Source: Marsupella aquatica
Lineage: Eukaryota; Plantae; Marchantiophyta
Length of the DNA stretch: 64,000 nucleotides
NCBI GenBank assembly: GCA_973895155.1
Contig: OZ316896.1
Coordinates: 19,890,754 to 19,954,753, forward strand
Direction of reading: 5' to 3'
Part shown: positions 1 through 64,000 of the stretch, in pieces
How the letters are laid out: every line of letters begins with the position of its first letter
Position numbering within the stretch: the stretch's first letter is position 1
Notes under the pieces: model-generated
Told to the model about the DNA's origin: nothing
What the model saw: the letters and a program-made list of their open reading frames with translations, nothing else
Database searches by the model: none
Made by a program: the position numbers and the translations under genes

Positions 1-1945
1 AGTCTTCGATTTGAAATCTGGAGGAGCTTCAAATCCCCCGTCTACCTTCGAGCGACGGAACATCTCGGTTTGGGTCGTGCCGGGACACATGGAAGTAACG
101 AAAATTTTATGATCTTCGGGTTGCGACTTCAGAAGAGATTTCCCTAGCGCTATAGAGTACACGTTCAGGAACAGCTTGGATTGGCTGTATAGGGGCATTT
201 TTCCAGGCCCTTCAGGTATCCATCCTTCGTCAACGAATGTTCCCGCTTTCACGTCCTGGACGTATTTTTCTGCAAGCGAATCGGCAAGCTCCTCAGAGTA
301 ACTGTCTTCGTCCCTGAACTTCTCCAACAGTGTCCCCTTCAGTCGCTGAGTACACAGGCAGAATCAATTTACGTGCGACGTGTTAAACCAGCCTCAGGAA
401 ATCACATATACAAAAATCGTTAGATGGTCAATGTTCACCTTCAAACCACAAATGAAATTCCAGCTGCTTCACCCTCAACCCTGCAAAAGCTGAGGGTTTA
501 AGCTGAATTCATCCCAACGAATCACATGTTCAATTGGCAGCATCTGTAGGATCTCCCGTCTAAGATAATTTGAAATTGCCGCAAGCCAGCCATCATCCTC
601 CAAGCCCATGCGTTCTCATTGGATAAGCATGCATCCGAATTTACAGTTCTAGGTGCTGAGCATTTCATCATGAATCACCTACCTCGTATAACGCCGCTCG
701 AGTAGAGAAATTCACGATACGAGCTCCAGCAGGGGACGCTCGCAGCACTGGCAGTAAACCTTTCGTCACATTCTTCACACCAAAGTAGTTGGTGTCTACC
801 ACCACCTTAGCGTTTTCGTAGGTCACCTTCAAGCCATCTACGCCTTCGGCCGGTCCAGAGACAACTCCAGCGTTGTTTACCTGCCCAGCATTACCAGTAG
901 CGTATGGGCACACTGTCAGCACTATTAATCGTTTTGTTGCCCAGATCCCTAAAGAAGTTACACAAACCCCCAATCGACTCGATCAGCTTGCACTATTTTT
1001 AAGTGGTGTATTTACACTAGAGTCACTACTCCACGACCAGTGAATGGCACGAATCAGTAAGTGACTACTTGATTGAATGAATGAATTTTGATTTAGGGGA
1101 CCCCAAATAGGGTAGAAGGATCGGAGAGAACGCACATGCAGCAATTCTCACAAAGTGGGGAAAACAGGTACTGTACATAACAATCAAGCATATGTCAAAT
1201 GACAATATGGACCTTTTCTTCTGTACATGCTGCGTAACAATTGTGCATCTCGGCGAAACACAGATGCCATCGAGCAATTGACAATCCACGGGAACACCTT
1301 AGAATGTACCCAGACATGTTACAGCATCTATTCGAGCCGATTTGTTACGGAGTTGTATGTGACGAATGGTACCTAATAACTTTCAACTATTCTGACGGAC
1401 GACGAACCATCGAATTGATCACGAATTCCAGTGTCAAAGATACCAAGTCAGCCACACTCACCAGGATGTCAAGCCCACCGAACTGTTGTTTCAACCATGT
1501 TGCCAACGTCTTCACCGTTCTGGGCTACCGGTCTCCAACTTATGGAAATATATATTTTTCAGCCCAGTTGCTTTCAGCTCATCGACGGCAGCTTGGCCCT
1601 TGACTGGGTCCCGTGCTGTCAACACAACGGTTAAGCCCTTGGTTGCAAAGATACGAACGAGCTCGTACCCTATCCCCCTATTGGCCCCAGTCACCAGCGC
1701 GACTGTGTCCTTCGACCACCATCTGAACAGAGGAACACCAGATGCACAATTAAAAACTATCAAATTACAAACTGAGCTCTTACTAATGAAGAGTTCCACT
1801 TCGGTGTTTTAGTCAATATTCGCTATCTTCCAATGCGTGCTCCAAACGAAAAACGAAATCGAAGACCATAGAAAACCTTTGATCCCGTCCTGTGCATTCC
1901 AAAAGAAACATTGTAAGTCAATACGTACTTTGTACTGTCCGTCAT
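1..1945 (-). CDS. Short-chain dehydrogenase/reductase (carbonyl reductase/(+)-neomenthol dehydrogenase-like), 3' end beyond the window; one apparent 1-bp frameshift
   Basis: Exons 1945-1929 (MTDSTK), 1722-1462 (WWSKDTVALVTGANRGIG = TGxxxGxG ... FGGLDIL), 880-683 (VNNAG ... DTNYFG ... RIVNFS), 345-<1 (catalytic YSQSK, MCPG), all with GT-AG borders. One extra A at 1518-1519 is needed to read PETVKTLATWLKQQFGGLDIL. Confidence 0.9.
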
Positions 1946-3042
1946 TGCAGTTTGAGGAGCTGAATGACTACAATTTCGTCGTCCCTCTGTAGACTGTTTT
2001 GCTGCAAATAACGTGCACTCGAGAAGTACTGCAGATGGAAGTAACTCTCGAACAATGAACAATTACTGCAAAGAACCAATACTTCTAAGTTCGCCCTCCT
2101 TGACTCAGGCTATCAGAAATGATAATTATACTCTCAATAACTCAACCCCAGGATCTCTTATAGTGATCTTGACTCCTAGACCCTTAATGTGTTGGAGTTC
2201 GAACAGCTACTGGACCAGAGAAGGACTTAACCGGGCCCCTCATGCATCTTTAGGACTAGCTGGACACCAAATATGGATTTGGCAATTGACCCTTGGCACG
2301 ACAGGCGAAATGCATGCATTATTGACGAATGTGAACAGAAGGAGGTTCCTGCCACTTCTCGAATTGTGTACCCAGTCCTTTATTGTAAGGTTTCCGTAAT
2401 CATGCGACTTTTCAAGGAGCTAATAAGGCAGGCTTTAACTTCCGGTACTCCACCCCACAAAGAACAAATTACGATGTCTCGCTCGGATCCGGCCCATATT
2501 CCATGCCCTCAAGCGCTCGAATGAAACCCAGCCACGGACCCGAAGTCTCGAACTCCACCCAGGTAAGCAAGTTCCTCCCCACCTCGCCACTCGATCTGGA
2601 CCCCATTCTGTATCGTTTGTTTATGGCCGAATTCAGCCCATGATGCACGCATCGACGATTCTGGTTCCTCATCTATCTACCCAGGTTCCTACCTCATCCG
2701 TGAGTTTTTTAATCGTTTGTTTTCGGCAGGAGAAAACGGGGCCCATAGATTGTACAATTGGGGCCCATAGGCCATAGCTACATTGCCCAGAGCTACATTT
2801 CCAGATCCGTGTCGACAATGTCAGGTGAAGGGTTGGCTGGACGGCGGAAGTCCGGACCTTCCTCAGTGGCGTGCCCTGACGTAGTTTCCATTGAGGCTGC
2901 TGCACGTCAGCAGTCGCATATATTTCTCCTGCGTCAGCGGAATGACGCAAACAAAAGAACATGAACAAAAGATTCCAATTGGAAATCTAAATATATAAAA
3001 CAAAGGTCAAGGGACAAAAGGGCGAAACTGGGGAGTTATATT

Positions 3043-3361
3043 AGGGAGTCTCAAATATGTGAATTTTGAAAGTGGGATCAAGCCAGATATTGTCCCCAGT
3101 CGAGCGCTGAATGTTGCGCCCTGACAGTCACGCCCGAGATTTTAGTGACCGATAGGGAGGGCCGGCAAAAACATGCAGACTACCTCACGACTCTGTGCTT
3201 TGTCCCCGAAGGTCAATGGTTGAGAGTCAGGCTTACGAGTGTTCGATGCAAGTGCCGCGACCCCATTCAATGTTGACTACCCCGGAAAAAACCAGCGTCC
3301 AAGAGCTTTGCGAGGCCGCCCATGAGGTAGATCAAATGTTTTTCCGTATTTGAGACTCCCT
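3043..3361. mobile_element. MITE (~319 bp) with TIRs and a 3-bp TSD, PIF/Harbinger-like by TSD length
   Basis: AGGGAGTCTCAAATA at 3043 is the reverse complement of TATTTGAGACTCCCT ending at 3361; ATT flanks both sides (3040-3042 and 3362-3364); no coding capacity. Confidence 0.7.
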
Positions 3362-4736
3362 ATTGGAGAGACATACTTGATGCATCTCTCAATTCAAAAG
3401 TATTATTTGGTGGACCTTTGAAAACTCTTTTGCTTTTACTAGGATGCAAGGTTTCACCCTCTTTCTAAATAAACACAAGTGTCTTTCCTTTTACTGTAAT
3501 ATGTAATCACAATGACCCTTTTTTCCATTGTTTATGAAGTGTCAGTCTGGCTGAAAACCTTGCTTGCAGTCAGACTATGGTGCCAGGTGTCTCCTCACTA
3601 TGAGATGAACCTAATTCCAGATGTCACTTGGCATATACATTTTCCATTCCAAACCCATCTTTCCCCAAGCTTGCACACTTCTTGATAATTATTTGGTTGC
3701 CGAGATGACTCCTTACAGCATCAAGCGACCTAGCCATCTTATGCCTGCCTCAACAATACTTTCCCTCAACATCACTTACTCTACTAGACAATATTATGCC
3801 GTGCCGGACTGTCTAGTAAAAATATAACAGACTACTAGAGCAATCAAAGGGTGGCTTCACAAGAGGTGAATTTGTGGTAGATAACTTGGGTGAGTGTCAC
3901 CATGTGGCATACCCATGACAGAGGAGTGGGCAGGCAAAGCAGGGCTGGGGGTGTGGGACTAGAAACACCAGCAAGGTGGGCAAGGCTTTTTTCTGCCCAA
4001 CACCCACACCTGACCTGCTCCATAATGTCCGTCCAACAACTGACTGTCTTATAAAACAAGACATATATGACCATAATGTCTGCAACAAGAAGTATGCAAG
4101 GCACTGGCAGTTATTAGGCCAGTAAAATTTTTAACTAGCCATCCAAGAGTGGATTTACAAGACATTCAGGATCATTATCTTCTTTTTATTCTCTTTAGTA
4201 AGATATATTAAATCCAGACCATATAAGTACTTGAAATGACTAGCCATGTAAATTTGGCTTTACAAGAACTGGGGCCATTTAAGTCTGATTGCTAACTATC
4301 ATACATGGTGAGCAAGGGGCCCAAGCAAATACTATGTGAAGTGGGATGTGAAGTGTTTACTCTGTCTAGAATGTTGGGTCCAGACATTTCCAACCTTCCC
4401 TTCCTTCATTCAAGGGACTTGCATTTTTTTAGTGAAGTTAGGTATAAAAGATCTTTGGTCCAGAGTCTATGTTTAGAAGATGAAGTGGCCATGCAGGTTC
4501 CTTTGTTGGAAAAAGTCTGTCTTATAAACCACCCTAACTCTAATAAAATAAACAATGCTGCCAAAATGTGCAGGTGATGTCATACGTACAAAATGGATGG
4601 AAGCAGGGGATTCTGCCTACCGTCCAATCCACATAAGCTTTTCTGAGCCATCGAATTTAAAAGGGTTTGGGTGTTATTTCATTTTTCTATTTTATGGGGT
4701 AGTTCTTCTTCAGTTGCAATGAATTGATGGTGGGTG

Positions 4737-4975
4737 GGCTTTGGTCAGTTGGCCAGAGGATGAGCCTAGAACCAAGAGGTTCCAGGTTCAATCCTCCCTC
4801 CACACATAAGGGGTGTGGAGGGTATGTGTGTGTGTGGATGGGGTGTAATGGTGGGAGTATTGGTTATCTCCTCAACCCTGGTTGCCCACTTTGGGTTCTG
4901 GTTTAATACTCTCTCCCTCCTGGTTTGGGTCCGTATCGGATCCTTGGATATTGTCCCCTTGTGGTTGCCCTACAT
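4737..4975 (+). mobile_element. tRNA-derived SINE-like repeat, copy 1
   Basis: Box A-like TGGTCAGTTGG (4742) and box B-like GGTTCAATCC (4785), then a (GT)n tract. A closely similar copy starts at 22497 and 3' parts recur at 22995-23203 and 24274-24317. Confidence 0.65.
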
Positions 4976-7319
4976 AGAAATGTATGCTCCAAAGCAAGAC
5001 ATCTATCCTCTGTTGGATGGGTCTGCTTTCGATGAATTTAATGGGGCTAGGTGAATATGTTTTCTAGGAAACAGGGCCCCAAACCACCACAAAGAGTAGG
5101 GGTACATCATTGCACCCCCTTCTCACCTTGCAGAGTCTGTACGATATCAGCTGAGCTTCATAAGTAGTCCATTCCTTGGACAAAACGCCCATCCAAAAGT
5201 ATGGTTCATCAAAGCACCTTGCAGTGCCCAAAAGACATTTTTTTGGTGCTTACAAAAGACTTGACACGTACAAGAATTGGAGATCACCTCTCTCTTACCA
5301 CTTAATTGGAAACTGGCCCTTCTTATCAACTAACTGCAAATGAGCAGGCCAGCAATATCTAAGAGTGGGATTCAAAAGGTCATAATAAATTAATTTTTCA
5401 ATAAATGTCCATCTTAATGAATTCAGAGAAGCTTTACAAGAAGTCTATCCAAGCATTGCTTCATTTTATCCTCCCTCACTTTAAATCTGGATAAATTTAG
5501 GATAGTTGAACAAGATATCCATTGCTTGTGTTTATTCACGCCAAGATAATTCTGGAAGGTACCCTGAGTGGAATTGCTCCAATGGAGCAAGGGTTCATGT
5601 AGAGAGCTCATTTTGCCTAGTCTGATTGTCTGAAAGAACTGGCTCCCCCTCAGTGTCCTTACTATATGGATCCTCCCCATCACCTAGAACTAACTTTTAA
5701 AGTCTCATATCCCCTAAAATGTAACTTATTATTTCTTTACATACCCTTACTATTTGAAATATTCTCAGAATAATTTTAAAATAAATAAATATTAAAACTT
5801 ATCAGTATCAAAACTGTAATGCCTAACATTTCTAGTAAAATTTTGATTTCTTTGCTTGAACCAATAAAATGGGCACCGCTATGATTCATCACATATAATG
5901 TGCCCTACACCATTGCCCCTACCATCAAACTGCACTCCAGATCACATCAGGGCTTCTACTGTCTGGGTCTGCAATTTCCTCGAAACTGGACTGTGATTCC
6001 TCTCCCTGGATATCGTTACAGTAGATTCTGGGTCCAATCCCACAAGAATCTACTCCACTAGCCCACTCCATCCACCACCAATCTTACAATTTGCAAGCAT
6101 TAGTGCCTGAGCTTTCGCACAGGATTCCGCAACTGCTGCCGGCGGGGACGTGTATGTGTGCCAAAGAGCTCGACCCTGGACAAGTAAACAAGCAGAACCG
6201 TGGGGATTTGATCAATGTACTCGGAGAGAAGCCTTTCAGGATAACATGACTCACGAAAAAGGTTTCCATGTGTTACCATAGACTGGGAGAGTAATCTTTT
6301 CGTGCGTTAACACTGACTGAGAGAAGCCTTCCAAAGGTTTACATGGACTCGAGCACCATATCCACTGGCCAATCTAACTACAGGCAGTCCTTACAACTAC
6401 ATGTAAAAAACCTGCGGACCTCCCTCACTTGCAAACGACCATGGATATTAGTGGATCCTGAATCACATTCGGCAGGTCCATTATTTCAAAACTTAGCTGG
6501 TGATGGCCAGCTGTACAAGATTGTTCCAACACAACAGTCATGTTCTCATAAAAAGCACCTTGCCAAATTCACTTCACTTGTGCTCTGAACATGCAGATGC
6601 TTGAGGCCAGTTTATCTAGCTCTCCGTTCTCTGCGCTAGGCAACAGATTCCATTTTATAATTTTACCTTGCGGCTTCAAACGCTCGATTCCAAGGCAGTG
6701 ACCAATGTCAGGGCAGTACTTTCCCTCGAATATGGAAAAGCAATCTTTCATCTTATGTGACGTAGGGAAACTCAGCACGTAATGACAGCTGCAATTCTCA
6801 CTAGTGGACCTACACATTGGTGTCAATGCACCAACAAGAATAATATTTCTTGCCAAAATAATACGATCCCTACAATAACCTATTTATTTCCAATAATCTC
6901 AATCTATTTCTAGCCTCGACCATTCGTAATTTACAAAAAAATCTAAACACGGCAGTAGATATCCTACCGGAATTGGAGACTACTCAATCTTGGTAAACAG
7001 ATAACATATTTGAATCAGAAGGTAAATGAAAAGGGTAGGCCCTTCCAATGTCACTTTCTCATGATTTCGTGAAAGTTAACTCGTATATACCACATCTAAC
7101 TTCTGATCCGAGTATGTCACCTGTTCACGAATGGAAATATTCTTAAAAATACAGAAATAAATTACAGAATTGCGATCTCAGCAAATAGGACTATCCACAC
7201 GACAATGCCTACATCAGGTGCTTAGATTGGGTAGCCGGTCTCTTCAGCCCTATGTGGGTCCCGGTTGTCATCTTCAGACACTTCGCAAGCTCAGCCTCCC
7301 AGGACGTTTGGGGGCGCAT

Positions 7320-9734
7320 CTACTCTATCTTCCTGCCATAAGTATCCTCACTGCCGTTCTCCATCATCCTTCTCCTCTCAGCAATCATTTCTGAGTAACC
7401 CTGCAAAAGGGAAATCAAATGAAGGTTCATTCCTATTGACTGCAAGTGTTACTACCATTGGTTAGACTTGATATGCTGTCCATCCAATTAATAACCAAGA
7501 AGATCGAGTGGATTATTCATGTATGCAAACAGATTCATCTGAAGACCTAAATCCCAGTGAAGAAACTAGGGAAGGAGAGATTACTCACGAGAGGGTAAAC
7601 GTACAGAAAAATGTACCACCATAAGCCTATGATCAAAGTAACACCTCCAGCAATGAAGGCGTTGTGGAATGGAAGCCACGAAGCGGTAATGACGCCCAAT
7701 CCTGTACCCACAATGGTCCACGGCTGGCACCTGACAATGTTACACATTACCAGTAAGAACACCTCATGCAATATTTGGAGCATCCATCCATAAACAATGT
7801 AAAAACATGAACGCTTCTTCCTATCTTCACTGTCTCAAAATCGACAAATCACAGAACCCAACCCAGTAACGCGAAATCACAGATCTGTAAAAGAGGCCGA
7901 CCCAGTAACAGAAGCCAACCCAGTAACGCGGAGTAGAGAAAGCGCTCATGGTCTGATACCCAATCAGAACAATTTCTACAAGAAGATCGAACCTCAGAGA
8001 AAGCCGGGTCATAATCCTCACTGCAAACTCAGAGTGGTGCATGACATAATTCTCATCATCGGAGACAACTTGAAAGGACACCTTAATATATAAAATGTAA
8101 AACTGTGGTAAGCCTGGTGTAAGGGTCTTTACACAGGTAATCACTAGGCAACGGAGGGAAACGAATCTGACTGGCTCCTACCTGTCCCTAACATCGGCAA
8201 CACCAGAATTTGCAATCCCTCATGGACATTTGTCGTTTTTTCTCTTCACCGAGTTTCCTCAAGATAGAGCTAATATTGGATAATCATCGGGAGGCACACA
8301 GCCCAGGGGATATTCTAGAAATACATCTTTCACGAAGGAAAGAGATAACAAACAGTATCAATTCAAGATCGTTCCAACGAAAGGATCAGTAGATGTAAGA
8401 GATTACTCCGCAGATGTCTACGAATGGATTGAACTTCTAAGCCTCAGAGAAAGCCGGGTCATAATCAACACTATGAATTCAGAGTGGTGCATGACATGCT
8501 ATCATCACAGGCGATAGCGTGAATATTACTGTATAATCATCCAGGAATAAATTTCCGGAAGGTTTAGACATAGGCATGTCCATTACTAAATTTTCAGGTT
8601 CCAGTGTGAAGGCTGAAGATATCGTTAGCCGTGAGAAACTCCGCAGTTGAGTCCAACCATGTAAACATGCAAAGACTATTTAGCCTCGGACTGAGGAATA
8701 TCTCTTTCAACGCTTTCAATTCAGAAAGGCAAGATTATCGTCACAGGTGATACTGAGCTACAGGTATATCCTAATAATCCCAACCCCTGTGGAGAAATGT
8801 CAGGGATCAAGCCCCTCCAGGAAGGCTTCAGAAACTAACGGGCCACAGCGACAAATGATAAAGCACCTCATATATGGCAGGAGGGACGAAGCCATAGGGC
8901 CCGGAAAGATGAAATGATCCGGCCTGGGTACACGAAATCTTTTCGATTCAAATGGCTTAGTTCAGGTAAGGAAGGTCGACATGGTCAATGAATGCCAAGA
9001 AGAAACCATGAGACCAGAACCGACATATGAGGAGTATCCACCCAGAGAAGAGACAGTAGAAAAGCGCCACAGGTACAAAAACACAACCTCGGCATGCAAC
9101 ATTTCTTATATCCCGACAAGACGAATAGATTCCGAGTAGGGTAGCGGCAGCAGAAACCTCGGGCCAAGCATTATCTGCTGAATGTCGACGATGCTCATTT
9201 ACAGCAAAGTAAACGAACAAACATTCATGACAAAAGAGACACAACCCCTCGCCCACGCGTATCGATGTCGCGCACGCTACAGATAGCTGACGGTTCATCA
9301 CAACAACGACAACCACAGAAAAACCAGTACTCAAGGCCAGCACCATACCATGCGGGCTTCGTATCCCAGACACTGTCATACTCGAGCGACAAGTCATCCA
9401 AGAAGAGCTCCATATCCTTGATCACCCCGGCATCGTCTGTATTGTCATCGCCTCTGCGGGACGCTCTAGCGACACCATCCCCTGAGGCATACACCGAAGG
9501 CGCAATACAGAAACTTCCGAACCCACCATCATGGCCCAATCGTCTCGACAATGGAGCAATCGTGCTCCAATTCTTCAATGAAACGGCTGCAAGCAACAAA
9601 GTGGGGGAGGAGGAGGAGAAGGAGAAGGAGGAGCTTGATGCTGTATGAAGTGATGAGGCACGGCTACAATGGCTCCCGACACAAGTAGCGGATGAGACGA
9701 AGCAGCTACCAGCGGCGGCCGTCATCGACGCCAT
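7320..9734 (-). CDS. DUF6737-family membrane protein with probable plastid transit peptide
   Basis: Exons 9734-9349 (Ser-rich N-terminus ... DDLSLEYDSVWDTKPAW), 7730-7589 (CQPWTIVGTG ... WWYIFLYVYPL), 7400-7320 (GYSEMIAERR ... KIE*). GT-AG splices keep the frame; the W-x-x-KP-x-WCQPW motif matches this family. Confidence 0.85.
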
Positions 9735-9825
9735 AGCCCTCCAGACCTCCGAGCTTTCTTCTCTCAGTTGTGAGGAGAGGATTTCAGCTGTCATGTATTT
9801 CAGCCCCAGTCTCTCCATCAGTAGA

Positions 9826-11152
9826 CGACTTTACGCTTTTCCTGTAAGGGTGACGGACTGGGCCGATCCGTTTACATGGTAAGGGAGTAACGACTCCTTT
9901 CGCTTACAGTGTCAGGACTAATGATTCTTTCCACTCACATTTTCCCGTTAGGATGACGAACTGGCCCGATGCGTTTACATGGTAAGGGAGTAGCGACTCC
10001 TTTCGCTTGCAGTGTAGAGGTCAGGTGAATCTTTTCGCTTACATGTTCCTGTAAGGGTGACGAACCTTTTCGCTTTACATGTTCCTTTAACGGTGACAAA
10101 CCTTTTCGCTTACATGTTCCTGTAAGGGTGACGAACTGGCGTTTGCATGGTAAGGGAGTACTGACTCTGTCGAGACTGGTGGTTCGTTTGGCTCACACTC
10201 TGCGATTTTACCGCCCTTCCTAAGGTAACGATCGATGAAACCCTAAACCCTGGCGATACAAGATGCCCCGATCCGTTTACACTGGAAGGAGTGGCCATTC
10301 CTATCGCTTACAGTGTAAAGGACTCGTTCCTTTCGCTCACTGTGTGTGAAGTTAAGAGCTACAGACTTTCCACCGGTCGTGTTACGCTATTTTTGTACGG
10401 GTGACGAACGAGAAAACCCTAAACCCTGGCAAAACAAGATGCCTTCATCCGTTTACACTGTAACGGAGTCGCAATTCCTTTCGCTTATATTGTAGAGGAC
10501 TGATGATTCTTTTCATTCACAGTGTGTGAGTTTAAGCGCCACGGTGTCTTTCCACCGCTAGCCAGAATAAATATACGCTTTTCTTGTAAGGGGACGAAAG
10601 ATGAAACCCTAGACCCGGGCAAGACAAGATGCCCGGGTTCATTCACACTGTAAGGGAGTGACGATTCCTTTTGCTTACAATGTAGACGGCTGGTGATTCT
10701 TTTCCCTCACAGTGTACAAAATTAAGGGCTAGTGCATTCCACCGGTAGCCCTAACAATCTTATTGCTTTTCCTCTAAGGCTGCCAACCCTAAACCCTGGC
10801 AGGGCAGGTGTCCCCCAATCCGTTTACATTGCAAGGAAGTGACAATTCTTTCTGCTTACATTGTTTTTGCAATGATTCTTTTCGCTCACCATTTGTGAAG
10901 TTAAGCCCTGCCGGTAATCACAGCCATATCAAAATATACCGTGTGCAGTCATTGAATTTAATTGCTACTGTCTTTCCACCAAGTACAGTAGCTTTTACTG
11001 GAATGACTTTACCGGTTTCCTGTGAGGATAGCGAATGATAAAACCCTAACCCTGGCAAGACAAGATGCCCTGATCTGTCCGTTGTAAGGAAGTGGCGTTT
11101 GTTCCCGCTTAGAGTATAGGTGACTGATGATTCATTTGCTTACAGTGTGTCT
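9826..11152. repeat. Degenerate tandem repeat (~180-250 bp units) containing AAACCCTA motifs
   Basis: AAACCCTAAACCCTGGC..CAAGATGCC..CCGTTTACA..TAAGGGAGT..ATTCCTTTCGCTTACAGTGT-like blocks recur near 10238, 10414, 10603, 10785 and 11041, with shorter sub-units from 9826. Confidence 0.8.
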
Positions 11153-13064
11153 AAGGGAAAGACAAAGTGTATTACTATATTCAAAGTAGACAAACTTGTC
11201 TTCCTGTTTTTTGTTTTTTTTTATTAGTGAAGGCAAAGGGTCCCCAAGTGCATGGATTTTCCTCCCATACAGTACTAGTGTATACTTTTTTCTTAGTTTT
11301 ATTTATTTTTAAATCCCCCACTTGAAGACTTAGTGCAACCTCCAGAGCTCCTCCCCTCCCTCCCCTGGCCCATCCTGCACTCTCATACTTGCACCCCCCA
11401 ACACTAGACACAAGATTAAATGTCTAACATTTAGCTCTACCAGGCTCAATTTACTCCTAAGCATTCCCACGCTTTTCAATTTATTATTGAGTAGGGCTTT
11501 ATTCTTTTGCCTTCTTCGGTTTCCTCAGGCTTTTTGGCTCACAGGGGTTCTCTATTGTTTTCTTCTCGTTGTTGGGTTCCCTGCCTTGGGAGCTTGTAGT
11601 CAGGGGGTTGAATTTTCCCCTTGTTTTGTCTGTCGTATTGGGAGTCCTTCCTATAGGACCTAGTCTCTAGGTTTAAATTTCTCCTTGTTTTATCCTAGGG
11701 GGCCCCTTGCCTTTGGTGGGATTGGCGTTCTTTGGCAGTGTCATTTGTAGTTTCCATGCGCACTTAGTGCATTTCTGGCCTTGCAGGTGAGTGTACATCA
11801 AAACACAGTAGCATAGAGTGTAATGGGTCATGTGCCCCTAGATCGGACCTTGCTGGTAAATGCACATCAACGTACAGCAACAAACTGCCTAATGTGGTAT
11901 GTCCCCACAAGTTGGACAGATTTGCTCTTAAATAACTGGATTGTTCTGTTATATCAATGAATGTTGTTCCTTCTCAGTATGTGACTGCTACTATTTGATG
12001 TGCAATTACCGGGACGAGGAGAGTGCTCTCCTCCGTCTTTGGTACAGCGCATTTATTTTCCAAGTCCCCTTTATGTTTCTCTGATCCCGCTCATCAGTCA
12101 TGGGTACAAGTACTACAATCGACACAGGGAACACCATCAAACCTCTGAGAAACTCTTGAATGTAGAAAGGTCGACAAGCAAGGATGGAAGTGAGAGTTCA
12201 ATGAACAAAGGAGCTTCTCTGCTGCATTCCAGCTGCTTCTCAAAGGTCAAGCTACGGCTGATTTAACGGATAATGAGGGTGACAACAGTACGCATCACCA
12301 AATTGGTCCGTGACGAAAGAGTTGTGCTCATCGATGTGCATTCTGTACTATTGTGATATCCATCGTCATTCTGTGTTAATGACTATTCGCAGACTGGAGT
12401 CAGTTTTTGTACAACTCTTTCAGTCTGACAATGACACATCCCCTTTTTTCTCCCTCCACAGGAACCTACTTTGTTCATCATCCTGAAAAATGACCTGACG
12501 AAACTTCACAGGGTGAAGAACTTCATCGGCCCATTGAGTAAGCGCCATGAGAATGTGTCTTTCATCATTGATTCCTATCTCTAAAATTCAGATTTCTGGA
12601 TTCCCATCCCTGAGTTTGTCAAGCCCTCACTGTGAAAGCCCATGCAGGGCATTTGCAAATTCAGCTCTGGAAGAAGAGCTTCTCCCCAACTGGGCCGTGA
12701 AGTAACATCACAGAATGACATAGCACTCAATTCTTCAATAATTCGGAATGTGGAATGTCCACTCACCGAAAGAATTACCGCCACCAAAACAAAAATGATC
12801 TAGGTCACGAGGCAATTTGAACCTTCTGTGCCTTACATGAAATACCTATCTCTACATTCTAACACGAACTGAGTCCCATTTTATTTGTACTATCAGCCAC
12901 AGTTTACAGCTCCTGGCAATTAGATCAGAGACAAGAAGTTGGAGATCGTCCGGGACAGGCAGCAGTAATGTCATCTCCATACCCATCTGATATGAGGGGT
13001 CGGATGACATACTATTACTGGTAGCAGCTGTCTTGGACAAGAAAGAGCCCCGGTCATAATCAAT

Positions 13065-15386
13065 TCATGATAGACTCATGGCCTTTCCAGAGGTCAAAAC
13101 CGGAAAAACTTCCGGAGTTCCGCAAGCTAAGGGTTTTCCAGATAATTCGAAGGGAAGTAAAATAGCATCAGCTAGCTCCTTTTCAGCATCTTTTCCTCCT
13201 GTAGGCGGTGGAATAATGCAAGGAGGTCGAGCCATTAACCTGTACACCATCGCTTTCAGCCACTCCACTGTAAGTATGTGCTGTTTGTTAAGTTCTTGCC
13301 TGATATCAGGATTGCGTTTGAACCAGAAATTACCGAGCATCTTGTGGACATGACCACGAACCATTCGCATGGGTACTGGATACTTTTCGCACAGATTCAA
13401 GTACTCTAGGATCAGGGCTCGCTCATCTAATTTATGCACCTGTGGCTGTTGAATTGTCGTTTCCCCAGTGGAACATTGATCACCAGTTACCTCCTCAAAA
13501 TCGACATCCTCCAGAGTATGAGCTGGACGATACCCCGCAAACAAAGCCGGGTTCTCAAGTAAAGACTCGGCAGACATTACTCCATCTACTCCTGTGTATG
13601 CGATGCAGGCATGCACATCCTCAACCCATCTGATGTTCCCGTTGCCCAAAACTGGAATTCGAAGGGCTTGTTTCACAGCTCGAATTGCATCCCAGTCTGC
13701 CCTGATTGACTTCCCATCCTTCTGATCCCTTGTCCTCCCATGCACGGCCAGCAACGAGCATCCAGCCTCTTCCAGCATTCGAGCATATGCCAAAGTGTCT
13801 TCTAGATCAGGAAACACCCGAATCTTACATGAGACTGGAACTGTGAGGTTGGATGCGAGCTTGGACACTAGAGATTTTACCAGTGGCAGATTATCCATCA
13901 GAAAAGCTCCGTAATATCCTTTCTTAGCAATACGCTGTGGACATCTGCAAAAAAATACCCAAGATAATCTGTCAATGACACCAACATCCCTCGGTCTTGA
14001 AATTGAAACTGGGAAAACCTCGAATGGGAAGCAATCAAGTCCAGAAACTAACACTCATAACCAAAAACCAAGACCACCAGGTTTGGACTAGAAAAAGTAC
14101 CCAAGGTTTATGTCCACGTAGTCGCAAACTGGCTCAACCAACCGGGCTGCCTCTAACAGAGTATCTGGATTGTTTGCACAGAACTGTACAAACAGAGGGC
14201 GGTCTTCCTGCACTTCCAACAAGTAATCACCTTCAGCTGACAAGGCCATTACAAAGTGCAGCCAAGGAGGTCGGGAATATAGATTTAGGACTCAGAATCT
14301 TACATTCTGATTGTCTCAGCCCGTTCAAGTACCTATGCGCATGGTAGCAATCAGAGCCGCCTAAATACCTTTCAACTTAGAATGCTCTTCCGCGTCATGA
14401 AACTCCAGGAAACAAATTTAGAAACGAAAATAATTGAAGAGTGGATTGCAAAGGCACAATTGTTGTAGAGTTTGAAGATACTCCGAAAGAAATCATACAA
14501 AAGACAGGTTCTGGAAACCCATTCCAGCTCATCTGCTGAATAGAATGAACTGCTATAAGACCTGGGGGAAAAAGAATCTGCTTACCGGACAAGTAGAGAA
14601 CTCTTTTGTTCTATATTTCCCGTCTTGGGCAAACAGTCGGGCGTGGAGCATTGGGGTATATGCAGCTGTTGCCCCATATTTTCGACAAAGCATTCGAAAC
14701 GGGAGCTCCGACTGATCAACCATCGGCGCAACGTGCATCTTCGGTTCACCCAGTTTTCTCCAATGATCCCATGCCCTAGCAATCCGCCCTTCGATTTCAT
14801 CTTCGTCCGGACTGCTGGACTCAACCTCTTTTGTCCTTAATCGCTTAGCCAAACCCTCTCCACCTTCCAACCTGTCCTCCTCTTTACTCTCAGCTCTACC
14901 TGAACCAGTGCAGTCGCACCTCGTCGCCTCGTCAGTCGAAGGCAACGGGCTCGTATCAGCAAAATTATCCGGAGTTGAAGGACAGGATCCCTGCGAATTC
15001 TTCACTAACGTTTCCTTGTCGCCCCCATTGCACGCCCTAATGACATCTACCCCGGATGCGTGACCATTTCCATCTGCTTCTTCCTGTCGACCATCAACAG
15101 TCGATTTGACCAATCCATTCGAAGAGGAGAAAGGATTTTTCCCGGCATAGATGACAGAAGAGGCCAGCGTCGGCGACGCAGATGAATACTCTGCGCGTTC
15201 ACCATTCGACCTATCTTCCCGGACGACGGCCGCTGCTGAGGCCATCGCGACCCCTTTGGAGAAACTTGTTCCTTTCCCAAAACTCAGATCACTCTTGACA
15301 TCGCCACGACGGGAAAGCGAAGCGCATCTCTTGATCAAATTCCGGCTCAAAATCTCCGGAGCAATGATGTCCAACGCTCTGAACAT
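13065..15386 (-). CDS. DUS1: tRNA-dihydrouridine(16/17) synthase, DUS1-like
   Basis: Exons 15386 (or ATG 15245)-14586 (VAPMVDQSELPFRMLCRKYGA), 14207-14101 (EDRPLFVQFCAN ... VDINLG), 13944-13065 (CPQRIAKKGYYGAFL, AVHGRTR, NGNI). The catalytic NLGCPQ is rebuilt across a splice. Confidence 0.95.
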
Positions 15387-16176
15387 CACCGTGGAAGAAA
15401 CAGAGAAGGCCTACAGATCACAGCAATTCATTCAAACGGGTTCCAAGATACAGGGGATCTGAGGAACGTGCCAGATTAGACTATTGCACAATGAGACCCG
15501 GAAAGAAAAATGTAACAAGCATCGACAATGATGAATCAGAATTGTGAGCATTGAAGCTGGGCATGGAGGCGAGAGCAGCCGTCGAAGAGGAAATCAACCC
15601 TTCCTCATCCATTCGTACATAGTCTGTGGTACAGAATTCTCTTTTGTATCCTGATAAACTGTCTTAGGATTCGATTTTGTATCCTGATCAACTATGCCAA
15701 TTACCTAAGTATCCTGATAAAATATATTAGGTTTCAGGGTTGCTTTATTGTGCCATTTTGCTTTGGCTTTTGGGGACTTTGGGTTTATTTGTCGCCCCTT
15801 GATCGATGGGATCTTTCGCCTTTTGGGGTAGTGTCTCCTGGTTGGGCGCTCCTTGTTCTATAGCAAACTGTTCTTTGGCAGTTTGCTATATACATATAGA
15901 TAGATATAGATATACCCTTTCCTTGGAGACAGTGATGAATCTTTGATCTTGAACTAGTCTGATACGATCTTAAACTCTGCTTAAACTAGTCTGATACGCG
16001 TTTCTTAAATAGAGAATAAGCCAAAAACAAATACTGCAAAATGAAGAATTAAGTGTTATTCCCCTTCATCTTGCCCACATCCTTGTTTATTGTCCACCCA
16101 CATTTACACACAGTTTTGAAGTTATTGAAAGTTATGAAAATCATGGTCTAGAGGCTTCACTGTAGACCTTAGCCCT

Positions 16177-16283
16177 GGAAAGTAACTTCTCTTTGCACTT
16201 TATAATAAGAAGGATATTTTTGATGAATTTGGAAAGTAACTTCTCTTTGCACTTTATAATAAGAAGGATATTTTTGATGAATT
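16177..16283. repeat. Perfect 54-bp-period tandem duplication
   Basis: GGAAAGTAACTTCTCTTTGCACTTTATAATAAGAAGGATATTTTTGATGAATT at 16177 and 16231. Confidence 0.9.
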
Positions 16284-19200
16284 CATTGTGCGTTTTTCTG
16301 TTTGCTTAGTTTACTTGCTTGTTGCTGCTATTATGGGCCCTACTGTAGTATGGGCTATTGCTGGCCTCCTCGGGGAGTTATCCCAGGAGTTGTCCTTAGT
16401 TTGTTTGGCTCTTGTGATTTGGTTGCTGTGTGCTTTCCCCCTCCCATGAGCTTTTTGTGGGTTAATAAAAAAATGAAAATTTCCAAGGAAGTCTATGTTA
16501 TTTTCCATTCATCTTTGCCCCACCCCATATTTTGTCCACCTTCATTTTCAATTTTGTCCTTACTGAGAGTTACGGTCTAGAGGCTTCACTCTAGACCATA
16601 TATAGCTAGCCATGGAAAGTAGTTGTGCATTGCGCTTCATTAGTAAAGTTACTTATCAAACTGCAAAAGCACAAATTAAAGGAGCCCAACTGGGAGACAA
16701 GATGCGAAAGGCACAAGTCCAATCAAGGGAAGGAAATCAAAGAGCCAAAAGTCAAGAGCAACCAATTAATTAAACTAAGAGAGCACCACTTTTTTCTTGT
16801 CTTTTTCCTTTTTCCCTCCAAAAGAAAGAGGGCAAAAACCCCCCAACAAGCACCCCCATTCAAGGGACAAAAGCCAACAGGGAGGGAGCACACCGTACCG
16901 AGGCCCACGACAGACAAATGACCCGACCAAATTAACCATACAACCCTAATCAGGCCAAGAGCTCCGAGAAGGCCACCAGAGGGTAGTCAACTTCAGAATA
17001 CAATCTCAATGTCTCCTACCAATAGTGCAGCAGTAACAACTAAAGCACCCCTCAAAGGACATCACATTTTAGTCCTAACCTAGTTGACGTCTCTAATCCT
17101 CTGCTCAGTCCAACCCTGAAAATCCAAGTGATAGCTCTGTCTCAGTGGTATCCACTAAAACAACTAGGAACAAAAGACCTAAAACTCTACCTAAAACTCT
17201 ACCTATCAGCAAACTGAAGAGCCTGGTAGAGCTCTGAAGTGAACCACACAGGAGGGTCTAGCAAAATTATCTGTCTAGACTCCCTAGAACTAACCTCCTA
17301 ACCCCTACAAAGGATAGTGAATGTCATTCTGAACTGCAACAGAAAAATTCAGTGCACTGCTGACTGAAAAACTTACATTGTTCACTTTGATTAGTGTTAC
17401 TCACACTAATTCAAGAGTAGACATTTTATGGTTCTACCTGAGAATTAGTCTCAAAAGTGTAAATATAGTGGAAACTAAGTTATTTTGAAAAATACCAAGT
17501 GTTCCTTCCGACGCAAGATCACCCATGTTTTATTAGCACATTTTAGCAAAAGTGAAAAAGAGCTCTAATGTTGGAAATCTGGCAAGAGTTAGTGTTACTC
17601 TGGACTCAAGATCACTTTCACCAACATTTGTGTAATAGCTTTACAATTGTTCACCACTTTCTTAGCATATGTACTGGCGTTGCTGTGACAACAATTCTTA
17701 TGGGTGGGCTGACGAGAGGAGTTGCCCGAGACATTTGGAGAACTATGGATCGTGTTCTGTAATGTTAACTCTTACCTAACACTAATTATGTGAATACTGT
17801 AGGTCACTGAAAATTAGTAATTATTGAAAAGCTTTAGTCAAAGTAAACTTATCCGGAAAGTCTTTATTTCTTATGTGTTGGTGCTTGTTTTGGAAAAGAG
17901 TTCTCGTTGATTTGGTTGCCAAAAAGGTTTCCATGCAGATCTCTCCTTTCCTCCAACTTAATTTTGTCATGTCCTGCAATTTTTTGCCAAAAAAGAGTCA
18001 CCAGTCATGCCTGGTTAAGCAAAAGAATTTGCAGAGAGGTTCAGAATGGTTTTGAATGAAATTTAGATTGTAATAAGTGATTCCAACAATTTAATTTTTT
18101 GTAGATGACCTCCTGAGTTTATACTAGGTTACCATTATTTTGTGTGAATATAAACTTTGCCACTCTTTCTAGTTTAATTACTACTTTGCACTTTTTTAAG
18201 CCAAAGTTACACAAACTAACTTGGGTTAGCTCACGCTGATCCAACAGTGGCCAAATTTACATCTGATGGCTGAAGTTCCCCTAACTTGAGCCTGTACGTT
18301 GCCCTCCAACTTAGGAGTGGGTCTCTTGCTATAGAGAGGCACTTGGGACAATTGATTGCAAGAGGCTCACCCCCAAGGTGGAGGGCTGGACTAGGATGGA
18401 CCTATCAGGCTTAATTGGAGTTTTGATTTTTTAATTCAGAAAAATGTACAAGGTGATCACTGTTGGATTCATATCTAAAACAGTCTGAGTTAGTAACTTG
18501 TCTAACCCATGGTGAAAAGAGATGGCAAAGTTCTAATTAAACTGCGACTACCCATATATAATGGGGATGCGTTCACAATTTCCCCCTTTTCCACATTCCG
18601 CTTACTCCTTTCCTCTACCGTCCTAGTCTGCTCCACTATTTCACTAAAAAGGTTCTTAAAGTAGTGAAACCTAGTCGATCCAGGTTTTGTCATGGCAAGT
18701 GGCAATTTAAACTAAAACAAATGGCAAAACTACAAACACTGGGAATAAAAAATGACAATCTACACGAGTAAACCTCATAATCTTTTTGCTTAGACCCTTA
18801 TAATGGGTTATGATGCTTAAGATTACTTCGTACTAGCCTGACTACTGGGCATGAGTGCTGGTTCTTCCAACATAATACAGGTGAGGACATTCAAACCCGT
18901 TGGATGCAATTTACCTTTGAATCAATTAATTCCCAATGACTCCTCACACCTTGCATCATTTTCAGAGACTCATCCTTCCTCCAATCCCCATTTTCCACCT
19001 CCAACCATAACCCCGGACCATAACTCCAATCACACTTCAAGAGTCATGACATAGAGGATGTGCACTCTAGACTGTAGGCCATGAATAGTAAAGTAAGTTC
19101 AGATCACAATTATACACCCAAATTAGTGAAATGTTGTGCAAGTAAGAGGTACACAAGATCCTTACTTGCCTTAGGCGATGACAATAAAAACCAAATTTAG

Positions 19201-22200
19201 GAAACCTATGTACCAGGCTAACTTGAATACAAGAGGTATGCATGTTTCTAAATATCATTTCTGTTATTCACTAGAAAGATAGAATCTTTCTCCATTGGCA
19301 GAAATTCCATAAAACTTACTAAGTGCTTGGATTCACTTTAGTCAAATCTAAATGCAGTGGGAAAGGAGAGTTTCAGATAGCAAGATTAAAGACATTGAAA
19401 GGTGTCAAAATAATTTAATTGGAATCTAAGTAATACAAGTGATGCACCGTCTTATGGCACGTTGAAATAAAAGTACACAACAAAAATCTTAATCTATATA
19501 ACTAATTGCAAAGAGAAGCTAGGGTTGGGGTCTAGGCTTTGATAGTGAAATATCTATGTCATGACTCTAGAGGCTAAAATGTATGCGGAGAGAAAAAAGA
19601 TTGGGGGATTGAGTAGCAATAATTGTGCAATCCAAAATAGGTAACTATATCTGTTGAGAGTTGACTATAATTTTTAAAAGGCATAGGCAATAAAAAGTAT
19701 TATAGACTTAAGTTTATGTAATAAATATTTTCTGTTATGTATCTTTTGCAAAGAAAAATAGGTAATCAATATTGAAAATAGAGAATGTTAACTCTTAGAA
19801 TATTTTTATAAAATAGCAGTATACATATTAGACTAGGATTGCACATGATACCCAAAATATACACCAAGTCAACCTCCCATGGATAGTATATTATGGATGT
19901 GAAAATGATGATCATATATGATATATTTTGTCATCATTTGTATTAATATTCACAGAATGTGCATTTGGGCTCATAATGCAATCTATTGAAATTTTAAGAT
20001 GGGTTGGTCATACCCTATTGGCAAATAATTTATCTGTAACTATATATCAACCTCTCAAACCGTGCTTTCCATGGTAGGTTAAGAACGTTGGGCCAAAGGG
20101 GCAAGACTTAGTTTCCGTGGTGAGCATTTAAGCCAGACACTCCTCACATGTTTCCTTGGACCTTACTAGAAAAACTCTCTCCGGTTCCCATGGTTCATAA
20201 ACATCAACCTATGAAGTGCTGGATGTCACTACATTTAATCAAAATGGCACCACTGAAATCAAGATTTGTGACGTGCCATGGGAAGTCAACAAGAATGATG
20301 TGCAAGTTTTAGAGCGATGGAAAGTAGTATGCAACATCCCTTCTCCCAAAGTCTCAAATTTTATGGTGCTGCCTGCTTATGGACCTTGTTGAATCTATTT
20401 TTCAATGCTATGCAGTATGCGGTGATTATAAACACAGCTCTGACTAATCTCAATAGCATCATCATTCATTGTCTGTCTGCAGAGCGCTTATTAAGAAAAT
20501 ATCACCCAATAGATGCACCCAGTTGACAGTTCCTACAGGCTTCCATTGGAGAATATTGTCAACACTCCACATTGTGAGGACACAAATAGAGAAATTTTTC
20601 TCCCATATAGGCATTCAATATTATTCAATATAACCCAAGTTCTTGCACTTTGTACAATGTTTGAGGGCTTTTGATAGCCAAGGATGTTCCAATGAGCAAA
20701 ATCTTGTCTTCAGTTATTTTATCATGAATTTGAATTTTGCTACTTTTTTTAATGAGCCTAACATTATTAGGCAGATTTTGTCAAGTACAAGATTACTAAG
20801 TTTGAATTTCTCTAGCTTTTTATTGAGACATATAGAATTGAGTTCATTGGAAAGCTAGAGAAATTCAAACTTTTATGATCATGAACTACCAAGGAGATTT
20901 GTTAGTTTATTTTATTTTATTTTGCTATTTGCTATTTTTAATTGTGCTTAAAATCAATTTTCTAATTATTTTACGATTACTAGGTCTAATTAGACTAGGA
21001 AAAATTATTTTTCTTGCCCCATATCAAACACCATCAATCATGCTTGTTTGTTGTTTAAAAACATAAAGCATTTGTGTTTATAATTGAAAGCATTAATGTC
21101 TCGGGGGGTCACTTCCATGGAAGTGACATATCAAGTGTGATGAAGTATATGGTCATTTAAATAGTTTTGACAAAAGACTTATTAAGTCTTCAATGGAAAT
21201 ATAGAGTTGTTTAGTTGTAAGATGCACACATGTCATCACGTGATTGGTGTTGTACAACTTTATATATAGTGATTTAGGGGGGTCAGAAATGATCTAAACC
21301 TTCGTAGGTGATGTATGGCCCTCCATATCGTGACCTTCCCAATTATATTCATTTGGCCACATGCGGTGCTAGGGATTTTGGAATGAACTTTCCATGGGGG
21401 TCCAAAATGTCATAAAATTGGTGCAACAATGTCCTCCATACAGCAGATTGAATGGGGTACTAACTTGCATTTTGGTGTTTAATATGGCTTTTATATGGCG
21501 AGTGGCCAATTCAGATTGGCTTTTAGTGTCTAATTTTATCAAAAATGATATATGGGTTGTAATGAATTGTAATAGCACTCGATGAGCTTAGTTTGCTTGA
21601 ATGTGAACTGATTGGGTAGAGTGGTGAGTCTTGGCGGTTGGGGTAGCAGCCTCGTATCTCAGTCCAAGAATGCACCAGAAGTCTCACATCTAAATCTACT
21701 ATGATAGAACTAATTAAGTTCTAGTGGTGATCTTAGTAGGATGGCTGGTGATTTCAGAGAGAGGTGGTGAAGCTGTTTTCCGGGCCTCCAAACAGATTGG
21801 CAAATTTTAGCTAAAGTGGGCAGAGACTGCTAAACCCCTGGAGATTCTCTCTAGGGAGTGATGGTGAGTTGCTAATGTTGGTTGAGCTGGGCCACCTACA
21901 ACAGGTAAGCAAGGGCACACTTTCAGCCTTTTTTCAGTGTCAAAAATTCTCCATTTCTTAACAACTTTTTGCTAGCTACAGTACATTTTGTTTGTCTTCC
22001 AGTAGCCACCCCACTAGTCAGAATCCGGCAGTTATCCTTAAATCTAGGGAGATCCAACAGTCAAAAATTAATCTCACCCAAGGTTAGCATCCTCTCCTCC
22101 TGACAAGATGATATGCCCACCCGCTGAACCCCCAAAATACTTAAGTATTACCCTACTCCTATAGCAGAGTTTTTTAACAGGCAAAAATCTGCTAGTCAGA

Positions 22201-22496
22201 TTCAACCAAAACAGTTCACAATATGTGGCAAAAATTAGCTAGATTTCGCCCCACTGAAAAGTATTTGCAACTGTTGGCAAAAGTTACTTAGGCATTTTCT
22301 CTCCCATTAGCCATTATCTCACCTAGCCACACACCCCACTAGCCAGAATCTTAAGCTTATCTTGAAAGCCAGGGATATCAATCTAGGGACATGATTGCCC
22401 AAGCAGGTATGGCTCTGGTAGCTCTTGAGTAGGGACTCATAGGTCTTGATTTCAAAGAAAAGCACTTGAGAAAGTGAACCTTGAAAATAACCAGCT

Positions 22497-22610
22497 GGCT
22501 TTGGTTAGTTGGCCAAAGGCTGAGCCTAGAAGCTAGAGGTCCCAGGTTCAATCCCTCCTCCACATGCAAGGGGTGTGGAGGGTATGTGTGTGTATGAATA
22601 GGATAATGTC
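22497..22610 (+). mobile_element. tRNA-derived SINE-like repeat, copy 2 (5' part)
   Basis: Aligns by eye with 4737-4850, including box A TGGTTAGTTGG and box B GGTTCAATCC (22545). Confidence 0.65.
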
Positions 22611-23203
22611 CTGATAAGAGGGCATTGTGAGACATAACCCTCCAAAAAACAAGCTAGGGCTACAGCCCAAGTTTTGAGTGGAAGTATTCTCATAATTCCT
22701 GTAACCATGACATTAAGGGACATAAAAACTTGAGTTGATTAATTTTTTGGGAAGAGACAAGATATAGTGAATCTCTGAAATAGAAAATAGAAATTATGGG
22801 GCCATACAAGAAGTTAAAAACAAACCTTGTGATATTTGATACAATTTGTTATTTTGTTGTACATGACAAAACTATATTTGAGTTTTACCTATCTTACATT
22901 CATGGTGTATTGCATAATCCCCTACTCAAATGAAGAGAGGTTGTGTGGAAAATTAATGCAATAAAAAATACAAAAGGAGCACAAAAGTTTTTGTGTGGGT
23001 GGGGTGTAGTGGTGGGAGTTTTTCCTCAGCCCCTAGCTAGCCAGCTTTGGAGCCCTGGTTCAACCTTCTCTCCCTCCTGGTCTAGTCCCTCTATGATAGT
23101 CCCCCCTTGTGGCCTACCCGTGCATATTCCTTAGTGGTGGGAGTCCTGGTTTCTCCTCAGGTTCTGGCTAGGGAGCTTTTGGGTTCTGGTTCAACCTTCT
23201 CTC

Positions 23204-23472
23204 CAGTGTTTTTTTTAGTGGCGAAAATTCGCTAGATTCCACCTCCCCAAAAATCCTTCGCCACTTTTGGCTAAAATTCGCTACTTTTCTGCTATCTCAT
23301 TAGCCAGTGTTCCACCTAATCCTAGGCCCCAGAATCTAACGGTCCGCCTTAAATCTAGGGAGATCTGACGGTCAAGAACATAATTGAATACAAAATCTTT
23401 TGAGCATCTTCTCCTTGACAGGCTTTCCATTCGCCACCTTGGCGAAAAAGTGAAATCCTTAAAAAAACACTG
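23204..23472. mobile_element. hAT-type MITE inserted in a SINE-like fragment
   Basis: TIRs CAGTGTTTTTTT ... AAAAAAACACTG with a perfect 8-bp TSD CTTCTCTC (23196-23203 and 23473-23480). Confidence 0.8.
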
Positions 23473-23582
23473 CTTCTCTCCCTATATAGCATGCTCATCC
23501 TGGAACATGCTTTACTTTTTGTCTTGTAGTGATATTAAGTGGACAAAATTAAAGAGTAAGACTAGAATACATATTAAATGTG

Positions 23583-23782
23583 AATGAAATCAAATAATAT
23601 AAATAAAGTACATACAATAAAAGCACATAGTGACCAATGGAAAGTACAATTTCATTACACAAAGTTGCTACGAGTTGTGCACAATGAAATCAAATAATAT
23701 CAATAAAGCACATGCAATAAAAGCACATAGTGACCAATGGAAAGTACAATTCTATTACACAAAGATACTATGAATTGTGCAC
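23583..23782. repeat. ~100-bp tandem duplication
   Basis: AATGAAATCAAATAATAT ... AAGCACATAGTGACCAATGGAAAGTACAAT ... TTGTGCAC occurs twice with a 100-bp period. Confidence 0.85.
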
Positions 23783-25367
23783 GTATTTCAGTGTGTCTTA
23801 TTAATGACTCTTATTCAATAAAAACCATAAACTTAGGAAAAAAAGACACAAGGGGAACTTAAGACAGGATGTGCTGACATTTCTTAGAATCATTTCTCTC
23901 ACTCATGAGTATACTTAAAAGCGGTAGAAAATGAAACCCTTAGTTTTCTCTCTAGGACTTAACAAAGTTTACAAATTAAGGCCTTAGTTTTCTCTCTAGG
24001 ACTTAACAAAGTTTTCTCTCTAGGACTTAACAAAGTTTTCAAATTATACAAATTAAGGGGGCTGCCAAAATAAATTCAAAACACTATAAAATACCAAAAA
24101 TTTAAAGGGGTCCAAAAATGAATTAAAATTCTATGTGATACAAAGGATGCCCCTTGTTAAGGTACATTCAAATAAAAATTCATGATACACAAATATGAAT
24201 AAGACAAAACATGAGAGTTGGATTCACCATATAGCAGCTTCAAAAATTTCTTAAAAAAAACACTGCTTCTCTCCCTATAGGGTAGTCCCCCCTTGTGGCC
24301 TACCAGTGCATATTCCAAAGTAGCTCCTATCTTGTGTTGGATGAGTCTACTTTTGGCTTGGCATTCAAGGCCAAAAACAAAAGAAAAACATTGAAAAATA
24401 AAGCTGCACACTCCCATAGCCTGAGCCCAAAGCCCTTTGACTTTGTCCCCTTTAAGAGAGAACAGGGGAAGGTTCTCACGAATAGCCCGGTCTCAAGCGA
24501 GGCCCATCCCACAGATCCACCCACGACTCTGTTCCCGAGAGCTGCCATGAAGTGTGCCTCAATTACAGTCAAGCATTCCATTCCATGATTCCATTGGGCA
24601 GTTCATCAGTGCAATCTTCCAAGTCTCATGGCAAAGGGTATTCCTCGACAGGTTAAGAATCAGTGGATTTGACCTTTGCGCTGTGAAGAAACGATGGACG
24701 CTTTTCTTGAGCAATTTCCATGCAAGCCGCGATTCAGAATGAGAACTACGGATCGAATTTGCTTTCTCGTCCTCTTGCATTGGGCACCGTGTTCTTCCTG
24801 GAAGCACCAAAGCCGTGGCTCTCAATCCAGGCCTCTCCCTCCCTGCACTAGGTTTGCTACCGATCGATGTTGGCCCACCTTCTACTGGGTCAATTGGAAA
24901 CAATTGTTTGGAGTTTGGCGTTTTCCTCCTTCTTTTCCGGAGTGAAGATAGCCAGTTTGTGATTAAAATAATGCCTTGAGACAAGAAAGAAGTCGAGCGC
25001 ATGACGCAGAGTCAGCTTCACCGAGCAAGCCTCGTGCTGTGGATTGAGTGCCCATGAAGCTTGGAATTTGTCTAGGTTACAACTTCTCAACAACTGCGAT
25101 GGAGAAGAAGTCGAAAGCTCTATACGTTCCACCTTAGCCTCACAAGTTCTCCCACTGAACGTTTCATCTGACAATCGAACATCAACATTCTCTGTCTGTT
25201 CCCTGTGAACGTTCTCATTAGCCTGGCTGAATGGAAATCACGCCTTACAACCTGGTACAGGAGTACTTCGATCTATGAAATTCTTCCGAATTTTGATGTT
25301 CTAGAAATTTATCATCCAGGAATACGAGAGAGCTCCAGCAAATTAGAGTACTGGTTTGGAAGCGACG

Positions 25368-28084
25368 ATGGGGAGGAGAAACGCCACGCCCAAGGCTGCT
25401 GCCGCTGGAGTTTCAGCACCACTGCTGCTGCTGCTGCTGCTTGCGTGCTCCGTGATGATGTTCTCGGGAGGCGCAGCAGCAGCAGAGAAGAGCTACACGA
25501 AAACGTTTCGATCGCCAGGCTTCAAGCAAGGCTTGGGGGATGTGGTCGACGATTTCTACGTCGTAGAGATGCCGACGGGCCATATCGCGATTACCAAATT
25601 TGACGCTGAGGTTGTGGATGTGGATGGGACGCCGATCCCTCTGCACGAGACGTATCTCCATCACTGGATTCTGGTGCGTTACCACGTCCCGAAGGACGCC
25701 GGAGGGGAGGGGAAGGAGAAGGAGCGCAGCATCCAGGTCCCCAACGCTGGCGTTTGCCAGAATGCAGGCCTCCCGCAGATGTTCGGGCTGGGCTCGGAAA
25801 CCAGACACACGAACACCGCGGTCCCACAGCCCTACGGAATTGTGGTGGGCGACCCCGAGAGCATTCCTGACGGACACAACGAGGTCTGGCTTATCAACGT
25901 GCATGCCATCGACACTCGGGGTGTCATGGACGTCCGGGGATGCACGGAGTGCGTTTGCGATCTGTACAACGCGACCGTGGACGGCGATGGCAGGCCACTC
26001 GCGGCTGGTTATGAAGGGGGCCTGGAGTGCTGCAGAAACGGGATGCACTGTGCTTTGCGGCCAGAGTTCCAGCAGGACAATGGCAATGGCAGCAGCAGCA
26101 GCAAGAGGACTCTGTTCATGGAGTACACCGTCACGTGGGTGGATATGTCGGACGAGGTTATTCCCGTGACCGTTTATATTTTGGATATTACCGATCGGAG
26201 GACCGGTGTCAACGACGAAGATGAGGATCATGGGTGTCAGGTGAGAGAGTAATCTTTCATTCTTCCATCCTTCTGCACCAGTGCTTTCATTGGGCTCTCT
26301 CATTTTTTAGGCAATGTTCATCGTCTTCGTGTACTCTTTGTCCCTTGCTGTATTCGAGGTTTTGGAGATCCTAGACTGAATCTATCACTTCATCCCTTTG
26401 GGTCCCACTCGTACTCGAGGCTGAGGGAGTGGCCTTCACAATCTTTTACACGTAGAATTGAAGTGTTGTACTTGAAGCAATGTGTAGGAGGTCAAACACT
26501 CAGAAAGTGAGCTTACACAAGATTCTTGACCTTAGAAACCTTTGATTCATTTCCTGGTCCATCCAACATTTTTGTCTCAACCCTCTGTCCCTTACCCTTT
26601 CCTGGGTATCAGCCACTATATGAATTTTTTTTCCATTCAATTTGTTGTTTCCGGTTAGGGTCCATTGGTCTTAAACTTAGTTCGATTCAATTTCTTCCTC
26701 TAGTAGATATCTGTGGATTGAATACCGTGGATTCTTTCTGCTTGTTTCCGCTAACAGGCAGCTGGCAAATTGTTACGATCCAGTCGATTATGTTTCTGGC
26801 TCAATGTCATCGTCTTATTGTTCCGAGCGAATGCTATGCTTTTTGGTGTTATGGCACTACTGGGTGGACATTGTCAGCCCTCTCTGGTTCTATCTTTCTT
26901 CGAATTGTTTTCTTGAGTAGAGGTTTATCACATATCGAGGGTTGGATATCGTTTTTGCTGCAAGTTAGATTGAGACGATTTCTAGATTTTGTCCAATTAT
27001 GATCCAAGTTGTAAGGAGACCGAGTCCTGGGGTGTACAGGTTGAGTACACTGTGCCCAAGTGCGCTGCAGGAGCATCCGAATGCATCCACATTGCAGATA
27101 GTGCTGCATTCTTACCTGGTGGAGGCGATGTAATTTACGCAGTTGCGCATCAACATTCGGGCGGCATTGGAAGTACTCTTCACAACGAGGTATGGTTTCT
27201 GCGCGTAGATGTCCACTTTGTTCACGTTGGCCTTATAGTGGTGATTCAGAAACAACTGCATCCCAGGCAAGTCAATAGGATTTGCAGGATTAGGTTAATT
27301 TAATATCCAAGTTCATGCATACAGGAGCACTTCCAAATTGGCATTCAATAAATCCGTGACTCAACTCCTTAAAGTTGAGTTTCAACAATTCCTCTGGTAT
27401 CTGCTGTGATTGCTTTCAACTAATTTAGCGTGGATATACAGTTCATATGTTGACTTGGATTCGTGGTTGGACTCGATAGGATGGCGAGGAGATCTGCTCG
27501 TCGTTTCCCATTTATGGGGAAGGTAGTGAAGCGGGGAATGAAGCTGGATACATTGTGGGAATGACCACTTGCTACCCTGAGCCTGGCTCTGTGAAAGTAA
27601 GGGCAGGAGAGAAGTTGCAGATGAGATCCTTCTACAGCAATGAGGAGCGGCACACTGGTGTAATGGGCCTATTTTATCTCCTCGTTGCCGAACCTCAATC
27701 GGTTCCACGGAAGGTCAGTGAATCAATTCCGTTCTATTTCCGTTCTTAGCACCCAAAATGTCAATGAGTGGATTCGAGAAGAGATTATCGGCTCTTGGAG
27801 ACCATAAGTTTCTGAGAACTGAGCCAATAATGGCAAATGTGGACAAGGTCGAAGGAACTCTTCCATCATGTTTTTCTACTTTTTGCCGTGTATTGCTGCA
27901 TCCTAGTTGTCCCTTCTCCTAAACTTGACCGCTCAAATCTTTGCAGCCTGCCTTTCTTACAATTATGATGAAGCATACAAATATGATTCTGGTGGCGGTG
28001 ACAATCATGGCCGCTGGTGTCTTCATCCATGTGACAGTCGCACGACTCCGAAGATCGACAGGAGCCGTGTATCAACGCGTATGA
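25368..28084 (+). CDS. Stress up-regulated Nod19 (SURNod19)-family protein with signal peptide and C-terminal TM helix
   Basis: Exons 25368-26240 (PLHETYLHHW, FGLGSETR, NVHAIDTR, GCTEC, GGLECC), 27040-27189 (VEY ... AHQHSGGIG), 27480-27713 (ICSSFPIYG ... GNEAGYIVGMTTCYP ... HTGVMGLFY), 27947-28084 (hydrophobic tail, YQRV*). All are phase-0 GT-AG splices. Confidence 0.92.
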
Positions 28085-29243
28085 ACATATCAAAGTGGTG
28101 AAACTCAACTAATCAAAGAAGTGACGTTGAAAGTTACGCCATCCTTAACGATACTTCATATAATTGAAGCACTTGTAGCGTAGCTGATTGAGTATCGACA
28201 GCCATGAGAATAGAAGTCTTGGTTTTGGCATTCGAAGTAGTGTATATATATGTGAACACATTCTTGTGGAAATGTCAAAGTATGGAGGTACAATTAGGAT
28301 TACCTGCGGTGCGAGAAATGGATGGAAATTGAGATTAGCGAATCTGTCAATATACAACTGAAACGCACAAAAAAAAAATAGAGACATAATTCCAATAGCA
28401 AATTTGATGGTTGTGGGGTGCGGAATCTTGGGTACTTATTATTGTACATTATATTTACAATTGTAATTGGTTGGCTGAACTATGTTCGGCTATGTGATGG
28501 GGGCTAAGAAATAGACCCCTGGATACTTCGTCTACAATACATATGGATTGTAATATGATAGATTTCTATAACTGAAATACTGGAATTCTATATGGTTGCA
28601 CTTGTTTTGACGAGACCACAAAGACCCCAATGTATTTTTTACTATATTAGTATTAGTATTGACACAAGATCTTGGAAAGAGGTGGGCAGCCGTGGACTTT
28701 TAATATGATCAATTTCACATGTTGTACTCCTTTAGTGCTGAATACTAAGGGTATTTTAACGGGAGGGAAGTAAATGGGCTGGGGGTATATTTGCTTTTTA
28801 TAAATATTTTTCCTTTGTCTCGGGAGAGGGGGCACACACTGGTTAGCCAATTTTATTATGTGATGGGTTTTGGTGTGTTGTTTAAGGAATAAGTATGAGT
28901 GAAAATTTTAAAAAATGGAAAAGATGGTCCTTTCCCCACCACATCTTCTTTCTTGCACCAACCTGGTAATGGTTGGTGGCAGTATGAAATTCAAGGATGT
29001 TTTTCAAGTAAACAAATAACCTCATATATAGTTTCCACAACAACCATGTATTGGTTCAGTTTCTGCATAGTCATAGGACTGGTAATTTGAATACAGTATC
29101 GTCAAGAAGGTACACCACAAGGGCATCGATGCTTGTGATTGATCTCATAGTCTTTATACAGTTAAAAGATAAAAAATACATATGAACGTAGTAAAAACTT
29201 TTGCTTTTTCCAGGTGAGTTCACCCTGTTGTCGGTCTCTTATT

Positions 29244-30312
29244 AGCCAATTTGACCCAAAAACCTGGCAAACCTAGAATATGTTAGCGAAAAGTGAATAC
29301 GCTAGCGGAAAGTGAGTTGACTGTAGTGACACAAGGAACCAATCAGTCCTTGGAAACACATATTAGTGAAAGTGTAATTTCGTTCAGCTTTGTGACCGAC
29401 CCCCCTTAGTTGGTGACTTGACTGTAGTGACACAAGGAACCAATCAGTCCTTGGTACACATATTAGTGAAAGTGTAATTTAGTTCAGCTTTGTGACCGAC
29501 CCCCCTTGGTGACTTAACTGTAGTGACACAAGGAACCAATCTCCTTGGAAACACATATTAGTGAAAGTGTAATTTAGTTCAGCTTTGTGACCGACCCCCC
29601 TTGGTGACTTGACTGTACTGACACAAGGAACCAATCAGTCCTTGGAAACACATATTAATGAAAGCGTAATTTAGTTCAGCTTTGTGACCGACCCCCCTTG
29701 GTGACTTGACTGTACTGACACAAGGAACCAATCAGTCCTTGGAAACACATATTAGTGAAAGCGTAATTTAGTTCAGCTTTGTGACCGACCCCCCTTGGTC
29801 AGCTTTGTGACCGCCCCCCTTGGTGACTTGACTGTACTGACACAAGGAACCAATCAATCCTTGGAAATACATATTAGTGGCCGTGTAATTTAGTTCAGCT
29901 TTGTGACCGACCCCCCTCCCACAGTAGCCAATTTGATCCAAAAACCTGGCAAACCATGAATATGTTAGCCGAAAGTGACTTCACAACTGTAGTGATGCAA
30001 GGAACAAATCAGCCCTTGGAAACACATATTAGTGGCCGTAGTGATGCAAGGAACAAGTCAGCCCTAGGAAACACAAATTAGTGGCCGTGAAATTTCATGG
30101 AAACACAAATTAGTGGCCGTGAAATTTCATGGAAACACAAATTAGTGGCCGTGTAATTTCATTCAGTGATCGACGCCCCCCGCTCACCTTTGTGACCAAC
30201 CCCCTCGACGGTGTAATTTCATTCAGCTTTGTGACTGAGCCCCTCGGTCAGCTTTCATTGAGCTTTGTGACTCACGCCCCTCGGTCAGCTTTGTGACCGA
30301 CCCCCCTTGGTC
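29244..30312. repeat. ~97-bp minisatellite (6 copies) with flanking direct repeat and decaying sub-repeats
   Basis: Unit TTGACTGTAGTGACACAAGGAACCAATCAGTCCTTGGAAACACATATTAGTGAAAGTGTAATTTAGTTCAGCTTTGTGACCGACCCCCCTTGGTGAC starts near 29317, 29418, 29514, 29609, 29706 and 29828. AGCCAATTTGA.CCAAAAACCTGGCAAACC occurs at 29244 and 29926. Confidence 0.92.
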
Positions 30313-31202
30313 ACAATCCTGGTGTATAAATTCATATGCACAAGTGTTTGCGGATTGTTTATTTAATGCAATATTCACCTGGGTACAATTTATCACATTT
30401 CATAAGTGAATACGAGTTTTACTGGTATTGGTAACGTTGTTTTGAGTATCATTTGTACGCCTTTTACTGATTACACCATCAACGCCAGATTCTCCTAAAG
30501 GTTTACCGTTCCTACTTACTATGACTAACATAATGTGCATTCTTCCAGTCTCATCTGCAACTTTCAGCAGCCTGCAAGCCGCCTACACGACAATTGCGTA
30601 GCTTTTAAAACGCTAGCAAAGTGGACCAGAAAACATGCGGCGTGCGGCTGGCAAATTGTAGCAAAATGAGCGTGTTTTAAGAGCGCAAGCAGCTGGCTTC
30701 ATGACCTGACTTGAACCCACCATTATTAGAATCAGCAGGACCTGACGTAAAGCAAAAGATCGGCAAAGTTATTCCCAGAATTGCAGTCAATGCATTGGCC
30801 GTCATTGGAGTAGCTACTTCTGATCAACCCTCGAAGGATTGCGAACAAGACAGATAAAAAGCCCACGCGTCTCAGCAAGTGGAGTAAGAACACCATTGTA
30901 GATATCTTCACCCGAGCTAGATTGCGATAACCATTACCAGTACAAGTGAAACAGAGAGAAGGCCGTCAAAGCTTTGCTCAGTAGCATGCGATCGAACTCA
31001 AACTTCGAAGCACAAAAAAATTCAAGTCAGCCAGGTAGATTTTGGGTCTACAATAGATAAACCCTTACAGGACTTTCGCATCCAAAATCTAGCTACATAC
31101 GGTAATCGACATTCCCTACAAAGCCTAAACTAAGGATGTATGGAGCAGATTGATGCAAAGATATATAGCTATCTAGTTGAGCTTCCATTCCTCGCTTAGC
31201 TT

Positions 31203-33605
31203 TCATTCGTAAAGTTCCCTCGGCAAGCGGGGAGAAACCATCAACTGGAGAGGTTCAGTTTTGAAGATAGTGAGACCGAATGTTTCGCCCATATCCACAT
31301 CCTCTGGCTTCTGCGGGGAAGGTAAGGTGAAGTCGAAGCTGTGCAGTAGTCGCGCTAGAGTGAATTGAATAACAGTCAATCCCAATGCCATCCCGGGGCA
31401 CATCCGCCTTCCTGATCCAAATGGCAGAAGTCCAAAGTTCTGGCCTGTAACATCTACGTCGGAGTTGAGAAACCGCTCAGGATAGAACTCCAAAGGGTTG
31501 GTCCATTGTGTCGGGTCCCGCCCGATTGCCCAAGCATTCACGTACAGGCGTGTTTTCGCTGGGATGTCATAGCTCAGTAATTTGCACGGCTCTATGGACT
31601 CGTGGGGCAGGAGAAGAGGTGCCGCTGGGTGCAACCGAAGCGCCTCCTTGACTACACATCCCAAGTATGGCAGAAGGGGGAGATCGCTTTCCTCCACTTT
31701 GCGAGATTTGCCCACCACAGAGTCAATCTCATCTCGAACTTTCTGCATGATCGAGGGCTTTCTGCTCAATTCCGCCAACGCCCACTCCACCGTACTCGCC
31801 GAAGTGTCTACTCCTGCGGAGAGAATGTTCTGTCAAAAGACACGACCAAAATGCTGTCAGCTCATCGTCAACGATTCTCGTACAGGACAGTGCCTTTATA
31901 TCCCTAAGTTTGACCTCTGACGAACGACCTACAGGAGGAGTGGTTTATAAGACGTGGGGGCACAGTGCATTTATTTTCCCTCTGAGATAAAACTTGACCG
32001 AATAATGAGTGAAAATGCAGTTGGCTGAATTAGGGGCCCCCATTCGGGTATGGTGTCTATGATCCTACATGGCAAGCGGTGGGCCAAAGGAATGTTGATG
32101 TTTCGAAGATTGGGTTCAAGGGATATTCATTCATTGAAATTCATTTAAGCAGATGGAGTCTATCTTCATAAAAGAAGTCACCCCTCAGTTTGCTTTGGTC
32201 AAGAAAAGTCACAACTGCCCTCCGCCACCTTTTAAGACACCCTTAGGGTACACACAATATACCGAGCCCCACGAAAAAGCCTTATAGATTGGATGTTACA
32301 GGTGATTTTTAAGCATCAGCTAGTCAATGTTAGTCCCGTCAAAGCTGCCCTCGTCTGTTATTTTAATCATTCACAGTCCGTCCATACTTTAATTTACTAG
32401 AGAAGTTTGAAGAGAAAGCCAATTTAATGGCAAAACAAAGTACATTAGAGTGACAACCGCGAAACACAAAAGAAGAAGGCAGATGCAAACTGCAAGCTAA
32501 GCAAAGTTCGGAGGAAGAGCAGGAAACGAAATTAGCAGCCTTTCAACTAAAGAATTGTACCATCGATTAAAGCAGTGCAAATCTAGCATACTGCTTCATG
32601 ATGAAGTCACACTAATCTTCGACTGACCTGCATTGTGGCCATGACAGTCTCGTCGCTAAGTCGCTCACTCCTCTGATTCGTGAACGAGAGGAGAACATCG
32701 AGCATATCCTTTTCGTCGTCGCTTAAAACGGCCTTCAGTGAGCGTTTGTCCTTAATCAGCTTCATAGTGAAGTCGTCGTAGCTTTTGGCCGTTTTCCTCA
32801 TACGCCGCTCGTAACCCTGCAGGTCCATCCAGCGAATGCTGGGGAAATAGTCTCCTAGATTGTTGACTACGCCACTCAGGATAAACATTTCTGTGATGGT
32901 ATCTTTAAAACTTTTCAGTTCAGCCTCGTCTTGTTGCTGTTCAGGTACCCATGAAATGAGCCTCTTTCCCATTGTCATGAGCGACATAGTGTTGAGCAGC
33001 AAATGAGCAATTTTCACGCTAATAGTCACTGGTTGGCCAGAGGTGGACTCATCCATAATGTTTTTCACGAGTGAAGACATCTCCTCATTCCTCAAGTGTG
33101 CAAACGACTGTATCCGCTTGGATGACAACAGCTCAAGCACACATAACTTGCGCATATGCCGCCAATGTGGACCATACGGGGCACAGGCAAGATCTTGATA
33201 GTTGTGAGAGAAGATTTCCACCACAGCTCCGGAACTGGGACGAGAAGAAAATGACTTGTCATGAGTCTTGAGAACCAATTTTGCCATTTCAGCTGAGCTG
33301 ACCACGAGACTGTGCGTGGAGCCCATCTGAAGGTGCAACAAGGGCCCATACTTCAGAGAGAGAGCATGCATATCACGATGAACGTTGGCGCCAAGGAGAT
33401 GTAGGTGCCCCAAAATGGGCAATGCGGGTGGCGATGGTGGCCAGCTACAGCTCGCAAATGGTCTCCCATTCTGCTTCGAGTGAAGCTGGCAGAAGAGTTG
33501 ATACAGCACTATGGCAGCCGCCAGTGTACCTACTACTATCACAGTAAGATAGTCTCGTTGGGGAACGAATGTCGTGGTAATGCTCGACTCCATATCTGTT
33601 CGCAT
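31203..33605 (-). CDS. Cytochrome P450, CYP71 clan (single-intron A-type)
   Basis: Exons 33605-32628 (TM anchor, PPSPPALPILGHLHLL, WRHMR) and 31829-31203 (AGVDTS, KEALR, PERF, heme motif FGSGRRMCPG). Confidence 0.95.
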
Positions 33606-36016
33606 GGCACTGAATCTGATCGGACTATACCTTCATTTTTCTGTGCTTCTTAACTCATACTTCTGCAGGTTCTTCGTCGAGATTCCCGGCTAACGTTCCT
33701 TGCTCTCTTGATGTGTCCCCTGCTCGTCATGTGACTGAAGAAAGTTCAGTGTATTATGGCTGCCAATACCACCACTATGAGATCGAGGTGGGAACCAGCC
33801 TGGTTGCACCTCTGCTCGATCTGCTGCCTAGTACAAATAACTGGAAGAGTGCTGCAATCAGACTCGCTCCCCTATGCCTCGACACATGGGAGTGGTGTGT
33901 AGTCATGTAGTGGCTGCGTTCTAAAACTCGTGCGCACAGTATACGGAAATCTTACCGGTGGCTCCACTCGTCCACGCATGCAGCAACGCGCTCAGTACGT
34001 TTGGAAATTGGGAGGCAAACTTGCTCACAAGTCACAACCCAACTGCTGCTCGCTACCTCGAGTGCATTGAGATTAATTTAGCAGGTGAACATCATTGATT
34101 TTTAGTCAGCGTACCTTGTACCTTCTAAGCGGTAGCCCTCCGAGGCCCTCTGACATCGCTTTGTAATTCCGGTGAGCTATTACTCCTAATGTCTGATCTG
34201 TCTATGCAATTTAATGAATTCACCAATATACTGGCCAAACATGGTACCAATGGACGTAGTGTTGTACTGCAAAAGTTTTATCGCCTAGGCCTCAGTCGGA
34301 TCCCGTTCTCCCCTCCATTTCACGCACTTTCCTGACAGAGCTAGCCAGATGCAAAGTACCGTCAAAATGACTTCCCAAGATTCAAGTCTCAGCAGATCTT
34401 TTCATTGTTTTTGAACATGGAATAAGAGATCCCATTCAATTACACCGCGTTTCAGACAGTGACGTGGTTACAATGTCGGATCATCGTATCGTATTGTTTT
34501 CATGTCCCTGATGTGAGAGCCCATTACGGTAGTTCCATGAATGAATCTTTTCCTGATACGACCAAAGGACAGGTGATAGTATTAATGACGGTTAATGACA
34601 TTTAATGATCCAATCTTCCCGAATTTCGGCAGAACCAGCTCAATTCCACTGGACAGTCCAACTTCGAAGCGGAAACCGAGTTGGGAGCATAAACCAAGGT
34701 GAGTTATAATTATGCACTTCGAGCACTTCGAACTAAGAGTCCCCAATCTTGGCTTTGCCGTCGTACAGTCGGACTGTCTCCATGTTGAAATTCCATAAGT
34801 GCAAAGCCCAGATTTATGCAAGGAATCCTGTTTTTCACTTTTTGGGTCTTTTTCTTTGTTGATTTTTTGCTGGCCTCCTTCTCAGTGGGCCTTTGCCCGT
34901 GCGACCCTGTCTCTCTGTGTGAACCTGTTTCTGGTTTGTGAGTTTTTTGGTCTTTTAGAGTATGATATATATATTTTTAGCATTGAGCTTTGTACTGAAA
35001 GCGCAAAATGGCCTGAAGGTTGTTTCTTGTTCATTTAGAGTGTGATATATATTTTTTCAGCACGGAGCTTGTACTTTGTTTGCACCTTTTATAAGCGAAA
35101 AAAGGCCTGAAATGTTTTTGCCGAACAATCCCTCTATAGTGCACAATCCCATCAACTTGCATATATTGATAAGTGCATGCCCTTAGACTTAAAAATGCAC
35201 TTATGGAGTAGTATTCTGACTTTAGCATTTAGTATAATTTGGACTGGCAGTCACTAGACTATCCATAAGTGCAAACCCTATTTAGTGCATACTACAGTAG
35301 ATGCTTCTCCCGTGAGAGTGCACTGAGCGATAATTGACTGTAATGTACCGCTAGTGAATTTGATCAATGGAGAGGACAGTAATTGCTCTTGATTGACGGT
35401 GGGATCTGAACCGTTGGCCTCGAGCTTGAAATCATTGACTCCATTATCGACTCAATAAGAATTGTTCAGCCATGATAGCATTCGAAAGAAAATTCTATGA
35501 ATGATACGGCAGATCATGAGTCCAGGAAAGTGGTGCTTCATAAATGACGCTCCACATTCGCTCATTGTGAGGGTTTGCATTTATTTGGAGGGAAAGTTTT
35601 GGAAAGTCCTTTCATATACTGACACCTGTGGGTTCTCTGTTAACATACCTGAGTGTCTGGAATGTTCCAAAATATAAAAATGCATTCCAAAAGGAACAAT
35701 CAAGAGATCCTTGTGGGCCAATTTTGCAGTTGCAGGTGCTTTTTCCTGTGCCTAGTATTCTGATTTACTCGTGTTAGTATTTCAAAGTCAAACCAGTAGC
35801 AAGCAATCAGTCAACCACACTCTTCACCATTGACTAGTCTTACATATATACTACTAGCCTTGAGTGCCCTTTTTTGAATATAAATAGAGGTGTGACATTC
35901 AAGTTCCTAGGCCATTTTCACCCTACCTACCCATGTTCATTGCACCCCCCGGTTTGGACCTGTCGGACAAATAGGAGGATTTCGGACGACAAATGACATA
36001 TGTAGTCCTGGTCGAT

Positions 36017-36263
36017 CCCGGCCAGGAGAAGGGTCGGGGGTTGGCCTGGTTGGGCTGGGGGATTGGCCGGGAGGGGGGGAGAGCCGGGCTGGGAAAGAGC
36101 CAGGCCGGGCCGGGAAGGCAAGGGAAGGGCCGGGTCTGAAAGGGGAGGCCGGGCCAGGACTACGCAGCCGGGCTGGGAATAGGCAGCCTGCCCGGGTCAG
36201 GAGGGTTAGGAGGAGTCCGGGACCGGGCCGGGGATGGGTCGGGAATTTTTGGTCCCGGCCAGG
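36017..36263 (+). other. Very G-rich low-complexity tract (G-quadruplex potential)
   Basis: Dense GGG/GGGCCGGG runs inside AT-rich surroundings. Confidence 0.6.
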
Positions 36264-37779
36264 GAATATAAGGGAATATTGGATAAATAGGCTGTTTTTG
36301 GATGGACAAGTTGTCATTTGTAGTGTCTTTAAAAAATTTGTAACTTTTCATATTTAGTTAGATATTTGGCTGGGCTTACCAAGGTTAATTTTGGAGTGTC
36401 TGACACTTGTTTACATCCAGTAGTATTTGGCTAACATTACTAGTCCACCAGGAGGTATGCAAGCAACATGAGTAATTCACTATTGTATTTGTGGTGGCTT
36501 GTTAAAATTCCAGGGTTGATGGCCTATGAATCACCATATTTAAAACTGAAATGAAAGTAGAATGACCATATATCTTTACCAGATATCCAAGACTAACATT
36601 GTAAGGACTGACCAAGTCAGTTTGGGAAACCAAAATTTTACTAATTCTTAGGCAAATGGGTGGCCAGGGCCACTCCTGCATGGGACCCTTTTGTAGCTGA
36701 GTGTCATGAAACTGAGAATAAACGATATAGTCAGTACACCTTATCCACAAATACAATTTTTTTTACAATAGGCTTGGTCACCCAAATTAGCTGGACTAAC
36801 TAATTCTAATTCTGTGCAACTCTAAATGGGATATACTATTAACCAATAGCGACGATTAGAAGTAATAAGATTGATAGCAATGTTGGGAGTCAACTCAATC
36901 CTAAACTATCCTAAACTATAATACAAGCTTGCGCCTTTTTATGAAGTGGTCGTCATTCAAATTTGGAGTGTCCAAGAAATATTAATCATGTAGAAGAGAA
37001 AGAATAAAGATTATATTAAATTTAGTGTGCACCCAAAAAATAATGAATGCATTCCAAACAAGAAGGGAATCAAATGGGAGAGACAAAAGGAGGGAGCCAA
37101 TGCTCGAGCCAATGGGGCACACAAAACAAGAGAGGGAATGTACATACATGAGTATCAAGGAGGTTCCTAACCCATACACATGAAATATAAAAATACATAA
37201 TATATATGATATTATATATTATTGTAAGTATCACAATATTACAAAATATAATAATGATAGTAATTCAACTAAAATAGGTTAATTAAACACAATAAATTAG
37301 ATGACAAGGACAATGTCAAAAACTATAATAAAATTTTACTTTTTTTTATAATAGTCATTCAAATTTGCAATATCCTAAAAATGAAAAACATGAAAGAATG
37401 ATTTCCTTTATGAATGAAATGGAGAGCAATGTTTCCCAAAAAATGAATTGAATAGTACAAAGAAAATAAGGAGGGTCTCTAGCAATGCAAGAGTATCAAG
37501 GAGACCTCCCTTTACCCGTATAATCTTGATCCGGTCCCTTTACAAACTAAAAAAAGTGACACTCAATCTTGAATGTTCATCAAAACATAATTTTCTCCAC
37601 ACTGTAACATCTATCCTTACACCCCTTCTAAAAATAAGTTCCTGCCCAAGTTACCCTTTAACTTTCCCATACCTGCCACAATGAAAAATTTAATCAAAAT
37701 TTAATTAAATTTATTTATATATAAATAATTCTAATTTTTTTGAAATAATTTCAAATATAAATAAAATAGAGATAAAATA

Positions 37780-38340
37780 TTTTCTCATCTTGACATCTTT
37801 TCTTCATATTAAGATCTTCTCACCTCAAGATCTTTGCTCACCTTGACATATTTTCCTCACCTTGAGATCTTTTCTCACCTCGACATATATATTAGATTTG
37901 TCTCATTTTGCCATATTTTTCTCACCTGGCCATCTTTCTTCACCCTCAACATTTCTTTTCATCCTGTCATCTTTTTCTCATCTCGCCATCTTTTCTCTCC
38001 TTGACATATTTTCTCACCTCAGAATGTTCTTCTCTAACTAGCTCAATACTCGTGCGTTGCACAAAAGATGTCATGTCGGCCAAGATGTCCTTAAGACAAA
38101 AGATGTCGTGTCCGGAGTCATGTCGGCCCAAGATATCGTTAAGAAAATAGAGGTCGTGTCCAGGGTCGTGTTGCCAATGATGTTGTTATGTAAAAGATGT
38201 CATTAAAAAAAAAAGTTGTGTCGCCAAAGAGGTCTTTATGCAAACGATGTCATCAAGTAAGAAGATGTCATTAAAACAAAGAAGTTGTTATGTGACAGAT
38301 ATCGTTAAGAAGATGTCAAGTAAAAATATGTCATTAAAAA
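37780..38340. repeat. Left-end repeat complex of the 38-51 kb unit
   Basis: CATCTTTTCTCACCTT-type ~20-bp repeats (37780-38035, direct counterpart at 50136-50250), followed by AAGATGTCGTGTCGGCCAAGA-type repeats (38036-38340) that are the reverse complement of the repeats at 50300-51091. Confidence 0.8.
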
Positions 38341-39424
38341 GAGTCGGGCAGGGAAGAAGGGAAGAGGGGGAGAGTGGGGCGAGGCAGGGCTGCCCCGGGT
38401 AATTGGGTTGGGGAAGGAGGGTGGTGGGAGGTTGACCGCAAGAATGCGGCAGTCTACGGTTGGCGTGCGGAGCAAGGCGGTAGGGTGGTCGCCCCACTCG
38501 TAGTAGAGGCTGGCCGCACAACATTTTACTTGCCTCTGCTCGGTGCTTTTGCCGCAATCAGATGGAAGTTGACCTCAGGAGCTGGTGTGAGGGCCATTTT
38601 TGGTCTCTATTGCTTTGGTTTTTTTCCATACTGAATTTCTTACACCCAAATTGGCCCTGTAAATTCAAATGACGACCATGGCAAAAAAAGGCACAACACC
38701 TTATTATAGTTTTTGATGTTGTCAAATGTGGTTGTCCCTTTATATATGTGTCCCAAAACCCTGTCACCCCAGCCAAGAGTGGTTTGGCCCCCAACACCTT
38801 GTTATCTCATCCAAATGTATATATTGAATTTGGCAAGTAATCACTATATTCATTAAAAGTGGAATTATAAAGAAGATTTGGAAATTTGGGCATTTAAAAA
38901 CACACTTTTAGGCATAAGAATTGTAAATTTGAAGGATGAAAAATGAAAATTTAAGCATCATGAATTATAAATTTGGGGCAAAAAAATAGACATTTGGGCA
39001 AAGAAAATATTAATTTGGATAATATTAAAAAACATTTGGGTGATAAAAAGTGTTCATTTGGTTGAAAATAGATAGAACATGTGTAATAACACATAAGCTT
39101 GGATAGCATCTATACTCAAAACATCTAGCTTGGATAGGATCATTATCTAAGCAACAATGAAATGCTAGACAAGTTAAATATCTTATATTCAAACTAGGAT
39201 GACATCCAAGTAACTTAGAACTGCCATCATTTTCTAGAAATATATGTACTAAGACAAAAATAACAATTTTTATCAAAAAGTCCATTCAATAACTAAGAAA
39301 GATCATAGAGTATTTGATTGCAAGCCTTGTTCTCTCACTTACTTTAGACAAATGCATGGAAATTAACTTGACCCTCCTACCTACAAGTCATTACATAGTG
39401 GACACTTGTGACCACTCTATCACT

Positions 39425-42400
39425 CTACTCATCAATACCTTCCATGTAAGTTTTGAGAGTTTTCAAAACATTCTTGGGAATTGTCAAACCTCTATCCATA
39501 ATATTTTGTTCTTTGGCACCTGACTTAAACCCATACATTGCAGAATTTGCAAATTGCCAACTTTGAGTGATAGTGTTAAACCCAGGATCTAGCTCCCAAG
39601 TCTTAGTGGTCTGAAAGCAACGTTTGTATCGAACATCATCCTTTGCATCATGCTCACCATGTTTAGGCCTCCACCATTGCACTTGGAACATAGGAGCATA
39701 CCGCTTAGGAATGCTACTTAGGTGAATGCTCTTAGAAAACCTTGAAGAAGACCCTTCACTAAATTGCAAATCTAGTGAAGAAACCTCATGGTTTGGATCC
39801 ACACCACCCAAAGCTCGAACTAACCAGAAACGCCCTTTGCCATTTTTTTGCTCCCATTCATCCTCTGGACGTAAAAACACAAAGTGACCCTCTTGAATAT
39901 CTTGTAGGGGAATCCAACGTGCAAGTTCTCGCTCTTCTCGTGCACCAACGAAGGGTGCAGCTTGACCTTCCATCTCTTCCATGTACTCATTTTGAAGGTC
40001 CATCATCTCTGAATTTTGAGTAGGTTCACTTGAAGGTTGAGAGGTCCCCAAAATCACCTTGTAACCTGTGCCATGGTTAGTCTTTGGCCAGAAATCAGTT
40101 GTCAATGACAATTGTCTTTCTCCCTCCCCTTCTATTGTAAGTGCCTCAGAGAGTGCCATAACAAGCCTCTCCCAATATTTCACCAAAGGAAATCTCTCGC
40201 GGTATGCTGCAGAGGTCTCATCCTTGCAACTTTTCCTCAAGAAATCAATGTAACGATTAAGGAATGGGATGATTTCCTCGACTTTCTTTTGTACCTCCCC
40301 CGATATAGGTTTTGCAAATGGTTGACCCTCCGGTAAAATGAGCGTGTTTGTGATGAGATCAGTTCTCCAAATTGACCTCCCTGTTGCTGGAAGCCAAGGT
40401 TGTTTGACATGTGCTTTATATTGATACACTGGCACATTATCCCTCATGGAGAATAGAAATGCCACTGGTTTTGAGTGACCTTCAATCTCTTTCACTTGGA
40501 AAGCCTTCAAATAGTGCTTGTAAGATGCAACCTCCTGAATCAATCGTGGTACGGGATGGATGCTTTCACACTCCCAAACCTCAGCCATCAACGCAAGGAG
40601 GGTAGCAACCTCTTTGTACCTGACCTGTTTGGATACTTGAGAAAATAGTGCATCCACATCCTCATGGGTGTGGCCAACCATGAGGAATGACATTTGCACA
40701 GTTTCAAACACCCCCTGCTAACAAGCTCGCTGCAAAATGCCATCACATATTGATTTTTATTATCTTTTCCTGAATTGTCCATCTGCAGTGTTAGGTGCCT
40801 TGGTAAGGGCTTGAAAGAGCTCGTAGTCTCAGGATCAACTCTAGAACCAGCATCTGTTGTGCTGGTTTTTTGGCTCTCCTGACCGTCATCAAGGCCTTGA
40901 AACTTGAGAATTGAAACATTTTTGGGTTCCAAGTAACCCGCTTGAAATGCTTCAAAGTCCAAAAGAGACTGAAATATTGGCCTAGTTGCGTTCCAATTGA
41001 AAGCTTCAAGCATGTCTCCCGTTTTGTCTCCAGTGTAATCCTCCAAATCTCGAAGGCATTTGGCCAAAGATGTCACAGTGAAGTCTGCATCTCCAGGCCA
41101 AAGGCCAGTCAAACTAAAGTGTGCATACACTCCTGGATCCCTTCCATGGGTTAACATCCCAGTAAGGGCAATGGGTAGAGGTTGACCACTACCAGAGAGA
41201 GATTTTGGAGTGGGGACCAATCTGGGGATCCAAGTCTTGGCTTGGTCCATCTTATCATGAATAATGCAAAGATAGTTTTGAGGATCCTTCTTTGCAAGAA
41301 CCCTATGAGCATAGTAAACATATCTCCTTGTCATTTGTTCACGAAGATGTCGTGCTCTTTTCTCTTCAATCTCTGCACGCTCTTTTTTTCTCTTCTCCCG
41401 CATCAATTGATCTTTGAACTCAGTGCAAAATGTGCACTTGGCAAATGCACTGCCCTTGTGAAAGTCAAAATTATCAAAAGAATTTTTCCAGATGTTGTAC
41501 ATGGTAACTTCAGTAACCTTAGCATAGCCGTCCAATTCCATCTTTGCAAATACCTCTTGAAAAATCTCCTTCTTAGTGAAACATGATGGGAGTCGATATT
41601 CGACAGTATCGGTGCCGTTGGACCCACCATAGGGAAGATGTGGCATTGGTTCTCCATTTTGGATTAAAATGGACTCCAACAATGCACGAGCATGCAAGGT
41701 GCTTGATCGTGTCTTATGTTGCCCTTGATTTCCATGGAAACCAATTGTGCACCCAGCTTCGTACTGATTTTTGTAATCATAATACTTTGCCGTACTAAAC
41801 CCATGCATTTTTATGAACGCATCCTTACAAACCACACGTCCCTTTAGAACAAAATATCCTTTTCTCTTGACTTGGTCTTCTCTACACCCAAAAAGATTGA
41901 AGATATGACTTGTTTTGTTGTCACTTGACATTCCATGAAATTCCCTCCTCATTGCCTCCAAGTCCTCTCTTGGCATGTTCAAGCAACACTTTAACCTGCA
42001 ACAACCTTCTCTTTGGATGGAATCAATGGACTCCTCGGTGATTTTCAAAAGCGCCCTTGATTGCAAATGTTTTTTTTTTCTCCTCCAGATCCACTTTGGT
42101 CCTTCTAATGAAATTATAAGGTCTTTTTGGAGGTTTCCCATCACCATCCAAATCCGGGTCGCTCTCATTTCGACCCGATTCTATCCACACATGTGAACCT
42201 TTCTCAAGGATATCCCCGAGAAACATTTGAGATGAAATCAACAACAAAGATTTGATTTCCCACCTCACCAAACCTGGAGTACCAGCACGGATATTTGGAA
42301 ATAATGCGGGATCGTTGATATTCACAACAGCTACACCCACATGCTCTGGACCAAGAAGTTCATCATCAACAACACCTGCTTCAAAAGGAACTATGATAAC

Positions 42401-42982
42401 CCCTGTCGCAACCTTACGACAACGAGAAACATCATACAAGTCAACTTCCTCTGCCATCCAGTTGGAACGCATTGTAAAATCTTTCAATGGAAGATCCTTA
42501 AACAGGTTTGCACCCGGGTTTGCACCAACAAACATGCCAGAACCTCGAATAGAGCCTTTTCTTGAAACATCAGCAACATCCCACATTACCCAAGTCTGCA
42601 TTGCCTCTTGCACTGTGTCAGCTCCAGGATGCGGATACGGTAGTTTTCTATTTCCCTGAACAACCTTTGATATTTGTATACTGACACGGCCAACACCGAG
42701 TCGTTCACTATGACAAGTGTCCATTGGATTGGTATTGAAGACAACTCCTTTTGATACAAGTTCATCTAAAATGAACATCTCAACCTCCTCTCCTTCAGCA
42801 AGGTTGCCTCCTTTACCACCAACATCCATTTCGGAACATCCTTCATCCCCATCCACTGGAGTAGGAACACCATCATAGTAGATTTTTTTCCTTGCTCTGT
42901 AGCCTCGCTCCGTGGTGTGGTCTAGCTATAGGCGTTCTTGTATACTAGGCTGCCATGTGTCATCTAAACGTTTGTGAGGCAT
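39425..42982 (-). CDS. DUF7869-type / Sola-like DDE/D transposase (~1,130-1,190 aa reconstructed) split by two homopolymer frameshifts
   Basis: ORFs 42023-42856, 40588-42168 and 39425-40711 join at A10 (42070-42079, EKKK|HLQ) and G5 (40711-40715, SRG|VFETVQMSF). Motifs: CCRLKC, KCTFC, IIHDKMDQAK, LQMDNSGKDNKNQY, FLMVGHTHEDVDALFS. The start is either ATG 42982 (with an in-frame TAG at 42926-42928) or ATG 42829. Confidence 0.8.
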
Positions 42983-42988
42983 TTTTCA

Positions 42989-45900
42989 ATGGCTACTTCC
43001 TCTAGTTCTGATGATTCTACTAGCACTTCTAGTTTTGGGCAGTCCCTGAACTTTGATTCTAGTAAAATATTTGAGTATGATTCTCAAGACACTTTACTAA
43101 AGATGTCGGTGGAATCCGCTTTGGCCGCCTCAAGGGGATTTCATATCACAGTTCCACGTAAGTATGATTCAACAATTGATGCAAGTTAGTCTTTGAAGGG
43201 TCGCTCTTAGAGCGACCCTATCTTGCCTAAGATTTGTCGTTGTTATTGGTTGGATGTTGATTTAAGTTTTCCTAGGAGCGACCCAACTTTGTTGTTGGTT
43301 GGACGTTGATTTAAGTTTTCCTAGGGTCGCTCCAGGAGCGACCCAACTTTTTTGTTGGTTGGACCTTGATTTAAGTTTTCCTAGGGTCGCTCTTGGAGAG
43401 ACCCAACTTATTTGTCGGTTGGACCTTGATTTAAGTTTTCCTAGGGTCGCTCCAGGAGCGACCCAACCCACATGTTTGTTGATGCAGACCTTGTCTCCAG
43501 CTCGCTCTAGGGGCGAGGCAACACAGAAGATCTCTTGCTTTAATGTTTGTCGTTTCAATTTGTTTTTCCAGGAGAACAACTTGGATCCCCAGAGTTAAAT
43601 ATTATGGCCGAGGATGTCAAGGACTTTATTTTCCCTGGACAAGATAAGGCAGGATTTTCGTGGGCACTTGAAGTAGGGATCATGGAGAATGACTTGTCGA
43701 TGATTTGTATCAAGGCAATCACTGCTGAGACAATGAACGACAAGAAGATAGTTGCGTTGGGCCCTGTGGTCCTTGTAAATTGCAGTGATAACCGCAATGT
43801 TACAATCATTATTGAATCCAGAGAAAGATCTCAGTGGATGAGACTTTACTTGCCAATCAAGATGTACTCGTCAATTATCAACGTGGAGTGGATAGCACGC
43901 TCGGAGGCTAGTATTTGTTCAATGGGATTTCTTCCAGATGGGTTCACTGCAGAGGATGTTCTTGAGAGGCATGGAAGATTCAAATTGAGTGGGGTTGATG
44001 TTGTCTTTGGATTCCTCTTTGTGAAGCGGTACATGCATGATCATCCGGACCTTATAGATCTTCCTAACACATGGGTTGTCCAGAGGATGATTGAAACAAC
44101 ACGCTTTTCATATGAGCAAGCAATTGATAAGAGTTTTATTTTCTCTGATGAGTTTGACGAAGATGCTTGCATGAAGTGGATTTCAACTCAAAGGAAGAAG
44201 GAAGAAAAGCATCGAGGTAAGGGGAAGATGAAGATGAAGGCCAAAGAAATGACGTCGGCTGAAACACAAAAGAAGAGAAAACAAAGAGAGCCAAGGAGTG
44301 AAGGAAGTACTAGAGGAAAAAAGGCGGCGTTGAAGAAGAAAGATAAGGACTCCGACAAGAAGCCCAAGAAGAAGGCCAAGATTGGAAAATCAAAGCCCGT
44401 GTCAGCGTCAAAAGCAAGGTTGGTCTTGGATCCGGAGGATGATACATGCCCAACAGATGCACCAGAGGAACGAGATGTATTGGAGGGGCAGAAAGCTTTG
44501 CGGAACATCGAGCAATACTACACTTTTGGAATCAGGGAGGTTTTTGAAATCCCGGTTAAAAGTATTCTTCCGCCTACTGCAGTTTTTGTGTATCGGATGT
44601 TCAACCAGGCTCATGCCTTAGAGATAGCAAAATCAATGATGAAAAACCCTGGCCAGGAACCACATGTTGCAGATTTGATTCCATTTCTAGAGCGCACTAA
44701 GCAGTTGTTACATTTTGACAATACCGCACGCGATCGGAAGCAATTTTTGTTTGGTGTTAAGAAGCAAGAGATACAATTTCTTGCAATCAGTGGGCAACAT
44801 TCCACAAAGGCTCCACAATGGATTCAAGGGTGGGCAGAGAAGGATGCCAAGCTAACTGATCTTGCTAGCAAACTCCAATATCGGAAAGCGAGGATCTTAT
44901 CAAACCTCACTCCAAGGGCAATTTTGGTCGAGCACTCGAGCCTTTCAAATGCAGTAAATCAGACCATGCAGTTTAAGTCTTGTTTTCTAGAGACAGTTGT
45001 TCATGCGAGAAGGCAATTTGATGAATGTGGGAAACCACCGCGTCCAGGAATTGGAACAAACCAAAGTACAGACAACCAGAAATACCAGGTAAACATTTTC
45101 ATTAGTTGGAACTGTAGTTTAATTTTGCCTCACTCTTAGAGCGACCCAAATGAAATTGAATGATGAATACAATGATTGCCCCAACCATTTTCATATGGCT
45201 TTGTCATTTTCTTCGCCTCGCTCTAGGGGCGAGGCAAAGAAGTTGAAGTTTCTAAGTTTAAACATCTAACATGTTTTTTGGTGGATGAATGTAAATGCAG
45301 GATTGGTTTGCCCTCGCAAAGATAACAATGGGAAAGTCGAGCTTGAAAGCCATTTTTTGGTTGCTCTTTGCTGAGGATAAGCTTTTCCATTTATGGCAAA
45401 CTGTTTGTTGGGATTGGTTGGCAGGGAAGCTCCCTGGCGGGGCAGGAGAGTATGGTGGGCCGCGGCCACTAAAGCTGGTCACGCCAACTCTTTTTAGATG
45501 TTTTGAAGGGGAGATCAATTCTAAGGATATCATTGATATATTGACCGCGGTTTATGAGAAGAAAGCACTTCTCAAGAAAGATGCCTCCAACAAGATGGAT
45601 CTGGTGTCAATCCCATATATGGCTCATACCATCAAGGTAATGACTAAATTGAAGCAAGTCATTGTTGAGTACTTTGTTGAGAAGCACAAGGAGAAGTTTC
45701 CCGGGGGGACATCGTGGGCTTCGGTGGTCAACATCATGCCGGCCTTGGGATCTCAACTTGAGCTGACAAAATTGCGAAGAGCAGCTGGGGAGGTCTACCT
45801 TAGCAGTTTATTAAGGAAGAACATTGTGAAAGAGGCTTTCCCTCAAAGTCTAATGGTGAGATTAGACGGGTTGTACTGCAAACAATTTGGTGGAGTTGGG

Positions 45901-48900
45901 CGCACACGAACAGAGCCTTTCTTGACGTTCTTTAGTGAGAATCTAATGAAGACAACCACGCCAGAGTTATTGGAAGAGGCGACGCCAATGTGTCCACTTG
46001 CAATTGTTGATTTTAGTAGGGCACGACAACATGAATGGACAGATTCGGAAATTTTTGTATTGCTCCAATATATTGTGGAGTTGCCAAGGAATACAACCAT
46101 TGTAGTTGTCATGACTACTCATCCAGGGCCACTTCCAGCCAACATCTTAAGTGCCCTAAGGAAATTAGGACATGAAAAGCATTTAGCCATCCATGTTGAA
46201 TACGGGAGTTATGATCGGGAAGATCGCCCAAATCCGCAGGGCTTAATTTTTACAGGAGCGATTGAGCAGGTCATTTTTGCTGGAATTACAGGTGAAGACA
46301 ATTTTGATTGGAATCAATTGTTTAAGCCAGAGTTCAATTCAAAATTTAGTTTTCACCCCGATGTTGACTGTGATTTCAATATTGAAGTGAAGGCTGACAA
46401 GCAAGAGAAAAGCAAGGGAAAAGAGAATGAGACAGAGGAGCAGTCTCCCGCATTTGATATGGCAGATTTATTGCGGCAAGCTCCAATGTTTGAGATGGTC
46501 AGAAGTCGAGGAGGATTTGTCAATCCGCATGCCAAGCCCCGACACATGCTCAAAAATATTATTGAATGTTTTTCCTGTGAGGGGGAGATTGTCCTCGATT
46601 TTTTTCAGGAGGGCAGGTTTTGAAGGTGGCCTTGTTGGCATACCGAGATTGTTTTGTCTATTCAGACACTTTGCAAGAACACCATTTCACCCAAGCATAT
46701 GCAAGGGTTTTGTGCAACAGGATTCCCTCCCTTATGAAAGAGCGGATGGGAGTACATGGTCCTAGGAGAGCTCATCTAAGTGTTCTTTGCGGGCCTATGG
46801 ACAACCCCCAACCGGGCCCTCAGCGAGTTGACCTTGAGGATGGTGAGTTGCAGCATGATGCTGGAGGTTCAAGTCCTATGGTAGAGGAGGATTTTGGCGG
46901 AAATTGGGATGCTCGAGCAACAGAAATGGTTGGCATTACTACCTACGGTGTTGAAGGGCTACCTCAACTCGACATAGTGATGTCGGGTCGCCCTGAGAGC
47001 GACCCTCCATCAAATCCTCTCAACCCTGAAGTATCAAAATTGCATCCCGAGAGACCGCAGGTATCGTGCACATTGGATGCAGGTTGGCAGAATATTGGGG
47101 CCACTACACCCACCACGGACCTACAAGTTGGTATTGCAGAAGCGATTGAAGACAACCTTCCACTTGGAGAGACAACAAATGTTGAAGCTGAAGAGGCAGG
47201 TGCTTCAACTTGTTCCGAGTCTCCTCAATTTTGTTCGTCAGGGAATAAATTGGTCTTCACAAGGATGTCAAGCGGAAGCCCCATAATATTACGCTTGTCT
47301 CAAAAGTCTGGATCTGAGATAGGTAGAACAGGATATATGAAGACAGTCCGTCATGCAACTCATTTCATTTGGAGAAATGGACCTAAAGTTGGATTGAAAG
47401 AAACGTTGGAGGATGCGCCGAAGTTAATGGTCAAACCTGATTACATAATAGACAAATTGAGATTGAGTCCAGTGTTTGCACCGCCAACATTGGTGGAGCA
47501 ACTTCCTGTTGGCGTCAATTCTGATATCCAAAGTGATCTAGGTGATAAAATGATAGATGAATATGGGTCATTTAGTAGTGGAGGTTAATATTATGGTTTC
47601 GTTCTTCTATTTTTCACAATAATCTAAAATATTATGTTTGGAAATCATATATGGACAGACCAAAGTTTTGTCATAGCATCTCTTCCATCGAAGGATATTA
47701 TTGGTCTACCTTCAGCAAGCGGTACCCTGGTCCAAGACAAAGCATTTGAGCAAGGTACTTCTACATTGATATATCAAAATGCTTTGACATTCAAAAATGA
47801 TATGTTTGTTTTCCCCATTAGGTCGGGTCGATCCAGGTTCGACCCTAAGTTCTTCTTTTATATCTTTTAGATATAATTTTGATTCATTTGGATCTTTGCA
47901 GATTTCACTCCTAAATTGCACTCTGATATAAGAAGAAAACTCTTGATTTTGGACCTGAACAAAATTTGTTGGGATTGCGTCAAAACAAAAATCTTGGGAC
48001 CGTTAAGATCTACAACAACTGTGCGGGGTGTGCATTGGGGGAGACGGGGTGGATTCAATTTCATGTACGTGGAAAGGCCAGGGTTGCACCAATTTTTGGA
48101 GGTGGCTTTCAAAGGTTTTGATGTCGCATTGTGGACTTGTGCGGGGAGGCCAAGAACTAATGAAATGATGAATTTGATTTTCAAAGAAGAGGAGCGGAGG
48201 CAATTTAAATTTGTTTTCACACAAGAAGATGCTTTTGATACTGGCATAAAAAGACCGGATGTAGCAGATGGGAAAACAAATATTATGTTGAAGGATTTGC
48301 GTGTGGTGTGGAGTCGTTTTGGAGACAAGTATGATGATACAAACACTCTACTTATTGATGACTCTCCAGTGAAGGCTTTTGCAAATCCACAGTATAGTGG
48401 TTTGTTCCCAACTCCCTTCTCACACATTGCCGAGAGTGACACTTTTCTACCAGAGATACTTTGGCCATTCCTTAGAAAATTGTGGAAGGCTTATGACATC
48501 CGACAATATATATATCTGTCAACAATCCACTTTGGTCATTTGTTAATATAAATGATGACCGTGAAAGTAATGCTGCAATCTATGATTTACTTTCCCATAA
48601 GTGGGGAAGTAAGATTTGGCGTTCCAAGATTGAGTATACCATCTTGGATGTCACTGGAGATGAGATATGTTGGGAAGTGAGGGATATGGTACAATCCTAC
48701 CCTACATTTGAGAACCTGACCAAAGATGATATGAAAGATGTGGTCAACAACTGTTTGGGCGAGTCTTATGCAGGTCCCTTCAGAGAAAATCCTCGCCGAT
48801 TTGTCTGGGAAGTTCTAAAGACTAGGGATCTCACCTCTAAGTTTAAAAACCGTTATCCCAAAGACACTTGCACTCGTGACAGACTATATGACCCAAATGG

Positions 48901-48976
48901 AGAGCGACTCACTTGTTCAAATCAGTCATGTAGACATATTCATGGAGGCATAGAATTTGAAATTTTAGATGATTAA
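42989..48976 (+). CDS. Multidomain cargo protein (~1,712 aa reconstructed): Lys-rich region, ParB/Srx-like domain, N6_N4 (beta-class) DNA methyltransferase-like fold, FCP1/NIF-like HAD domain, CCCH zinc finger
   Basis: Proposed exons 42989-43157, 43572-45088, 45301-47583, 47659-47754 and 47902-48976, all GT-AG and phase-compatible. After +1 T at 46599-46605 and -2 nt at 48506-48515 the total is 5,139 nt (1,713 codons). Motifs: EIPVKSILP/YRMFNQAHALEIAKSM/FLAISGQHS; HAKPRHMLKNIIECFSCEGEIVLDFFSGG; LLILDLN/ERPGLHQFL/KDL/NTLLIDDSPVKA; C-x14-C-x4-C-x3-H. Confidence 0.65.
43197..43519. repeat. 60-bp tandem array built around the palindrome GGGTCGCTC-N3-GAGCGACCC (intron 1 of the cargo gene)
   Basis: Palindromes at 43198-43218, 43324-43344, 43384-43404 (1 mismatch) and 43444-43464, a half site at 43276-43284 and a variant at 43499-43519. 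The period is exactly 60 bp for three copies. Confidence 0.92.
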
Positions 48977-50076
48977 TCATTATGTTTCTGTACATTGTAG
49001 GACACAAGATTGGAGTCATGCAATCATTTTTCTATTTCACAGGTCATAGAACTACTTTGGACTTTACACTAGCTTGACCATTGGAGTAGGATCGACATTA
49101 TGGCTAGCCAACCTTGAATATATGTTATGATAATTGAGATGATTAATCTCACTTTGAATTTAATCATGAGTTTTTGACCAAATGATACATGTTTGTCACT
49201 TATCTATTTAATTTCAAATACAATTAATATTAATAATTTCTGTATTATGATTAATTGATTAAAATCAAATTTGGAGTGCAAAAGTGTAATTTTAAACCAA
49301 AAAGAGTGTATATTTAGTCTTGAAAAATTGTTTATTTGGAGCAAAATTAATGGACTTTTTAGAGACAAGAATGTAAATTTGAGGATCACAATCTGGACTT
49401 TTAAATTTCCAGTTTTAATGAATACTGTGATAGTATATTTTTTCTTATAAAATGATTTCATTCATATGAGTACCACGGTGAATGAGTGTATACACTTTCC
49501 TTGCATTGCATGCACATCAGGTGTACATTGAGGCAGGGTCAATACAAATAACACAATGGCCTGGGAGGGATTAGATAAAAGAGTGTATTTTTGAATACTA
49601 TGATGGCATCAAAAGGAAGTACTTTACCTGCTAAAGTGATGAGGAATATCAAGAAGTATTCTGTTCCCTTCATATTTTGCTGTGGGTTTATTTTTATTTG
49701 TTCTCTTAGCTTTGCTTTGCATATTTGATTTCTTTCACTTGGCTTGGAAATGTAAATTTTGAATGACCGAAACACTTCAAAAAGTGGCGCAAGTGTGTAT
49801 TATAGGAGTTAATTTGTAATTGACATAGATTATCATGGGGGTACTTGATATGAATGTCTAGGTATAGAAAGTACTATGTCTATGCATGGATGGTTTCCTA
49901 TGCATTGATAGTACTATACTTATATGTCCAGAAAGTACTTGATTATTGTGCATTGGTATTCCTGGCATTCCCTTTATTTCTTGATTGGAAAACGTGCACG
50001 CTTTACTTCACACTAAACATTATTCAATTTTGGTTTATTCCTTCTGTTTGTGAGATTCTTTGATTTTTGTGCCCTT

Positions 50077-51091
50077 CAAATTCAAATGACGACCACTGCA
50101 TAAAAAGGCGCAACCTTGTATTATAGTTCTTGATGTGACATCTTTTTCTCACCTTACCATCTTTTCTCTCTTTGACATATTTTTCTCAGCTCGAAATGTT
50201 TTTCTCTTATGGACATCTTTTCTCACCTTGATATATTTTGTCACCTTAACATGCATCATTTGTGCAATGCACAGGTATGAGGCCCAAGATGTACTTAACA
50301 ACATCTTTTACTTCACAACATTTTTGAGTAATGACATACTCTATCTATTGACCATTTTGTACTTAACAACATCTTAATACTTAACAACATTTTTGGCATA
50401 ACGACATCATTGCCGGCATGACATCTACTTACTTGACACAATTTTTTACTTGATGACCTTTCGGGCAACATGCCATCTTTCGCAAAATGACTTCTTTTTC
50501 TTAACAACATATTTTTATTTCATGACATCTTTCACATAAGAACATCATTCTTGGGAAACACAACATATAGTTCTCTTAAGAGCATTTTGGGCGCCACAAC
50601 ACTTTCCTCTTAGCAACATCTTGGGGGACACTACATCTTGGACGCACAACATTTGTTTTCTTAACAATATCTTGGGCGCCATGATATCTTTATTTTAATG
50701 ACATTTTGGGCGACACAACATCTTTTTTCTTAACGACATTTTTTGTGCAATGCACGGGTATTTTCCCTCAACAATGTCTTGGCCGACACGACATCTTTTC
50801 CCTCAATGATGTCTTTGCCGAGACAATATCTTTTTTTCAACGACATCTTGGCCGACATGACAACTTTTTTTTCAACGACCTCTTGGCCAACACGACATCT
50901 TTTTTCTCAACGATTTCTTTTCTCTCAACGACCTCTTGGCCGACATGACATCTTTTCTCTCCACAACCTCTTGGCCGACAAGACATCTTTTCTCTCAACG
51001 ACCTCTTGGCCGACACGACATCTTTTTTTTCTCAACAACATCTTAAGCCGACACGACTTCTTTTGTGCAACGCACAAGTATTGAGCCAGTT
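50077..51091. repeat. Right-end repeat complex with Helitron-like 3' terminal hairpin
   Basis: ~35-bp units TCTTGGCCGACACGACATCTTTT..CAACGAC; TGTGCAA(C/T)GCAC motifs near 50261, 50744 and 51064; the last is TTGTGC-AAC-GCACAA followed by GTATTGAGCCAG|T. 50077-50136 also repeats 38660-38720 in direct orientation. Confidence 0.8.
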
Positions 51092-52170
51092 CCATATAAT
51101 TGAAGAGTTGGGTCCAAGCTTCAGGTAAATACTTGACTGGCCCCTCTAATGAAAGATATTCCTAACAAGCCCCTTTTCAAATATACTTAATGGGCCCCTT
51201 GTCCCCGTAACCCTTTCTCACCACCTGTCATATTTAATTTTTCCATTTTTTAATTATAATGTACTACAAACTTTATACGAGTCAGTCCACAAGATGTACT
51301 ATCTTTAGGAAGGTGAACCAATGGGATTAAACCCTAAAATCTACAGTACCACATTTCGTTTTATCGGAGATTTTCTAAACTCTAAACCTTTGCAAAGGTG
51401 CAAACATTCTTATAACTGCCCATTACAAAAGGGGAAATATTCTCTTCCACTAACCTTATACATACAACAATCATACTGAAAGAGTTTGGATAAAACATAG
51501 TAACATGGAAATGCAAATGCAAATTCCAACAATACATATGATATTACGCAAATATGGCCAATAACGTGATTGTTGTACCCTTTATATGCTTTGTGACACT
51601 TGCAAATTCTGTAGTGGAAGGTCTTGTCATGTGAAAATACTCGATAACGCTCGTTAGAAACAACGATGAGCAAGTACACCACATCCGCACCTATATTTGC
51701 AGCTTAGAGACGACCATTACTCGAGAGGCACTTTCTTAGATTACTAGATTAGACATGCTAACAGACGAGAGAAGCCAAGACCGAAACCCGAGATGAAAAC
51801 TTATTAACCGTCCACTAGAGCAACATTACAGCACCCACTCGCAGCATTTCGTGATGGAACGAGAATAGTCCACAATCATGTCGCGAACGCCCGCACAGTC
51901 AGTCAGTCCCGTGTAACGGGCACACAAATCAACAATGGAGCTCTCACCCCTTCTCTCAGTATTGGCTCGAGACACATAACTCACAACTACTCCAGCCTGC
52001 AATTCGCACTTGGACTGGGCCTCCATAATGGGTTTGCCGGACACCTTCATTCAATATCGTTCAATTCCTCCACACCTGGAGCTTCGTACGTGGCTCGAAG
52101 GAGCACGGGAAAGTACTGAGAGCCGTAGACTTTCCGCCATGAGTGGTTTTAATCTAGACAACTGACTCAA

Positions 52171-52780
52171 AAGATGTGATTCGATCTTCCATTCTGCCAA
52201 GTTAAATTATTCACATTGACAATTTAGCATAATTCTCGTACACTGCGTTAGCGATTGACAATTTGACACCATGCATTGGTGAATACCGTCGGACTGACGT
52301 CGTGTCACTCTGTGCAAGTGCGCATACAATCATACTTTATACAGTACTATACCTTGACTCCAGTGTCCAGCCGCAATTTCCTGGTAGCATACGTAGTTAC
52401 AGTGTGAGTGTTCTCTATTCCAATCTCCCTACCAAGGACTGCCCCAGTAAAGAGTAGTACACACGTAGAAAACTGTCTCGAAAGATGTGATTCGATCGTC
52501 CATTCTGCCAAGTTAAATTCACATTGACAATTTAGCATAATTCTCGTACACCTGTGTTAGCGATTGACAATTTCACACCATGCATTGGTGAATACCGTCC
52601 GACTGACGTCCTGTCACTCTGTGCAAGTGCGGATACAATCATATACTTATAGTCTTATACAGTACCTTGACTGAAGAGTCCAGCCGCAATTTCCTGGTAG
52701 CATACCGTAGTTACAGTGTTCTCTATTTCAATCTCTCTATTGACGCCAAGGACTGCCCTGGCCAGTAAAGAGTACACACA
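52171..52780. repeat. ~310-bp tandem duplication
   Basis: AAAGATGTGATTCGATC ... CCATGCATTGGTGAATACCGTC ... CCAAGGACTGCCC begins at both 52171 and 52481. Confidence 0.9.
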
Positions 52781-55700
52781 TAAAAGTTTTCAAATCTGAT
52801 CGTGAGCTTCGTCCGCTCATTCCGACGGGTAGTTTCCGACTGTGGTTCTCCAGCCAAGGACACTACTGTATTGTGTCGGAGGGGAAAACATGAATGAAAT
52901 GAAATCAGCCATCGTCGAGACCATCGACTACGTCCGTATTTGTATTTAATTGTAGAATTGTTCATTGGTCTTTTCAGACTGCACACCATGAAAAAACCAT
53001 TATTTGTTTCCAAGCCCAAACAACGTTCTGGCCTCTTTCAAGCCCAAACTTGAGTTTCTGGCCTATTTCAAGACTAATACTGTTTTGCGGGGGATTTGCC
53101 TCATGAAAGGTTTTTCAGACTGTAGGCTTTAGGATTGCATTGTCTCCCTAATTCCTGAGACTGCCCATAAATATTTCCAGCCCCCACCCCGCTTTTGGAA
53201 GGTAAAATTTTGGTGTTGGATGCCATTTTAGAAAGATTGTTTAATATTTGTGAATAATTGTCCACCATCCACTTTGTTAGCAAATGATTGATTGTATCGT
53301 TGATCAATCAGCTTCAAGATCAGCTCAGAACTAGAGTTAGACATTGTTGTGTGTTAAGTAATTCAAAACTATAAAGCTTCATTTACTCTTTCTCTCCTAT
53401 TGCACGACCATGCTTAGACTCCGTGATGGAGTGGCCACTATCATTTATCTTGCATACCTATGCTCTGACTAATCAACTGCTGTCCTTTAACAACAACAAC
53501 CCAGCCAAAATGAACACTCGGACTTCCACACCAACAAACCATGAGAAACAATCATTCCATGGTTTTTTTTACCATGGTCAAATTACAGACAAGGGCATAT
53601 TACATGTCAAGGAAAGACTGGGATTAATTATGACAGCTTTTATGCAAAGATGTCTTTTAAGCAACAATATCTTTTATTACAACATGTTTGATGCAAAACT
53701 TTGATTCTTTTAAGCATGCAATGAAACCCTAAATGCAACATGACCTTTCTAATTTAATTGTGCAATGTCCTCTTTTGCATACTTAGAAGATCATATGAGG
53801 CAAGGAAGTTGTTGAGGCACCTTATGTATTATTGCGGCAGTGTTGTTGCCCCTGTTGTTGTCTCCATGTTATCATCATGGCCATAGTGTAATTGTGGACA
53901 ATCATGTAATCATTGGGGCCATGTTGCTGTTGTGGCCAAGCTATTGAGTGTGCAAGACAGTTTAGTGTGCAAAAAATAGTCAAAGAATAGAAGTGATTGA
54001 AAGAATAGAACTAAAAAATTGTGTCCTAGAACTGGCCAGCTATGTAGTAGTGTCAAAGAATTTGTATTCCCATTTGTATTTTCACTGCTTCTGAAATATT
54101 GGAAAAGCTGCCGCCATAAATAATAATGCTTGGAATCTCTCAAAGACAGTCAAATAATCTTACTTTCTTAGTTGGTTTATTGAGTTAATACTTTAATATT
54201 TCCTGGCCAAATATGCACTACTTGGGTTATTTAAACTTCGAGGGGTCCACTACAGAGTTCATTTGGAAAAGAAAGAAAAAGGATAATATTTTGTGAATTC
54301 ATCCTCTTAGAGACAGTGCCCTATGGTACTCAATGTAGGGTGCACAAACTTTAGGGTCAAACGGCTTAAAACAACACCATTTTCAAGATCTATTGACCTA
54401 GGATTCAGAAAATACATCCGGGCTACATCTGATTAATTGGATGAAATATGAATTTGTATTTGGATTTGGTGAGTGAGATCATATCAGTGAGAGCCCAATT
54501 TTTCTATAGAGCTACCTTGTTGGTCCACTTTAGGGAGCATGTGTAGTCACGGTGCCCCACCCTCCCAGCCCCAATCCCCTCTGGCCACGAGAGCATGTGG
54601 ATGTTATGGGTAAATCAAGGATGGTGAAGAATGTCCAATGATGACATGACAACTGGCAATATATATTGACTTGTGGATCATTCCAAGCTAACCCGAGTTA
54701 CTTTGCTCAACTAGTAGTGGTAAAAAAGAGGGAAAAACATCTTATCAGATATTCAACAAAAAAGACTATGAACTCGATCTCGGTTGGATTGAGACATTAT
54801 CCCGAGCTGCCCACCCTCTGGACTGCTTAAAGTCAGAAGCCAGTTTGGACCAAAAGAAAGGGGTGGGTTGTCCTTTGGGTGGGTTTTTGGAAGTTTTCTT
54901 GACTTTTGTGGAAGCACACCTTGAATAGTTTGCTCATGGGAGATTTCTCACTTTGGGGAATTAAGGATGCTTTAGGATGCCTTGAGTAGGTTAGGCCTGA
55001 GCAACAAAGGACATTATTTCATCGTTGTTTTGTTGGGGCATTACTCAAAACTGTTCTGTAATTACAAATTAGACGATGCCCCAAGTATGTTCCATGACAA
55101 CAACACTAACCATTGTTTGCATAGAGATTGAGATAAGACAGAGGATAAGGCAAAAAACTGTCCCTTTCAAGCACCCACAAGTGATGCTCCAAACTGCCAA
55201 GTAAGTTGATTGAAACAGGCTACAAATGGTGAGGACCGACTATTTATGTTGAGCAAAGATGCAACTTGCAACGACATGCACATGACCATCCAACAAGCAA
55301 ATTAATAATCAATATAGAGAGATACGTGATTCATTTCTAATGAGGCTAAGTCAATGGGAGTACACAAGAACTTTATAGTACTCTAGGTTTGTTGGCCATA
55401 TCAAGTGGCTTGCAACAATAAAGCCAAAATTCCTTTCACTAGCAAACACTTGCTTGATGTGTATATATATAGGATTACCATGGCTAACTTTAACCAAGTC
55501 CGCAATAACGGTTAGCCTAACTATGACTACACTCATACTCTAGACCTAAGAGTAAGAGTATGAGTAAAATAATGCCTACCATGTCACATTTGAGTCGAAC
55601 ATGAAAAGAGCTATCCTAGAATATTTTAATGATTTGGACTTTCCTCTTGAGATTCACAAAAGTGAGTAACAATGTACTCTACAACTTACTTTTTAGATGC

Positions 55701-56803
55701 AAATTTTTGCCAAAGTCCACCTTAATTGCCAAAAAGTTTTCGCCACTCTTGTCCAAAATTGTCTAGATTGTTTGTCTCCCATTAGCCAGTTTAATTTTCC
55801 AGTAGTCACAAACCCCTAGTAGAAATTACATTCACAAAGAGGAAAGCACCTCTCTCAAAATGTAGAGCTAGAAGGGAGGCATGGGCTTTATACATTTTAA
55901 ACTGCCAAGGGAAAAACCCAATCTAAGGGAGACTGGGATTTTGCAACAACCCAATGGAGAACAGTCAAAAAGCCACAAGGACCAGGGCATAAGCTTTATA
56001 GGAGGGGAAGCTTCTCAGCGTGGTTCAGCATTGGAGGTGGACGTTGTTTGCATGACAACGTGATGGCGAGAACACAGGTTGTGGTGGGCGGCTTCATCAT
56101 TGTATGGGCGCTCGCCTTGCAGGTATGGTTGTGCTTCGTCTGCCTGTGCATGAACTCTGATGTCGTTTGATGGTTTCCAGAAATGCTTGAACGATCTAGA
56201 GAGTTTGGAGTCCAATTTTCTATCTTCTCTGAAGCATTCACCCTCACCATCTCGTCCAATTTTCTCCCTGGGAACAGGGGGTGTATGTAGCTCAGCTTGT
56301 GGTGAGCTCATCAATAGGTTTTTTTTAACTTTGCGTTCATTCTCTCGCCTTCAAATCCTGTAATGGAACTTGCCCTCTGCAAACCCTAAGGTGCCCTGCT
56401 GCTTTCTTCCCTTCCCCGTCTCTTCCTTCGTCAGTAATGTGCGAAGCACCTGTTGGTGTGGCCTCCAGCATAGCTAGCTAAGGGACTGTCAGGGAGTTTT
56501 CAAAATTTCAATGGTTTTTGTGCCCTGGCTGCGCTTGTGGAGCTGATATCCCCTGTATCTCGGCTTTGGTTTTGTAATTTATGATGCTTATTGACTGGCA
56601 TGCAGGGACAGATGATGTGGTTGAAACGACAGGAGGCATTCAAGCAAAAGTTTGGAGATTTGCAGAGTGAAGCACCCGCACCCGTTGTTCAGATACAAGT
56701 AGAGGACCAGTCTCGTTCCCTTTAATCTTGGCATCGTCCGGAAGTTGCTGATTGAGGGTTGGACTTCGGAGTTCTAAAAATCAACTTGTTCTGAGAAGCA
56801 CAA

Positions 56804-57459
56804 ATGGCGACGGAAAAGGTGCTGCATAAAGGCGGTTGTCACTGCAAGCGCGTAAGGTGGCAAGTCAAGGCACCTTCAGAGGTAACTCTTTTTTAACAAC
56901 AGATTGTATCATTGTACTTCTTCTCGATATACGCTACAGCAATCTTCTGTAACATACTCTGTTCCTCATGTAAAAGTCCAATAATATTCTAGAACTCACT
57001 CTTTTGTAAGCACACATTTGATTTTGTGCCCTTCGTAGTGCAAATCCTTCGTCTTTAATGCTGTAGGTATGTAGTTCAGCAAATCAGTGACTGATTACGG
57101 GGACAATTTGTGGCATGACGTCAATGAAGCTGGTATGCTGGGATTGCAATTGCTCCGACTGCAGCATGCGCCAAAACCTCCATTTCATTGTACCTTCCAA
57201 TGATTTTGAGCTGGAGGAAGGTTCACAGCAATGGTTAACTTTGTACACGTTTGGTACGCATCAGGCAAAGCATCTCTTCTGCAAGGTCTGTGGAATCTCC
57301 TCCTATTATATTCCTCGATCTAATCCTGATGGCATAGCCGTGTCAGTCCGTTGTGTAGATCCCGGAAGTGTCAAGGGTACAGAAGTGAAGAAGTTTGACG
57401 GACAAAATTGGGAAGCAGCATACAGTACTTCTTCTGTATCGGTGTTTTCGAAAGGTTGA
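56804..57459 (+). CDS. CENP-V/GFA (Mss4-like) domain protein
   Basis: Exons 56804-56881 (MATEKVLHKGGCHCKRVRW) and 57130-57459 (CNCSDC ... HLFCKVCGI ... PRSNPDG ... FDGQNWE); phase-0 GT-AG splice. Confidence 0.93.
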
Positions 57460-59629
57460 TTTGGATTTTCAGCTCATAGTTCCTGTTGACTATCTAGCAC
57501 CCGATTTGTTTGCCTTGAATCTTGATGGCCCGGTGTTAAAAGGGTTATCTGGTTGGGTCAGATTGTGAATTGTTTAACAATTGTTTAGATGGTACCACGG
57601 CTTAGTAACACATTGAAGAATTTACCACTTGGTTACCGAAACTGACAATCATTGATAGCAGCGGTGAAAAGATGTCATCGCGGTATGCTCATATTATGAA
57701 TTGGTCAACGGTTGAGAAATTTCCCTGACGTAATTCACTAGAAGGTGAGATGGTAACCCTGCCTGGTAGTGTCGAAGAGTTCAACAAAGGGTTGAAAGGA
57801 TTTCCCTCAAGATTTTCACGGACCTCAGAGCTCTTTCGGATGCCCTCTCATCTCATGTGCCAGGACTCATTACTCTTAATGGATATGGCAAAGACTTTAG
57901 TAATGCAGATTTCCTGTGCTAGTATCTCCTGTGGAAGGTGGCTTCTGTTGGGTATGGTGTCTGAGTAAACTCGTGCTGCTCCAATTAAGAATTGGAAGTA
58001 CGGATTTGAATTAGATTATGAACTTGAAGATGACTGTCCTGGAGACAGATGCAATTGTTTGCCGAATTTTAATGCTGCGAGCTCAATTCTCGTCGTTCAG
58101 CTGAACAAAAAAATGTGATCGCAAAACACAACTGGGAGGAATCTCTGGCCTTCCTACCCCTTGATTCTTTTGCATCAGCAAGAAGGAGCTCAGTATGTGT
58201 GTGAACGTGAAGCTATGAGAAGAAGCTCTCAAGGAGCTGTGGCCTGGTTTTTGTTGGCCAAAACCTGAGACCATGTGTCTGAGAACAGAAGCCGTGAAAA
58301 AATTCAGACAGTTTGGATGTGGAGAAAAGTCAAAAATCAATCTGAAAGTTTGAGAACATAACTGCAAGGTTTTACGAACAAATAATCGCCTCCATTTGCA
58401 AACCTTTGTGTGAGCCCATCTTTCGTCAGAGTAAAACTGTGAATGCACTCTTCATTTACATGGATAGCAAAACACGCTTGCCTACTTTTTGCTTGGGAGG
58501 GCTCTTAGGCAACAGCCACTGGCATCTGACAGTTGGGGTGACAAGGACGACATTTGCAATTGAACAAGCTTCCCTTTAGTAGATATTAACCACTCACAAA
58601 GCTTAATTTCGGAAACCTGATCGTCTACTTTATTTTTCATTCCCCAGTAGTGACAGGGAGGGAATGCTCGCTAACATTCAAGTTTCATTTAATGTCGAAA
58701 CATAAGGGTTTTTTAAGTCTCATTCAATTTAGGCCTGATAAAATATGACACCAAATGTGTGACATTGTCTCCCTATTGCTCTCACATTACCCAGTGCGCT
58801 TGAACCTTCAAGATATTCACTCTGACTACGAGAATGATTAGAGGTTTAGGCAGTATTGCTACTTTGATAAGGGTAGAAATGATTCATTCGAAGAGACTTG
58901 AAGAGCGGAAATGTGGCTCGCAGGATGTGGAAACTGTTGGCTTGATACAAACCAAGCTGAACCACATCAATTATGAATTATAACAAGAGCCTGCCCATAA
59001 TAAACACGAAAACGTGGATTGATAATGGATCGTAGTTTTGGTACATAGTTCTCAGTTACAGTTTGACATTATTGTACAGGGAAAGTATCATTTTGTGGAA
59101 ATTCTCTGACTAGACTACCGACATAATCACGCAGAGAATTTAAGAAGGGATAGAAAAGAAGGATGTTGGGACCAACCTTTTTGCATCTGTGCCTACTCTT
59201 AAGAGAAAATTAATGCAGGTGTTGTAGTCGTCTTTCTATATCGACACGCGTCCTAGTTGCAGTGAGGAATCAATTCAAGGGACTCAACAAAAGGTCGTGG
59301 ACCCTTTACCCAGAACGCATCTGGAAACTATCAGGGGTACTTGCCGATGGCTAATTTGGAAAGCCGGCTGTGACTTGAGTATGGATGGATACTTTGCCAC
59401 CACGAGTTTGGCCCAAATATCCAAATTACGGTAAGGTTAAAGCCCTACTAGATTACCTGACAAAGCTTAACGAGATATGACAGAATTGATCGTAGAGGAG
59501 AGAGCCGACGCCATTTCTAAAGGGAAACGGAACTGACTCAACAGCTTCTCCGTTCGGAATTTTTTATAATCCAAGATTTACAGTGCTTCCATCCCTGGAG
59601 ATAGACTTAAGTTCCCACTATGGATGTAG

Positions 59630-59840
59630 TGTTGAAAACGTGAACATACCATAATATGAACTAAAGGTGCAGAGACGATGAACCAATAAGTAGCGGCAGC
59701 TGCAGCCGGGAAGGAAGGGAATCAACGTCCAGGAGAGAGACCCTAAATCCGACAGCAGAGAGAGAGCCCGATAAATACGCGCTACACGACAAGATCAGAT
59801 CTTCCTCGTAACGGCAGGAACTTTCTACAAAGTTCCAACA
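59630..59840 (-). repeat. 3' LTR (211 bp) of the copia element
   Basis: Bounded by TGTTG ... CAACA. On the minus strand it is preceded by the polypurine tract CGAGAGGGGG (59841-59850). The adjacent 5 bp TGTAG (59625-59629) is the predicted TSD. Confidence 0.85.
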
Positions 59841-59872
59841 CCCCCTCTCGAGGAAGATTTAGTCTGAGAGGG

Positions 59873-60535
59873 ATGTCGATCCAAACAGGAGAAATGAAGA
59901 CCGAGACAGGACGGGCAATGTGTCGTGCAGTGTTAAGAACGTTATGGACAGTGTTAGAGGCAGTGGGGTTGCTGCTCCAAATTGCCCACAAGACAGTGAA
60001 GCTGTTGGCGCGCTTGGTGAGAGAACTGGAGCCGAAAGATGATTGTGGTCATGAAGAGATCAAAAAAGTGGCAGGTGGCAAGAGCGAAGCAGGAGATGAA
60101 GCCCCCTCTGATGCATGGATTTCTCCACCGAAAGTGCCGAAGAGTGTGCTGGTAGCCCCCTCTGAGTCCGAGCAGACTCCAAGGAAGAAGCACACACAGG
60201 AGGAGATGGAAGTCGACCAGCAATGGAAACCATGTAGTAAGGAGCAACAGTATGCGGCAGCGTCGATTCTGAGGAGATGGCCAAGTAAGATGAGGGTTCA
60301 GCAGAGGGCGGAGGAGCGAGAGGGGAGCCGGATTGCTGGAGGAGTAGCGCCGAAGAAGTACTATGCAGTAGCAGTGGGTCGAGTACCTGGAATATATGGA
60401 TCGTGGGCAGATGCAAGCATGCAGGTGACGGGTTATTCAGGGAATTGTCACGAGGCATTTAGAACATTGGTAGAGGCGGAGCAGTTTATGAGGTATCATC
60501 GTAGAGCAGTAGAGTATGAGATAGATGAGCATTAG
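59873..60535 (+). CDS. Antisense extra ORF of the copia element, 220 aa, with C-terminal RNase H1 N-terminal / caulimovirus viroplasmin (hybrid-binding) domain
   Basis: ATG-initiated open frame between PPT and pol stop; KKYYAVAVGRVPGIYGSWADASMQVTGYSGNCHEAFRTLVEAEQFM fits the YAV..GR..GIY..W......V.GY.......F....EA..F pattern. Confidence 0.85.
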   Translation: MSIQTGEMKTETGRAMCRAVLRTLWTVLEAVGLLLQIAHKTVKLLARLVRELEPKDDCGHEEIKKVAGGKSEAGDEAPSDAWISPPKVPKSVLVAPSESEQTPRKKHTQEEMEVDQQWKPCSKEQQYAAASILRRWPSKMRVQQRAEEREGSRIAGGVAPKKYYAVAVGRVPGIYGSWADASMQVTGYSGNCHEAFRTLVEAEQFMRYHRRAVEYEIDEH

Positions 60536-60571
60536 CAGAAGGGATAAGAAAGTGATAGATAGTTGAGTAGG

Positions 60572-63500
60572 CTAGTTGGCAGTGAGAGCGGCTTTAATTG
60601 ATTTGACTCCAGTAAAGGTTCTGTGTTTCTCAAATTTGAGGCGACTTAGTGGCTTGGTGAGCAAGTCAGCAGGATTATCAGCAGAATTAATGTAAGAAAG
60701 TGAAATTTCCCTTTCAAGCACACGTTCACGAATGAAATGGTGTTTCCCCTCTATGTGCTTGGTCCTGGCGTGAAAAACTGGATTGCGAGCGAGTTTTATA
60801 GAGCCTTGATTATCACAGTGTAGGTGAAGGTCAAGAGCAGAGGGAATAGCTGCTTGCGAAAGATCTTGCTGAATAGACGGGTTGGAAAAGGTAAGAGGAA
60901 CCTGGAGAGAGGAGTCGGAGCTGAGCTCAGAGAGTAGACGACGAATGTAGACTCCTTCCTTTGCTCCCTCAGAGAGCGCTTTGTACTCCGCTTCAGTGGT
61001 ACTGTCTGAAACAGTAGGTTGTTGCTTGCTAGACCAGGAAATTGGGCCCGAAGCGAGTTGAAAGAGATAAGCGCCAATGGAACGACGAGTTTCAGGGCAG
61101 CCCAAGAAATCAGCATCGGTAAAGCCAGTAAGAAGAGGGCAGGGAGATTTTTGATAATGAATACCGTAGTCAGTCGTGTGACTAAGATAGCGAAGAATGT
61201 GTTTGACAGATTCCCAGTGACTTTGTTGAGGCCGAGTCATGTAGCGACTAACGATGCCGACAGCATAGGCAATGTCGGGACGAGTGTGAGTGAGAAATAT
61301 AAGTTTCCCAACTGCATGACAATAATCAGAGACATCCACAGGAGGTGTATTTGTGTCTGACGTGAGAACATGGCCTTTAGGAAGAGGAATAAATTCAGGT
61401 GTGCCCCCGGTCATGCCGTATTCAGCAACAAGTTGTTGGCAGTAGGAAGTTTGGTGTAGAAATAGCCCAGCAGACGTACGTTGGAATTCAATGCCCAGAT
61501 ATTTTTGGACAAGACCAAGGTCCTTCATGTCGTATCGATTGTGGAGTTGAGATTTGATCTCAGCAATTTTCTCCGAATCGCTACCAGTGACTAGGAGGTC
61601 GTCCACGTAGAGCATGAGAATCACAATAGATGAGCCTTCACGAAGGAAGTATAAGTTGCTGTCAGCCATGCTCCTGGTCCATCCGGAAGCAATCAGATAG
61701 GAATTTATTTCTTCGTACCAGGCACGGGGTGATTGCTTGAGGCTGTAAAGGGAGCGGCGAAGACGACAGACCAGATGTTCTTGCCCGGGAACCTCAAATC
61801 CATGTGGTTGTTGCATATACAGCTCTTCGGTGATGGTGCCGTTGAGAAAGGCAGTGATCACGTCCATATGGTGTAGGTCCCAGCCGTTTGCCACAGCCAG
61901 AGCGATAACAGTCCGTAGGGTGGACCATTTTACAACGGGAGCAAAAGTCTCTAAATAATCAACACCATAACGTTGTTCGAGACCACGAGCAACAAGTCGT
62001 GCCTTTAGCCTGAAGTGAGTTGGATGCAGACATGGCTTGGAGCGAAGAACCCACTTAGCAGACAAAGCACGTTTACCTGGTGGAAGTGGAACCAGATCCC
62101 ATGTGCCCATCTTGATGAGCGCATCAAATTCCTCCTTCATAGCTGCTCGCCATAGGGGATGGGCAAGAGCTTCGGTAACACTGATGTCGTCAGACTCAGG
62201 TTGAGAGGATTCCACAAGGAATGTGTCAAGCTGATCAGCCCGATTGGTCATGTCATAGTCGTTATGCCAAGATGGAGGGCGTCTGACACGGAGAGAATGA
62301 CGAGTGGTAGGAGCATGAGAGTCGGGGAGCTCGGTGTAGTCAGGAATCTCGATGTCAGCATCCGGAGGCACAGGCGGAACGAGCTCAACACCGTTAGGGG
62401 CAGCGACAGAGTTGTCATCAGTTGGGGCAGCAGCAGAGTTGTCGATGGTAGCTACCCCCTCTTGGTCAGGAGGACCAACAAAAGGTTCACCAAGCAAGTG
62501 TTGAAAGATCTTGGTGACAGCAGCATGATTAGAGGGGAAGTCCCCACGGATAGACTCATGAATGCTAACATTGGAGGCAATGATAATACGCCTTCGAGAG
62601 GGGTCATAGCAACGATATGCTTTAGATTGTTCATCGTATCCTAGCAGGACAGTCTGGAGGGTCTTGGCGCTGAGTTTAGTGCGTAAGTGAGGAGGAACAA
62701 GAACATAAGCAAGGCTGCCAATAACACGGAGATGTGAAAGATCTGGTTTCTTACCGTGTAAAGCTTCGAATGGGGTTTGCAGGTGAAGTGCCCGAGTGCC
62801 GCAACGATTTTGTGTATAGTTAGCAGTGCGAACAGCTTCAGTCCATAAGGAGATGGGAATATTAGAGCTGAGGAGAATGCTCCTGGTGCCCTCAAGGAGG
62901 GTACGATTTTTTCGTTCGGCCACTCCATTCTGATGAGGTGTGCGAGCCACGGTCAGCTGACGACGGATGCCGTGTTGTCGACAGAAGGCACGAAATTCGG
63001 TGGATAGGTACTCACCTCCGCGATCGGAACGGAGACATGAGATCGGAAGCGAGAATTGCTTCTCGACAAGAAGCTTGAATTCCTGGAAACGTTGGAAAGT
63101 TTCGGCTTTACTAGAAAGGAAATAAACCCAGGTAAATCGAGAGAAGTCATCTATAAACGTGAGTATGTATTTTTGAGATGTGGAGACAGGAAAAGGACCA
63201 CAAAGGTCAGAGTGAATAATCTCCAAAGGGCGAGAAGTACGAGTAGCAGACGACTTGGGTGTCTTGTCGCGATGATGTTTGGCGACAGTACAAGTTTCAC
63301 AAGACCGTTTGACTCTCGGTAAAGATGGAAGACCGAGAGCAAGACCGCGATGAGACATATGGTGGACCATTTGAAAGTTCACGTGACACAGACGTCGGTG
63401 CCATAGATCGACAGGACAGTCTGAGGGAGAAGATTCAACACTAAGTACAGGTGCAGATTGAGATAGAACCCGAGGTAGTAGGCGGGAGGAGGTTGATGAG

Positions 63501-64000
63501 GGTGGAATAGATGGGAGAGACTGGGTTAACCGATATAGATGATTTGCGGGGTCCCTAGTGCCGCGGAGAAAGATTTTGTGAGGGTTATCTTTGTCGAATA
63601 CAAGGCAGGACTTGGAATTAAACATAACATTATGACCAGCATCAGTGAGATTACCTACGGACATAAGATTACGACAAAGACCGGGCACATAGAGAACATT
63701 GCGGACTGTTTTATTTGTATCAATGTTGACAGTACCGTGTCCAGCAACAGGAAGTTTGGTACCACTTGCAGTGGCGACCGATCCTGAGCTAGTAGACGGA
63801 TTTAGTCCAGAGAAGACAGACTTGTCGCCAGAGACATGGACACTAGCTCCTGAGTCTAAGATCCAATTACTAGATTCGCGACTAGGAAGAATCTCAGTGA
63901 AATTGGCTTCAAGAGCAGTGTTACTGGGTTCGCCTTCGCCTTCTTCTTCCTCTTCGTAGAAATCTTCGTCCTCATGAGAGATCTCAGCAACGTTGGCTTG
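60572..64000 (-). CDS. Copia gag-pol polyprotein (protease, integrase, RT, RNase H), 5' part outside the window
   Basis: WILDSGAS (protease), WHRRLCH..CETC, IHSDLCGP, RSDRGGEY, PHQNGVAER (integrase), KARLVARG, LYVDD (RT), TDADF, CDNQ, KHIE, NPADLLTK (RNase H); no stops. Confidence 0.97.
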   Translation of the reverse strand, partial: QANVAEISHEDEDFYEEEEEGEGEPSNTALEANFTEILPSRESSNWILDSGASVHVSGDKSVFSGLNPSTSSGSVATASGTKLPVAGHGTVNIDTNKTVRNVLYVPGLCRNLMSVGNLTDAGHNVMFNSKSCLVFDKDNPHKIFLRGTRDPANHLYRLTQSLPSIPPSSTSSRLLPRVLSQSAPVLSVESSPSDCPVDLWHRRLCHVNFQMVHHMSHRGLALGLPSLPRVKRSCETCTVAKHHRDKTPKSSATRTSRPLEIIHSDLCGPFPVSTSQKYILTFIDDFSRFTWVYFLSSKAETFQRFQEFKLLVEKQFSLPISCLRSDRGGEYLSTEFRAFCRQHGIRRQLTVARTPHQNGVAERKNRTLLEGTRSILLSSNIPISLWTEAVRTANYTQNRCGTRALHLQTPFEALHGKKPDLSHLRVIGSLAYVLVPPHLRTKLSAKTLQTVLLGYDEQSKAYRCYDPSRRRIIIASNVSIHESIRGDFPSNHAAVTKIFQHLLGEPFVGPPDQEGVATIDNSAAAPTDDNSVAAPNGVELVPPVPPDADIEIPDYTELPDSHAPTTRHSLRVRRPPSWHNDYDMTNRADQLDTFLVESSQPESDDISVTEALAHPLWRAAMKEEFDALIKMGTWDLVPLPPGKRALSAKWVLRSKPCLHPTHFRLKARLVARGLEQRYGVDYLETFAPVVKWSTLRTVIALAVANGWDLHHMDVITAFLNGTITEELYMQQPHGFEVPGQEHLVCRLRRSLYSLKQSPRAWYEEINSYLIASGWTRSMADSNLYFLREGSSIVILMLYVDDLLVTGSDSEKIAEIKSQLHNRYDMKDLGLVQKYLGIEFQRTSAGLFLHQTSYCQQLVAEYGMTGGTPEFIPLPKGHVLTSDTNTPPVDVSDYCHAVGKLIFLTHTRPDIAYAVGIVSRYMTRPQQSHWESVKHILRYLSHTTDYGIHYQKSPCPLLTGFTDADFLGCPETRRSIGAYLFQLASGPISWSSKQQPTVSDSTTEAEYKALSEGAKEGVYIRRLLSELSSDSSLQVPLTFSNPSIQQDLSQAAIPSALDLHLHCDNQGSIKLARNPVFHARTKHIEGKHHFIRERVLEREISLSYINSADNPADLLTKPLSRLKFEKHRTFTGVKSIKAALTAN

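Follow-up and report, generated by a model that had tools for sequence, protein, structure and literature searches.

A Sola-like transposon from a probable liverwort host carries an accessory gene whose product is likely a DNA binder rather than a DNA methyltransferase

Sola DNA transposons are described as having terminal inverted repeats (TIRs) of 11-1124 bp, a 4-bp target-site duplication (TSD) and DDD motifs, they have been reported from moss, and some of them carry accessory genes, for example Fanzor in Sola2 (PMC10741241, PMC3627910). According to the available text of its report, Sola1-1_Ec32 of Ectocarpus is 21.5 kb long, with a 282-bp TIR and AACCG termini; its best match is the moss Sola1-1_PPa transposase, and an opposite-strand accessory gene encodes a 1,104-aa protein with ParB-like and N4/N6-methyltransferase domains, for which formation of 4mC or 6mA is predicted (PMC12477816). 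In Bostrychia and other red algae, PAG2 and PAG3 of Plavaka (EnSpm) elements provide ParB-like and PF01555 methylase accessory domains; tandem inverted repeats adjoin the ParB gene, self-binding has been proposed, and accessory modules are described as moving between transposon superfamilies (bioRxiv 10.1101/2025.02.11.637652). The same preprint describes VANC of VANDAL elements as an accessory protein which counteracts silencing and binds the element carrying it. In Marchantia, MpDN4MT1a/b are host genes encoding active 4mC writers with a TSPPY motif (bioRxiv 10.1101/2021.02.12.428880). We found no land-plant report of such an element in the openly readable literature. For green-algal cases, Iyer et al. 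2011 is cited.

The window, a 64,000-nt stretch of DNA from a probable liverwort, contains a defective copy of a Sola-like DNA transposon (38840..49431; 10,592 bp), recognized by its TIR, its 4-bp TSD and a contrast in sequencing depth. As far as the Ectocarpus element is described, the two have in common a large Sola-type body, imperfect TIRs, a 4-bp TSD (biased there to end in A, AGTA here) and an opposite-strand accessory gene with an N4/N6-methyltransferase part and a ParB-like part (weakly indicated here), the likeness being one of description. An earlier note had proposed a new element type, but Sola1-1_Ec32 already has this design and the red-algal Plavaka elements are similar, so that an already described family largely shows the architecture: Sola-type elements with a ParB-methylase accessory gene are known from algae, and ours is not a new class. 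What is new is the land-plant host, a HAD/CCCH tail and dead-looking catalytic sites. In contrast to the brown-algal element, the present one is 10.6 kb long with a 32-nt TIR and ATCAC termini, lives in a land plant and lacks the catalytic motif; its HAD/CCCH part is reported only here, none being given for the Ectocarpus protein in the available text. With Plavaka it shares transposon-borne ParB-like and methylase domains and nearby inverted repeats, but there the transposase belongs to another superfamily and, as described, ParB-2OG oxygenase and methylase-SET are encoded by separate genes, whereas here ParB-like and methylase-like parts lie within one protein. Most described Sola elements, unlike this one, are 2-9 kb long and without such cargo.

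The left TIR (38840..38871, plus strand, 32 nt) is 84% complementary to the right TIR (49400..49431, minus strand), with which it pairs imperfectly; the pair scores 39, against 24.1 +/- 2.3 in shuffles, a value reached by 0 of 500 shuffles. It is flanked by the same 4-mer, AGTA, at 38836..38839 and 49432..49435 (both plus strand); a random pair of local 4-mers matches with P 0.008, and this TSD is read from the single insertion in the window. The termini of the 10.6-kb element read ATCAC, and CAC termini with a 2-bp AT duplication may be alternative boundaries. TIRs, 4-bp TSD and DDD-type acidic motifs, the three Sola features, are all present. Ends resembling these TIRs close the homology at two related loci (L015 and L017), and among 18 related loci a generic TIR search turned up no pair that convinced. 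Membership in CACTA, to which CACTA at 38842 and a TNP1-like domain in homologues might point, was rejected: there is no 3-bp duplication, and the catalytic domain is DUF7869.

The element sits inside a nest of Helitron-like units. Helitrons are described as having 5' TC and 3' CTRR ends and a 16-20 bp 3' hairpin, and as inserting between A and T with no TSD (PMC10741241). The immediate host of the transposon, H2 (38038..50133, minus strand, as segments 38038-38839 and 49436-50133), has its 5' TC at 50133, its 3' CTAG at 38038, a site between A and T and a second 5'-like end at 38716; a joint that skips exactly 12,096 bp occurs in three of four runs, with a short side of 28 nt. H2 in turn lies within H1 (36909..51089, plus strand, as 36909-38037 and 50134-51089), which has 5' TC, ends in CCAG instead of CTAG and carries 18- and 35-bp tandem arrays whose phase is restored once H2 is taken out. 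H2 has the full set of Helitron end features, and 13-15 nt stems are found at the expected 3' place, no stronger than in shuffles (z -0.06 for H2 and -1.14). The element ends placed earlier at 38036 and 51091 were misplaced: the 45-nt inverted match between them, rejected as a TIR, has no flanking duplication, and its arms are the 3' ends of the two Helitron-like units, H1 being the source of the right one. The TC/CTAG ends, A|T site and empty-site joint of the 12,096-bp unit could suggest that this 12.1-kb Helitron-ended stretch (38038-50133), or the 13-kb stretch between the ends placed earlier, is the mobile unit and that both genes are captured passengers. We consider this highly improbable, since the TIRs and TSD further in do not depend on the Helitron ends, a high-depth contig begins at 38840, contigs of the Helitron parts have other depths (left 132-154x, right 46-247x), and no Rep/helicase gene was found in the Helitron-ended stretch.

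Contigs more than 99% identical to both genes reach depths of 286-349x, against 10-21x in the flanks, although contig depth is not copy number. This plateau is alike for the transposase start, the complete accessory gene and the HAD tail; one 349x contig starts exactly at 38840, and a run labelled as another organism (X5) covers both genes and hardly the flanks. Family contigs lack the frameshifts of the window copy at 42070, 46598 and 48506. None of the family contigs spans both genes, and linkage elsewhere is taken from equal depth and shared ends. The window copy is damaged, and its family is young and multi-copy, has open accessory frames and has likely multiplied recently. The common TIR/TSD frame and the multi-copy depth bear out the earlier view that a single DNA transposon holds both genes, and that the cargo is part of a mobile element and not a single-copy host gene. 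The two genes are indeed divergent and head-to-head, 678 bp apart in the window copy.

The minus-strand gene (39425..42925) encodes a DUF7869, Sola-like DDD transposase, as had been noticed from its catalytic motifs: two frames score above the Pfam cut-off for DUF7869, with E 1.9e-22 and 1.9e-15, HDKMD and Q[ML]DN are kept in 15 of 15 aligned sequences and GHTHED in 14, the window row ending earlier with the motif in the next frame. We take DUF7869 to be the Sola1 transposase, and the assignment to Sola follows from this identity together with the 4-bp TSD; the name DUF7869 was not found mentioned in the literature searched. The window gene has lost its start to a deletion at 42873/42874, and two frameshifts, near 42070 and near 40710, break it further. 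The 40710 frameshift is repaired in contigs of the runs X2, X3 and X5, and no such repair is listed for X1. Homologous transposases carry N-terminal repeats related to TNP1/En/Spm, with PF03017 above cut-off in a Calypogeia homologue (P0244).

On the opposite strand and within the same ends, four exons joined by predicted splicing would encode one accessory protein of about 1,645 aa. Exon 1 (43604..45088) holds an N-terminal conserved domain of unknown fold, a basic linker and a ParB/Srx-like domain with an SGQHS motif (about 44459-45073), seen as motif conservation; exon 2 (45301..47583) holds a helical domain, a methyltransferase fold, a disordered region and a conserved cap ending in DEYG; exon 3 is a predicted 96-nt micro-exon (47659..47754) that links exon 2 in frame to exon 4 (47902..48976), which encodes a NIF/FCP1-like HAD domain and a C-terminal CCCH-like motif (all plus strand). 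Spliced liverwort gene models match the exon 1-2 junction, and the introns flanking exon 3 (75 and 147 nt) are GT-AG, T-rich and of phase 1-1. The window copy has frameshifts at 46598 (exon 2) and near 48506 (exon 4). Exon 1 has 94 relatives at E<=1e-3, and the methylase exon is 37-48% identical to its homologues. The pattern R..n..hv / f.aisGQHS is conserved, but the ParB-type arginine after GQH is missing in all 61 motif matches; no ParB family of Pfam or NCBIfam matched, nor did searches of PDB and phages. Weak contacts were made with the PHROG "ParB-like partition protein" (2 of 30 homologues, E 0.031) and with DndB (1 of 60, E 0.04), and a single-sequence AlphaFold model of this part has pLDDT 36, so a ParB-like identity is at best weakly indicated. 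In the Atlas search no match to the window piece scored as high as 0.9; the nearest neighbours of a ParB-like homologue included DUF3723 clusters (score 0.94, 157 shared features). DUF3723 occurs in fungal Starships (bioRxiv 10.1101/2021.12.13.472469), as far as that source goes, and we treat the link as a lead only. The viral contigs searched contained no relative of the transposase or of the cargo parts scanned against them. Of four domain families formerly read into the cargo, the NIF domain and the methyltransferase fold stand, while ParB comes down to a weak motif pattern and CCCH to a motif with no family hit.

The preceding helical domain has no clear fold (best Z 4.9 in the structure search), and the next domain (about 45931-46690, plus strand) has a beta-class amino-methyltransferase fold without DPPY/SPPY. 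N6_N4_Mtase is hit at E 1.7e-4, under the Pfam cut-off, and a profile matches M.RsrI at E 9e-6; structural matches to CcrM, RsrI, MboIIA and PvuII are middling (Z 5.8-6.5), and the bdelloid N4CMT (PDB 8s9n), like MpDN4MT1a/b an active 4mC writer from a eukaryotic host gene with this beta-class fold, matches at Z 5.3, no better than bacterial N6A enzymes. Foldseek with the model of this domain gave nothing at E<=0.001, and each of the 50 matches listed was to chain B of METTL3-METTL14. The SAM-binding motif I, D[FL]FSGG, which lies near the C-terminus and aligns with DFFAGSG of RsrI, is kept by 6 of 9 homologues and, in the window copy, spans the frameshift; a conserved NP..KP stretch precedes it. 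This fold, the kept SAM-site-like motif with NP..KP and the 4mC/6mA prediction for the Ectocarpus protein (PMC12477816) are what speaks for the reading that the protein, its active site being unusual, works as an N4C/N6A methyltransferase and marks the DNA of its own element, as the earlier note supposed in its "writer" model and as proposed for Sola1-1_Ec32. But the catalytic motif IV, [DNSH]PP[YFW], is missing in 10 of 10 cargo sequences, with DF[STGA]R or DLI in its place where this could be located, and known active enzymes hold the target base with motif IV (TSPPY in MpDN4MT1); we regard such an activity as quite unlikely. Given the missing catalytic motif and the missing ParB-type arginine, the accessory protein is, from its motifs, likely a DNA binder rather than a writer. 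The same difference from MpDN4MT1a/b leaves the idea that Marchantia's 4mC enzyme came from a transposon, once suggested as a route of spread, without support.

The NIF domain of the tail is firmly matched (E 2.4e-16, plus strand), and the CCCH-like motif (C-x14-C-x4-C-x3-H) lies at 48869-48943 (plus strand). Motif I of FCP1/SCP CTD phosphatases is DxDx(T/V). In the window copy it reads DLNKI, that is, DLN and not DxD, and the closest models are HAD-IIID (E 2.4e-10)/UBLCP1 and not FCP1 (FCP1_euk, 0.008); the FCP1-like action on the Pol II CTD once ascribed to it therefore appears doubtful. The tail could also have been captured on its own, as a gene or gene piece (Pack-type cargo) that makes another protein and does nothing for the element. 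DEYG is followed by a stop both in the window copy and in all 4 of 4 exon-2 homologues, a Calypogeia gene model terminates there too, an in-frame ATG lies at 47634, and neither the retrieved exon-2 homologues nor the other retrieved accessory-gene relatives contain the NIF/HAD domain. Against this, the predicted GT-AG path keeps the frame from exon 2 to the HAD exon, merely 45 bases separate the DEYG stop from the ATG, the HAD frame is open in a family contig that lacks the frameshift near 48506, and a palindrome sits in the intron preceding the HAD exon; moreover, of the four homologues, three were called on Logan/ENA contigs of 4-6 kb and probably represent ORFs read without splicing. We think separate capture possible but unlikely.

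Four palindromes, GGGTCG-N9-CGACCC, lie between the genes (43198..43464), partly as a 60-bp tandem array, with further copies at 42156, 46985 and 47825. All seven matches to the 21-bp palindrome (<=1 mismatch) fall inside the element and none in the window's other 53 kb; they occur within both genes and between them, not close to the termini, and the intergenic ones have hairpin potential (z -6.7). Four relatives in which the cargo was not detected (L004, L005, L010 and L012) likewise have palindrome arrays upstream of the transposase, which may therefore itself bind them: its N-terminal TNP1/En/Spm-like repeats, found in homologous transposases and once above the PF03017 cut-off, would bind the palindromes as subterminal-type sites or for autoregulation, and the accessory gene would help otherwise, for example if its protein made contact with chromatin or with the transposase. 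L012 has 9 kb upstream, but its left end was not found and its cargo may be lost or cut off; the other three contigs stop <2 kb upstream, where cargo may likewise be cut off. Palindromes also lie inside the accessory gene of the window copy, away from the termini, and the red-algal inverted-repeat arrays, as described, adjoin the ParB gene. Binding by the transposase is, in our judgement, improbable.

Evidence for conserved head-to-head linkage across species is weak: suggestive in Calypogeia, and not seen in Riccia or at distant loci. Cargo was found at none of 38 distant transposase loci, and none of eight Riccia cargo models lies within 10 locus tags of a transposase model, among the models listed (at least 50). 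The ParB-like and methylase parts are fused in the Riccia gene models R1sor_008738, 000947 and 008624.

We lean slightly towards a model in which the Sola-like transposase is accompanied by an accessory protein that likely serves as a non-catalytic scaffold, binding the palindromes of its own element and not methylating DNA; the self-binding proposed in the accessible accounts of the algal parallels is counted in its favour. The transposase would move the element by cut-and-paste. The ParB-like and helical domains would bind the palindromes clustered in the promoter region common to both genes, the methylase-like fold, retaining its SAM-site motif, would contribute to DNA binding in the way METTL14 does within its complex, and the HAD/CCCH tail may contact the machinery of transcription or of RNA. 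In all likelihood, the effect would be that the element's own promoter is kept active or its ends accessible; the comparison with VANC of VANDAL is a likeness in working model only. More tentatively, and with clearly less confidence, liverwort-type Sola elements might have built, out of three enzyme folds that have been switched off (ParB/Srx, amino-methyltransferase and CTD-phosphatase-like HAD), an anti-silencing protein that reads a parS-like promoter palindrome and tethers the transcription machinery.

If true, this would be a second, unrelated transposon case of binding and protecting its own DNA, intact in a young family, on a chassis common to algae, animals and early land plants. The family suits testing, with defined ends, many near-identical copies, open accessory frames and one element-confined candidate motif, and relatives of the probable liverwort host are tractable. 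The catalytically dead-looking land-plant proteins shift the hypothesis: binding, and not methylation, would be the conserved job.

We consider it very probable that 38840-49431 (10,592 bp) is a genuine transposon of Sola-like type, bounded by the ends defined here and carrying an accessory gene ("cargo") of the ParB-methylase kind. The 45-nt inverted match that the earlier note took as the element's limits does not mark its ends: it is unflanked by a duplication and its arms belong to Helitron-like elements. The inner inverted pair 38840-38871/49400-49431 scored 39 versus 24.1 ± 2.3 for shuffles, none of 500 reaching it; AGTA stands on both sides of it (chance 0.008), and 38840 is the exact start of a 349x contig. 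At three metagenome loci (L010, L015 and L017; a subfamily only ~33% identical in protein), homology stops at sequence similar to the window ends. An end pattern from the window and L010 gave five matches in 378,611 bases, namely the ends of these three loci and the two window ends, those of L010 and the window matching by construction.

The window is plant nuclear DNA, with host genes for tRNA-dihydrouridine synthase (Dus; 13065-15410, minus), SURNod19 (25347-26252, plus) and cytochrome P450 (31203-33632, minus) to the left of the element. The element's exons have a CpG observed/expected ratio of 0.41-0.60, versus 0.60-1.03 for these genes. Elsewhere, a tandem array just downstream of the P450 gene (29312-30313) consists of five ~97-bp copies at 94%, within which shorter units are nested, diverged ~180-190 bp repeats, several with AAACCCTAAACCC at the start, occupy 9837-11137, and an ORF at 59747-60535 (plus) has at its end the RNase H1 N-terminal domain Cauli_VI (E 9.8e-17). 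In both arms, at 38036 and 51091, C[TC]AG comes after a short hairpin, and TC-starting ends matching them lie at 36909 (plus), 38716 (minus) and 50133 (minus). By features given in PMC10741241, the flanking structure appears to be two nested Helitron-like elements, H1 (36909-51089) and H2 (38038-50133), whose hairpins are no stronger than shuffles. A and T border 38038-50133, the tandem-array phase is restored once this stretch is removed, and three of four runs contain a joint that omits precisely 12,096 bp, its 28-nt short side being marked weak by the tool. H1 came first, H2 inserted into the H1 array, and the 10,592-bp element then entered H2. The nesting thus has three levels, the inner Helitron-like element being of the same family as the outer in opposite orientation and the Sola-like element innermost; further 5'-like ends lie near 37316, 38716 and 49808, additional hairpins at 50262 and 50747, and another high-depth repeat (51090-51275) abuts the outer Helitron-like element on its right.

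The transposase (42925-39425, minus) occupies three frames and exceeds the DUF7869 cut-off twice; full-length relatives have 1,012-1,334 aa. HDKMD and Q[ML]DN are present in all 15 aligned rows and GHTHED in 14. The N-terminus (42026-42925, minus; homologues P0001, P0198, P0244) holds two or three TNP1/EN/SPM-related repeats, with PF03017 (TNP1/EN/SPM) above cut-off in P0244 and PF26133 precomputed; TNP1/EN/SPM is a CACTA-type domain, here on a Sola-like enzyme. For both proteins the closest named relatives are in liverworts, which makes a liverwort host likely. In Calypogeia fissa the catalytic part of the transposase is 57-67% identical and the cargo 46-50%; the corresponding values for Riccia sorocarpa are 38-48% and 27-31%. 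Metagenome locus L008:1-3880 folds back on itself near 2105, an inverted duplication of the transposase gene and perhaps an amplification artefact.

The accessory gene (plus) starts at ATG 43604, with exon 1 (495 aa), a 212-nt intron and exon 2, a junction that agrees with spliced liverwort models P0061 and P0018. We infer the link of exon 2 to the HAD exon, on a predicted path with two GT-AG introns (75 and 147 nt) around a 96-nt exon; every piece is stop-free, the sum is 1,645 codons with the family's two indels, and the HAD tail probably belongs to the same protein. The first ~200 residues (43604-44250) form a conserved domain without a family match. A search of 1.84 billion representatives yielded 94 relatives of exon 1 at E≤1e-3, sharing R..n..hv and f.aisGQHS..A, a core that resembles the ParB/Srx/DndB motif DGQHR; DGQH itself occurs in 5 of 61 motif matches, and the arginine in none of the 61. 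Pfam ParB matched none of 60 scanned homologues and DndB one, at E 0.04; a PHROG ParB-like family, the sole one matched twice, was touched by 2 of 30 at E 0.031. One homologue has among its Atlas neighbours DUF3723, a Starship cargo family according to bioRxiv 10.1101/2021.12.13.472469.

A 5-sequence profile of exon 2 matched M.RsrI at E 9e-6. Its predicted model (pLDDT 65, pTM 0.56) best matched CcrM, RsrI, M1.HpyAVI, MTA9, MboIIA, PvuII and METTL3. The scores are middling (Z 5.7-6.5, with 125-142 residues aligned at rmsd 4.3-4.8) and point to the same class. The strand at the DPPY/SPPY position reads DF[STGA]R or DLI, and D[FL]FSGG is kept in 6 of 9 homologues, three of the nine being models that may stop short of this motif or skip ahead of it. 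[DNSH]PP[YFW] is absent from all 10 sequences, which speaks against the proposed DNA-marking methyltransferase; the domain is very likely inactive on DNA. In three Riccia models (R1sor_008738, 008624 and 000947) a single polypeptide includes both the ParB-like and the methylase part. The HAD exon matches NIF (E 2.4e-16), nearest UBLCP1 (E 1.7e-7) and HAD-IIID, with DLN as motif I. Of the four domains proposed earlier, NIF and the methylase fold thus stood, ParB gained faint library support, and CCCH is a C-terminal spacing without a family match.

Seven copies of GGGTCG-N9-CGACCC, none with more than one mismatch, are present: four in the stretch that separates the genes and one each in the transposase, exon 2 and the intron preceding the HAD exon. 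Since all seven sit inside the element and none in the other 53 kb of the window (where two matches need two mismatches), they tie all parts to one element. In each of the distant transposase subfamilies, represented by metagenome loci L004:518-1588, L005:623-935, L010:1-252 and L012:7788-8657, a palindrome array (20-30 bp per palindrome) peculiar to that subfamily lies upstream of the transposase gene, differing in sequence from the window's. We somewhat favor the idea that the predicted accessory protein binds these GGGTCG-N9-CGACCC palindromes; anti-silencing as the outcome is a more tentative suggestion.

The element is a young multi-copy family. Long contigs of sequencing run X1, matching the window at more than 99% identity, extend over 38840-39506 (349x), 42008-42874 (286x), 43438-45039 (309x), 45010-45380 (293x), 45351-47404 (309x) and 47375-49409 (314x), ~15-30-fold deeper than unique flanks (10-21x), with the tool's warning that contig depth is not copy number; the window itself may derive from X1. 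Runs X2 and X3 give the same pattern at higher depth. The high-depth X1 contigs are without the frameshifts at 42070, 46598 and 48506 and exceed the window by several hundred bases at 42873/42874 (only 866 nt of a 1,399-nt contig align), so the copy in the window is defective and the family's accessory frame open. No contig in the runs examined spans both genes. Over 38804-49581, run X5, which carries the label of a different organism, has pieces of both genes and hardly any of the flanks, one piece having 3 differences in 493 nt; such near-identical pieces could come from a related species, from horizontal transfer or from contamination.

The literature search found no land-plant report of such an element, with Repbase, the PMC12477816 Fig. 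1C/consensus library and the Bostrychia supplements, which may bear on novelty, beyond its reach. The claim of a new element type is not supported: the published Ectocarpus element Sola1-1_Ec32 (PMC12477816) has a ParB plus N4/N6-methyltransferase gene on the strand opposite its transposase, and the Bostrychia preprint (bioRxiv 10.1101/2025.02.11.637652) describes ParB- and methylase-bearing accessory genes beside inverted-repeat arrays and proposes self-binding; the window element likewise combines such cargo with a palindrome array. PMC4738411 includes chlorophyte N6A methylases fused to ParB-HTH and remarks that few occur in land plants. Linkage of the two genes elsewhere is suggestive in Calypogeia, where one of three cargo models, CAM6082376, shares a contig with a transposase N-half, CAM6082369, and is 7 accessions away from it (chance 0.017-0.046, the threshold being picked after the fact). 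In contrast, tblastn or HMMER found no cargo match in 38 metagenome loci with 29-50% identical transposases (only 13 with at least 4 kb upstream, several the same locus twice, most decayed), and none of eight Riccia cargo models lies within 10 tags of any of the 50 listed transposase models (nearest 19), these being cluster representatives only. The pairing is established only in the window element; the cargo, rather than single-copy, is a widespread multi-copy family in liverworts. By analogy with red algae, as reported in bioRxiv 10.1101/2025.02.11.637652, this pattern would fit a module that changes carriers.

Follow-up and report, generated by a model that had tools for sequence, protein, structure and literature searches.

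The question raised by this locus is whether a liverwort gene, predicted to encode a beta-class DNA amino-methyltransferase fold, specifies an inactive binding protein or an enzyme with altered chemistry. The gene lies within a 64,000-nucleotide stretch of Marsupella aquatica DNA (contig OZ316896.1). We refer to this whole stretch as the window, and number all positions from its first base. The original prediction drew on three segments: NPHAKPRHMLKNIIECFSCEGEIVLDFF, assigned to motifs X and I; PLAIVDFSR, found where motif IV should read DPPY or SPPY; and EQVIFAG, a candidate motif VIII. The window sequence and its translation confirm all three, at 46522-46605, 45994-46020 and 46264-46284, respectively. 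Across a run of seven T bases (46599-46605) the next frame carries on as SGGQVLKVALLAYRDCFVY. Exon 2 spans 45301-47588, and the intact gene has approximately 1,257 codons. Its parts are as follows. Note that P0003 and similar names denote homologous proteins; P0017 is a predicted protein from Calypogeia fissa.

43604-45088, forward strand: exon 1, 495 codons, encoding an uncharacterised N-terminal domain, then a linker rich in lysine, then a conserved domain that bears an SGQHS motif
44789-44803, forward strand: the SGQHS motif, in a domain conserved in P0017, P0085, P0088 and P0090
45089-45300, forward strand: predicted phase-0 GT-AG intron; predicted proteins P0017, P0085 and P0088 cross the same junction
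45301-45906, forward strand: conserved all-helical domain on the N-terminal side of the methyltransferase fold (helices 9-190 of the P0003 model)
45907-46745, forward strand: predicted beta-class amino-methyltransferase-fold domain, read through the frameshift, from a homolog model mapped onto the window
45940-45942, forward strand: motif III Asn, a predicted contact to SAM adenine (role from PMC10406627, equivalence inferred from position)
46009-46020, forward strand: motif IV position, D-F-S-R instead of DPPY or SPPY, from a strand end in the P0003 model and a profile alignment
46264-46284, forward strand: motif VIII strand, EQVIFAG
46522-46539, forward strand: motif X, NPHAKP
46597-46622, forward strand: motif I, DFFSGGQVL, one residue shorter than DxFxGSGT and containing the T run, here minus one base
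46644-46667, forward strand: motif II strand, RDCFVYSD
46746-47588, forward strand: low-complexity linker and conserved C-terminal tail ending DEYGSF, from sequence comparison

A gene carried by a recently amplified DNA transposon

Terminal inverted repeats (TIRs) enclose the methyltransferase-fold gene and two others, a DUF7869 gene in divergent orientation and a gene for a NIF phosphatase. The features of this element are listed below.

38037-51090, no strand: DNA transposon of approximately 13.05 kb with TIRs, delimited by the TIR pair, contig ends and depth
38037-38080, forward strand: left TIR, beginning ACTAGCTCAATACT (45 nt, 91% complementary), then subterminal repeats to about 38340
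50292-51090, reverse strand: right subterminal array of approximately 35-bp repeats, from a repeat search, and right TIR (51047-51090)
38033-38036 (TCTA) and 51091-51094 (TCCA), no strand: possible 4-bp target site duplication, 3 of 4 bases matching and weak alone
43240-43481, no strand: tandem repeats of 60 bp, in the stretch that separates the divergent gene pair
39425-42925, reverse strand: DUF7869 putative DDE transposase gene (PF25273, E=1.9e-15 and 1.9e-22), broken here near 42070 and 40710
47883-48976, forward strand: gene for a NIF/FCP1-like HAD phosphatase whose first motif has DLN (PF03031, E=2.4e-16; UBLCP1, E=1.8e-7), broken here at 48506

Ahead of 38037, the loose ends of 42 contigs from sequencing run X1 are unlike one another (agreement 0.41). 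Together, the TIR pair and these different flanks identify a TIR DNA transposon inserted at many sites. Depth in the same run is 286-349 for five interior contigs, compared with 10-21 for three contigs of unique flank. This suggests roughly 15-20 copies of the element (range 12-30), less than 1% different from the window copy; contig depth in X1 is a rough guide to copy number, and no listed contig covers the whole element. The ratio of observed to expected CpG is 0.41-0.60 in the element genes, against 0.75-0.97 in three host gene regions, and this depletion fits host methylation pressure. Host genes in the window include Dus, P450 and SURNod19. A Pfam scan of the eight long frames in the element found no active beta-class partner.

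The DUF7869 protein contains the motifs HDKMD, QMDNSGKDNKN and VGHTHEDVD. These motifs suggest a DDE transposase, and they may resemble those of Sola1 DNA transposons. No transposase was present among PDB sequence matches of the protein, and DUF7869 is named in no paper of the literature searched. As in Sola1, which has been reported in a bryophyte (PMC9033089), there are TIRs and a possible 4-bp duplication. No Sola1 element of 13 kb with two cargo genes was described in the literature searched.

The methyltransferase-fold gene is out of frame in the window. It had been proposed that one added T would restore it, and this base is present in sister copies. Thus, an extra T follows 46598 in contigs of runs X1 (309/309 depth), X2 (542/542), X3 (2881/4963) and X5 (7.7/7.7), which come from three studies, with X1 possibly the source of the window itself. 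Run X6 also has an extra T at the T run (31/31), a place without depth in X4 and X7. Furthermore, intact homologs P0002 and P0003 read DFFSGGQVLK with no break in frame. Hence, the frameshift in the window is a mutation, or an assembly error, in one copy. Another homolog, P0048, drops out of frame at the same T run, which therefore slips easily. An X1 contig covering 45351-47404 differs from the window at 12 positions, none of them within 45997-46020; intact copies hence likewise read LAIVDFSR.

The other two genes give the same picture. Sister contigs lack the DUF7869 gene breaks, that near 42070 in X1 and X4 and that near 40710 in X6 only, and the two bases at 48506 are missing in X1, X2, X3, X5 and X6. 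Between the window copy and X1 contigs there are 21 listed coding differences, and 14 of these are non-synonymous. Since the breaks in all three genes are missing from sister contigs, we conclude that the element family was active recently and that its copy in the window has decayed slightly.

Predicted fold and relatives of the methyltransferase-like domain

We modelled residues 1-485 of P0003, an intact homolog 49% identical to the window protein, with AlphaFold and a 62-row alignment. The model has a pLDDT of 90 and a pTM of 0.71. Beta-class enzymes rank first in Foldseek and in two VIA-align runs. The best structural match is CcrM (Z 18.3, rmsd 3.8, 219 residues aligned), followed by M.BceJIV (16.3), M1.HpyAVI and M1.MboII (both 16.0), M.RsrI (15.8), M.PvuII (15.4) and N4CMT (15.1). 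Scores are approximately 12 for METTL3 and MTA1, and approximately 10 for METTL14-type chains. All 20 rows with Z of at least 8 are beta-class or MT-A70 enzymes; the next row has a Z of 5.4, and unrelated folds do not exceed this value. In the viral structure library, the named top matches are N4/N6 methylases of phages and giant viruses, and one phage protein named ParB. The family also has the motif order IV, recognition region, X, I. Hence, the domain is predicted to adopt the circularly permuted, seven-stranded, beta-class amino-methyltransferase fold, in agreement with the original prediction. Prediction of a homodimer with SAM, in which the alignment was not used, scored 0.29 against a mark of 0.32, and counts neither for nor against a dimer.

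Profile searches point in the same direction. The Pfam search called for by the original prediction gave a PF01555 match to the motif X-I part of the window protein only. The E-value is 1.7e-4, but the score, 22.1 bits, is below the 26.7-bit cut-off; one of ten proteins scanned, P0014, exceeded it (29.2 bits). Used against PDB sequences, the family profile matched M.RsrI (E=8.4e-8) and also M.MboII; N4CMT and METTL3 were not recovered at E up to 10. The family profile matched a 10-row prokaryotic profile with a probability of 97%, and approximately 50 columns align reliably between the family and prokaryotic enzymes. Matches to the domain in the Atlas were clusters scoring 0.95, 0.94 and 0.93, with PF01555 clusters at 0.90 and 0.88, which we treat as a lead only.

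Among the 30 of 93 stored proteins that were looked up, relatives with organism names come from liverworts only. Calypogeia fissa has three homologs, on three contigs, and Riccia sorocarpa has one; the remaining 26 are metagenome or run proteins. Long open frames are found in P0003 (901 aa), P0085 (1009 aa) and P0088 (1219 aa); a search for homologs of 1578-4505 aa found none. For residue counts, two near-duplicates were removed from the 62-row alignment and only rows covering a position were used. Median pairwise identity among the 60 de-duplicated relatives is 31%. Despite this divergence, conservation reaches 90% or more in 23 of 250 columns, compared with a median of 41%, and motif residues are among the 23. 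We conclude that the altered site is under selection.

One of 11 metagenome loci is a true homolog (L001, at 1.8 kb too short to show neighbours). The 10 other metagenome loci, with 10 viral and four genome loci, are ordinary prokaryotic enzymes matched through motifs X-I, and were set aside. These read DPPY, DPPF or DLPY where motif IV is in the read frame. Note that linkage to the putative transposase is shown for the element family of the window only.

Two other labels were considered. By eye, SGQHS resembles the ParB motifs GxHR and DGQHR. For the SGQHS domain, there was no relevant match to support this label in Pfam, NCBIfam, PHROGs, PADLOC or PDB sequences, and none in phages, plasmids or four bacterial genomes; the best Atlas score was 0.78. 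A model of the domain has a pLDDT of 43 and a best Z of 3.2. Its five-row profile matched 75 phage ParB rows with a probability of 0.65, while the maximum from 40 shuffles was 0.83. The alignment has only five rows, so ParB kinship is unsupported rather than refuted. A 2'-O-methyltransferase reading, with the motif K-D-K-E, was dropped, as the motif VI strand has no Lys.

A conserved but altered active site

In the P0003 model, Asp231 ends the strand LAILD (227-231), and LAILDFSR lies opposite MVLVDPPY in the global profile alignment. The proposed position of motif IV, at PLAIVDFSR and ahead of motifs X and I, is therefore supported. That the motif is non-canonical also stands, and extends to homologs. 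Across the family it reads D-F-x-R, with D in 30/32 (E in the other two), F in 29/32 and R in 25/33 (plus four K). None of the 90 stored proteins, many of them fragments, contains [DNS]PP[YFW]. For comparison, the beta-class consensus is (D/N/S)PP(Y/F/W), and its erosion, to EPPL in METTL14 and to NALW in MTA9, is the sign of a non-catalytic partner (PMC7544214, excerpt). EQVIFAG is placed as the motif VIII strand, with Glu or Asp in 24/25.

The SAM contacts of N4CMT (PMC10406627) were mapped by sequence position, with equivalences taken from profile alignments and predicted secondary structure. Several positions are kept: Asn or Asp in motif III (29/33), Phe in motif I (17/17) and the motif VIII acid. 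The motif I Gly (15/15) and motif X Lys (18/20) are likewise conserved in the family alignment. Others are lost. The position of the ribose-binding acid, D301, is Ser, Ala or Val in 11/11 family rows, compared with an acid in 10/10 prokaryotic rows. S283, the motif I Ser, is deleted, the T285 position is Thr in 0/15 rows and the R313 position is Tyr or Phe in 11/11. The motif X His that contacts SAM is replaced by Asn in 18/20. Near the lost motif II acid, Glu460 is invariant (11/11). We infer that the SAM pocket is half remodelled, with the adenine end kept and the ribose and carboxylate end lost.

These features separate the family from the enzymes that it resembles. Like CcrM, M.RsrI, M1.MboII, M.PvuII and M.BceJIV (PF01555), the protein has the predicted fold (Z 15-18) and the motif order IV-VIII-X-I-II, and shares the motif X Lys-Pro, the motif I DxF..G and the first motif IV residue. 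Unlike them, it has D-F-x-R, a motif I that is one residue shorter and without Ser/Thr, and no motif II acid, at 8-15% identity. It is also part of a spliced eukaryotic gene product of approximately 1,257 residues, within a TIR element. Since motif IV and the SAM motifs depart from the consensus, motif I reading FFSGGQ against FxGxG(S/T), we do not class the protein as an active beta-class member.

Possible roles and known parallels

Our preferred reading, to which we give a probability of about one half, is that the protein is a selected pseudo-methyltransferase, like METTL14 or MTA9, that serves the transposon as a DNA-binding accessory protein. The choice posed at the outset was between an inactive binder and altered chemistry, and the residues lean towards the former. 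The Pro-Pro-aromatic holder of the flipped base is gone, as are three of six polar SAM contacts, and a fourth (His) is Asn; loss of catalysis is likely for this reason. On this reading, a plant DNA transposon that amplified recently carries the gene as an accessory, and the gene product has probably lost methyl transfer. By analogy with CcrM, METTL14 and MTA9, the protein may dimerise to grip DNA or open it. The most plausible target would be the subterminal or internal repeats of the element itself, and binding there could aid transposition or resist silencing by host 5mC. The kept Asp/Arg pocket might read a base or nucleotide rather than modify it. There are precedents for parts of this scheme. 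CcrM opens a DNA bubble as a dimer, and non-catalytic subunits with an eroded motif IV arose twice in the beta class (PMC7544214, excerpt). DIRS1 retrotransposons bear N6A-MTase domains that are likely inactive (PMC4738411, excerpt). The point against a pseudoenzyme is that the motif IV Asp, and residues of motifs III, X, I and VIII, are kept, although a dead scaffold would not clearly need so many of them.

The same conserved residues, with invariant Glu460, speak for a DNA amino-methyltransferase that is active through a novel motif IV, and with which the element would mark its own DNA with 6mA or 4mC. In such an enzyme, Asp would still bind the amino group to be methylated. The main-chain carbonyl of Phe would take over from that of Pro, and Arg rather than Tyr would stack against the base. 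In beta-class enzymes, the first motif IV Pro makes one of its contacts through the main chain (PMC10406627). Retrotransposon-borne DNMTs can be active (PMC5890265, excerpt), and a 4mC enzyme of bacterial type is at work in a liverwort (10.1101/2021.02.12.428880, excerpt). However, the reviewed consensus requires the Pro-Pro-aromatic part (PMC7544214, excerpt), and the ribose-binding acid, Ser/Thr pair and Arg are all lost together. We therefore regard activity of this kind as tentative, and rather unlikely. Loss at the ribose and carboxylate end of the pocket, with the adenine end kept, could instead mean that an adenosyl cofactor is still bound for other chemistry or another substrate. The protein would then methylate proteins or small molecules, act as a sink for SAM/SAH, or use decarboxylated SAM. 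A shift of NPPY-type enzymes to protein substrates has occurred before, as in HemK (PMC7544214, excerpt), and the element also has a protein-phosphatase-like gene. Yet every strong structural match acts on nucleic acids and no analysis indicated a substrate, so we consider such chemistry improbable.

A different possibility is that the protein is a decoy subunit, which pairs with a host beta-class writer (DN4MT1-like for 4mC or METTL3-like for m6A) and poisons or redirects it. METTL14 and MTA9 do pair with active partners, and the beta-class enzymes tested are homodimers or heterodimers that divide labour (PMC7544214, excerpt). Named homologs are also from liverworts, the lineage in which DN4MT1 was discovered (10.1101/2021.02.12.428880, excerpt). 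The failure of the PDB profile search to recover N4CMT or METTL3, however, suggests that interfaces may have drifted far apart, and we doubt that the protein is a decoy. We find it hardly credible that the gene is a passenger in decay, a captured bacterial methyltransferase that simply rotted. The frameshift in the window copy, and the 14 of 21 coding differences from X1 that are non-synonymous, do resemble neutral decay. This decay is limited to the window copy; the replaced motifs recur across the divergent family and long open frames remain in P0003, P0085 and P0088. Conservation in the family thus largely refutes this reading. Finally, the transposon might carry a bacterial-type enzyme, with a new D-F-x-R site and a reshaped cofactor pocket, that labels copies of the element with a non-5mC modification (6mA, 4mC or a larger adduct) or captures a host beta-class writer, and so lets the element escape 5mC silencing. 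We think this speculative, with the odds against it.

Of the parallels, METTL14 and ciliate MTA9 share with the family a beta-class fold with a motif IV that is eroded yet conserved. They differ in being host genes of the MT-A70 clade with a known active partner, whereas the window protein has no known partner and is mobile. Structural scores also place the family nearer to prokaryotic beta enzymes (Z 15-18) than to chains of the METTL14 type (Z approximately 10). Marchantia DN4MT1a/b and bdelloid N4CMT are further examples of a prokaryote-type beta-class fold in a eukaryote, and DN4MT1 is itself from a liverwort. Each is an active host gene that retains SPPY, in contrast to the D-F-x-R of the window family (10.1101/2021.02.12.428880 and PMC8885841, excerpts); DN4MT1 is reported without extra domains in the latter. 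N4CMT matches the family by structure only (Z 15.1). In a further excerpt, Marchantia and Adineta are the only 4mC acquisitions named (PMC12344493).

Other mobile elements provide further parallels. Like the window family, the N6A-MTase domains of DIRS1 are methyltransferase domains on a eukaryotic transposable element, but they are PCIF1-derived and in retroelements (PMC4738411, excerpt). The retrotransposon DNMTs of Symbiodinium and charophytes are C5 enzymes (PMC5890265, excerpt), unlike the beta-class domain that the present TIR DNA element carries. VANC, from VANDAL transposons of Arabidopsis, is an element-encoded, DNA-binding, anti-silencing protein (PMC10398659, excerpt); the likeness is of possible role only. 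Iyer et al. describe two permuted clades with unusual motifs, and the window family is absent from the passages of that work examined (PMC4738411). The strings DFFSGG, AIVDF and SGQHS are absent from its supplementary file, although gaps in the alignment rows there could mask them. The literature searched, which had Repbase reports and most subscription journals outside its range, contained no account of a plant TIR transposon with a beta-class methyltransferase fold.

To our knowledge, few prokaryote-type beta-class amino-methyltransferases occur in multicellular eukaryotes, namely bdelloid N4CMT and Marchantia DN4MT1, both active host genes. The family described here would be a third. It is mobile, carried by a DNA transposon that has recently amplified, and its conserved active site differs from theirs. 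Were the protein dead, a METTL14-like pseudoenzyme would have arisen independently, and the protein would be a candidate factor in anti-silencing or transposition. Were it active, it would break the (D/N/S)PP(Y/F/W) rule and give transposons a private epigenetic mark. In addition, such elements may be a route by which bryophytes gained amino-methyltransferases.

Insertion site and neighbouring sequence

Outside the transposon, the following features were recorded in the window:

29303-30331: tandem repeat array, unit of ~97 bp, cores GTGACCGACCCCC
36908-38036 and 51091-51300: flanks of the element, repetitive
59747-60535, +: open frame with an RNase H1 N-terminal domain (Cauli_VI, E=9.8e-17) at its end

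Subterminal motifs of the element are also present in both flanks, and a related repeat seems to be the insertion site. The open frame probably derives from another mobile element.

Cargo genes

Besides the beta-class methyltransferase (MTase) fold itself, the cargo comprises:

44507-45016, +: conserved SGQHS domain, upstream of the MTase fold
47169-47588, +: conserved C-terminal module, HY.W..GP.KG ... DEYGSF, common to many homologs
47883-48976, +: NIF/FCP1-like phosphatase gene

Within the first of these, SGQHS is invariant. By eye, the domain looks like ParB/DndB, with serine at the position where those proteins carry arginine; the likeness was supported by none of the tools applied. The C-terminal module, for which Pfam returned no match, comes after a long variable linker in many homologs. 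Variant motifs, HDLPY and DFFSHSG, occur in beta-class methyltransferases of bacteria, at outside loci matched via motifs X-I (L004:1434-2369, L005, L011, and L025).

Canonically, the first HAD motif is DxD. In the phosphatase it reads DLN. This is possibly a second altered enzyme of the element. Its target is perhaps RNA polymerase II CTD phosphorylation.

Putative transposase gene and possible related families

42071-42925, -: N-terminal part of the putative transposase gene, two similar small modules

Both modules follow the pattern V(S/A)xGVxxx...LGxxxVxxxVxxV. Pfam found nothing here, and the sequences are reminiscent of En/Spm Tnp1-associated domains. In X7 and other sequencing runs, contig depth, a rough guide, was far higher at 39700-42100, in the transposase region, than for the cargo genes. 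This suggests that many related DUF7869 families exist, with different cargo or none.
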